DNA of 64,000 nt from Selaginella moellendorffii (taxonomy: Eukaryota > Plantae > Lycopodiophyta), in contig NW_003314365.1 of NCBI RefSeq assembly GCF_000143415.4, forward strand, positions 385,181 through 449,180, read 5' to 3'. The notes beneath the pieces were generated by a model that ran no database searches, was not told the origin of the DNA, and worked only from the letters and a program-made list of their open reading frames with translations. This document shows positions 1-64,000 of this stretch, in pieces. Every line of letters begins with the position of its first letter. Position 1 is the first letter of the stretch. The position numbers and the translations under genes were made by a program.

Positions 1-303
1 GGGTTTTTTTAAAAAACCGGGGGGGCTAAAAGAGGGAAAGGGGGTTTCCCCCCCGGTACCGGGAAAAGGAATTTGGGTTTTGGCCCCACCCGGACTAATA
101 ACAAAAACCGGCCCTTAAGCGGGGGCTGAATTTTCCCTCCGGGGGGTGGGCAATGCCCCACCTTCCCCTTTTTCTTTTTTTAATTTTGGGAACCCCAAAA
201 GCCCCCCCCCCCCCTTTTTTGCCCCCCCCCCCCCCCCCCCCCCCCCTTTTGAGGAACACACACTTTGGGCTTTCACCCCAAGCCTCCCTTAGTATCAGAA
301 GTT
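1..303 (-). mobile_element. Fragment of LTR family C; target of the DNA transposon insertion
   Basis: 250-303 is nearly identical to 36190-36243 (gaggaacaca..tttgggctttcaccccaagcctcccttagtatcag.agtt). 1-250 is a homopolymer-inflated, low-quality version of ~35990-36190. Confidence 0.8.
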
Positions 304-327
304 AAGCTCTATTTCGTTAAAGTGGGA
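304..327 (+). repeat. Left TIR of copy 1
   Basis: Reverse complement of 13415-13438 (24/24) and of 21454-21477 (23/24). Confidence 0.92.
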
Positions 328-992
328 TTTATTCAGTAAAATGGGACTAGGTACAAATTTTCAAGTATTTGAAAATGACGTGAAATTATATGTTTTTTGT
401 CCAGGGGCTAGACATATCTGGGGCATGGTGACTAGCGCGGTGACTTTGTGTCCAGACTGAGTCCATCTGGTTGTATAATAAATCTCATTGTCAAGGTGAA
501 CAAGCCGAATCTGAAGCTAAAGAAGAGCGATGGCATGCGCGCACACACTATTTGTTTGTTCATTGAGCGTGTGGTGAGCTTTCCAAGATGAACGTCATTC
601 CTATTAGCCAGACATATAACTTAATGGTGAGAACATTTAGATATTATTCAATGTTATCTTTTTCTAACGAATCTAATTGTGAAGGTGTAGCAAGAGGCAT
701 TGCTAGTCTGGAGAAGTCATTTAACTCATTTGACCCTTAGTGTATTTTCATGAAACTAAATAACATTCATATTATTAAGGAATTTCTCTAGTACCTTTTT
801 TTTATGACATAGAGGCTTGCATTTCTTTCAAAGGTGATTTAGTAAAAGGCTTGAGGGCACATGCCATTCTATTTCTCAGACCAGTATTAAGATATACTAG
901 TGCAAAGGGCCACATGCCATCATGCCTCCTCTGATTCAGATTCGGATTGTTCACCTTGAAATAAAATACATTAGAAACTTAGTAAAGGAATA

Positions 993-3900
993 TTAAATCT
1001 CACCTTGAACCCGGGTTATGAATGCTCTTGCTGCATCTCTTGCATGGTCTGGCAAGGTGATGGTGGCACTCTGCTTCCGCATCCAACCATGCACAACATT
1101 ATCCACCGATATGCTCATGCTGGGATCCCTTGGATTCAGCACCCATCTCTTTTCTAGGCAATCCTTCGTATATCCGGAACTTGGCTTGAACCACTCCACA
1201 GTTACATTGAAGGAGTTAGTTTCCGCGTCCTCCTCTGCATCAGTGATGCAGCGCCCCACCCATATCATTTGTTTTTTATTACTGGGTCTGACAAGCACGA
1301 CCATTCCTTTGCAGACTTGTACTGGATTGAATGCTGAATCCGGCTTCTTGTTCCTCGGCCCACAATAGTGATCCTCAACATCGTTATCTGTCACTGCATT
1401 TCCAGAGGACATTGTTCCGCTACTATCTGGTGCTCTGGGTTCTGGCCAAAAGGACTCTTCCAATTCTTCATATACAACCGGCCCATTTTGGATAGCAGAT
1501 ATAATCTTCTCCCAGTATTCGAGCAAAGGCTTGCACCTCTTAAAATAGGATTCTCCACCAAACACCAACCCCCTTTTCCAGAAGGCAATATGCTGTCTAA
1601 TCCCGGCCACTATACTTTCCTGGTCTTTGAGTCCATCCGGGTGCATCGGCCGTGGGGAACCCTGAGGAATCATAGGTTCCCCAGTTATGGGATCTCTCTT
1701 GAAGAGTTCAATGCCGTCCACTGGCAGGCACACTGTGTCCCATTCTCTCATCTTGTACCTCATCACTGGAGCACCGTCACGCATGCTGAAATGAAACTGA
1801 AGAGGCTTGGAGTGGCCAATCAGCGTTTCGGATCCGTCCCTGATATAGCCTATTACAAACCCCTTAAAGTCTGGAACCTCTGTCACAAGTGCAGCTTCAA
1901 CAGTGCCTTTGATGCAATTTTGGAATTCATCGTAGAGTTGTGGGAGGGTGAGGACATTGGATCGCCGGAGGGACTCTGCCAGGTGACTGAACATGGCATC
2001 AACGTCTTCATGAGTGTGCCCAACCATGAGAAAGCCAAGTGTAACCGTTTCAAATATGCCTTTGGCAACAAGCATCGCCAAGTACGCGAAGACGTACATG
2101 TTTTTGTTCTCACTGCCAGCATTGTCTGTTTGGAGCAGAAGATGGGGTGGAAGGCCACATCGGCCGCAAGAACTTCCTTGAGATTCTGCTTCGTTTGGAT
2201 GAGGCTGTGCATTCACCGGGCGACCAGCCTCGTCGGAATGGCATGAGGCCTCACGTGATAACCCTACAATCTGACGGCCAACATATTCACTGGGATGGCA
2301 TGGGGCCCCACGCGATACTGCAAGCCTTTGCTCCTCCTCCAGCTGAACCCTGTATGGGGTTCGATCGACAAGGGCCTTATGCAAGGGTTGGCCGTTCAGC
2401 TCAGTCTGCGCACTTTGCAGAGACCTTAAGTGTTTTGCTAGGGACGCAATCATCATGTTTGCACCCCCGCCACCCCATAGAGGTACAAAGAAGTTCCCAT
2501 AGTTCTGGGCACCATGCCCATGAGCGATTATGCCAAACAGAGACACAGGCAGTTGCATGGATGAAGAGATTGCCTTGGGGGCAGGATTGAGTCGAGGTAA
2601 GCACGTCTTTTTCTGGTCCATTTTGTCGTGGATGATGCAGAGGTAAGAGTCAGGTCTCTCCATGGAGAGAATCCTGTTATGATAATATGCAGTCCTGCAG
2701 CTTCTCTGCTCGATGTTGTGGTCGAGCCGCCTTCTAACCAACGTCTCTCGCTCTTGAGCGCTGCAAGAATTCTTCGACAAAGCCATTTTGATAGCAGTGC
2801 ACTCGTCACACTTTGAAAAGCTGGAGTACTTTCCTATACTCACATCCCTGAACCTGTTGCTCCACAATCTACTAAATCTAGATTAGCTCAGCTTCCTGTA
2901 GCCATTACTCTGGAGTTCCCGATTCACATCTTCCAATATGGCCCCCTTGGTATACATGGAAGGGAGAACTCGTTGGGTGTCTCGTGTTCCATCTTCCAAG
3001 AGGCGGGTTTTATGTGGTTGCTGCTCGCTACATGTCTCGACAAACCTCTTGAAGATTGCCTCTCCATATACAACATGACCCCTGGTTTTGTGCGTACTGT
3101 CGTTCCCATGGACTGCCTGTTGAACCCTTTGTTCCTCGAACTCAGTTTTGATTCTGTAGAATGTGCTTCGAGGGACTCCATAAATGATTCTCCATGCCTT
3201 CATGCAGACCAAACCCCTCTGGAAGACCATGCCCCCCACCTGATGTTCTGAAGCATCAACAGATGACCGTAATGCCTCATACACAAAATTGCGAGCTGCC
3301 TTCCAGGACAATGTCTTGTATCTTGCTCTCTCCTCTTCAATAGCATCCCAATCAGCATGTTGACAGCACCTCCTCTTGCAACAAGCAACTGTCGAGACCA
3401 TTCGAACCTCCATCGCCATTTTCTGCCTTTTCGGTTCGTTGCTCAGATCCCTTTGGCTGCGCTGTAGGAAGGTGTACTTTCTTTTCCCATGAAGAGATGT
3501 TCTGTCATCAGTTGTAGTGGTGTTTGATTGTGAATCCTTCACATTCTCAAACACTAAATGCCTCAATTTCCACCTCACAATGCTTCCAATAGTCAGACTG
3601 TTTTCTTCTGTGTCAACAACCTCTAAAATTGCAACTCCAATATCATCCCAGCCCAATTCTTGATTAGCAACCGCATCTCTTGGATCGACAACTGTGGTCA
3701 GCTACCACCTCCCCCTCGTGGTTGTTTAGAAACACCTTTGCCTGAATCCATGTAGCACGGTTCTTAAGATCCATGGAGGGAACATGCATCGCACTTGTGC
3801 TGTCCCCAACATCTGCTTTCTTCTGCAGATTTTTCAAGGCAACAACAACATTTACCCCGACGACCATCTCTCCTCATTCAATAGCGACCACATTCCCATC

Positions 3901-4050
3901 GAAGACAGTCTCTACTGATACAGCAGCATTGCCTTCCCCAAGCCTTTGACAGTGTATAACAAAGTTCCGATCAATAGACACAAGGGTCCCTTTTGCAACT
4001 CTCTTCCCACCATTCAAAATGTAAACCTTTTCCCCAACCCTGAAGGCCAT
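993..4050 (-). pseudogene. Gene A copy 1: Sola-like DDD transposase (~1020 aa when reconstructed), disrupted
   Basis: Motifs FSKCDEC, HDKMDQ, QTDNAGSENKN and FLMVGHTHEDVDAMFS fit the D..DN.xxNKN..GH....D pattern of Sola-type transposases. Lesions relative to copy 2: TGA at 3874-3876, 8-bp deletion near 3698, TAA at 2883-2885. The C-terminal 624 codons are open. Confidence 0.8.
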
Positions 4051-4405
4051 TCTGAAAGTGCAGAAAAGAAGTTAAGACCATACAAAAAATGATTGGAGAA
4101 TGGCCTAAATCATAACATACCAAATAGCATGAGGCCACATGCCATTATTCAAACATGCTATTGACACCCACGTGAAATTTCGCATTCACAAAATTGGCAT
4201 GAGCCCTCATGCCATCTTGATATACACACAGCTGCAGGCAAGTAAAAACATACATGACAATACGCTAGCCATGAAATTGCAAGGGCCCAAGATGGCATGT
4301 GGCCTCATGCCATTTCTAAATGTGGTCCTAAACCATTCCATGGTGAACATACCAGGAAGCACAAGTGCCGAATATCAAGAGGAAGCGGTAGCCACACCAA
4401 AGACA

Positions 4406-4535
4406 GTGCCGCTCGCAACACCGCAACTACTCGTAGCGCCGCTCGCAACACCGCAACTGCTCGTAGCGCCGCTCGCACAAACTGCCACTCGCATAAACTG
4501 CCGCTCGCAATGGCGCTCGCAATGCCGCAACCGCT
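4406..4535. repeat. GC/CpG-rich ~30-bp tandem repeat upstream of gene A
   Basis: gccgctcgcaacaccgcaactrctcgtagc x2 plus degenerate units; mirrored in copy 2 at ~17130-17260. Confidence 0.8.
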
Positions 4536-4850
4536 TGTAGACGCATAAACCACAGCTCACAACGCCGCTTACACAAGCAGCGCTCACTACGCTCAGCGGA
4601 ACCAAGAACACGGCGCACAAAAATGATAGACCTAGGAATGAGTTCGAGAATTAAAAAATAACACACGCTTGAACGTCACATCAAATCCTCTGACAAACCA
4701 GATCTTATGATTCCTTTGACAAATTTCAAACTGAGTAGCTTCTAGACTTTGCTGTCGGAGGTTGAACTTTGTCACATCATGTCCTTGCCTCGATCCAGCT
4801 GTGCCATGTCAGTGATTTGAACTTTGCCATGCCATGTCAGCGATCCGCGC

Positions 4851-6706
4851 CAAGATTATTTGCCGTGTAAAGGAATAATTATGTTGTGTGTGTACGTCCA
4901 TTTATGGCAATATAAGGCCACATGCCATTCAAAGAATAATGCTAGTCGAGCATCTTTTGGTGCATTTTTGGGTTCAAAATTGCATGAGCCCACACGATAT
5001 AAAGTTTACTTGTACCAAAAATAGAAACAGCTTTATTTACTTGGGAATTTAAGTGGTTGAGGCATTTTTAAACTTACAAACACATGCCCTACTTACATTC
5101 CTTTGGTTGCTTAAAATTCAAAAATATTATAAACCTTTCTTTTTGCATTTTCAATGTTTTCAATTATGGTTTTTGATTTTCGCAGGACCAGCCTAGTAAT
5201 CTATTTACATCCCGTCATGTTTATAGCTAGCTTTCGTTTGTCCCCTTCGCTAGCCTGAGATACATCTGCTCGGCATCTGCCTCTTACAGCATTTGCCCAG
5301 AAAGGGCATCTTTCTTCACGCAGCATTTGCCACATGTTTAGGGTTAGGGTTTAGGGTTTAGGGTTTAGCAATTCAGTAGCTTGATAAACATGCAAATACA
5401 GAACTTGATGCAAAATCCTTTGATATGTCACAATGCCCCTAGGACCATAAACACATTTCAATAGAGAGGGTCCTTTCATTTCATAACTCCTTACGTAGAT
5501 CTTGGTGAAACCAGAGTTAGTGAAGTTGGTTTCTTGTGATCCCGCATCTGATTGTGATGTCCCTTTGCAGTGTCGATGGAAAGGTCAATGCACACCAAAC
5601 TGTAGAATCTTGGAGCAAAATAACGGTCGGATCTATGGCAAATGCCCCTGAAACATTGTAAGGCTCGTGTGGTCTCATGTGGTGTCCGATCGAGATGCTT
5701 CTTTGCAGGGTCATCAAGAAGGACATTGTATACCATTCTGTAAAATCTGGTTGCGATCTAACGGTTAGATCTCCAGGAAACTCAAAACAATCTCGCGCGT
5801 GTTAGAATATTCTAGGAATATACTCCTATGTGCTCCAAGATTATTTGCCGTGTAAAGGAATAATTATGCTGTGTCATTTATGGCAATATAAGGCCACACG
5901 CCATTCAAAGAATAATGCTAGTCGAGCATTTTTTGGTGCATTTTTGGGTTCAAAATTGCATGAGCCCACACGCTATAAAGTTTACCTGTACCAAAAATAG
6001 AAACAGCTTTATTTACTTGGGAATTTAAGTGGTTGAGGCATTTTTAAACTTACAAACACATGCCCTACTTACATTCCTTTGGTTGCTTACATTCCTTTGG
6101 TTGCTAGCTTTCGTTTGTCCCCTTCACTAGCCTGAGATACATCTGCTCGGCATCTGCCTCTTACAGCATTTGCCCAGAAAGGGCATCTTTCTTCACGCAG
6201 CATTTGCCACATGTTTAGGGTTTAGGGTTTAGGGTTTAACAATTCAGTAGCTTGATAAACATGCAAATACAGAACTTGATGCAAAATCCTTGGATATGTC
6301 ACAATGCCCCTAGGACCATAAACACATTTCAATAGAGAGGGTCCTTTCATTTCATAACTCCTTACGTAGATCTTGGTGAAACCAGAGTTAGTGAAGTTGG
6401 TTTCTTGTGATCCCGCATCTGATTGTGATGTCCCTTTGCAGTGTCGATGGAAAGGTCAATGCACACCAAACTGTGGAATCTTGGAGCAAAATAACGGTCG
6501 GATCTATGGCAAATGCCCCTGAAACATTGTAAGGCTCGTGTGGTCTCATGTGGTGTCCGATCGAGATGCTTCTTTGCAGGGTCATCAAGAAGGACATTGT
6601 ATACCATTCTGTAAAATCTAGTTGCGATCTAACGGTTGGATCTCCAGGAAACTCAAAACAATCTCGCGCGTGTCAGAATATTCTAGGAATATACTCCTAT
6701 GTGCTC
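4851..6706. repeat. Tandem duplication in the intergenic region of copy 1 (~985 bp + ~870 bp)
   Basis: Both units run from caagattatttgccg to tactcctatgtgctc (4851-5835 and 5836-6706). The second unit has an internal deletion. Copy 2 has a single unit. Confidence 0.9.
5337..5368 (+). repeat. Interstitial plant telomeric repeat / telo-box tract
   Basis: TTTAGGG TTAGGG TTTAGGG TTTAGGG TTTAG; also at 6214-6237 and, inverted, at 16305-16330. Confidence 0.9.
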
Positions 6707-7373
6707 CTGAAAATGGCATGCGGCCCCACGCCATTGAAGAGATAACGCCAGATGACGCCGAGCATTTTTTGGTGCATTTTTTGGGATCAAATTTGCATGA
6801 GCCCACATGCTTGAACGTCATCCTCTGACAATTTATTTAGCTGAACATCTGGCATTTTTGGAAATACAAGATGCTTTGGAATATCCAATCATGCACGGTA
6901 TAAATATAGCGAGGGTATTAAATGATATCCTAATCATGATCTTTCTTTTGGATTTCACGTGCATGCAGTCCGAGGAATGATGACGTTGCGGATTTCTTTT
7001 GGATTTCACGCATGCACGCGCCGATCCAGAAATTAATGGTGGCGCCCAAGTCCGAGAAATGATGACGTGGCGGGATTACCAACCGTCGTGACATTTCGCG
7101 CGTGTGAGGTTAGGTTTTGCATTTTGGTTCGTACTCGCGCTCGCATCGCGCTCGTGTGCATCGGCGTCCACTTCAAGACACACCCAGTTTGTAACTTCGC
7201 CGCCAACTCCGCCGCCCACTCCGCCACCCACACGCAGCCCACTTGGCGTCCCGGGAGATTTCAGCGCCACTCTCCAACTGTAAGTGGCAGAGTAGCCTTG
7301 CTGCTACGATCCGCTGCACACACAGTGCACATTCGCCAGCGAGTCCGGTTGTCACGCCTCCATTCGGCTTCAA

Positions 7374-10300
7374 ATGGTAAGTCTTTTAGGCCAAGTAGAA
7401 AATGGCATGAGGCCACATGCCATTCAGTAGCAACATTGGCATGCACCGATTGGGCTCTCGAGTGCAGTCCGGTTACAGATGGCGTGTAGCCTCACGCCAT
7501 CTTAGGATGCAGCCTCAAGACATCTGATGCAGTGGTGAATGGCGTGTGGCCTCACGTTATTTCCAGCTACTAGCTTTTCATCTGTCAGCTCTAATTGTTG
7601 TGCATTTCTGAACAGGCGAGGAATTGCGTTCTTCTTCCAGCCACTGTCAATGTGGATGCAGAGAAGGGGGAGGAGCTCACCAGTTGGACTTTCGGGATGG
7701 AAGGCGAGGATCTGAGGCTGTACAACACAGATGGTGGGAGAAAAGAATGCATGGGGATCCTCATCCAAGTGACAGACACTCCATGCAGTTCCATGCAAGA
7801 ATATGGACTGGCACTTGTGGTAGAGACAGCGTCTGCCTTCAAGATCCACCTTGCACATCCTAGCGGCTTCCCGGAGGGGGGCAGCGGCTATGAGGAATTC
7901 CTAGAGGGAGCTAGGGAGAGGTTGTCCAGGAGGCCCACAATTTCAAAGACGCTGCGGGTCTATGAAGATCACATGGAATCCACGGACCTCACCTACGGTG
8001 ATGTTCAAAAACTATATTCCAACATTGAGCCGTTGAGAGTGACTCCAGTTCGCGAAGCAAAGGGGAAGGGGGTCGATCTGGAAACTACCTCGAAGCAGAA
8101 AAGGGTGGTCAAGCTCAAGCCGACGTCCGACTCTCCTGCTCCAAAAAAGAAGCTACTCAGTGATGCCATTGCCTCGGGTTCGAACACTACACACACCAAA
8201 AAGAAGAGCCGCAAAGAGCAGAAAGAGCAAGAAGAGGCAGCAAAAATCGTCGCAGATAATAGTACTTGTTACTATTCCAACAAAGTATATACAATCGACG
8301 TGAGCTGTATCGACATCCAAAGCAAATACAACCACAGGCTAGTATCTGATGAGTGGGTGGAGAAATTGAAGCAGAAGATGCTGGCAAGTCCAGTAACACC
8401 CGACATCGCAGACGTGATCCTCTACTACCAAAAAATGAAGGGCGAGATGAGGTTTCCAGACTTGATCAATAGGAAGGTGTTGGACGATCAGAACATCCGG
8501 TTCTATGCCGTCTCCGGGCAGCATTCTAGCTTGGCGATGCAAGAGATAGTTGTGGATATTATGGTGGGCGAGGAGGTGAAGAAAGTCTTCAAGACAAGAG
8601 TTGTCCGCCTGATAAAAGGCAACTCGCCCCTCCGATCTATCATATACATCTCCCACGCGCAGAATGTCAAGCAAGAAACGTGCTACAAATCGGGTCTGCA
8701 CGAGACATTGGCACGAACACGGAAGCTCTGGGTTCAACTGAAGAAGCCACAAAAACCAGGACAAGGACGTGCACTAGCAACTAGCGCCTGGCAGGTAAGC
8801 CTCGTTGTATGTGGCATAGCATGTGGCCTCACGCCATTTCCATTGCAGGAATTCTCGAGTCTTCTCTCGAAAACACTGGGGGTCAATGACACACTCAGCA
8901 TCCATAACATTCTACTCGCGACAAAAGTTGTTTTTGACAAATGGGTAGATGTGCTGAGGAGGTACCATGACGGGGAGTTGCCAAACTCAATGGGTGTGGA
9001 GGACGGCCGGAAGCCCAATGATTTGAAGCTCAACGCCTTGCATTTCTCGCGGTCTCTAGACGACGACGACCTTCTGACAGTGGCTAATGCTCTTCTACGT
9101 GGTGAGGTTGTCTTCAACAAGACCAAAATGACTCCCGGCCATATTGTGACATACGAGGACTTGTGCACGACTCTGAGAGCTCGTGCGCTATTGAAGGATT
9201 GGATCTTCGAGCAAGTGGCCGTGGAGAGGGTGAGCATCGACACCACGCAAGAGATGATGGAAGCGCTGGAGTTGTCAAATGAAGACATCGACGAGTACGT
9301 GAAGGGGGCCCCCAAGTTCATCGATCTGCTGCGGGATGCCACGAAAAGTAAAGCTGAGAAGTTGGATCAGTATCCAAATTTCATTAAGATTGATGTCGAC
9401 CGCCGGCTTCAGAAACAGCTCGACCCCGCAGCAGAGGCCTATCGAGAACCTTACCGGGTATACTTGAATTCGGATGAGGATCAAAGGTGGAGGAGCATCG
9501 TTTCCCGCGGAGATGAGCAGGTCAAGAACATCTTTTGTGTGATGGACTTCACAAACGAGGAGATCACTCATGCAGACGAAGTCAGCTCCATCATTGACTT
9601 AATGGTGGGACTTGCGGAGGTGGAATCTTCAGTCCACTATATGATCTACGACTCCGAATCCTATCACAAGTTCTGGAAGGCCTTGAACGAGGTGAAGGCT
9701 CGGTTGAAAGGCAAGGAGATGCGGGAGATCCATGGGATAATGGCTAAGAAGAAGATACCGACGAATATCCGCATCTTCACACTCGCCCTTGTTATTGGTC
9801 CTGCAGTAGAGTGGGACTGGAGTGACTTCCCAGCTTCGTTCGACAAGGCCAATCGAATTGATCTGAGGGAGGTCAATTTACCCGTGCCTGAGGAATTGAA
9901 GACGGCTATGGAGCTTTCGAATCCAAAGAAAGCTCCAGGTGCAGCATGGGAAATGCTCAGCTGGGTCTTCAACGCAATAGCGGGTGGGTCACCTGCTTCC
10001 GACTCCAAGGGCAAATGCGTTGTCGAGTACAACTGCGGCGGACTATTCTTTCGAGCCGCACTACTCAAGGGTGTCCCGTGTGTTGCGGTGACAAACTCCA
10101 TTGAAGAGGTGACTTCAATGGAGCATATAATTACAGTTGCCAAAGAAAAACAGTATCTTCTCTGCGAACCTGGTGAGTACGCACTTTAAGTTTAAATGTT
10201 ATCTCACAAGCTCTGTATGCAGGAGCGTGGCCACCCCCAGATGCTGAAACGGCGTTAACAGCTACTGTTGAAGATACCCATGTTGGGCCGAGCTCACAAC

Positions 10301-12996
10301 CTGCACAAGCTAAGGTCACGTGAGGCCTCACGCCATTTTGATTATAGATCGTTGTGAATATTCAGACACGAGGACTGAAAAGCGCACTGGTGGCGCATCG
10401 AAGAAGGACAAACAGAAAAGCAATAGGAAAAAAGGAGGTACAAATTATATTTGCAATGGCGTGTGGTCTCATGCCATTCCTTGCAGGAGAAACTTCTTCA
10501 AAGGCAAAACAGGCAAGCACCAGCCAAGCTCAAACTGACAGTGGTCATAAAAAGCGAAAGCACGTTGGACAGTCGTCGAGATCAGAGGCGTTTGATTCGA
10601 AAAGGAAGAAGGGCAACGAAAAGATGATAGGTAATGCCTCGCGGTTATGGCGTGTGTGCTCATGCCATTCATTGCAGATCAAGGGCTGAGTGAAACCAGG
10701 CAGTCACCACCTCATGACTCAGATTCCTATGGCGGACTCCCCTTCCCCAATCTCAATGGAGAGGTACAATGGATGAGGGAAGCTTTTCAAGGCAAGGCCA
10801 CGTTTTTCTCATCTCGTCGTCTTCGAAGGGTGCAAGAACGTGCAGAAACCATGTTAAGACAGTCGGGTGAGGATACGGTCCTAGGTCACGCACTAAAACA
10901 GGCTATGGATGTCTTGTATTTTGAGATGGAGACTCGGCCAGATGATTTTCCCAAGATGGTCCTGGAAGAACAAGCCATCCAGCCTGAGCAGCCTATGGAA
11001 GAAATGCAGGAGGGGGATGAGGAGCCAGAGAAAGATAATGAGCAAGAAGAGCAGAAGGACGAAGAGGAGGACAAAGAAGAGGAGGACGAAGAAGAGGAGG
11101 ACGAAGAGGACTTGGATGGTCCTCACAATGGTGACGATCACAATAACGACGACGACGATGATGACGACGATGGCCAGCCTGAGGTGGCCAAAGAGCGGCG
11201 GAGGAAGGTCATACAAGACAAACCATCAGGTAAATAATAATACATCCATTCCTAACCTTTTACCATTTCTAACATTGTCCATGTAGGTCGCAGAGCAAAT
11301 GGTAAGTAGAGATTATTCAGTTGAATTTACAAACTCTAGCCTTTAGTGTCGAGGAAGGATAGTGCCAAGCAAGGGTCGAAACGTATGTCCAATCCTTCAG
11401 AATCAGCAGTGCGCCCAAGTGATATCGGTCCTAGTTCCTCAATAGCAGTTGATGGTAAATACAGTATAGTCGATTCAATGTGCTAATGAGTTTGTTTTTA
11501 GTAGCACGGGAGGATACCATCTCAATCGAAGGGAGATATTTGGACATGCATATGGATCCGCCAGTGGACTCTACTTGGCTGCAAGAGTCATCAGAGCTGG
11601 TGGAGGCTACTATCCATATCAACGCCAAGCAAGCTGACCACGCTCCACTTGATGCTGCCCATACCACTGAGTCAATCTTGTCCACGTATCCAACTGACGG
11701 TGACCAGGCGCCATTGGACCCACATGAGGCCGCCCCAGCCGCCGAGCCGGTCGTATCCTCATTTCTAACGGATTCAACGTGTGCCCAATCGTCTGACTAC
11801 GCGCCGTTGGAACCTCCCTACACCGCCCCTGTTGCCTGTTCGGTCATGTCCACTTTGCCAACGGAGGCACCAGCTGAAATGGCGTGTGATCACACGCCAT
11901 CGGAACCACCCCATGCCACTGTTGAGCCAGTTGTACCAGAGTCTACAGCTGAAATGGCATGTGCCCACACGCCATCGGATGCGATTGACCCCACATTGCA
12001 GAGGAGAGTATTTCCGCCCTTCACGTTTCCTCGACCAAAACCCTCTCAACGACCATCGGGAGCAACATTTGCTAATATTGTAGATGGTAAAATTGACTTG
12101 TACCATTTTTTATGCTGACGCATTTCATTTCAGAGTCACGGCGAAGGTACTGTATCGTTTTTGATCTGAACGGTGTCCTTTTCTCCCATGAGCGTGGCTC
12201 GTCCTCGAATGTCATTGCACCCTCCAAAGCCTGCGGTCGCAAGTTGGTCAAAAGAGACAGATTCACATTAATCACACGGGAGAAACTGCGGGATCTAATA
12301 ATGACCATGCGACACTTAAAACAGAGGGCCGGGTTCAATTTGCAATTGGGAGTTTTGACATCCATGATGCGCCACAATGCATTAACATTGCTACAGATGA
12401 TGCACGATCAGACGCGAGTAATATTACCATTTGACTTTCTCCTAACGCAGGAGGATTGCTTGACTATGGTCCATGTGAGGGGTAGCAAGCCCATCTTCGT
12501 CAAGCCAGAGGCTGTAGTGATGAACCGGACTGCTAGCTCAAGTGAAATCCTCATCATCGATGACTCGCCGATTAAAACTGCAGCGAACACGCACACATAT
12601 GCAGTGCACCCCATCTCTTGCAGTATGGAAACTAGGGAGAAGAAACCGTATGTTCTGGGGGACCTTGCAAAATGGCTTGGAGCGATGGTGATAGAGAACC
12701 GGCCAGTCCAGGAGGTGGCTGCAGAAATCAACCAAATGGCAGATGGAACGGTATATCAGAAGCCATTTGATCGGACAGACACTAGTCATCATTTATGGCA
12801 TGTATATTGTCTAGCCAAGCACTATCCGCATCTCCATAATCTGCTCAACCGGATGGGTTCTTCGACCACTGAACATGAGCGTGGACGTATTAGAGAAGAG
12901 ATGGCATTACTATTGGGTTTAAATCCTGATAGTGTGGAGAGTGATGAAATTCCAAGATTATTGTATAGGCGTTGGAGGCAAAAAATAACAGTCTGA
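7374..12996 (+). CDS. Gene B copy 1: 11-exon cargo gene (~1640 aa) with ParB/DGQHR-like, degenerate MTase-like, acidic/Pro-rich and FCP1/NIF HAD phosphatase regions
   Basis: Hand-built model: exons 7374-7376, 7616-8794, 8849-10172, 10223-~10309, 10366-10437, 10487-10630, 10678-11229, 11287-11301, 11347-11454, 11505-12086, 12134-12996. GT-AG introns join the ORFs 7595-10189, 10647-11237, 11480-12118 and 12112-12996 in phase. The intron-4 donor is non-canonical (caag|ctaagg), so that junction is uncertain. Confidence 0.72.
7402..7423. promoter_or_regulatory. Representative copy of the element-wide 22-bp palindrome ATGGCRTG-N6-CAYGCCAT (putative protein-binding site)
   Basis: ATGGCATGAGGCCACATGCCAT. 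Related copies at ~846, 2238, 2295, 4124, 4194, 4292, 6713, 7479, 7539, 8816, 10315, 10456, 10647, 11879, 11954 and 13031, plus partial copies. Presence is certain; function is inferred. Confidence 0.7.
8285..8720 (+). other. ParB/Srx (DGQHR-type)-like domain within gene B
   Basis: IDVSCIDI..NHRLVSDEWVEKLKQKM..IADVI..FYAVSGQHSSLAMQEI resembles the R..V..L..M and Y.I.DGQHR..A layout of ParB N-terminal/DndB domains. The conserved R is replaced by S. Assigned by eye only. Confidence 0.55.
12134..12996 (+). other. HAD-superfamily FCP1/NIF-type phosphatase domain (last exon of gene B)
   Basis: Motif I IVFDLNGVL, motif II GVLTS, LTQEDC, KPIFVKP, motif IV ILIIDDSPIK..N...AVHP, matching the DLNG subfamily of NIF/CTD-like phosphatases. 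Confidence 0.82.
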
Positions 12997-13414
12997 GATG
13001 GCATGTATTTATTTAAAAATGTAACTTATTATGGCATGGGGTTCCATGCCATTGTATTAATATTAAAAGACAATTCTTTGAGAGGATTTGCATTATACTA
13101 GAAGTGTTACAGCATGTTATTGGAAGTCTACGAAGTTGTTTTATTAATAATGGGAAAGTAAAGATTGAATGGGGACTTGGGCTCCACCTAGACTCGGAGC
13201 AACTGAGCCAATATTAAAAGGATGGAAAGAAATTGGACGACGATGACAAGGAGAAGAGAGAGGTGAAGCAGTGGCAGGGGGAGGAGAAGTGATTGAGTAG
13301 ACATTTCCTTGTTTAAAATAAAATGGCATGTGCCTCAATGCAGTTGAATTTTGTTATATTTATATACTATATAAAGGTTTGGAAACCTTATTTTACAAGT
13401 GGGATAATGACAAT

Positions 13415-13438
13415 TCCCACTTTAACGAAATAGAGCTT
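13415..13438 (-). repeat. Right TIR of copy 1
   Basis: tcccactttaacgaaatagagctt followed by the TSD AGTT. Confidence 0.92.
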
Positions 13439-13440
13439 AG

Positions 13441-15035
13441 TTAGTGGTACCTCCTCAGCACATCTACCCATTTGTCAAAAACAACTTTTGTCGTGAGTAG
13501 AATGCTATGGATGCTGAGTGTGTCATTGACCCCTAGTGTTTTCGAGAGAAGACTCGAGAATTCCTGCAATGGAAATGGCGTGAGGCCACATGCTATGCCA
13601 CATGCAACGAGGCTTACCTGCCAAGCGCTAGTTGCTAGTGCACGTCCTTGTCCTGGTTTTTGTGGCTTCTTCAGTTGAACCCAGAGCTTCCGTGTTCGTG
13701 CCAATGTCTCGTGCAGACCCGATTTGTAGCACGTTTCTTGCTTGACATTCTGCGCATGGGAGATGTATATGATAGATCGGAGGGGCGAGTTGCCTTTTAT
13801 CAGGCGGACAACTCTTGTCTTGAAGACTTTCTTCACCTCCTCGCCCACCATAATATCCACAACTATCTCTTGCATCGCCAAGCTAGAATGCTGCCCGGAG
13901 ACGGCATAGAACCGGATGTTCTGATCGTCCAACACCTTCCTATTGATCAAGTCTGGAAACCTCGTCTCGCCCTTCATTGTTCGGTAGTAGGGGATCACGT
14001 CTGCGATGTCGAGTGTTACTAGACTTGCCAGCATCTTCTGCTTCAGTTTCTCCACCCACTCATCAGATACTAGCCTGTGGTTGTATTTGCTTTGGATGTC
14101 GATACGGCTCACGTCGATTGTATATACTTTGTTGGAATAGTAACAAGTACTATTATCTGCGACGATTTTTGCTGCCTCTTCTTGCTCTTTCTGCTCTTTG
14201 CGGCTCTTCTTTTTGGTGGGTGTAGTGTTCGAACCCGAGGCAATGGCATCACCGAGTAGCTTCTTTTTTGGAGGAGAGTCAGACGTCGGCTTGAGCTTGA
14301 CCATGCTTTTCTGCTTCAGGGTAGTTTCCAGATCGACCCCCTTCCCCTTCGCTTCGTGAACTAGAGGCACTCTTAACGGCTCAATGTTGGAATATAGTTT
14401 TTGAACATCGCCGTAGGTGTGGTCTATGGATTCCATGTGATCTTCATAGACCTGCAGCGTCTTTAAAATTGTGGGCCTCCTGGACAACCTCTCCCTAGCT
14501 CCCTCTAGGAATTCCTCATAGCCGCTGCCCCCCTCCAGGAAGCCGGTAGGATGTGCAAGGTGGATCTTGAAGACAGACGCTGTCTCTACCACAAGTGCCA
14601 GTCCATATTCTTGCATGGAACTGCATGGAGTGTCTGTCACTTGGATGAGGATCCCCATGCATTCTTTTCTCCCACCATCTGTGTTGTACAGCCTCAGATC
14701 CTCGCCTTCCATCCCGAAAGCCCAACTGGTGAGCTTCTCCCCCTTCTCTGCATCCACATTGACAGTGGCTGGAAGAAGAACGCAATTCCTCGCTTGTTCA
14801 GAAATGCACAACAATTAGAGCTGACAGATGAAAAGCTAGCAGCTGGAAATAACGTGAGGCCACACGCCATTCACCACTGCATCAGATGTCTTGAGGCTGC
14901 ATCCTAAGATGGCGTGAGGCTACACGTCATCTGTAACCGGACTGCACTCGAGAGCCCAATCGGTGCATGCCAATGTTGCTACTAAATGGCATGTGGCCTC
15001 ATGCCATTTTCTACTTGGCCTAAAAGACTTACCAT
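13441..15035 (-). pseudogene. Gene B copy 2, 3'-truncated (N-terminal and ParB-like part only)
   Basis: ORF 13441-14814 is nearly identical to the first 457 codons of ORF 7595-10189 and ends at a TAA created by the junction. The ATG/gtaagt first exon is conserved at ~15033-15035. Confidence 0.8.
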
Positions 15036-18000
15036 TTGAAGCCGAATGAAGGCATGACAACCGGACTCGCTGGTGAATGTGCACTGTGTGTGCAGCGGAT
15101 TGTAGCAGCAAGGCTACTCTGCCACTTACAGTTGGAGAGTGGCGCTGAAATCTCCCGGGACGCCAAGTGGGCTGCGTGTGGGTGGCAGAGTGGGCAGCGG
15201 AGTTGGCGGCGAAGTTACAAACTGGGTGTGTCTTGAAGTGGACGCCGATGCACACGAGCGCGATGCGAGTGCTAGTGTGATGCAAGCGCGAGTGGATGCC
15301 GCTGCACACGAGAAACCTGTAGAGAAGGTAGATGAGCGCGAATGTGAGTGTGATCGCGAGTGGGAGCGCGATGCGAGCGCAAGTGTGCGAGCGCGAGTAC
15401 GAAGCAAAATGCAAAACTTAACCTCACACGCGCGAAATGTCACGACAGTTGGTAATCCTGCCATGTCATCATTCCTCGGACTTGGGCGCCACCATTAATT
15501 TCTGGATCGCCGTGCGTATGCATGCACGTGAACTCCAAAAGAAATCCGCAACGTCATCATTCCTCAGACTGCATGCACGCGAAATCCAAAAGAAAGATCA
15601 TGATTGGGATATCATTTAATACCCTTGCTATATTTATACCATGCATGATTGGATATTCCAAAGCATCTTGTATTTCCAAAAATGCCAGATGTTCAGCTAA
15701 ATAAATTGTCAGAGGATTTGATGTGACGTTCAAGCGTGTGGGCTCATGCAATTTTGATCCCAAAAAATGCACTAAAAAATGCTCGGCGTCATCTGGCGTT
15801 ATCTCTTGAATGGCGTGGGGCCGCATGCCATTTTCAGGGGCACATAGGAGTATATTCCTAGAATATTCTGACATGCACGAGATTGTTTTGAGTTTTCTGG
15901 AGATCCAACCGTTAGATCGCAACTAGATTTTATAGAATGGTATACAATGTCCTTCTTGATGACCCTGCAAAGAGGCATCTCGATCGGACACCACATTAGA
16001 CCACACGAGCCTTACAATGTTTCAGGGGCATTTGCCATAGATCCGACCGTTATTTTGCTCCAAGATTCTACAGTTTGGTGTGCATTGACCTTTCTATCGA
16101 CACTGCAAAGAGACATCACAATCAGATGTGGGATCACAAGAAACCAACTTCACTAACTCTGGTTTCACCAAGATCTACGTAAGGAGTTATGAAATGAAAG
16201 GACCCTCTCTATTGAAATGTGTTTATGGTCCTAGGGGCATTGTGACATATCAAAGGATTTTGCATCAAGTTCTATATTTGCATGTTTATCAAGCTACTGA
16301 ATTGCTAAACCCTAAACCCTAAACCCTAAACATGTGGCAAATGCTGCGTGAAGAAAGATGCCCTTTCTGGGCAAATGCTGTAAGAGGCAGATGCCAAGCA
16401 GATGTATCTCAGGCTAGCGAAGGGGACAAACGAAAGCTAGCTATAAACATGACGGGATGCAAATAGATTACTAGGCTGGTCCTGCGAAAATCAAAAACCA
16501 TAATTGAAAACATTGAAAATGCAAAAACAAAGGTTTATAATATTTTTGAATTTTAAGCAACCAAAGGAATGTAAGTAGGGCATGTGTTTGTAAGTTTAAA
16601 AATGCCTCAACCACTTAAATTCCCAAGTAAATAAAGCTGTTTCTATTTTTGGTACAGGTAAACTTTATAGCGTGTGGGCTCATGCAATTTTGAACCCAAA
16701 AATGCACCAAAAAATGCTCGACTAACATTATTCTTTGAATGGCGTGTGGCCTTATATTGCCATAAATGGACGTACACACACAGCATAATTATTCCTTTAC
16801 ACGGCGAATAATTTTGGCGCGGATCGCTGACACGGCATGGCAAAGTTCGAATCACTGACATGGCACAGCTGGATCGAGGCAAGGACATGATGTGACAAAG
16901 TTCAACCTCCGACAGCAAAGTCTAGAAGCTACTCAGTTTGAAATTTGTCAGAGGAATCATAAGATCTGGTTTGTTAGAGGATTTGATGTGACGTTCAAGC
17001 GTGTGTTATTTTTGAATTCTCGAACTCATTCCTAGGTCTATCATTTTTGTGCGCCGTGTTCTTGGTTCCGCTGAGCGCAGTGAGCGCTGCTTGTGTAAGC
17101 GGTGTTGTGAGCTATGGTTTATGCGTCTACAAGCGGTTGCGGCATTGCGAGCGCCATTGCGAGCGGCAGTTTATGCGAGTGGCAGTTTGTGCGAGCGGCG
17201 GTACGAGCAGTTGCGGTGTTGCGAGTGGCGCTACGAGTAGTTGTGGTGTTGCGAGCGGCACTGTCTTTGGTGTGGCTAACGCTTCCTCTTGATATTCGGC
17301 ACTTGTGCTTCCTGGTATGTTCACCATGGAATGGCTTAGGACCACATTTAGAAATGGCATGAGGCCACATGCCATCTTGGGCCCTTGCAATTTCATGGCT
17401 AGCGTATTGTCATGTATGTTTTTACTTGCCTGCAGCTGTGTGTATATCAAGATGGCATGAGGCCTCATGCCAATTTTGTGAATGCGAAATTTCACGTGGG
17501 TGTCAATAGCATGTTTGAATAATGGCATATGGCCTCATGCTATTTGGTATGTTATGATTTAGGCCATTCTCCAATCATTTTTTGTATGGTCTTAACTTCT
17601 TTTCTGCACTTTCAGAATGGCCTTCAGGGTTGGGGAAAAGGTTTACATTTTGAATGGTGGGAAGAGAGTTGCAAAAGGGACCCTTGTGTCTATGGATCGG
17701 AACTTTGTTATACATTGTCAAAGGCTTGGGGAAGGCAATGCTGCTGTATCAGTAGAGACTGTCTTCGATGGGAATGTGGTCGCTATTGAACGAGGAGAGA
17801 TGGTCGTCGAAGTAAATGTTGTTGTTGCCTTGAAAAATCTACAGAAGAAAGTAGATGTTGGGGACAGCGCAAGTGCGACGCATGTTCCCTCCGTGGATCT
17901 TAAGAACCGTGCTACATGGATTCAGGCAAAGGTGTTTCTAAACAACCCCGAGGGGGAGGTGGTAGCTGAGGGCTTAGCCACAGTTGTCGATCCAAGAGAT

Positions 18001-21000
18001 GCGGTTGCTAATCAAGAATTGGGCTGGGATGATATTGGAGTTGCGATTTTAGAGGTTGTTGACACAGAAGAAAACAGTCTACTATTGGAAGCATTGTGCG
18101 GTGGAAATTGAGGCATTTAGTGTTTGAGAATGTGAAGGATTCACAATCAAACACCACTACAACTGATGACAGAACATCTCTTCATGGGAAAAGAAAGTAC
18201 ACCTTCCTAAAGCGCAGCCAAAGGGATCTGAGCAACGAACCGAAAAGGTAGAAAATGGCGATGGAGGTTCGAATGGTCTCGACAGTTGCTTGTTGCAAGA
18301 GGAGGTGCTGTCAACATGCTGATTGGGATGCTATTAAAGAGGAGAGAGCAAGATACAAGACATTGTCCTGGAAGGCAGCTCGCAATTTTGTGTATGAGGC
18401 ATTACGGTCATTTGTTGATGCTTCAGAACATCAGGTGGGGGGCATGGTCTTCCATAGGGGTTTGGTCTGCATGAAGGCATGGAGAATCATTTATGGAGTC
18501 CCTCGAACCACATTTTACAGAATCAAAACTGAGTTCGAGGAACAAAGGGTTCAACAGGCAGTCCATGGGAACGACGGTACGCACAAAACCAGGGGTCATG
18601 TTGTATATGGAGAGGCAATCTTCAAGAGGTTTGTCGAGACATGTAGCGAGCAGCAACCACATAAAACCCGCCTCTTGGAAGATGGAACACGAGACACCCA
18701 ACGAGTTCTCCCTTCCATGTATACCAAGGGGGCCATATTGGAAGATGTGAATCGGGAACTCCAGAGTAATGGCTACAGGAAGCTGAGCCAATCTAGATTT
18801 AGTAGATTGTGGAGCAACAGGTTCAGGGATGTGAGTATAGGAAAGTACTCCAGCTTTTCAAAGTGTGACGAGTGCACTGCTATCAAAATGGCTTTGTTGA
18901 AGAATTCTTGTAGCGCTCAAGAGCGAGAGACGTTGGTTAGAAGGCGGCTCGACCACAACATCGAGTAGAGAAGCTGCAGGACTGCATATTATCATAACAG
19001 GATTCCCTCCATGGAGAGACCTGACTCTTACCTCTGCATCATCCACAACAAAATGGACCAGAAAAAGACGTGCTTACCTCGACTCAATCCTGCCCCCAAG
19101 GCAATCTCTTCATCCATGCAGCTGCCTGTGTCTCTGTTTGGCATAATCGCTCATGGGCATGGTGCCCAGAACTATGGGAACTTCTTTGTACCTCTATGGG
19201 GTGGCGGGGGTGCAAACATGATGATTGCGTCCCTAGCAAAACACTTAAGGTCTCTGCAAAGTGCGCAGACTGAGCTAAACGGCCAACCCTTGCATAAGGC
19301 CCTTGTCGATCGAACCCCATACAGGGTTCAGCTGGAGGAGGAGCAAAGGCTTGCAGTATCGCGTGGGGCCCCATGCCATCCCAGTGAATATGTTGGCTGT
19401 CAGATTGTAGGGTTATCACGTGAGGCCTCATGCCATTCCGACGAGGCTGGTCGCCCGGTGAATGCACAGCCTCATCCAAACGAAGTAGAATCTCAAGGAA
19501 GTTCTTGTGGCCGATGTGGCCTTCCACCCCATCTTCTGCTCCATAACAGACAATGCTGGCAGTGAGAACAAAAACATGTACATCTTCGCGTACTTAGCGA
19601 TGCTTGTTGCCAAAGGCATATTTGAAACGGTTACACTTGGCTTTCTCATGGTTGGGCATACTCATGAAGATGTCGATGCCATGTTCAGTCACCTGGCAGA
19701 GTCCCTCCGGCGATCCAATGTCCTCACCCTCCCACAACTCTACGATGAATTCCAAAATTGCATCAAAGGCACTATTGAAGCTGCACTTGTGACAGAGGTT
19801 CCAGACTTTAAGGGGTTTGTAAGAGGCTACATCAGGGACGGATCCAAAACGCTGATTGGCCACTCCAAGCCTCTTCAGTTTCATTTCAGCATGCGTGACG
19901 GTGCTCCAGTGATGAGGTACAAGATGAAAGAATGGGACACAGTGTGGCTGCCAGTGGACGGCATTGAACTCTTCAAGAGAGATCCCATAACTGGGGAACC
20001 TATGATTCCTCAGGGTTCCCCACGGCCGATGCACCTGGATGGACTCAAAGACTAGGAAAGTATAGTGGCCGGGATTAGACAGCATATTGCCTTCTGGAAG
20101 AGGGGGTTGGTGTTTGGTGGAGAATCCTATTTTAAGAGGTGCAAGCCTTTGCTCGAATACTGGGAGAAGATTATATCTGCTATCCAAAATGGGCCGGTTG
20201 TATATGAAGAATTGGAAGAGTCCTTTTGGCCAGAACCCAGAGCACCAGATAGTAGCGGAACAATGTCCTCTGGAAATGCAGTGACAGATAACGATGTTGA
20301 GGATCACTATTGTGGGCCGAGGAACAAGAAGCCGGATTCAGCATTCAATGCAGTACAGGTCTGCAAAGGAATGGTCGTGCTTGTCAGACCCAGTAATAAA
20401 AAACAAATGATATGGGTGGGGCGCTGCATCACTGATGCAGAGGAGGACGCGGAAACTAACTCCTTCAATGTAACTATGGAGTGGTTCAAGCCAAGTTCTG
20501 GATATACGAAGGATTGCCTAGAAAAGAGATGGGTGCTGAATCCAAGGGATCCCAACATGAGCATATCAGTGGATAATGTTGTGCATGGTTGGATGTGGAA
20601 GCAGAGTACCACCATCACCTTGCCAGACCATGCAAGAGATGCAGCAAGAGCATTCATAACCCGGGTTCAAGGTGAGATTCATTAATATTCCTTTACTAAG
20701 TTTCTAATGTATTTTATTTCAAGGTGAACAATCCGAATCTGAATCAGAGGAGGCGTGATGGCATGGCATGATGGTGTGAGGCGTGACACCAAAAAGGAGG
20801 TGTCCACTAGCGCTTAGGCTTATAATGGCGTGTGCCCTCATGCCATTTACTTGATCACTAAATACCTTTTTCCCTTTGCACTAGTATATCTTAATACCGG
20901 TCTGAGAAATAGAATGGCATGTGCCCTCAGGCCTTTTACTAAATCACCTTTGAAAGAAATGCAAGCCTCTATGTCGTAAAAAAAAGGTACTAGAGAAATT

Positions 21001-21477
21001 CCTTAATAATATGAATGTTATTTAGTTTCATGAAAATACACTAAGGGTCAAATGAGTTAAATGACTTCTCCAGACTAGCAATGCCTCTTGCTACACCTTC
21101 ACAATTAGATTCGTTAGAAAAAGATAACATTGAATAATATCTAAATGTTCTCACCATTAAGTTATATGTCTGGCTAATAGGAATGATGTTCATCTTGGAA
21201 AGCTCACCATACGCTCAATGAACAAACAAATAATGTGTGCGTGCATGCCATCGCTCTTCTTTAGCTTCAGATTCGGCTTGTTCACCTTGACAATGAGATT
21301 TATTATACAACCAGATGGACTCAATCTGGACACAAAGTCACCGTGCTAGTCACCATGCCCCAGATATGTCTAGCCCCTGGACAAAAAACATATAATTTCA
21401 CGTCATTTTCAAATACTTGAAAATTTGTACCTAGTCCCATTTTACTGAATAAATCCCACTTTAACAAAATAGAGCTT
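13445..21477. mobile_element. Copy 2 of the same transposon, inverted and truncated inside gene B
   Basis: Reverse complement of ~304-8967. Retains one TIR (21454-21477). The other end breaks at ..aggtacca within gene B exon 3. Confidence 0.92.
17617..20685 (+). pseudogene. Gene A copy 2: Sola-like transposase, disrupted
   Basis: Same protein as copy 1. Lesions: 1-bp deletion ~18080, TAG 18249, TAG 18966, +1 insertion ~19543, TAG 20053. The ATG follows an intron acceptor (ttttctgcactttcag). Confidence 0.85.
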
Positions 21478-23030
21478 AGTAATTGTAAGCCACAAATGTT
21501 TCCTTTCCAATTTGCCAGCTTACCTCGTCTATTTGGCCAACTCTGCCTTGGCTTGTGCTAAGTTCCCTCGCCAAGGTCCTCGCCTATGGTACCAGCTCCT
21601 ACTTGGTCCTACTTGGTTTCAACTACTCACTGCACGAGCAATGAAGTGTTAGCCATCCATCTACGGATTCCCAAATCTCTCCCAATCCCCCTCCCCGGGT
21701 TAGCCTGGACTTAAGGTTCGGCTACACTCCCCGCAGGCACAAGCAGCCAAGCACACCAAGCCTCCAGATTCCTAACACCCCTTGGTACCACAAGACTTGA
21801 TCATAGGACCCTCTAAATCCCAAGCCTTGGGTGCAACACTTGCTTCGGGACGTCGGGGCGAAACACCGTGGCCTAACGGCCCGGTATGGGTACCTCTAAC
21901 CCCCCACTTCCATCCCGAAGGGAAGGCCCAAGCCCCTAGAAAGGGCGAGGACCAATAAGCCACAAGGTACTCAAGTGGGGCACCACTCCACATGAGCTGG
22001 GAGCACCGCAGTCGGTTTCCCTTTCGGGAGTGGGAGCTGCTTTTGAGCACTTCCCTGGGTGGCCCCTCGGGCACCACTCAAGCCCATGCTCACTCCCACC
22101 CAAGGCCCCTTGGCCCCAGTCTCAACCTCAAGTTGGTTTGGAAGCCCCACTGGAGAGTTCCTTCAAGACTGGTTCCTAGACCTCACTATCCCTACTATAC
22201 TTTTGGAACCCCCTGTAGCCCCCCCCCCCGGGAGACACACGCTTTGGGCTTTCACCCCTTGAGCTGTATTAGTATGTGGACTTAGTCTCAGAATCAATCT
22301 CGGACTCGATCTCAGACCCAACTTGGGACTCGGTCTCGGACTCGATCTCGGACCCGATCTCGGACTCGACTTCGGACTCGACCTCAGACTCGATCTCGGA
22401 CCCGATTTGGATCTCGGACTCCGTCTCGAACTCGGTCTTGAACTTGGTCTCGATCTCGGTCTCCGATTTGGCCTCGGCTCAATCCCGGACTCTATCTCGA
22501 ACTCGGTCTCAGAGTCGGTCTTGGACTCGATCTTCGACTCGGTCCCATCCGATGAACTCTTTGTCATTTTGGTCAAGCTTTCGGGGATCCATTAGCCTAC
22601 GGCATCTCAGGGAGTCGGTTCCTTACAACTCCACCACCCATAGAAGAAGTTCGATGCCCACATCGAACGTCTCTTTTTATCCTACGACTTGTTAACCATG
22701 TCTTCGGGGACATCCCCCCACTTAGCGGTGTGCCTAAGTTAGCTTCCCCGGCCAAGAGCCCATGACAACAAAATATAGGTGTCCCTATACCCCTCACCTC
22801 ACCATGCCCTAGTATAGGGTCGGGACTTGAACCCAGCCTTGCTTTACTAGGGGGTTGGGACTCGAACCCAACCTCCGTAGAATACGTCTACGGATTCGAC
22901 ATCCCTACGGGGAGTCAGGCGTAGTGCCCTACACCTGGTCGACCTAGCTAACCCATGCTAATTAGCTTACCTTCAGCGTGCCTTTGGGTCCCAACACATG
23001 CCTCTTGCTCAACTTTGCAAATTCATATTT

Positions 23031-23888
23031 TTAATTGAACTTTGCAAAAGTACATAGAGTTCTGCCTTGCAGAAATTCCTCCACTAGATCTCGCGCGTTC
23101 GCTAGGTTCTCCTCCGGTTCCCATATTGCTTCGCAGTGTGGAAATCCTTTCCACTTCACATGGAACTCTCTCACCTCGCATCCTTGTCGCTTGCTCTTGC
23201 GCGCATTGAGGATGGCTTCGACTTCGTATTTCTCTTCCCCTTGGATAACCTCAGGTAAAGGTCTCACTTGGTCCTTGCGAAGCGGATCCTCAAAGTATGG
23301 CTTGAGTAAGTTCACATGGAACACTGGGTGCATCTTCCCCATCTCTCGAGGAAGTCGGAGTCGGTAAGCCACTTTACCGATTCGTGCCTCAATCTTGTAA
23401 GGCCCCGCGAACCTGCTTAAGGAACTCAAGATCAATTTATTTTCAGGAATACATGCATTTTTACCTTTGGGTCAACTTCCGGCTGATCCCACTTGGTAGC
23501 CTGAGGTTCTTGGTGTTCTACCCATTGATGACTTCCCATGGACTCACCCCGATACTTGAATGTGGTGAGTTGTTATAACACATTTCCGCAAGTCCCAAAT
23601 GACTCACCCAATCGGTCTGGTCTCCCGAGACATAGCATCGCAAGTAATCCTCGTAAGTAATCCGGCAAGTAGTCGCAAGGAATGCCCTCAACTCGTGTAC
23701 ATTCGATGGTCGCTCCCATTCCTGGATCGCTTGGACCTTCTCCGGGTCCACCTTGTGCCCGTCCTGGCCCACCACATGCTCGAGAAACTTTACCTCTTGT
23801 TGAGCAAAGTTACATTTGCTCTCTTTAGCATACAGTTTGTGTTCCCTTAGTTTCTCAAACACCTTCGCCAAGTGTTCGGCATGCTCCT
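23031..23888 (-). pseudogene. RT remnant, integrase remnant and chromodomain of family A
   Basis: EHAEHLAKVFEKLREHKLYAKESKC; AEMCYNNSPHSSIGVSPWE; GPYKI..AYRLRLP..HPVFHV; YEVEAIL..FHVKWKGF..WEPEENL. Confidence 0.9.
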
Positions 23889-26800
23889 TGTTAGCGACTA
23901 ATTTTTCCATTCTACTTTAGTCACTTAACCACACCTTCGACCACTTGGAAGAGTCTCACTCACAACCTCCTTAAGTCCAATTCAGGACTTGGGACTTGCT
24001 AGCCCCGAGAATGGCATCCATGCCACTCATCCCTTGCTCTTAGTCAAGGTGCTCCACGTGTCCGGTCCCAAGACCAACACCCCAAGGTACCACCGACATA
24101 CTAGCCCGTTATGCTAAGGCCATGCCCCTTTACCTTGGTCATACCGATGGTCTAACACCACCTGCATCACAATCCCGTCTCTCAAGGATTGGCCCATCCG
24201 TCCATGAGTGATCATTCCAGAGCCACTTCTTAGCATCCTTAGGATGCCCACAGACGTGGGGAATAGCCTTCCCCAATATCTCTTTTCTGGTCTCCACCAA
24301 GTCCCTTTCTGCCCATGGCCGTGTTCACCCACACTACCACTGGATCGAGGCCCACAGGCCCGACCACTAAGTCCCACGGTCCTCTGGGACTTCCTCACCA
24401 CACGATTGTGTCCTTGGTCACTACTCCAGAGGACTGCTCCTCTTCCTTTCCACAGTCTGGGCCTTTGGGACAACATTTCGGAACACCGTGGCCTTACGCG
24501 AGCCACCTGGGTACTCTCCCCGCCTTCCGCCTTTAGGTGCTCTAGCCATGGGCTTAGAGCGAGGTTCCGTTGAGCCACGCCTGGTATCCAAGTAGGTAGT
24601 GCCACCCACACTTGGACTGGGAGCATCGGCCAGTCGATCTCCCGGGGAACTAGAGCCGGCTCTTGAACACTTCACCAAGCTACCCCGCTTGTCGGTCCGT
24701 ATTCACTCTAGTCTTGGACTTCCCAGTGGTCAGTTCATCACCCAACACTGGGTCTAGCCTTCCTGGGCCAAACTGGCTCCACTGCAGCCCTCCCCCTTAC
24801 TATACTTTTGGAGCTCACCAAACCCCCCAAGGTCTGGGAGACGAACGCTTTGGGCTTTCACCCTCTCAGACTCGAACTCGGACTCGGACTCGGACTCGGA
24901 CTCAGACTCGGGCTTGGTCTCGGCCTCCACCTCGGTCTCGGTCTAGGTTCCGGTCTCGGTCTCAGTCTTGGTTCCGGTCTCGGTCTCGGTCTCGGTCCCG
25001 GTCTCGGTCTCGGTCTCGGTCTTGGTCCTGGTCTCGGTCTCGACCTCAGACTTCATCTCGGGTCCTTCTCGGACTCCATCTCAGATTCCATCTCGGGTCC
25101 ATCTCGGACTCCATCTCGGACTCTGTCTCGGTCCATCTCGGACTCCATCTCGGACTCCATCTTGGACTCCGTCTCGGTCCATCTCAGACTCTGTCTCGGT
25201 CCATCTCGGACTCCATCTCGGACTCCACTTCGGACTCCATCTCGGACTCCACCTCGAACTCCATCTCGGACTCCGTCTCGGTCCATCTCGGACTCCATCT
25301 CATACTCCACTTCGGATTCCATCTCGGACTCCATCTCGGACTCCACCTCGGACACTTCCACGTGTCATGTGTTGGTCCTTTTTGGGTCCCTTTTTTCGAG
25401 CCTCGCTTATTGCTCGCTTCATGCTTGTTCCTCGAGCACTTTGTTGGGAGTTCCACTCCCGCTCTCGACCTTTCAAGTCGGAGCTCTTAGTCCAAACGTG
25501 TTACGCTCGTTTGGCTTTCACTTCGGCCACTACCACGTGGCACCCTTTCCAGCTCCACTTTGGGGCCTAGGGATTTTGTGTCTCATAACTCCACCACCCA
25601 TAGACGAAGTTCGATGTCCTCATCGAACGGTAAACCCTTTTATAAAGTAACACCTGCAGATATTACCATTCCCATCCTTGGCACCCGGCCAATATTTGTC
25701 TATGGTTTGACCCTGAAGGCTCACCATGCCTTGTCCATCCTCTAAGGAGGATAGTCTCTCCAACTTAGAGACTGATTGGACCACTTGTGGTGGTTCTTTC
25801 TGTTTATTGGTTTAGTTCTCGCTAAACTCGTTAGAGACACCGTCTCTATCTCAATCCCACTACTCCATCTTGAATAGTCTCAATTTTCATCGATATAACC
25901 TTTGCAATTTGGAACGTTTACTTTTGACTTCTTGAAGTCAATTTTCCTAGGTGTCTCCAACACCTTGCATTGCACATATTGTGCAACTCCACTTCCCATC
26001 CTAAGAAGTTCCTTACTTGAGGGCACCATCATCCTCTCTTCTATTTTGTGCCACCTTGGGCACTAAGTTCCATTTATCATACTTTGTGCTAGGGCTGTCC
26101 ATGGCCCCATCATTTGGCTACCTTACCGCTCCCTCCCTTGGAGCTTCCACTTTCGCCAAATCGGAGCAATTCGGAATCCATCCTTAGAAACACACTTCCT
26201 TTCCCGCAATTTGTTAGCGTCCAACACATTATTGTTTCTCGCCTAACTTTGTCACTTGGATTCCTTCCAAGGGATTCCACGGCCCTATCTTGGCCACTCA
26301 TCTTTTGCTCCTATCCGTTGATTGTTGCACCAAACAACATCGGATCATTACCTCCATTCTCGAGGTATCCTCTTGATTCCATAGCAAAGACTTTACTTTG
26401 CCAAGTCCAAAGGGTGCTCACCCCTAGTACGTTTCTTTAGCATTTCCTCCTGTGGGCTCTATCCACGGCCCAACTTTTGAGACCCTCCCTTGGATCTTTT
26501 ATAGAGACTACTTTCCTTGGACTCACTATGCCATCGCACGGACATAGTTTATTTCCCTTAGGTGCTCTTCCCACTTGGTCATCATGACCAAGCCACACCA
26601 CCTTAAACAGTTCAATTTCAACATTTTGAACTAGGAACTTCATTCCTTAGCCAACCAAGGACCTTGTCCTTATTTGGCCATATGATCACCTAGTGATCTC
26701 ACCTTGGCACCTTAAAAGAGTTGCCAAGAGGTACTTAGTCTTCTAGACCTTCAAATCGTTGACTATAACCCCGGGGGCATCCCCCACACTTGGTGGTGCA

Positions 26801-29800
26801 CCCAAGCCAGCCCTTACGGCCAAGGGTTCATAGCAACTGAGATTAGGTGTCCCCATCTCACTCACCACGTCCTTGGTGCCACTTGCACCAAAGCATTCAA
26901 GTTAGATATGCCGAGCTTTCACACTAAGCAATCTAACCGTGCATCACGACTCCGAGGCATCCCTCGCTTGGCGGTGTGCCCAAACCAGTCTCCACACTGA
27001 GAGTCCATGACCACCGAAATATGAGTGTCCTCATATTCCAAACCATCACCACGCCCTAGTGATTTGGGACTCGAACCCAAGCACTAGAGGGTCGAGACTC
27101 GAACCCAACCTTCGTATATGCATCTACGGACGGCATCACCCAGGATGCCTGGCGTGACTCCCCACGCCGGTGCACCAACTTATACTCAAAGCGCGCTATA
27201 GATCACAACTTAGGAACCTAGTTCCTCCCCACTGCCAAGTCCTCTCACTTGACAAGCCTGTGATCATGCATGGACTCCTCCATGCTTGGCCCCATAGCCC
27301 ACCCTTTTTGAAGTTATCACCTTCAACTAGGGTATTTGTTCCCCTGACTTGCCAATCTCGCTTTGGCAAGTCCTCCGACCACTGTAACATGGTTCCTGCA
27401 CAAGCGTGAAAGCCCTTCATCATCGACTTTCGTTCAAAGCCCGCCCTCTCTTTGAACACTCGGGAACTACTTCCCTAACCTTGATAGCCTTGCCTCATGG
27501 CAAGCTTCAACACCATGCTTCTGCTGCGCCACTCTGATTTCGCGCATTCCTTGAACCATTTACGCTTGGCCTTTCTAGGTACTAAGCTACCTAGAATCCT
27601 CTTTGGGAACCTTGAAGGAACTCTGTCCCTTAGCTTGCTAAGGCCTCGCTTTTTGCAAGCTTTCCAATTACCATATAGTCTAACATGGACAATTCCATAT
27701 TTTAGACTCTCTATGGCATCACGGTTGCTAGCGGCAACACCCTCGAGCCCCCACTTGATTCTCCACTCCCAGCTGGCATAACCAACCTTGGTTATGCCCT
27801 TCGATTCCTATGGTTCGGTTCTATCCCCTTACTTCTTGCTTTTGGCTTCACACCTTTCCTTCGATCATTCGCTAGGGACTTAGTCCCTTGGGCATTATCT
27901 ACTGCCCTCGCGACATCAAACACCACCTCCTGGTGTTCTAGAGTGTTTGGGTGTCCCAATGACAGCTTCCTTGACAATAAGTATTTCCTTTTATGACATT
28001 GACTTACTATATCGCAACATAAGCAACTTATCCCCCGTAAGGGTATATCCACTTCCCTATGCCATTAAGAAGGCTTGGGTAGCTACCTTCTATCCGTTTA
28101 ACCAATTATTTTGCACCTCTTGCTTAGTTGCCTCGTAGTTGTCAAGTCCTACAACTCATTGCTGGTGCTTCCACACCTCCATCATTAACTAGGTCACCAC
28201 ACTCTAACTGCATGCTCTGCAGCTTAGGCTATGCCATTCCCATTTCTATTGGGATTCCTTTGGCAAGGGGTTCTCATGAACCCACCAACATAGCCTCAAA
28301 ATATCACACCTTGGCACATTTGGTGTCTCCACACCATCAGCTCCACAAGCCTACCTCTTTGACACTTCTTCTTTGTGTCTAAGTCTTTGCCAAGACCAAT
28401 ACCACTCATTCTCATGCCAACCATCCGTTAGCACTGCACCGTAGAGGTCTTACACAACTTTGTGTCAAAGTTGTTTTCTTTTTGGGAACACCCTTCCCAC
28501 GACTTTAGCATGGCACATTTTGCCATCGATGAGATACCCTTTGTTCTCATCCTTGGATCCTATGATCCCCCCCCATCCTTCGTGGGGTACAACACACCTC
28601 AGTCCAAATGCTTCCATCAGTCCTTTTTAGGACCATCTCTTGACTCTACTTGAGTCATCCAGCAGTTTTGGACTTGGTTAATCCACAGACCTGTAAGGTC
28701 CTACTTGTGAGGCACTAGCTCACTGGAATACATTTCTTGCATTCCTGTCCTACTCAAAAGGACTATTTTCACAAGTGTTACTCTGACACTTGATTTTGTT
28801 CTCTGGGGCAACCTTTGCCCCTTAGGACTACTTGTCCATATGATGAGAATACCAACTCATCTCTAAGTACACCCCCCAACTCCTTGGGTTGTTCCAGCAT
28901 TTATTAAAGGTAGCCCCGGCTACCATTTCAAGGACTTGAGTCCTCTTCCGTATTTGACCTCCCACGGTCATTACCTCTTATCTCACATTCATGAGCACCA
29001 ACCTCAACTATATGAGGATAATCTTGTGACTCCTTTATTGTTTTGGAGTCTACATCTTTCCCGTGATCCCAACTATAGTTGTTTATCACAACTACGTTAG
29101 CATGTTTGCTGCGTCAAATGTTCATTTGGATCACATCCTCAGCTCTCTGAGGAGACCTTATACTGTTCCCAAGATCCCAAAGTCGTTCCATTATTGGCCC
29201 TTTTCTATCCACCACGTTCTGCCCACGTTCACGCATGAACTTGAGTGAAGAGCCATGTCCTCTGGACATGCTACTCCTCCAAGATAGGCCCACTCCTAAG
29301 ACCTTCCGATGCCAACATCAATGGTGATATACTTGAGCACCAATAAAAGTCGGACTAAGGAACAGCTTCGATACCAAATTGTAAGCGACTAATTTTTCCA
29401 TTCTACTTTAGTCACTTAACCACACCTCCGACCACTTGGAGGAGTCTCAATCACAACCTCCATAAGTCCAATTCAGGACTTGGGACTTGCTAGCCCCGAG
29501 AATGGCATCCATGCCACTCAACATTTGCACTTGGTCCAAGTGCTCCACGTGTCCGATCCCACGACCGACACTCAAAGGTACCACCGACATGGCAGCCTGT
29601 TACGCTAAGGCCATGCCCAATCACCTTTGCCACACTGGTAGTCCAATACCACTTGCATCACAGTCTTGGCTCTCCAAGACTAGGCAAACCATCCGTGAGT
29701 GGTCATCTCAGATCCACTCCTTAGCATCCTTAGGATGCCCACCGACAAGGGGAATAGCCTTCCCCAATATCCCTCTGTCAGTCCCCACTAAGTCCCTTTC

Positions 29801-31128
29801 TGCCCTTGGCCGTGTTTGCCGACACTGCCACTGGATCGAGGCCCACAGGCCCGACCACTAAGTCCCACGGTCCTCTGGGACTTCCTCACCGCACGACTGT
29901 GTCCTTGGTCACTACCCCAGAGGACTGCTCCTCTTCCTTTTCACAGTCTGGGCCTTTGGGACAACATTTCGAAACACCGTGGCCTTACGCGAGCCACCTG
30001 GGTACTCTCCCCACCTTCTGCCTTTAGGTGCTCTAACCATGGGCTTAGAGCGAGGTTCCGTTGAGCCACGACAGGTATCCAAGTAGGTAGTGCCACCCAC
30101 ACTTGGACTGGGAGCATCGGCCAGTCGATCTCCCGGGGGAACTAGAGCCGGCTCTTGAACACTTCACCAAGCTACCCCGCTTGTCGGTCCATGTTCACTC
30201 TAGTCTTGGACTTCCTAGTGGGCAGCTCATCACCCAACACTGGGTCCGGCCTTCCTGGGCCAAACTGGCCTTTCCTGGCCAAATTGGCTCCACTGCAGTC
30301 CTCCCCTTACTATACTTTTGGAGCTCACCAAACCCCTCAGGGTCTGGGAGACAAACGCTTTGGGCTTTCACCCTCTTAGGCTCGAACTCGGACTCGGACT
30401 CGGACTCGGACTCGGATTCGGACTCGGACTCGAACTCGGCCTCGGCCTCAATCTCGGTCTCGGTCCCGATCTCGGTCTCGGTCTCGGTCCCGGTCTCGGT
30501 CTTGGTCCCGGTCTCGACTTCGGACTCCATCTCGGGTCCATCTCGGACTCCATCTTGGACTCCATCTCGGGTCCATCTCGGACTCCATCTTGGGTCCTTC
30601 TCGGACTCCATCTTGGGTCCACCTTGGGTCCATCTCGGGTCCATCTCAAGTCCATCTCGGACTCCATCTCGGACTCCATCTCTGGTCCTTCTCGGACTCC
30701 ATCTCGGACTCCATCTCGGGTCCATCTCAGACTCCATCTCGGACTCCATTTCAGGTCCATCTCGGGTCCACCTCGGACTCCACCTCGGACTCCATCTCGG
30801 GGTCCTTCTCGGACTCCATCTTGGACTCCATCTCGAACTCCGTCTCGGTCCACCTCGGACTCCATCTCGGGCTCTATCTCGGCTCCATCTCGGACACTTC
30901 CATGTGTCATGTGTTAGTCCTTTTTGGGTCTCCTTTTTGGAGCCTCGCTTATGGCTCGCTTCGTGCTCATTCCTCAAGCACTTTGTTAGGGGTTCCACTC
31001 CCGCTCTTGACCTTTCAAGGCGGAGCTTTTAGTCCAAATGTGTTACGCTCGTTTGGCTTTCGCTTCGGCCACTACCACGTGGTGCCCCTCCGGCTCTACT
31101 TTGGGGCCTAGGGATTTTGTGTCTCACA
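23889..31128 (-). mobile_element. Nested non-autonomous/degenerate LTR retrotransposon (family B)
   Basis: ~1.7-kb LTRs at 23889-25587 and 29380-31128. PBS (gcttcgatacca) beside 29380; PPT beside 25587. The 3.8-kb interior has no long coding ORF. Flanks CTCCT and CTACC do not match. Confidence 0.85.
24866..25352. repeat. CTCGGA/CTCGGT hexamer and CATCTCGGACTC 12-mer arrays inside LTRs
   Basis: Seen directly; similar arrays at 22290-22545, 30380-30895, 34205-34475, 49880-50160 and 54340-54705. Confidence 0.9.
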
Positions 31129-31141
31129 CTACCCTGATCTG

Positions 31142-33339
31142 TTAGTATCCTGACCTTAGGTCAATCCTCGAGAAGTATTTTGCCTTTCCCAACCTATCAA
31201 ACAGGTCCTCAATCCTGGGCAAAGGGTATTTGTTCTTCTTTGTATACTTGTTGAGCAACCGGTAGTCTATGCATATGCACATAGATCCATCTTTCTTTTT
31301 CACAAATAACACCGGCGCCCCATACGGCGACTTGCTCAACCTAACATACCCTTTGTCCACCAACTCGTTTAGTTGGCGCTTGACCTCCTCGAGTTCTTTC
31401 TCGTTCAATCAATAGGGGGGCGAACCACCGCCTCAACACCCTCGACCAGCTCAATCTTATGTTCTATCGGTCGTGTGGGGGGCAACCCCACCGGTAACTC
31501 CTCCGGCATGGTATCCTGGAATTGGTCCAACACCCGTTGGATCACTAAAAGTACTTCTTCCATTCCTGTCTTTTTGTCACTCTTCACCGAGAGTAAGCAC
31601 AAAAATGCTGCCTTAGTTCCTTTAGTGAGTTGTCCTCTCGTGGACACCAGGTTTAAGTAAGATTCTTTGGCCTTGCTTTGCCCTACCCTTAGATCCTGGG
31701 CCTCCACCCTGGATCTTCTTCCTTGGGCATTCGCCAGTACCACAAGGTTTTTACCTTGTCCATGCAGGGCTACCACGAACCGATTGAACCAGTCCATTCC
31801 AAAGATCACGTCAAATCCCGCCATGTCTAACACGGTGAAATCCATGTCCACTTTCCATGTCCCTACTTTGACTCTTGCTTGTCGAAGTACCTCATCGGTG
31901 CTTTGGCTACCTTGAACAAACTCTATAGTCCTTGGTTCGCCTAGCCGCTGCACCATTAGTCCGGCTTGCCAGACTATGTCTGCAGCCACAAAATTATCTG
32001 AAGCACCCGTGTCAATAAGGATCTTAACAAAGCTACCTCTAAGCTTCCCTCGGAGGGCTAGTAGATGTCGCGAACGACTCTATACCAAAGTTGCTCGTGT
32101 AATGAGTAACTTTGAGTTAGGGACTGGATCACATACCTCAGTTTGGACTTCACCCGACTTGATGGCCATATTGGCTCTAGCCTTCTTCGGGTAGGGACAT
32201 TCCCTCGAAAAGTGTCCCGCTTCACCGCAGTTGTAGCATACATTGTTTCCCACGCTGCTATACGACTTGACCTTCTTATCCGTGGGTTTGTCTTTTTTCG
32301 CTTGACTCTCCCACGTACTCGCTCGCTGGCTGGCCACCGGATTTGCCTTTCCGGAACCCCGAGGACTCATTCTTAGAGAAACTCTTCTTGAATTTCCCTC
32401 TGCTAAACGTTCCCCTTGGTTAGGCCCCTTTGCTAAATGTGGATCCCGACCCCGTCGTGTTCCCCTTTCGCAGGTTATCGTTGAAATGCACCTTGATGGC
32501 CGCATCCAACGCTTCCTTGTAATTGGTCGGGTTCCACCGCATCACTTCACCACGAGCCCAGGTTTGCAAACCTGATATGAAGGCATGGAACCCTTCCATA
32601 TCCCCCATGTCCGTGACAAGTATCCTCTTTGCCATAAACCCATTCACATACTCCTGAATGGTTCCGGTCTTCTTCAGCCTACTCAGCTCGTCCCTTAAAT
32701 GCAGAGTAGCATTCGGAGGAACATAAGTTGCGCGGATCCTCACCTTCATCATCTCCCAAGTGGCCACCGGTCCTTCATTGGCCTTTGTCGTTCTCCACCA
32801 AGACTTGGCATTATCTACCAAGTATGGTTTTGCATATGGGACCTTCTCCGAGCTTGGTAACCGCAACGCTCGGAAGTAATCCTCCATATCATAAAACCAA
32901 TCCTCCACCACCTTATAGTCATTCACTCCCTTGAAGACTGGTGGGGGCTTTGGTTTGTACTTGGGAACTGCCTGAGGGACTGATTCCACTTCGGTCTGTT
33001 TGACCTTGTTTGGTTCTGCCTCAGTCCCTACCAAAGGGTCTGCACCTTCTGCGCTGCCAACATCCGCAGTCTTTCGCTTTTTCTTCCACTTCTTGTCACG
33101 CTTTAGTTTCGTATGAGAGTCTCCAGTAGAGCGTTGGTCTGCGCCAATTGTCCTTCTAGAACGTCCAATTGAGCCTTGGACGACCGAACCTCGCCACCGG
33201 ACTCCTGTTTGGAAGTTTCCTCACTGGAGTCCTCCTCATGCATGGATTCCTCATCCATAGCCTCTTGTTCAACCGGAGGCTCCAACTCTGGCGGAGGTTC
33301 TGTCTCCACTTGGGTTCGCTTACGCCCTGCGTTTGCCAT
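31142..33339 (-). pseudogene. gag (zinc knuckle), aspartic protease and RT N-terminus of family A
   Basis: CYNCGEAGHFSREC; LIDTGASDNFV; [31 protein letters not shown]; several frameshifts. Confidence 0.9.
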
Positions 33340-34550
33340 CTTCTAGCAATCCGCCTCTATCCTTCGCTAGAACTGAGGAAAAGGCTCCGATACCAAATTG
33401 TAAGCCACAAATTTTTCCTTTCCAATTTGCCAGCTTACCTCGTCTATCCGGCCAACTCTGCCTTGGTTTGTGCTAAGTTCCCTCGCCAAGGTCCTCGCCA
33501 AGGTACCAACTCCTACTTGGTCCTACTTGGTTTCAGCTACTCACTGCAAGAGCAATGGAGTGTTAGCCATCCATCTACAGATTCCCAAATCTCTCCCAAT
33601 CCCCCTCCCCAGGTTAGACTGGACTTAAGGTTCGGCTACACTCCCCGCAAGCACAAGCAGCCAAGCACACCAAGCCTCCAGATTCCTAACACCCCTTGGT
33701 ACCACAAGACTTGATCATAGGACCCTCTAAATCCCAAGCCTTGGGTGCAACACTTGCTTCGGGACGTCGGGGCGAAACACCGTGGCCTAACGGCCCGGTA
33801 TGGGTACCTCTACCCCCCCACTTCCATCCCGAAGGGAAGGCCCAAGCCCCTAGGAAGGGTGAGGACCAATGAGCCACAAGGTACTCAAGTGGGGCACCAC
33901 TCCACATGAGCCGGGAGCACCGCAGTCGGTTTCCCTTTCGAGAGTGGGAGCTGCTCTTGAGCACTTCCCTGGGTGGCCCCTCGGGCACCACTCAAGCCCA
34001 TGCTCACTCCCACCCAAGGCCCTTGGCCCCAGTCTCAACCTCAAGTCGGTTTGGAAGCCCCACTGGAGAGTTCCTTCAAGACTGGTTCCTGGACCTCACT
34101 CTCCCTATTATACTTTTGGAACCCCCTGCAGCCCCCCCCCCCCCCCTTGGGAGACACATGCTTTGGGCTTTCACCCCTTGAGCTGTATTAGTATGTGGAC
34201 TTAGTCTCAGAATCGATCTCGAACTCGATCTCGGACCCGACTTCGGACTCGGTCTCGGACTCGATCTCGGACTCGATCTCGGACCCGATCTAGGACTCGA
34301 CTTCGGACTCGACCTCGGACTCAGTCTCGGACCCAATTTGGATCTCGGACTCCGTCTCGAACTCGGTCTCGAACTCGGTCTCGATCTCGGTCTCCGATTC
34401 AGCCTCGGCTCGATCCCGTACTCTATCTCGAACTCGGTCTTAGAGTCGGTCTTGGACTCGATCTTCGACTCGGTCCCATCCGATGAACTCTTTGTCTTTT
34501 CGGTCAAGCTTTCGGAGATCCTTTAGTCTACAGCATCTCGGTTCCTTACA

Positions 34551-37500
34551 ATTATCACATGGATATGATACAAGCATCACAATGATTTGAGCAATTGAGC
34601 AACACCATGAGCAATGCTTATATCATTACTTCAAAATTTTATGTGAATATTAAGTGTCAACTCGATTCGACAAAATGCAACATAAATGCCACACTCCACC
34701 GATAGAGATTTACAACACCGAACACCACTAACTTTTGTTCACAACACGGTCAAGCTCATGCCACTCTCTTTCCGACCAAACTCAAAATTAATCCAACACC
34801 AAACTACTCAAGGAGCAATAGCAAGGTTCCCCAGAAAAGAATTGAGCATTGCAACCCAAGTCTTCCAATAGCGAGCCTAGACAAAAATGGTATAGCGTTT
34901 CACCACTATCCATCCCTCAACTCACCATTTGTAAGACCATCATTTCCAATATGTATCAAGGTAGGGACTCTTGATTGCATACTATGAAAACGAGCAATGA
35001 GTCACACCTCGTTGCAAACCATCTCTCCAGAAGAGAAGATGATTTACGTGTTTGATCCTTCATCCCTAACGACTCTCTTTTTGGTCTCATCTTTGATTAA
35101 ACCTCAAGTTTGCTTTCGCACTGCTTTTAGTCCAATCCAAGAAAAGTTTATGAGAGAGCATGGCAATGATTACCTGAACCAATAGACTAATCCCTGTAGT
35201 CTTAATTGATCCACTTGTAATCATGCCTAGGAAGGATCCACTAGTGCCATGCTAAACAACTATGCACCAGCCTATTTGCCACTCATAGCAAACCCAGGGA
35301 AAGTTTACTTTCACCCATGGTACATGGAACAACTCATGGAACCACTGATAGGCTAACATTAATCCTGCCAACTCAAAGTGTAACCTCGAGTTGCTAATGT
35401 GCCTCACTCACGAGCCCAAGCGCAAACTCATATAAATGGAACAACTCACATAATTTGGAACAAAACGGTAACCAAATCCATACCCAAGGAACAAATGCGA
35501 AGCCTTTGTACCCAAACGTGTACCCACTCGGATCATCGTTTTCATCTTTGCGTATGCAACGAGACTAGTTGCCCAATCTCATTGGATAGTATCGCTGAAA
35601 CTCATCCTCTGATACCAAATGTAGTGTACGTGGTTTTTACCCTTTATCCTATGGTGATTTACCATAGGATAACACCACGAAGTGGAACCTAAACCCTCTT
35701 TGTGCTACGTGACAGATGCCACATGTCACATGCCATGTGTCCAAAGGAACGTGGTGTGGAACCCTCGGTTCAGGGCCTTGGGCCACTGAACGAAAGAACG
35801 ATGCCAAACTCCCAAACATGGAGCCAAGGAGTGATGGAACCGAACCACGGAGCAACTCCCGAGCATACAGCCCAAGGAGCAAAGGGACAGGAGCCCGGAG
35901 TGACTTGGAACAGTCCTAGAGCAACCAGCATCCTAATGCCAGGACCAGCATGCAAAATGGAGCCAAACAAAGTCTGGCGCTTTTTCGCAATACCGGTGGC
36001 CTAACGTGAGGATATGGGTATTCCACCAGCTAGCATGGAATGGAACTTGGGCTTAGACCCAAGCCGGACGCAGAACAAGGACAGGCATGCAAGCGGGAGC
36101 TAAACTATGCCTCAGGTTAGTCAGCCATGCCCGACCTACCCACTATCCCTACTATACATTTGAAACCCCCCACAACCCCTCCCCCCCCTTGAGGAACACA
36201 CGCTTTGGGCTTTCACCCCAAGCCTCCCTTAGTATCAGGAGTTAGTCTCTGGGACAAGCTCGAAACTTACTAAATATGGAATGTCCCTAGATTGCAAATT
36301 TGGACATGGGACAAACACCATTGTGTTTAGGACAATCTCTACATTCCGTAGATATGGCAAATGAGCAAATCTAGACACTTTCCATAAATAGCATTTGGGA
36401 CCAAAATGAGACTAACACAAAGGGCATGATAGCGAGGGTGTTTGGCAGACACGGTAAGCTATCATGTAGCAATATTGAGGGACCAATCTCAATACGCGAG
36501 GGTTCTTGTCAAGCCAGTGCAAGACAAAGCAAAAGAGAACTAAGAGCTAGGCCGAGTATGCTCAGCTAAAAACACATAGGAGTTCCTACCTTATGTCCAT
36601 CTGGCTAAGTACAGGTGCTAAGCCCAGTTTACTAACACTTGAACAAGAGGGGCTGATAAAGGGAACCAGCAATACTGACCTCCTGCCATCGCGGCAGTAA
36701 AGTAAGAGTGTTGTAAGCTCCTGAGTTTGGACTTCCCGGGAGGTCACCCAGCCCAGTACTATTCAAACCCAAGGACGCTTAACCCCAAATATCCCAAGAC
36801 CCTTAACCAATTGGAAAAGGGGGTGCACTCTTGTTCATGGGCCCTTTCCCTCTATATTTGAACCCCATGGACCGTCTCTCAAGTCGTTCTCTTTGGTTGC
36901 TTACAATCCACCACGCTTCCCTGCAAGTTCACGCCCTCGTGAACGGAAGCTGAGAGCCGCAGCTCTCCTGAGAGCCTCGCTCTCTTGACACCCTACCCCT
37001 CGGGTCGAGCCCAGCGGGAGCAAACTGGACCAGCCAGATGTCAATCAACATGTGGTGTGATTCCCTTAGCCAACCAACAGAGTCGGACCCGAGACCGCTC
37101 TGATACCAAATGTAAACTCCTGAGTTTGGACTTCCTGGGAGGTCACCCAGCCCAGTACTATTCAAACCCAAGGACGCTTAACTCCAACTATCCCAAGACC
37201 CTTAACCGATTGGAAAAGGGGGTGCACTCTTATTCATGGGCCCTTTCCCTCTATATTTGAACCCCTATGGACCGTCTCTCGAGTCGTTCCCTTTGGTTGC
37301 TTACAATCCACCACGCTTCCCTGCAAGTTCACGCCCTCGTGAACGGAAGCTGAGAGCCGCAGCTCTCCCGAGAGCCTCGCTCTCTTGACACCCTACCCCT
37401 CGGGTCGAGCCCAGCGGGAGCAAACTGGACCAGCCAGATGTCAATCAACATGTGGTGTGATTCCCTTAGCCAACCAACAGAGTTGGACCCGAGACCTCTC

Positions 37501-37764
37501 TGATACCAAATGTAAACTCCTGAGTTTGGACTTCCTGGGAGGTCACCCAGCCCAGTACTATTCAAACCCAAGGACGCTTAACTCCAACTATCCCAAGACC
37601 CTTAACCGATTGGAAAAGGGGGTGCACTCTTATTCATGGGCCCTTTCCCTCTATATTTGAACCCCTATGGACCGTCTCTCGAGTCGTTCCCTTTGGTTGC
37701 TTACAAGTGTCCGTAAGGACTAGCCGACAGGTAACTTTCGATACCTGAAGTCACATTCGCAACA
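34551..37764 (-). mobile_element. Older LTR retrotransposon (family C): internal leader plus 5' LTR
   Basis: PBS ctctgatacca followed by TG at 35620. The LTR shares sequence with 250-303. The right end is approximate. Confidence 0.7.
36712..37705 (-). mobile_element. Cassandra TRIM with three LTRs in tandem, each carrying a 5S rRNA-derived domain
   Basis: LTRs 36712-36905, 37111-37305 and 37511-37705; ~205-bp internal parts with tRNA-Met PBS and PPT; AGTGT TSD on both sides. The LTR core ggacttcc.gggaggtcacccagcccagtactattcaaacccaaggacgcttaac is the reverse complement of the 5S A/C-box region. Confidence 0.93.
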
Positions 37765-37784
37765 AGATAAAAGCAAGTAAGACT

Positions 37785-38552
37785 ATGGACATCAAGTGTG
37801 TAGAGGATGATTTATGTATTCCAATTTTTGTTCTTAATAGAACAAGTGTTTTAGATGCTTCTAATCTCGGCCAAGAAACATTTGTAGATGTGATTGGTAG
37901 TGTAATGTGGATTGGACAGACAAACATTTCTCCTAAGGATTCTGGAGCATTTATGAGAAGGAGGATTCTTTGTTTGAGTGATGAATTGGGCCACAGTATA
38001 GACATGTGTCTGTGGGATTCACAGGCCAAAGATGAAGGTTCAGAAATCAAGGAGAAACTTGGTCTAGGGGAGAGGCCTATTGTATGCGTGAAAAGTGGCC
38101 ACATTTCAGATTACAATGGCAAGTATATTTCAGTCACAGGTGGCTCTACCGATCCTGAATTAGAAGATGTCTCACGGCTGTGTGAATGGATGGTTGCTTG
38201 CTACGATACAACCAGTTTTGTCCATGTGACCAACTCTTCTTCTAAAGCAGTGATTTCTGGTACAAAGATAGTATCTGAGATGTTGTCTATCAACCTGAAG
38301 GTTTCCAAGTTCTCTGCTATTTTTCGTGTTATTGTGTCAGTGAAAGAAATCCAGACTGGTGACTTCTATTACCCAGCATGTGTGAAGGTTGTCAATGGAA
38401 GGCAATGTGGCAAGAAGGTTACTCATATATGGGCGGTTGCATTTGATGATGCTGCTAATAAAATTGTAGGGATGCTTGCATGTAAGCTGATGATTATACT
38501 GTTTTTTTTTTTGCTGCAATGGACTCTATTCAATCAAAGATGTACAATCTAA
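37785..38552 (+). pseudogene. RPA70/RPA1-like OB-fold fragment
   Basis: FVDVIGSV..LSDELGHSIDMCLWD..VKSGHISDYNGKYIS (OB fold) and FYYPAC..CGKKV (zinc-ribbon of DBD-C); internally deleted. Confidence 0.75.
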
Positions 38553-40039
38553 AGATTCATTGCAAGCTTGAGAGCTACAGAGATACAGAGAAATTGAAGT
38601 TTTTATAGTTGGACTTAGTCTTCAAAGAAAAAATGTGTGAGAAAACAAAAAGTATGTTTTATTTCTTTCTACTATTGTTTTTATAATTTGTTGTGTATGG
38701 TATCAGGTTTCTAAATATAAGCCAAGTTGGAGCTTTCAAAACTACTGTTGTGTAGAAGTTGATGAATATTTAAAACAATTTGTAATAATATAATTAGTTA
38801 CAAACGGTTTAAATTAACTAAGTATTGGGAAACATTGCTACAGAATAGATTTAATAAATATAATTTTGTTACATATAAATATGTGAATTAATAAATAATT
38901 TTAATAATTAAAATTATAATATTATCACTAAAATTATCAAAACTTATATATATAGCTTAATATTATAATTTAAATATTAGTACATAAACAAAAATTGTTT
39001 TCTAAAACTACAAGTCTATGATATAAATCATACCAGATATAGTAGGTCACATAGAGCAGAATACAAAATAATAATCACTACTGCTGCCACAATAGGCATC
39101 TATGTACATGTGTGATCTTTTAAAGCTTTATTTTCTTCCTCTTGTAGAATATCAGGTATTTGGATTTTCATTCATGAATTTTCATAATGAAAATTCAAAA
39201 TAAAATATTTCAAAATTGTTATATTAGATATTTTGAGAAAAAATAGTATGCATTTAAAACTTTATCAACCAGAACATGCTTCAGCAATGGATCTCAGATA
39301 TTTTATAAATTATAATATACAAGATAACTACTATGAAAATTAAATGATAAAATACTTGAGAAATAAAAAATTAGAATATCTAAATCTATTAACACCCCTG
39401 AAAGTGTTAAATACTTTAAAGAAATGGCATTTTAGAACAAATATAGTTTTTAAAAATTTTACATGATTCAATATTTTTCAATAACTTTATAAATATTTAT
39501 AATTCAACTCAGATTTATATTTAAATATCTGATTAAATAATTAGAAGGCCCTTTTACTCAAAACCATTACTTTATTATTATCTTTGGAATAAGATTTTTC
39601 TAATAAATATAATATTTTGTGTGCTCCCATAAAAGTGATTGGCTTTCATGCATTCTTATTCTTATCGGTTGCAACACAACCCAAGATTGGCTCAAAAACT
39701 TTAAAGCCCATGTTTGGTTGCTGAGATGTTACACCTTTGATTCAAAACAGTCTCTAATATTTTAGAATTTTTTTAAGAACATAGAGTTATTTATTAAAGA
39801 GAAAAATTAGAAGGCCCTTTACTAAAAATCCTTTACTTTACTATTACCTCTGAAATGAGTGAGTGGCACAAAACAATCTCTATAATTTACCTCTTGATTC
39901 AAAACAATCTCTATAATTCTAGAAAAATATTTGAAGAACACAGAGTGAGAAGGATGTAAGCCAGTCTACTGATCTGCCTCACATTTCTGTCTGCAGCTCC
40001 GACTTAAGGATACGTATGCACTTTCATTATTCAATCTAG

Positions 40040-42760
40040 ATATTAGCATGGAGGCTCCATTGGAATTTCAGTATAGAATGCATCTTTGGTTACCAAATAA
40101 AAACTACTTTTCAAACAAACAGAGTGAAGCTCTCCTTCACCAAGCTTTAAGGTGCAAAAATGCAGAAATGCGAGAGATTTGAGGCTGATATCGTCATTAA
40201 ACTTGTTTTTTATGAGCGCAAGAAGGCAATTCACACAGTCTGTGAATATTGTGCTCTCAGTTTCAGTAATGTGTTGAAAGTATCTCTGACAACCTTCTCT
40301 ACTGTTTCAAATACAAGATGGACAATGCCGCTATCTCTATCTGTTGCAGCAGTTGTAAAGAAATGTAATTGATAAAGGATTGATACCTTGACTCTGAAAA
40401 CTTTGTTACCATAAACGTAATTTTCCAGCCAGATTTCCCGCTGCACACCATTTGAGAGACACAACGGATGATAAATTCTTGTATTTCAACAGAGGCACTT
40501 CTCTCCATGATGATGACAAAAGGCCGCATAAACTGACTCTGGAAGTTGTAATTTGCAAGCTCTTCACGATCCATGAATTTCATCGCTAACTGCCGCAGAG
40601 AGTCCATGGCATACATAGCAACTGAGAAATTGCTTGAACAACAGTAACAAAATAGTCAGACAATGTATTCCACATCCTGCTCCAGACCAGCCTGATCTGA
40701 TTCATATTGAAGTGCCTATACAACAAGTGAGTGAATACGTCAAAATCAAATCACATACGAGATTTCCATAATTTTGGTGAGACTGAACACTCGTGGATCA
40801 GTAGGAGATCGCAGTTCATCCATGGACACTTTGCACAATGCTTTTACAAAGTCCACAATTCCTCCACTACTTAAGGCTTAACTTCGAGTAAAAATTTTGT
40901 TAGCTTCGTTTGAATCGATTTGACCAAGCAAAATGAGATTTGAAAAGAGATTACTCATTTTCTCTGCAGTGACTGCACCAGGTATTGGGCTCTGCCTGCC
41001 ACCAGTACTGTCGTATGGTCCTCGATGTGTAGCTAGAGCAGCAAGATGCAATCTTCCTTTTCTTTTTGGAGCAGTTGATAGCTTAGTATTTTCTGGATGA
41101 AAGTAGCATCATGAAGAGCCTCCGATGAGATAAAGCTGCTCAATCGTGAAACGCATGTAAGTACATGCTCCCATGCGTGCTGCAAATAATTTCCTTATTC
41201 ATTTGCAATATTTGGCCAGGGTAAGCACCATATGTCATCACACTAAATTTATCTTGATAGCATTCACGTTTTTCTACTTGATATCCACAGGAGAATGTAG
41301 CGATGTAAGCTTTGCAAGGAAGTCACAGAAGCATCCTGCTGTATTTGCATGCACATCACTGCAGTGATATGTATCGCATGCCTGAACCCTTCCAGGCACG
41401 GTGAAGTCACACCCTCGTCGTCTCTCTTGTCTAGTGGGACACTAAGCCCCGCATCCCCATGAAACTTCTACCATTGGCTTAAAAATTTCCATGTCTGTCG
41501 CAGCATAGTATGCAGATCTAGTAGAAAATGAAGGTAATGCTACCAAAACAATAAGGAAACAGTGAAGCTTACTCTGGTTTCTCAGCTTTTTCTTTGAGTT
41601 AATCTTGCATATAACGAATCACGTCTTCGCTGGACTCAAACAGCTTCTCTTCTTTGGGCTTTTGGATAACTATGTTCATGATGTTGTCAATCCCAGCAGG
41701 AAATTATTGTCCTTCCCAGCTGGTTTTGCGACTGGAATAACATTATCCGCTTTCATTTTAATTTCTTTGTTCACTATACGGTCGTATAGTCCTCCCATAA
41801 ACTCTTCAGGAAGATCCTTTCCATCTTCAATACCTCTGTTAGTTTTTATAAATGCAGCTTTAGACATCTGTAATAGCCCATGAGTGAGATCTTGGAAGGA
41901 AGTGGAAGCATTTGCTCATCTCATCTTTCACCATCGGATTACAGGTGCAATATCGCTCTGCAAATTTTTCCATTGTCCTATTTATCTTCTGATTCCCCAG
42001 GGAGACTGAATCCCATCAAGAATGTTCGTATCAACATGTCAAACTCCATATTATGACAGTTGGAGTCAACATAGGCGTGCATAAATGAAAACTCCTCTTT
42101 TTCACCCAGGTAATCCCTGATCAGGCCTTTGTTGAGACCTATGGTACTCAGGAGGAACTTGACAACCTCTTCAGGAATTTTCTCCACTTTCTTGGCTTTT
42201 ACAATGAAATCAATACCCTTGCAGGCTTCTGGTTGAATAATTTGATTCCTTCCTGCAGTGTAAAAAGCTTGTAATTGAATGCCCAGTCCTTCATGCATCC
42301 CTGGTGTATAAGGTGGAAAGTTACAGAAGAAATTCACAGCACTTGCATTTACAATGAAGCAGGGATAGAGATTACCTGAAGCTCAAGCTTGTGAACACGT
42401 CTTTGCTCAAAAGTAACTGCACTTTCAGTTGATGCTTGATCTGTTTCTAATGGTTCAGCCGACTTCTGTAGCAATAGCTCCTGCTGTGGATACGCTTGCA
42501 GCGTCCCAGTTTGCCGTTTTCCATGTCTGAGCTGTTGAAGTATGGAGGGTTCGAGGTGCCAAGTTGCTTCTCCATCCAATCTCCCATCGCCTTTAATATT
42601 CCTGACAAACACTTCATGGCAGTAAGCTTCAAGTTTGATAAACCTGCAATCCATACTGTTATCCCTGAGATTTCGCATGTTTGCCAGCAAAAATTCGTGC
42701 ATAATCTGCCATGGATGAAGCCCCCACTATGTAGAGAACAAGGACGAAATGCTGGTTGCT
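40040..42760 (-). pseudogene. BIG-type ARF guanine-nucleotide exchange factor (Sec7) fragment
   Basis: ILKAMGDWMEKQL; FEQRRVHKLELQ; GLNKGLIRDYLGEKEEF..MHAYVDS; FSLPGE; TNRGIEDGKDLPEEFMGGLYDRIV; MDSLRQLAMKFMDREELANYNFQ. Short introns, frameshifts and deletions. Confidence 0.88.
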
Positions 42761-42889
42761 ATCTTCCAAGGAGCGCCATAGCTCGATGAGAATGGATGCT
42801 GTATAAGCTGGCTTCTTTTTCTTCTCAGGAAGAACCTGTGCTGTGAGTTGTGAAAGAGGCTGGTACACTGGCTGGGACATAATTTCCCA

Positions 42890-43097
42890 GGAGAGAAATC
42901 TCATTGTTCCATTGCCCTAGCGTCACAAACAAAAATTTGAAGGTTGCCACTTATGCCATGTGTTTTAATCTAGGCTGTTGTTTGAAAGTCCTTAATTATC
43001 AACCGTCAGATTTTAAGTATATCCATAAATAATATTCTAAAAATGGAATAAAAGATGCCAGATGCCATATGCCAATAACACTTTTAAATAAAGGAGT
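42890..43097. repeat. Dispersed repeat, possibly a Helitron 5' end
   Basis: Related copies at ~51640-51845 (part of a ~300-bp tandem unit spanning 51545-52045) and, inverted, at ~53236-53330. Confidence 0.6.
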
Positions 43098-43098
43098 A

Positions 43099-43130
43099 CT
43101 AGCAAAAGTCCCAGCTACGCTGGGAGGATT
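43099..43130 (-). mobile_element. Helitron 3' terminus
   Basis: The minus strand reads cctCCCAGCgtaGCTGGGacttttgCTAG|T: a GC hairpin shortly before a CTAG end followed by T, next to a very AT-rich body. Confidence 0.65.
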
Positions 43131-46100
43131 GTGTTTATTTTTGATGTTTTAGTTATTTCAAAGAGTTATAATTGTAATTGTAATTTTTAACATAATCATT
43201 TGATAACATACATAGTTAAACATCTTTATATTTAAAATCCCTTCTACAATTGACTCTATCAGCAACACATATCATAACATAATAAATATAACTCATAATA
43301 TTATATTACATTTAAAACTCTATAAGTTGAGTGAAGTTTTGAATCTTCTATAAATGAAATTGCTCAATATGGGATCATATGTCCAGATGAGTCATTTAGA
43401 GATTAAGGTTTGGTAAATAATTTTTTCTATTATTTAAAATATATATAATTGATAAAAAATGTTTCATTCAGCTCTAAAATTTTTCCTCTTTATAAAATAA
43501 GTGTTACTTAAGTACACTAAAATATAATGATAATAAAAATAAATATTTAAAATTCATTTAAACTACATACATCTAAAATATAAACATTGTTATAGAGTTT
43601 AATTTTTAGATTGAAAGTTTTGGAATTGTATGATACTAAGTGAAAGATGTTACCTTTATGTGTTATATTTTATTTTAATAACTTTTAATATTTTATAATT
43701 ATTTATTTTATTTTAATTATTTTATTATAAAATCTATTTTTGATTTTACACTGGTAGCATCATGTACCTCATCATATACACATCACAAAAAAGCACCTTG
43801 AACTTAACTCCCAAAACATTTACACCTTGAAAAGATAAGATTATTTTTGAATCATCATTAAATTTAAATTTAAATTTTATTATTGCCATATATATGCTTA
43901 ATAAATATATTATTATTATATTATAATATTCTATATTATAATGTATATATAAAAAATTTAGTATCATGATTTTTATGATATTAAAATATTATAGAATAAG
44001 TTATTAATATCTTAACTTATAATTTATAATATAATTTTGTAACCAGAAGCCCATGCATGCATTGTCAAAGTGTGGAATACAAATAGATTTCCTATTCTAT
44101 CTACATGATCAACAAGAAAGAGATGTGACTCACTCTTATTGTCTAATGCTAGCTTGCAATAGTGCTGGCTGGATGGTGTCACCCTAATAACTTGGATATG
44201 AGCATACATCACTTTTTTTCTCCATGACAAGTTGGCACATTGTGGCAGCATTACATCTTGAATCTCTATCAAATCCTCATCACTATCAAGCTTCAAAAAA
44301 GCTAATCAGCTCATTACCCTGCCCTGAATTACCCTAATGCCTGGCTAGATAAAGAAAATATATCTTAGCCCACATATCAATGTAGTGTTCAATGGCCAGT
44401 CCCGCATGTAGAGCTTCTACATTGGAAACAATTTTCCAAAGATATTTGTCATCACAATGTTTGCTTTCCATTGAAAAAAATGCAAAGGAGAAGAACATGA
44501 TAATGCGTTGAGAGAGAAAAATACAAGAAACAACCTTGTGTTTCTTTCAGTTAGATTCACTGTTTGTTTCAGAGTTCACGTAAAAAAGGTTACTCACGAA
44601 AAGAATAGCAGATTGTATAATTTATGATGTTGAAGTACATCCACACTTTCATACTTCGCATTTATACATTTTTATAAGTACTTAAATTTATTCTCTAATA
44701 TAATATCTGCAGTCAAAAAAGTTATATGTGTATTAATACGAAATTATAATAGTGCATTAGTATTTGCATCAATAGGTGCAAACATTGAAGAGATTGCAGT
44801 AGGTGGCCCTTATTATTTTAAAATACATGGACAAGTTTATTATAATATTGGTTTATTCACAGTTATATATTTTAGATACCGCTCAAGCAGCAGAAATAAG
44901 TATGGTAAATAAGTATTGAAATAATAAAATCAGCAATATGATTTGTGATTTTTTGAGAACATTTGCTTGTGCTTCATCAGCATTTCACTTAACAAGTTTT
45001 TGTCAACTCATCCATGATGTTTTGCATTTTATCTAACACTTATTTTGCTTTTACTTTTGATTGTTGCCTACTTGACGGTTTGTTTGCATGGTTGGTTGTG
45101 TAGAATTTATTGTCTTTATCCATCTTCCTCTTGCCACTTTTTATGCTTAGAAACTTAATACATACATAGGTAAACTTCATGTTTAGTTAAGCATTAGTCC
45201 TTAATTCTTACCATCACATCTCACCATTGTGGAGTTATCATTCTCCATCTCTTCAAAAATTTGGAGAGGTATTGTTTGAATCAACCTAACTTCTTTTGAG
45301 CCATCCATCAAAACTCTTATTCAGTTTCTATATAATAGTTGTGCTAACAGTGCATATACACGTGACTTAGATAGAAAATAAAAAGATAGTTTGAATTCAA
45401 GTCTCGGCAATAATGAAGCTCCTACAAAGCACAGAACTCATATGCTCACATTTCACACACTTAAGCATATCCATCGCCACCTTTTGATCATCTCTCCAAG
45501 TCCTCGTGAACTTTACAGGCACTAAGCAGTCACTAAGAAGTGAATGACATTCTCTTGATGAACCTATCTGCATCTTGTATTAGTTTAGTTCTCTTGAGAA
45601 AGTCTGCCACAGTACATGCTCGTGTGATAAGTCCACATTATCCACATTCTCATTATCATCAGGATCATACAAGAGTGGAAGTGCCTGGAATTTAGAAGCA
45701 GAGAAAACATTGTTCAAGTTATTACTTTCTGATCATCCCCAGAGGAAATAAGTGAAGAGTTAGGCAGCACACTGAGTACAAGAGTCACCACATCTGTGAT
45801 CCATACGCCGCAAATAGTTGAGAACCGTATGGAACTGTTTGCAGGACTTTCCCAGAGGCTGATTATTCAAAGCCAATGTTGTTGTTGTCCTTGTGTTCTC
45901 CACCACATCATATGCAGGAAAGACAAAGACAAATAGGGATCATCATAACAATCTGCTTGAGGCTACCCCACCATCTGGAGATGATTCCAGTGGAGTGGTT
46001 CCATAAAGCTTCTCGATCTAGGCCCAAGAACATGTTATATTGAAATCCCTAGCAATGGCACTACCACAGAGAATGCTACCGCCCCAACTCCATGCTCAAG

Positions 46101-49100
46101 CCCTGGAAGAATGAGTCAAGCCCTATCTTCCGCCTGCTATGAGAGTTCTAAACAGCACGGGTGGGATTTTTTTTGGTGGGTTCCTCTTCGCAGTGAATGG
46201 ATTCTCTTTAGTGAGTGTGCAGTTCCATGTGCTGATATCAGTAGCACTAAAGAGGAGGAAAATTCTGTACTGGGACAGCGAGCATAACTGCGAGTGTGCG
46301 CTCATATTTACATGATTCTGAGTCTGCGCAAGCGTGGAATTTAAGTAAGCTTTTGCGAAAGTGACCGTGAGTGATATGGTGTAAGGTTTGTATTGCTTAC
46401 TTGTTGCTTAGTGCTTCAACAGGAATACCGGAGGAGAAGAGACATCTTGCGACAGGCCAACTATAGGCTCCATGGTTCATGTGGAGTACACAGCCTGATT
46501 ATGTAGAGGAGCTGTTGATATAAATGTAGAGAAGCAAGGTGACTTTGAGCTTGAACTGAGCAGTGGGCTTGTACTTGGCCTTCTCGACACATATGTTACT
46601 GTTATGTGTGTTGGTCAGAGTGCTCACTTAGAGCAAAGAGGGAAAGACATTTGCTATTTTTTGTAGCCAGTCAAGGGTAGGAGACACCTTATATAAAATG
46701 TAGTATTACAACACAAATACAATTGAATCTGGCACCACTTCACTTAATTTGTCCTCAGACATGTGATGCTGATAGTAATTGGATTTGTACAGCACCGTGT
46801 CCCTGTAGAGAAACGCATGGTCATCATTACCACTTCTAGAGCTGCTGCTCTGGATCACTGCCACCACGTTGAAGCTCACCTTGCCACTCAGAAATGACTC
46901 CAAAGTGATAGAGCAAACCAGGACCTCATCAATCTCTGCTGCTCCTGGGTGATGACGGACCCTGTAAGATCTTCATCCCTGTCCCTTGTGAGATCTTCGT
47001 CCCTGTCCCTCACACTGCCCTTCTCACCTGGCCGCTACGTACATGTGACTGATCCCAAACTGGTGGAGGATTCTCATGGCCTTGAGATCTTCTCACTGGT
47101 GATGCTGCTGCTGCTACTGCTGTGATTCCGACTCCAAATCTCCTCTCTCTCTCCAGCCACTGCTGTCGTTGATCAGATAGCGATATGTAGTGGTGCTTAA
47201 ATTTTGTATCCTGGATCCACACGAGAATGACGTGATAGCAAAGAGCAAGACTTACCTGTAGCATTAAGTCGACTCTACCATTGGGACTTCTAGATAGCCT
47301 TTCTGTCACCATACTGCCGTAAAAAACAAAACCATACCCCAACCGAAGAACTTCCTCTAGCTTTGATAGCAAAACTTACAAAGCACTATGTTTACCTGTA
47401 TCCCAAGATATTCACTGACTTTCTCCAAAAAGAATAGATATCAGAGGTTCCACTCTGTAATCAAGACGAAAGGATAAATGTAAACACTGCTAACACGGCA
47501 GTATATTGATACCTGTAAGCGACAGGATCATATGGGTGAAATATGTTCATCATTTGCCTGCATGCTGGCTTTTTTTCTTCAATGCCTTCATCTTCCCAGT
47601 ACTCCTGACCTGTTCTTTTGCAAACACATTCAATTTACCATGGGCTGGTAGTGGGAATTGCAAGAGGTATTGGTATGTAACATCATTGTCTAATCTGGGA
47701 ATTAGTGCTGTTGTTGCCATGGTTGAGGGACCTATTTGCCCTGAATTCAAGAGGCATGACAAACCTTCCTCTTGCTATAACAGTTCTTTGGCAATCAACG
47801 TTAAGAAAGCTAAGGCAATGATCAGGTAGGCAGTTTTTCTTTGAGGTTAATAGTAAATGGATTGATCCATGAAGTGTGCAATGGGTGCCGATGGTGATGG
47901 GATGACCAGGGTCTAGCACCACTTACCTCTATTCAATGTATCTCTTGCATTCTTCTTGATGCCCATACACAAGAATCAGTAGCATGAGTTCAACACCTAA
48001 AATAGTTAAATTGACATTCTTTTAGCAGGCAAAGCCCTCAATGGTGATTAGAGCTTAATTTTCCATTTCTTATGTAGAGTGTTATGCATGTCCCATCATC
48101 ATGAAGCTATTATCTACAAGTTTCTCAAGTTATATTTTCATCCAGCCTGACTTGGGCTCCAGATGTTTTCCTTTGGAGGCTGCATCTCCTCTGGGATTCA
48201 TAGCAGTCTTGAAGCTCTTTGACGATTCTGGGACTTCAAATGGAAGGCAAGCACTGCCTTTGCCACTGTCACTGTCTATTATACATGATGACCAGTTTCA
48301 GAGACTATGGCTAAGTTTCTGGACATGGAGATGTAGGAGAAGTTCCTAAGTGGTGATCATTGAAAATGTGGTCACTGGTACAGAAGTGACTGAAAAGCTG
48401 AAAAGAAGTAAACTCTGATCAACAGGCTATATGTAATGATTCTTGTGCACATAACGCATTTCAGCTTCTAAAGATGGTGATTTTCTTTTATGCATGTAAG
48501 AATGTTGCTTACAAACGATGAACTTGTAGCTTCTTGAATTCTTCTTTTATAATTTAAGTGTATTATTTGAGTGTGAGGTTGAGGAAGGCCGACAAAGTTT
48601 CTGGTTGGTGTCTCAGCATTTATTTTAATAGCTCCATTCATTCCATGTAATTTTTTTTTTGCGTTTTTGTGTATGCCCAAACACAAATGGTTCAGGTAAT
48701 AAGTTTCCATGACATGGAATAAATTTTAAGTTTGTCTTGTAGAAATCTCACATCACTTTATGTTCCATGTGACAGTTTTGATTGCTGCTGGCATGGAGGC
48801 TCAATGCTTTGCTTAGCCGGATGCAGCTCCACACGTGATGAAGTACACTCCAAAGCTGTCCTCGGATTTTCAGGACCAGGTCTGGACCTCGCTTTGTGAT
48901 CTGGTACGTTTGTTTGCAAGCAAAAATCAGGTTTGTATACAAACAATAATTTATTGAATGTTACCTCTTTCCGTTGAATCCACAACTATTTTCTTTGGCA
49001 TTATTTGTGAGTCTCAGTACCTCCAATCGCATCATTGTTGAAAATGTGGAAGCATCTAAAAGCAAAATAAAAAACGTTTATCCAGTTTAGAAAAGACAAA

Positions 49101-49229
49101 ATCATAAGAAAAGAAGAGGAGGCTGACCTGGTCTGCAGTGTAATCACCATTGTGTCACAGAAGTACAATTAAAGTGTAATCGTCCATTGTGTCCCAACTG
49201 TAGGAGTACAATTGACGACTCAAGCGTGA

Positions 49230-50640
49230 GAAACCATTGCTCATGATCACTAGGATATAATATAAAATCACAATGATTTGATCATTAATTAAGCAATACC
49301 ACAAACAATGCCCATGTCACTATTACAAAGATTTATGTGAATATCATGTCCCACCTCAATTTGACAAAATGCAACATAAATGTCACACCCCACTGATAGA
49401 GATTTATGACACTTAACACCACTAACTTCGTTCACAATATAAAGAAGCTCATGCCACTCTCTTTCTAACCAAACTCAAAACTCTAACACCAAGCTACTTA
49501 AGGAGCAATAACAAGGTTCTTTAAAAAAGAATTAAGCATTGCAACCTAAGCCTTCCAATAGCAATCGTAAGAAAAATAGTTTAGAGTTTCACTGCTATCT
49601 ATCCCATCACTCACCATTTATAAAACCTTTATAACCAGCATACGTCAAAGTAAGGACTCCAATCCATATTCATTCTAGTCTTAGACTCAATAGTTATATT
49701 ATCACCCACCACATGGGTATAGCCTTCTTTAATCACACTAGCCTTTCCTAGCCAAGTTAGTTCCCCTAGAGTCCAACCTCTACACTCTCCCTACTATACT
49801 TTGGAACCCCTTGCAGCAGCTGCCCCACCTCCCCAAGGACGATCGCTTTGGGTTTTCACCCACCGACCTATATAAGTATTTGAACTCGGTCTTAAACTCA
49901 AACTTGGACTCAAATTCAAACTCGGACTCAATCTTTGTCTCAGTCTCGGTCTCCACCTCCATCTTGGACTCGGCCTCAAGCTCCATCTCAAACTAAATCT
50001 TGGATTCGGTCTTGGACTCAATCTTGGACTCATTGGTCTCGGACTTGATCTTGGACTTGTCGATCTCAAACTTGATTTTGGACTTGGTGATGGACTCAAT
50101 CTTAGACTCGGTCTTGGATTAAGTCTTGGACTCAATCTTGGACTTGGTCTCAGACTCCGACACTTCTTGGTGTCATGACACTTGCCATTGTAAGGAATCA
50201 ACTCTCGAAGGTGTTGTAGGCTAAAGGATCCTTGAAATCACAATCAGAATGATAAAGAGTTGAGTCTCAGTGAGTACTATCCAATGAAATTGGGCAATTA
50301 CTCTCATTGCATACACAAAGATGAAAACAATGATTCAAATGGGTATATATTTGGTTTTTATGGCTTCGCATGCATCCTTTAACTATGGATTTTAGTTATA
50401 TTTTTGTACTAGATTGTATGAGCTTTCACTTGGGCTCATAGGATGGATTTGAGGTGTACCATTTGTATGAGTTTGTACTTGGGCTCGTGAGTGAGGCACA
50501 TTAGCAACTTAAAGTTACACTTTGAGATGGTAGAAATAATGTTACTTTATTAGTGGTTACTATGAGTTGTTCCATGACCATGGGTAAAATTTAACCTCTT
50601 TTGGGTTTGCAAAGTGTGGGGAATAGGCTAGTCATATTGT
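49230..50640. mobile_element. Degenerate LTR-retrotransposon remnants
   Basis: 49240-49660 resembles 34555-34970; 49790-50190 is a hexamer-rich LTR piece; 50280-50620 is an inverted match to ~35270-35590. Confidence 0.7.
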
Positions 50641-50924
50641 TGTGAGAGCCCTAGTCCCCAAGCACGAGAAGAAACTACAATACAAAAGACAAGACCATGG
50701 GAGAAAATCATCTAGTGAAAGCTAACCTATTGCGTACTCATGCTTAAACTATTTGAATGACTCATCTGGATCATGAAAACCTTGATGTGCCTATAAGATG
50801 GGAATATATGAGACAATCAAAAACTATCTTACTTTGTTTCACTTCCTTGTACTTTGCCTGTAAGAGGGCAATGCATAAGACTTCCATTCCAAGCAAGCAA
50901 TCTCTTTCTTGTCCTAGAAGATCT

Positions 50925-51048
50925 NNNNNNNNNNNNNNNNNNNNNNNNNNNNNNNNNNNNNNNNNNNNNNNNNNNNNNNNNNNNNNNNNNNNNNNNNNNN
51001 NNNNNNNNNNNNNNNNNNNNNNNNNNNNNNNNNNNNNNNNNNNNNNNN
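50925..51048. other. Assembly gap (N run)
   Basis: Run of N bases. Confidence 1.
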
Positions 51049-52718
51049 TGATGAAACCACCACATACAGATCACTGGAGACCACACTTAATGTCACACTC
51101 ACATCCTAATCTTCCACCTGGACAATAGACAAGAACGGTTGGGAGGGAGAGGTGAGAGGGAGACCTCAATGCTTGATTATGGAGTCAAATTAACTCTTAG
51201 GGATGACCCGGTGATGAAGAGAAGAGTGGAGACATTGCTGAATGTATTGTGAATTCCATGATACCCAAAATGCACTCCATTTTGCTGATTCACCTCCATA
51301 AGTGGTTTTGGTACCATGATTCTAATGTAATAACTTGTGATTTGACTTGGAATAAGAATATCTTGATCAATCTAGCACCCAAAAAAAAAATCCCAGATCA
51401 AAGCATAAGAATGACAAAAAGAAATTGAAATATATAGATACTTGTATTGCTCAAAATTCACAAAACCCTCAAATATGAATAACCATAACCATTTCTAAGA
51501 GAGTGCTACAGCTAAACCATCAATTTCAAGAATCCAAGGGTAAGAGAATATCTATCCCCTGATATCAATAGCACCAACCTCCAAACATTTTTCTCCCCCA
51601 AAATGTAGTCCTCAACAACAATCCATTCTATTAGTTTTTCTAGGAGAGAGAGATTTTATTATTCCATTGCACTAAGCATCATAAATAAAAATTTGAAGCG
51701 TTATCACCCTATTTTAATCTAGGCTATTGTTTTGAAGTCTTTAGTTATCAACCATCAGATTTTAAGTATATCCATAAATAATATTCTAAAAATGGAATAA
51801 AAGACACTAGATGCCATATGCCAATAGCACTTTTAAATAAAGGAGAATATCTGCCCCTTGATGCCAATAACACTAGCCTCCAACCAATTTTCTCCCCAAA
51901 TGTAGTCTTATGCAACAGTCCTTTCTATTTACTTTCCTAGAAGAGAGAGAAATTTCATTGTTCCATTGCCCTAAGCATCACAAACAAAAACTTGAAGCAT
52001 TATCACCTTGTTTTAATCTAGGTTGTTTTCAAATCTTTAGTTATCACATGTGTGAGTATTTGAATCTCTATAAGTATCAATACTGAATTACCCCCATAGC
52101 ATCATCTCATCACACACAGATATGTCTTGGGCAAATTTACCCCCTTGGGACAAATGCTGAACATTAAGAAATTCATGTGCCTTTCCAAATATCTTGAATT
52201 TCCTATTGTTGCATGTTACTAGAAACAAAAGCTATTAAAGGGTATGTGGCCACAGATATTTTTAAAAAGGTATATATATAGTATATTCTAACAAGTATAT
52301 AATAAATATTATTAATAAATAATTTTTTAATAGCAATGAAGAACCATGCAATATTCATGAGCCAATCCAATCTAGGGCTAGCAACTGTAAGACACAAATC
52401 CCTAAATCCCAAAGTAAAGCTGAAAGTGAGTTATGTAATAGTGGCTGAAGTGGAAGTCCAACAAGCGCTGCCATTGGTTCAAAAGCTCAGGAAACCGTTG
52501 TCAATGGCCACACGCCGGAAAATGACAATCTTTTTTGGAGTCTCTCAAGTCCCTGTTTGTGCCAGGTTCTCGAGGCTGGAACCACGACTAGAATCAAGGT
52601 TTTTCACTCTCTTGCTCTTTGCTATTCTCTTTCGAGGCTTAAAGTTCCTGTTTGTTCCAGGTGCTCGAGGCTGGAACCAAGAGAAAAAAAAGAAATTTTT
52701 GTCCACGGTTCACTTTAG

Positions 52719-53210
52719 AGGCTATGGCCGGGACAAGTGCCAGACCAATGATGTGCACATCTTCGACATTGGTATAAGTTTCCTCTTCTGGGTTTTCCGG
52801 AAAATATGGTTTTGATCATGCTTTTGGTGGGATCGTGCAGGGATGTACACCTGGAGCAAGCCTGTGATGAAAGGAATGCACCCTTCTCCTCAGGACAGCC
52901 ACAGCTCCACGGCCGTCGGGTCTAAGCTCTATGTGTTTGGTGGTACCAATGGAACCAGCCCGCTCGACGATCTCTTTGTTTTGGATAATGGTAAGCTTCA
53001 AGTTCTATCAATTTTTTTTTCTCATTCTTATCATCCAATGCAGCTACCAAAACCTGGGGGAAACCTGATGTTTTTGGTGATGTTCCTACTCTAAGAGAAG
53101 GACATAGGACATCTCTCATCGGTGACAAACTGTTCATGTTTGGGGGATGTGGTAAATCCAGCGATCCCTCAGAGTAGGAGTACTACAATGTCCTCCATGT
53201 TTTGAACACA
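52719..53210 (+). pseudogene. Kelch-repeat protein, 5' exons
   Basis: GYGRDKCQTNDVHIFDI / WSKPVMKG..PSPQDSHSSTAVGSKLYVFGGTNG..LDDLFVLD / WGKP..REGH..LIGDKLFMFGGCGK; in-frame TAG near 53174. Confidence 0.8.
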
Positions 53211-53549
53211 AGTAATATCCTGTTATCTTTCCTTGTACTCCCTTATTTAAAAGTGCTATTGGCATATGGTATCTAGCATCTTTTATTCTATTTATAGAAT
53301 ATTATTTATGGATACACTTAAAATCTGACAGTATGAAATATTCTAGGTATATATCTATATTTTCCCTAAATTGTCTACAGCCATACACCATATAAGAAAA
53401 TAATCACTGTTCTAGTCAAGCATTTTCTAGTTTGCAAGAATCAATTTCCAGTTGAGAATATAGAATATTAAGGCATGTGGAAGGATGTCATAATATAGTA
53501 ATGCTTGGCATATGATTGATGCAATATTTGCCTCGAGAGAGCATCTTTC

Positions 53550-54937
53550 TATAAGCAACTAAATTTTCCATTCTACTTTAGTCATTTGACTAGACCTTTG
53601 ACCATTTGGAGGCTCACTCACAACCTCTATAAGTCCTATTGCTAACTTAGGGACATGCTTGCCCCCATGACTGGGCCATCTGTCCATGAGTGGTCATCCC
53701 AGGACCACACTTTAGCCCAGTGACATGGGGAATACCCTTCCCCAATGTTCCTTCTTCAATCTCCACTAAGTTCTTGCCCATCCACAGCTATGCTCACCAA
53801 CACTGCCACTAGGTCAGGGCCAAAAGGCCCAACCACTAAGTCTCACTAACCTTTGGGATTTCCTCACTATATGACCATATCCTTGGTCACTACCCAAGAG
53901 GACTACTACTCTTTCTTTCCATAGTCTGGGACTTTGGGATGACATTTCAAAACACCATGGCCCTACATAAACTTCATGGATATTCTCCCCATCTTCTACC
54001 CTTTGGTGCTCTAGCCATGTAGTGACAGCAAAGTTCCAATGAGCCACACCAGGTATCCAAGTGGGTAGTGCAAACCACACTTCGACTGGGAGCATCAACC
54101 ATTTGATCTAGAGCTGGCTTTGAAACATATCACTAAGTTACCCCACTTGTCCATCTGTGTTCACTCTAGCCTTGGACTCCTCAGTAGTTATATCATCACC
54201 TGCCACGTGGGTATAAGCTTCTTTGGTTATACTAGCCCTTCCTGGCCAAATTGGTTCTGCTGGAATCCGCCCCCTACTATCCTTTTGAAGCTCATGAAGT
54301 CCCTTGGGGTCTAGGAAATGATCACTTTGGGCTTTCACTCTTGGATTCAGACTTGGACTTGAACTCGAACTTGAACTCAGACTTGAACTTGGACTCAGAT
54401 TTGAACTCGGTCTCTACCCCGGTCTCGGTCTCACTCTTAGTCTCACTCTCACTGTCGGTCCCCATCTCAAACTCTTTCTCAGACTCCATCTCAGATTCCT
54501 TCTCGGACCCCATCTTGGATTTCATTTCGGACTCCATCTTAGACTCCTTCTCAGACCCCATGTCGGACTCCTTCTCAGACTTCATCTCAGAATCCTTTTT
54601 GGACTCCATCTCGGAATCCTTCTAGGACTCCATCTCGAAGTCCTTAGACTACATCTCGGACTCCTTCTGGGACTTCATCTCAAACTCCTTCTTGGACTTA
54701 ATCCCGACACTTCCATGTGTTATGACACTTGTCATGTGTTAGTCCTTCTTGTGCCTGTTTTTAAAGACTCATTCACCAATTGCTTCATGCTCATTCCTTG
54801 GACACTTTGTTTGGAGTTTCACTCCCGCTCTTGACTTTTCAAGTTAGAGCTTTTACACTTGTTGGACTTCCACGTTGACCACTACCATGTGGCACCCCTT
54901 TGGCTCTACTTTGGGGATTAGGGATTTGTGTCTCACA
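53550..54937 (-). mobile_element. Solo LTR related to family B
   Basis: Similar to 29380-31128 from end to end; CTTTC TSD on both sides (53545-53549, 54938-54942). Confidence 0.88.
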
Positions 54938-55536
54938 CTTTCTTATTGTAATTTTTACCCCTTTAAGGTATATGTATGCATGACAAGATGATATGGGAGA
55001 TGGCATGGGACAATTTGGTAGTGGTATTAGTACTTAAAGATATGCAACTAGCTGTGTCATTCTTGATAGAAATTATTTCATGTATGCAATGCTCCCAACA
55101 CAAACACATTTCCCTTGATATTATTCCTTCATCTGATGACCTCTACATAGATTTTAGTGAGGTTCATGAGTTTCAACATCAAATTGTGATCCCACTTTGC
55201 AGCATTAAAGGGGAGGGAAATGCACACCAAACTGTATATTCTTAGAGAAAACTAATAATTGGATCTTTGGCAAATACCCCCAAAATCTTAGGTGTGGGTA
55301 GTCTTTAAGGTAGATCAAGGCACCACTTTGCAGGGAGGGTAATGCACACTAATGTGTGAAATATGTTGTTATAACAGTTGGATTCCAGCAATTGTATATA
55401 CTAGAATGTTTTAGGTATACTAGCAAGGAATCCAGCTCCGCTGGAATAGATAGAACATCTGTTATATAGGTGACATGAATCCTAAAGAATTAGTTGTTTG
55501 TTTTCATCATCCAGTAGTGATGATGTATATTTATAA

Positions 55537-55539
<3 letters not shown>

Positions 55540-55587
<48 letters not shown>
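55540..55587. repeat. (TA)n microsatellite
   Basis: About 23 TA units. Confidence 0.95.
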
Positions 55588-55591
<4 letters not shown>

Positions 55592-56583
55592 CTGGGATTA
55601 GACGCCATGATCAATGCCTTTGTTCATTGTATCTCTCTCATTCATCATGACCCCATACCCAAGAATCAGTAGCATGGGTTTAACACCTAATTTGTTTTTT
55701 TAATTTCCGGTCACAAGTACATTGACAGCAAGAGAATGGGTAGTTATACCAGTGATCCAACAGAGATCATATTTTTGACACGCTCCAGTGGTTTTATTTT
55801 GAACATTTAATTTCCCAAAAATATGTGGTTGAGGATGCCTGAAATTAACAGTGATTTATGCCTGAAAGTAGCAGCAATTTTCTAAGAAAATTTGAGGATT
55901 CTAATCAATAAGTATAAGCTGTATGGTAAACTCTAAGTGAATTTGCAAGAAAAAGAAATGTAGTATCAAATGAAATGCTCCAAGGTTCCTCTAAGCCGAC
56001 AGGCTAAATGTATAATTTTCGAGCTGGTTGATAAATTCTATAATCTTTTTGTGTGTGTTATTTGAATACTTACTTATTGTGACTCTTTTGCCATGAAGGG
56101 CACATAAATTGATGGCTTCAAAGAGTTGGACAAGGTAGTCCTCAGCAGCCTGTTGCTCTTTGATGGAACACTATGCATGCATGACAGTTGGAACCTGATG
56201 ATTTTGATCCTTTTATGTCAAACTGGTCTTTTCTTTTCAAATACTAATAACACTTTTTCATAGACTAATATTACTTTTGTTCTATAAAGTCTAATCTACA
56301 ACAATTCTTTCTTCATACATATGTCAAGCATATCTTCGGCATCATCGAATGGATTGTATTCGAATATTTCTTTAGCAAAAGTCCGAACTAAATTGCAGCA
56401 CAATGCCTTCAAGACGGATTGGCTTCCAGTTTTCCACCCCTTGCTTTGGATGGTACTCATTTTCAAGGTAAATTAGAAAAGAGAAACATAATTTCAGCTG
56501 GGATTTATATTATATTTAACATGGATGTTGTGGAAAATGCTAATCTTGAAGATTAAAAATGATTTTTAAAATTATTCTGATTT

Positions 56584-57175
56584 GTTGAGGAAGATTTGCG
56601 AAGCACAAAGGCAAAACATAAAGACTTTCAGAAGCAAGTTGTAAGAATCTCAAGAGAACTGAGTTTTACAACCAAACACGTTTTATCGGCCCTTTACTAA
56701 ACCGGCCATAGTCTATTGTTTAGCAAGATTGGCCAAAGTTAATGTTATAAGCCTCATTATAATAAGAATCAAGCAGTGTCTACCTACTACCTTCTAAATC
56801 TCCTTCAAAATCTTCAAAATCTGTGCATACTTGCACACATCTTGGATAGGAGAAATCCCAACAGATTGCAATGCAGTCCCGGCATGCTGCAAATTCGGAG
56901 AGCCAAGTGCTGAATTTCCTACAAAATAAAGAGTAGGATCTTGAAAGGCTTCTTGAATGTTCTTTCCTTGCTGCTCTATGGTTATCTAGCATGTTAGATG
57001 AAAGTCTGTAAGAATTCACCAGCAATCGTCCAGTCTTGAGCATGTTGCTACCAACTCTAAAGTCATGTACAGTTGACCAGCTTCTAGCTTTGTATGAGCA
57101 CTGGTGCAGGGATTTATCTGGGGAATCAACTCCTTCGATAATGGGGTGTGAACTCGGCAATGTAAACTTGGCTTT
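56584..57175 (+). repeat. Left arm of a ~590-bp inverted repeat
   Basis: Reverse complement of 59697-60286, with a few substitutions and small indels. Confidence 0.9.
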
Positions 57176-58199
57176 CCATTAGCAGTGAAGGTTATATAAA
57201 ATTTAAAGAAAAAGTACTTATAATGGCAGCCTCCAAAGACACACATAGTTGGCTGAGTTCTTAGAATCTGGTGATGCTTGCAGGCTTCTCTAAACTCAAG
57301 ATAAGGGAGATCACGATTCATGAGAGAAAACACTAAAAGTGTACCTGATAGTTACTTGCTGTAATCAGCGTGAATCTCATACCTTCTTGGAAACTCTGCA
57401 AATCATAGTTTCCAGCAAGCTCCTGATGCATTGTATTGCTGTGCAAACAGGACTTAGTTAAAAAATAAATGAAGACCTTATTTTTAACAACCTTATTGTC
57501 TTGTGCCAGAAGTGAGACAAATTAAATGCTAGACTGCAACTCTTCTTGATGATGCTGCTGTTCTCAACATTTGGTCCATGGTCATAAAAGCTATGCATGT
57601 CCTCCAAAGACCTGTGATGAGAAACATTTGGGACTTACAAACAGCCTCTACAATGTACTTGGCAAGCCTGCCTTTGAGTATCTTCTTGTCTTTGAGTTTC
57701 ATCCTGTTGAGGCAGTGACTTCAAAGAAGGATTCGCTCCTTGTGATAAGTCAATAAGTGACAGGGACAAATTAGAATAGTGGAGGCATGAGAATGCATAA
57801 GGTATCATATTGTATGAGGTACAATTCAGTAAAGTACTTTTTTCTTTTATAACTACAGAAGTTTTGAAACTCTTACAGAATAGAAGTCTCGTGGTCTTGG
57901 ATGTGGCAAGTAAGAAACTTTGCTGTTGGGATCCAAGGCAGTCCACCTCAAACCCCAGATAAAGGAATAATGGCACAAATAATAGATCTTTACCTGTAAT
58001 AACGAAGTAATGGACGACAATGAAGATTTGAAGCTTGGCAAGTTTGTAAGTTCGATTTCCCATCCCAAAGGGTGTGAACGTGAATGGAGATGCTCCATAT
58101 TTCTAGTTAAAAATCCCAGCCAGAGTTACAGAGCATGGGTGAGAATCTCGTACCTCCCAGCTGGATTGAACTTTTCCGGATCAGGGTGGATCCATATGT

Positions 58200-59165
58200 A
58201 CTTGTCTTAGCCACGCTTCCAAATCACTTGAACATCACTTGAGAGAAGGAGACTCACTATTAAACTCGAGGTCTAACAAGGCTCTTCTAAAGACCATTGG
58301 GGATATTTTTTGCAAGTTGCAGTGTTTCATTGAGAGTAACTGAGAATCAAACGAAACAAATCTCGCCATGTAAGATTGTACTGCCTGAGCAAAACCAGGC
58401 TTGTACGAGAAGAGCAGCCCACAGAAAAGCTTCCCATCGATGGACGCTTCTAATATGTATCTGTAGTTGAATATGTCGCTTACTCTAGCCTCGAACATCT
58501 TCTCGCCTAGCAGCTGAAGATGAGCTTGAAACTCTGTAGCATGAGTTTGACAGGGAAAAATTGGAGAGGTCCAAGTTTTTCTGCAGATACCTTTGTGAGA
58601 TGAAACCAAGCTCTTGTCCGCATCCCGTTGCTTGTCTAGCACGAATGGCGTGGCACGATACTCTTGCCGCCTTCTCTTAAGTTCCTTACGCATGGATAGC
58701 TTTGGTTCTGATGGATCTTTCCCCCTCAGCATCTCTTCACAGAAAAACGGCAACCATATTGTCAAGAATGGCAGCAATGTCATTTAAAGAAGAAGCCAAC
58801 CTGTGTCAAGGAAATACATGTCATCCAGAGCTTCAAGCTCTTCGTTATATCCCCCATAGAAGAATCATATGCCTCACTCTGCGTCCACGGAATCTCCTGC
58901 AAGGGAGAAACGTGGAGAAGGCCCGGGACCAGAGGGATTCGAAGTTGCCCAAACACCAGTTGCTACAAAATACGTAAAAGCCCCATGAGAGACTCACGTA
59001 CTTTCCATGGCTGATTGTTGTGTGCCTGGCTCTTAGCATCAGCTCCGCACCAGTCGTCTTTACCTCCCGCCATGCCATTGTTTCTGGAAACGCAAATGAA
59101 TTCGCAAGTTTAAAACCAGCACAATGTATGTACCTGTGTCCAGAATATAAAATCATTTTACACAC
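58200..59165 (-). pseudogene. Kelch-repeat protein, 3' exons
   Basis: ETMAWREVKTTGAELMLRARHTTISHGK (Kelch blade) and C-terminal KMFEARVSDIFNYRYILEASIDGKLFCGLLFSYKPGF, typical of this plant Kelch family. Confidence 0.72.
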
Positions 59166-59696
59166 GTTTGTAAAGCATTTCAAATTTATAATAGGCATCT
59201 GGGCTGTAAATCTCGCCTGAAACTTCTGTCCAAGGGATTCTCAAAGGTTGATGTAAACGCAACCTGCGTGTTTCCTGGCTCTCACCATTTTCCAAAGAGG
59301 AAGTCATTTCGTTCTGAAACCATGTACTATAAAGATAACCCTAACCAACTTTTATCTTGCAATACTTTACTTTGTCACAAATATCTTAAATCATTTTCCT
59401 TTGTTACATTGGGCAATAAGATATTATTCAGCAAGTTGGGTTGTGCTGCAGCACAGATTGCTTGTGTTCTTTAGCCGTGATGTACCTCCAAAGCTCAAGA
59501 GCTCACTCATTATCAAAAAGTTATGAAGTCATGCTCTGTCCAAGTTCTTTCACCTTTAAATAACGGTTGAGCAGCATTGTGAACTATGATTAGATCATTC
59601 TATGGGCTTTCGTTTGTTTGTGAAGCATTCATCTGTATGCAAACTCGGGATGCAAGCAACTGAAAAGATTGGATTTTCAATTAGTTTCAGATGATG

Positions 59697-60286
59697 AAAA
59701 GCCAAGTTTACATTGCCGAGTTCACACCCCATTATCGAAGGAGTTGATTCCCCAGATAAATCCCTGCACCATGACCTAGTGCTCATACAAAGCTAGAAGC
59801 TGGTCAACTGTACATGGCTTTAGAGTTGGTAGCAACATGCTCAAGACTGGACGATTGCTGGTGAATTCTTACAGACTTTCACCTAACATGCTAGATAACC
59901 GTAGAGCAGCAAGGAAAGAACATTCAAGAAGCCTTTCAAGATCCTACTCTTTATTTTGTAGGAAATTCAGCACTTGGCTCTCCAAATTTGCAGCATGCCA
60001 GGACTGCATTGCAATGTGTTGGGATTTCTCCTATCCAAGATGTGTGCAAGTATGCACATATTTTGAGGAGATTTAGAAGGTAGTAGGTAGACACTGCTTT
60101 ATTCTTATTATAATGAGGCTTATAACATTAAATTTGGCCAATCTTGCTAAACAATAGACTATGGCCGGTTTAGTAAAAGGCTGATAAAACGTGTATGGTT
60201 GTAAAACTCAGTTCTCATGAGATTCTTACAACTTGCTTCTGAAAGTCTTTATGTTTTGCCTTTGTGCTTCGCAAATCTTCCTCAAC
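59697..60286 (-). repeat. Right arm of a ~590-bp inverted repeat
   Basis: Reverse complement of 56584-57175. Confidence 0.9.
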
Positions 60287-60319
60287 TTGCTTGAGCTGTA
60301 TTAATAGGAACGACACATA

Positions 60320-60945
60320 CCTGGTTTCATAGGGTGAGAACAACATAAGGGTCACCAATCATGAAGTCCCTCACTGTAAGGTTACCTCTAGAATTGAAGC
60401 ATTGAACAGAAGAATCTTCTTGCCTTGAAAGAATGTCGACTCTTGACAAGAGGAAGCCAAATGCATGGCTTTACGAATTTTTGTCTTTCATACTTGCTTC
60501 TGAGAAAACATTGATGGTTGAAAAATAAATATAGAAAACAGTTTTGCATCTCCTGAACCTTACAAATTCTAATTGCTCTTGATTGGATGATTCTGGCATG
60601 GGTCTTTTGCCAAGATTTAGGAACAAAGGCCTCGTATGCAGCATTTGCAGCTGCATTGCCACCAATAAACAGCATAAGCTCAACCCCTTTGTCTGTCCAG
60701 TCGTTGGAATTTATGGACATAAACTGTTGAAAAGGGACATAAAATTGGGAAGAGAGATTATTTACATTTACCTTTGATACAGAAGCTCCCATGCTTCAAT
60801 GAACAGCATAGCATTTGTCACAGATTATAACTCCATGTTTGTAGAGCTGGAGAAACAACAGAAGATGCAGCAAGATGGAAATGAAAATGACTTACGCCCA
60901 TTGGGGACCCTGCAACCTGCAACCCTGCACATAACTGGTTGTCTG
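60320..60945 (-). pseudogene. ARF-GAP + C2 domain (AGD11-13-like) fragment
   Basis: SMGASVSKV; WTDKGVELMLFIGGNAAANAAYEAFVP; SKYERQKF; RDFMIGDPYVVLTL (start of C2); frameshifted. Confidence 0.75.
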
Positions 60946-62699
60946 GTTGCAAGATAAATGTCTGAAATTTAGTCGTGCTTCTCTCCATTTGCTAGGGTAT
61001 CAAAGATCCACTCCTGAAAAACAAAGATCGGTGGACAGACCTTCTAGCAAAAAAAAGAAGAATAAAAGAAAAAGCATTGCATTGAAAACCCTACCTTTAA
61101 ACAAAGGAAATTCCGAGTCGATGAGCTTAACCTTTACTCCAATCCTGCCAATACGCTCTGAGACACATAGATACACTGCTAAAAAAGAGCATTCTCAACT
61201 CAGAGGGAAAAGAAAGAACTGTCTTTCAGAGATCCAGTAAACTGCTTTCACAGACTTACAAGTGTATTATACAGGTGCTCCGACTGAATGGTAGAATGCT
61301 TTTCAAGTCGATCTGGGTGGAAATCTTGAGCGCCTGGCAGCCTTTGGACAGCACACTATTGTGATCAGATGGTCTGTTCACGATTCCACAAGTGCTGTGG
61401 AAAGTCAGAGGTCTCTTTGACGGCATATGAGCACAAGGTATATAACGTAAGGACCAATGCAATCATGCAGCAAACCTCATGGTGTGCAGCCGCGCATAAG
61501 GACCAATGCAATCATGCAGCGAACCTGATGGTGTGCAGTAAGCTCTCCTGGAAAAATGCATTGAAAAAAACTGGTTTACCCTAAAAAAAAAAAGTTTCAA
61601 CCTCAACTGTTTTTTTGCCATGTGTCTTCATCTCCACCATTAAACTCGAAAAGAATCTCGATTGAATATGTCACCCTTGCTCTTTTAAATATAGAAGGAT
61701 GATATCTGCCATACAAAAAAAATTCCAATCTAGGAGGGTATCTCTCCCTTGCAGCATTTATGCTGACAAGACACTTGGAATTGGCCTATACAGACATGCT
61801 ACAGAACACTTTTTTCAGGGCATGAGTGGCAAACCCTAATAAATTTATCCTAGAAAATTGTCTTTTACCTTTTACACTGGTAATATTTCTTTTTATATAT
61901 GTGTTGTGAAATATATGCGACCAAATTAATAACAATAATCATATTGGGATAAAAGGATGTAACACATCCTTTTATTAAAAATATGGTACTACTAACCTAG
62001 AGTGATATTCAATATGAGACTGCATTAAAAATAAAAAATAATTTTTAATTTGTTAATCTCTCTCACATCAAAAAGACATTAACTGTTTCACATGTGGCTT
62101 TTTTTGGGTTTTGTGCTTTCTTCTCTCTTGCTGGCTCTTGCACTCTCTCATCTCTCTTGCAGCACTCTATCATGCACTGTTGTCTCTCTTGCCTTGGTCC
62201 AACATGCAGCTTTATCATTTGAGCTTCTCTCCATGTAGGATGTCTCAGTTTTAGGGGTTTAGAATGACAGAGTGTGTTTGGAGAGATGACAACTTAGGGC
62301 CGCTGGGTTTCCCCTAGCAAGCCACAAGCCATACTGGAACTGGCAGAACAGGGGCTCTGAGGTGTCATATAAGGTGCAGTTGCCCCTGAACGCCCCATTG
62401 CCGCAGAATCTTGCAGGAAATTGGCAAAGAACGCACTTTTAGTGATTAGATCTGCTCTGGCCACTGCAGTGCCACCAGTCAGCTGTCTCAGCTCAAAATT
62501 CTCTCATCAATTCTCTCAATCCTCTCTGGAGGACTCTCTCCAATCTAAGGACACTGTTACACTTTTAGACACTTTTAAACACAAAAGCCCAAAAGATGGG
62601 AGTGAGGCCCAACCTGACCCTACTTCATTACCCTCTTGTAAGCAGCTAAAATTTCATTTTTCTTTAGTCAACCACACCTTTGGCCCTTGTCTCATTCAT

Positions 62700-63300
62700 A
62701 ACTTCTAAAGGTCCACATTCCAACATGGTACTTGCTACCCCAAAGGTAGCAGTTCACGTCTTACTGACATAGCATTTGGTCCCTCGAGTCCTGAGTGTTC
62801 AACACGTCCAAGTCCTCATTGATCACTAGTGGTACCACCAATGCATGTCACGTCATGTTTGCTCTTACAATCTCAGTAGTAGTACAAAATGGCTACTACC
62901 ACAAACCTGTTCTTCCAAGATGAGACCATCCATTCCATGAGTGGCTATCCCTTGACCACTCCTTAACATCCTTATGATGCTCCAAGCTATGGAGAAACCC
63001 TGTCTTCCAATGTTCCTTGATCCCTGTCCTCTAAGTCCCTTTTCAAACATGACAGTAGTCACCATCTGCCATCAAATCGGGGTCTGGAGACCCACCCACT
63101 AAGTCCCACCTACCCCAACTGTTGGGTTGGACTACTTCTCTTCCACACTTCACAACCCTAGGATGACATTTTGAAACACCATGACCCAACTTGAGCCTTG
63201 TGGGTGCATAAATTCCCCCATCGTCTTTGTGCTTCTTGAGTTCTTCAAGAGACTCACCCAGCCTTATATTTGTGCCAATTGGGGCTATGTATGAGACTTC
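62700..63300. mobile_element. Highly decayed LTR-like remnant
   Basis: Patchy similarity to family B LTR motifs (ccatgagtggctatcc, ccactaagtcccac, gacattttgaaacaccatg). Confidence 0.45.
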
Positions 63301-64000
63301 TGGGTGGCACAGATTCAAGGTTTAAAATGCTGTCATTATAGCAATCTACAAATGGGCGTCTAGCCCTTCAAGCAACTCTTGCCACTATGTCAGAGCTTTC
63401 ATTCCCCCCTCTTTCCGCCCCTTCCATGTACCAGTCCTAAGGTTTGGGCCACTAAATTGTATCAGATCGTACTTGAAAACATAGAACTATTGATAATTAA
63501 TATGACTGTCTTGCATACTCTTTGATCTTGCACTCACTAAAGTCAGTAGCTTTTTCCAACTTTCTAGCCGAAAAAGGAAGGTAGGGGAAGAGGAAAAAGA
63601 CAAATCAAATAGAGGATACATGAGACTGTGGAATTGTTACATTTGCTTTTTGTTGCTGACCAAAATCCTCCCTTATCCTTCTCCACTGATGGGTTCCCTC
63701 TCGAGCGATCTTATGAACCACCACAAGACTGACAAAAAGTCTAAGCCCTGCTCTAGGAAGTGTATGGTAAATCTGGCACATAAAGAACGGCACTATGTTT
63801 TAGATTTAACCTGCAATGACACGAATAGCCTCAATCTAGTACTGTTCAGTTATTCATGAATGCTTTGTCTCAGCTCCAGTTAACGACTCGTACTACCAAA
63901 CTGGTCGAAAAACGAATGATGGATTTGATAGTTGTGTTCATCCTGTTGATACTGCTGCTCCCTGTTTTATAAATATTATGGTGAGAAAAGAACTAAAATA

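Follow-up and report, generated by a model that had tools for sequence, protein, structure and literature searches.

A dispersed 22-bp palindrome in a Sola-like transposon of Selaginella moellendorffii and a predicted ParB-fold protein as its candidate reader

The stretch of Selaginella moellendorffii DNA analyzed here (the window, 64,000 nucleotides) carries a 22-bp palindrome, ATGGCRTG-N6-CAYGCCAT, many times over. This raises the question of what reads it and with what effect.

The transposon and its palindrome

The palindromes lie in two copies of a transposon, whose genes A and B are divergently transcribed. The main features are as follows.

300..303, + strand, target site duplication AGTT, repeated at 13439-13442
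304..13438, copy 1, Sola-like cut-and-paste DNA transposon of 13,135 bp with terminal inverted repeats and a 4-bp duplication
304..327, + strand, left terminal inverted repeat of 24 bp; its reverse complement recurs exactly at 13415-13438
13415..13438, - strand, right terminal inverted repeat
993..4050, - strand, gene A, DUF7869 transposase of about 1020 aa (Pfam PF25273, E 1.5e-42)
7374..12996, + strand, gene B including the NIF ORF, predicted 10 exons and 1620 aa
13445..21477, - strand, copy 2, inverted, cut off within gene B, with 95-98% identity to copy 1 by self-comparison

An empty site was recovered for the one insertion examined, where contigs from a public DNA run continue with an uninterrupted LTR-like target. 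Sola elements have a 4-bp target site duplication (PMC10741241), and the duplication and the size fit this superfamily, to which the element is provisionally assigned. Gene A is broken in copy 1: it has an in-frame stop near 2884, and its frame shifts near 3700. Its full-length homologs have 1054-1074 aa at 37-40% identity, with named relatives in Ceratodon and Riccia, and invariant Asp residues were found at ORF positions 85/88, 252 and 292/294. DUF7869 was its sole main Pfam call, and Pfam detected no MULE domain in the element.

The transposon family is young and abundant. Among 29,217 contigs of the DNA run X1 on 6800-13460, 27,464 (94%) were at least 95% identical. The C/T changes between the two copies affected 72 of 598 CG sites, 42 of 654 CHG sites and 51 of 2742 CHH sites, and this bias to CG and CHG over CHH indicates that the host likely methylates the element. 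This CG- and CHG-biased decay, TTTAGGG tracts and homologs in Selaginella, Riccia and Calypogeia all fit a seed-free land plant as host.

Exact matches to the palindrome numbered 13 at a spacer of 6 (nine in copy 1, four in copy 2), while the same arms at spacers 2-5 and 7-12 gave 0 each in the 64-kb window. With up to two mismatches 31 matches were detected, 18 within 304-13438 and 13 within 13445-21477, against a mean of 0.06 and a maximum of 1 in 100 dinucleotide shuffles (0/100 reached 31). All 31 were thus inside the two copies, and none was found in the 42.5 kb of the window past 21500. At this tolerance, other spacers yielded three matches each at 9 and 11 and none elsewhere in the window. 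The motif is therefore confirmed as real and element-specific within the window.

The preliminary description of this DNA had listed 17 full or near-full sites in copy 1. Sixteen were recovered where they had been placed, with at most two mismatches; the remaining one, 10315, has three, all in the left arm. Its partial copies were of mixed nature: 530 is a full site with two mismatches; at about 910, a deletion relative to copy 2 has left a half site; 4904 and 5880 have the spacer-9 form; and 13323 is degenerate. Two weak sites, 4979 and 5955, were absent from that list. The copy-1 set used for all counts below (n=20) comprises the pattern matches and the profile-scan sites 4979 and 10315, and excludes the degenerate 13323.

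A spacer fixed in length and free in sequence had also been proposed. The fixed length held, exact matches being confined to a spacer of 6, but the sequence is not free. Its consensus is nG(G/C)(C/G)Cn, with G at the second position in 34/36 half-sites (1.7 bits) and G or C at the third, and the inner spacer is dyad-symmetric in itself. Given this constraint, the motif is better described as a near-continuous 22-bp dyad. A p53-type site was ruled out by eye, its inner spacer being YYYRRR against WGGCCW here.

Site placement and the nature of the site

The sites of copy 1 and the predicted introns of gene B are located as follows.

530..867, two sites (530, 846), with the half site near 910, downstream of gene A
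2238..2316, two coding sites (2238, 2295) in the indel-rich transposase linker, alignment columns about 715-805
4124..4313, three sites ahead of the gene A start codon, probably within a 5' UTR intron
4979..6734, sites 4979 (weak), 5955 and 6713 in the central non-coding region
7402..7560, three sites (7402, 7479, 7539) in predicted intron 1 of gene B
8816..10668, sites 8816, 10315, 10456 and 10647, one in each of predicted gene B introns 2-5
11879..11975, two sites (11879, 11954) in a low-complexity exon, a local duplication
13031..13344, site 13031 directly past the gene B stop and the degenerate 13323
7377-7615, 8795-8848, 10173-10347, 10438-10486 and 10631-10677, predicted gene B introns 1-5, GT-AG
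11230-11286, 11302-11346, 11455-11501 and 12087-12133, predicted gene B introns 6-9, GT-AG

Sixteen of the 20 sites are non-coding. The other four lie in 7921 bp of coding sequence (60% of the length), a depletion (p 3e-4), whereas the predicted gene B introns hold 7/20 sites in 760 bp (6% of the length), an enrichment (p 9e-5). The coding sites are restricted to the variable transposase linker and the low-complexity exon, and their in-frame readings (MACDHTPS, MACAHTPS, REASCHS) are as first described, as are the clusters of three at 4124-4313 and 7402-7560. A pyrimidine tract and an AG immediately precede the gene A ATG, and other family copies have one more site joined behind 4215. The placements run through the element interior, in agreement with the earlier statement that the sites extend past the subterminal regions. 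The 24-bp terminal repeats do not contain the motif, and the strong sites closest to them lie 226 and about 390 bp inside the element.

The nine GT-AG introns keep gene B open to its stop, as only one of 4870 random GT/AG sets did; the model was hand-guided, intron 3 was revised after a break at residue 942, and several acceptors have in-frame alternatives. The position of predicted intron 2 coincides with a gap or an ORF end in homologs. Homologs share this position, and for intron 2 an introner-like origin, considered for the introns with motifs, was rejected on that ground. In a run guessed to be RNA, one 59-nt contig (depth 4) skips 7544-7615, which confirms the first acceptor and uses a different donor, inside site 7539. 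Of X19 and X20, both runs guessed to be RNA, X19 had contigs unspliced across predicted introns, and X20 had no contig on gene A.

In predicted introns 2-5 the site ends 9-11 nt before the AG and supplies CTCAY, with the A at -16 or -18. It is the sole YTNAY word 10-40 nt from the acceptor, and the four motif-free predicted introns have such a word at -15 to -18. Judged by position and wording, the sites in these four introns likely double as branch points. A branch point within the site would allow an intron of 47-54 nt to accommodate a 22-bp site at no coding cost.

Whether the palindrome acts as DNA or as RNA was addressed by its symmetry. R and Y vary independently between the arms (A-T 5, A-C 8, G-T 2, G-C 4; Fisher p = 1), the outer spacer pair is complementary in 7/20 sites against 7.1 expected, and the largest excess of symmetric-pair complementarity over composition is 12 against 10. 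The sense strand is defined for 17 sites; in six of them the hairpin was more stable on that strand and in eight on the antisense strand, and three were ties. The lack of arm covariation and of a sense-strand hairpin bias suggests double-stranded recognition of two half-sites. On these patterns the palindrome is very probably a double-stranded protein site. The dimeric protein site of the preliminary description is thus supported by the fixed spacing, the dyad continuing into the spacer, the absence of covariation and of hairpin bias, and the coding depletion. That description proposed no particular binding protein and mentioned neither the ParB-fold gene nor the coincidence of sites with splice signals.

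Its further claim, that the sites are under selection, fared unevenly. Among 40 half-sites, arm positions 5-6 are CA in 21, CG in 17, TG in one and CT in one. CG-to-CA is therefore tolerated and CG-to-TG is not, although deamination alone would yield CA and TG equally, and this asymmetric tolerance of CpG decay indirectly favors selection. With CA and CG common and TG found once, one strand appears to read CA(T or C)G, and such a strand may be indifferent to CpG methylation and to its decay product. Against current selection, the motif diverges between the copies like the rest (6/250 motif positions differ, and 194/8233 of the remainder), which is expected of copies that decay once inserted.

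The gene B protein and rival readers

The predicted domains of gene B are as follows.

8279..8680, + strand, ParB/Srx-fold domain in an AlphaFold2 model
9431..10171, + strand, degenerate N6/N4-methyltransferase-like region (a lead only)
12134..12996, + strand, NIF/FCP1-like HAD domain whose first motif, DLNGV, is altered (Pfam PF03031)

The AlphaFold2 model covers the residues from 8237-9430 and was built on a 15-sequence alignment (mean pLDDT 75.7; single-sequence fold, pLDDT 32). Its ParB-fold domain aligned with Caulobacter ParB 7bm8 at Z 10.3 and rmsd 2.3 over 98 residues. The top Foldseek matches were Noc, ParB, sulfiredoxin and KorB, Noc being the best at E 1.2e-3 and none falling under 1e-3; against phage Spo0J-like proteins the Foldseek E was 2e-4. 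A helical domain follows, and alignments reaching across it had rmsd 5-13. The modelled match to the ParB fold is firm only for the N-terminal nucleotide-binding domain, not for the helical domain, which would read the DNA. At the position of the ParB box II arginines, an equivalence set by eye, 11 of 14 aligned rows read GQHS, two GQHT and one GAHS, with an upstream Arg and a downstream Asn retained around it in the gene B family. In Caulobacter ParB the box II arginines R103 and R104 are needed for CTP binding (PMC8367383). The replacement of this arginine patch by GQH makes a canonical CTP clamp doubtful in the gene B family.

The methylase-like region scored 0.79-0.86 in the ESM Atlas (under 0.9), with PF01555 clusters among the matches and a motif order judged by eye. 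It has no recognisable catalytic motif and no significant match in Pfam, PHROGs, NCBIfam or PDB sequences. PF03031 matched the last exon at 22.9 bits, above the cut-off of 21.8 (E 7.5e-5). A HMMER scan for gene B gave 16 hits, from which P0069, P0073 and P0081 were dropped as repeat-driven chance matches. Word-based searches for gene B added nothing further, and profile searches of PDB sequences gave chance matches only. In viral contigs neither the transposase nor the ParB domain had a relative, and a single motif match was taken as chance.

We propose that the palindrome is read by a dimer of the gene B protein, with a probability of roughly 0.55. This reading leans on the predicted ParB-fold N-terminus and on ParB, Noc and KorB as top structural matches. 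Noc and KorB bind palindromes as dimers. ParB likewise does so, its parS site being a palindrome (PMC8367383). The gene B dimer would bind the palindromes and cover the element, reaching from the two promoter regions to the two 3' ends, and the bound protein would mark the whole element, perhaps countering host silencing. The CAYG core would permit binding at an unmethylated, methylated or deaminated CpG alike, and the methylase-like, acidic and NIF-like parts may target chromatin or RNA polymerase II, a role like that of VANC in VANDAL. An anti-silencing effect of the binding is put forward tentatively. In its fullest form the proposal is speculative: a ParB-methylase module of phage or bacterial origin would constitute a second, independently evolved anti-silencing system in a land-plant transposon family, its ParB-fold dimer loading on methylation-tolerant 22-bp parS-like sites (some of them branch points), spreading, and bringing FCP1-like and methylase-like domains to chromatin.

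The main rival reader is the DUF7869 transposase itself, which might bind the sites for synapsis or self-activation, as TnpA and Mutator transposases do on clustered motifs; we consider this rather unlikely. In Arabidopsis, TnpA and transposases bind motifs and activate their elements (10.64898/2026.08.24.746577), and the N-terminus of gene A weakly matches Transposase_23 (E 0.0055 here, 6.6e-4 in P0008). Relatives of the transposase were detected at 36 metagenome loci. Neither this 22-bp motif nor a gene B homolog was seen among the 36, the closest contigs being 2-6 kb long, but several have palindromes of their own near the transposase gene. One 5.6-kb contig, L001, has 11 matches to a 16-bp dyad of its own, of which 10 lie upstream of the transposase, against a control mean of 1.06 and maximum of 3 for a pattern derived from L001 itself. 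Loci L002, L003, L004 and L006 have another inverted pair in common, with variable spacing, and one downstream palindrome is common to five loci. Private palindromes therefore recur in this transposase lineage. With contigs of 2-6 kb a ParB gene is neither shown nor excluded at these loci, so the transposase stays a live rival, and the apparent lack of a ParB gene there counts for less in its favor. TnpA and the AtMu1 transposase bind at termini (10.64898/2026.08.24.746577), whereas here the terminal repeats lack the motif, the strong sites start well inside them, and the densest placement is 3-6 kb away from the closer end, in introns of gene B.

A recruited, dimeric host transcription factor driving both divergent genes is improbable. 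The clusters of three near both 5' ends would suit it, as would the CATG and CACG cores, which may resemble plant factor sites. The consensus of 20 positions is long for such a factor, though, sites also occur downstream of both genes and in coding sequence, and the 42.5 kb of other window sequence holds none.

Very improbable is a regulation of gene B splicing by an RNA hairpin in which splice signals are hidden or presented. The branch-point-like words within the sites of introns 2-5, the start of site 10315 at a candidate GT donor and the contig with a donor inside site 7539 would agree with it. The missing covariation and the even strand preference described above speak against it, as do a would-be loop that is self-complementary and the location of 13/20 sites outside the gene B introns; the palindrome had no match in Rfam.

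Least probable of all is that the sites are footprints without function, left by a small repeat or by duplication in place: two duplicated pairs (4979/5955 and 11879/11954), the extra site joined behind 4215 in other copies and the lack of excess conservation between copies 1 and 2 would fit, but flanks are alike in only 2/190 site pairs and as unlike as random pairs in 188/190, so that most sites are not duplication by-products. In addition, the spacer does not vary in length, and which changes are tolerated depends on the position.

Comparison with known systems

To our knowledge, binding and modification of an element's body by the transposon's own protein have been well tested only for VANC. 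The gene B system resembles Arabidopsis VANC/VANDAL in two respects: a short motif peculiar to the family lies in non-coding regions (introns, intergenic and terminal), and the carrier is a DNA transposon with several genes, a candidate reader among their products (PMC5735166). Here too the motif is enriched in non-coding parts (16/20 sites). The VANC motifs differ in being of 8-9 nt, in tandem repeats and in Mutator-like elements, with no palindrome mentioned in the accessible text (PMC5735166), whereas the present element has no tandem arrays (2/190 flank pairs alike), a DUF7869 transposase and a 4-bp duplication. Binding and demethylation were shown experimentally for VANC (PMC5735166), whereas the gene B protein is a candidate reader.

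Two algal transposons are closer in gene content. In Ectocarpus, Sola1-1_Ec32 has a gene with ParB and N4/N6-methylase parts opposite the transposase, for which self-binding was proposed (PMC12477816); gene B is likewise a predicted ParB-fold gene divergent from a transposase. The main text on Sola1-1_Ec32 names no site (PMC12477816), whereas a discrete one is visible here. The present case also differs in being from a land plant, in a methylase-like region that seems degenerate and in a NIF/HAD domain predicted to be fused. In the red alga Bostrychia, the ParB-like PAG3 of a Plavaka (EnSpm) element lies beside tandem inverted repeats (10.1101/2025.02.11.637652). A ParB-like accessory protein and inverted repeats thus occur in one element, with self-binding again proposed, but the Plavaka repeats are tandem arrays adjoining PAG3, the effector is a 2OG-oxygenase and the transposase belongs to another superfamily (10.1101/2025.02.11.637652). 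The sites here occur one by one across 13 kb, have unrelated flanks and form part of introns.

With bacterial ParB-parS, Noc-NBS and KorB (7bm8, 7ol9, 8qa8), gene B shares the predicted N-terminal fold and a many-copy palindromic site (PMC8367383). The box II arginines are missing, the DNA-reading domain is not clearly matched, and the site is of 22 bp against the 16-bp parS core (PMC8367383); no ParA gene was seen in the element. By an ESM Atlas score of 0.96, the ParB-fold part of gene B also resembled DUF3723 clusters. DUF3723 is a conserved accessory gene of the giant fungal Starships, which differ in moving by a tyrosine recombinase (10.1101/2021.12.13.472469). No literature on a land-plant ParB transposon or on this motif was found, subscription journals and Repbase lying outside the search, and none mentioning 'DUF7869'.

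The explicit consensus and the built-in mutational profile in a young, abundant family make the proposal testable by one binding assay. If true, it would extend parS-like loading to plant chromatin and provide a new programmable pair of site and reader. The putative fusion of a DNA site with a branch point would further illustrate how a compact element fits sites into its own genes. ParB accessory genes in giant algal transposons, with self-binding proposed, are known already (PMC12477816; 10.1101/2025.02.11.637652); what is probably new here is a land-plant case with a discrete, dispersed and testable site.

Motif variants and turnover of sites

Variants of the 22-bp palindrome (ATGGCRTG-N6-CAYGCCAT) in which the spacer measures 9 nt and the left arm is changed were identified in the Sola-like element, and both adjoin weak sites of spacer 6.

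4904, 9-nt-spacer variant of the motif
5880, 9-nt-spacer variant of the motif

Other copies of the family, as seen at loose ends in the sequencing runs X1 and X2, carried an extra site behind the one at 4194. It was joined at window position 4215, and the linker between the two sites was 14 nt long and near-palindromic. Therefore, sites are still being gained or lost within the family.

Palindromes at loci encoding related transposases

The transposase of metagenome locus L001 displayed 40% identity to that of the element. A different palindrome, 16 bp in length, occurred ten times upstream of its gene (L001:527-1724), and the flanks of these copies were unrelated to one another. This palindrome also contains ATGGC, in an arrangement opposite to that of the window motif. 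Five relatives had one 18-bp palindrome in common, of which no copy was detected in the window, and a spaced dyad was located several kb away from a distant transposase relative.

L001:5169, L002:4428, L005:2127, L007:3619 and L009:4028, 18-bp palindrome a short distance downstream of the transposase
L010:4098-5090 and L011:277-790, dyad in repeated copies, its 6-bp arms separated by a 13-nt spacer

Central region of the element and neighboring repeats

Short plant telomere tracts (TTTAGGG) were found in the central non-coding region of the element and are possible telobox-type regulatory sites. In copy 1, they fall inside an approximately 1-kb tandem duplication.

5336-5368 and 6213-6238, tracts in copy 1
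16305, tract in copy 2

Window positions 55177-55280 matched this central region (5545-5648) at 75% and may be what is left of an older relative. The first part of the window (1-260) was rich in homopolymers and looked of low quality. Other repeats were also detected.

21484-34551, LTR retrotransposon (LTRs 93% identical), directly adjoining the end of copy 2
23888-31126, related element nested in this retrotransposon
36712-37706, tandemly repeated unit (about 400 bp) with LTR-like ends
56584-57179 and 59694-60286, 600-bp inverted repeat pair (95% identity) flanking 2.5 kb, possibly a Mutator-like or fold-back element

ParB-fold domain and DUF3723

The ParB-fold domain predicted in gene B (8279-8680) scored 0.96 against DUF3723 clusters, which hints that DUF3723, an accessory protein of Starships, is also ParB-like.
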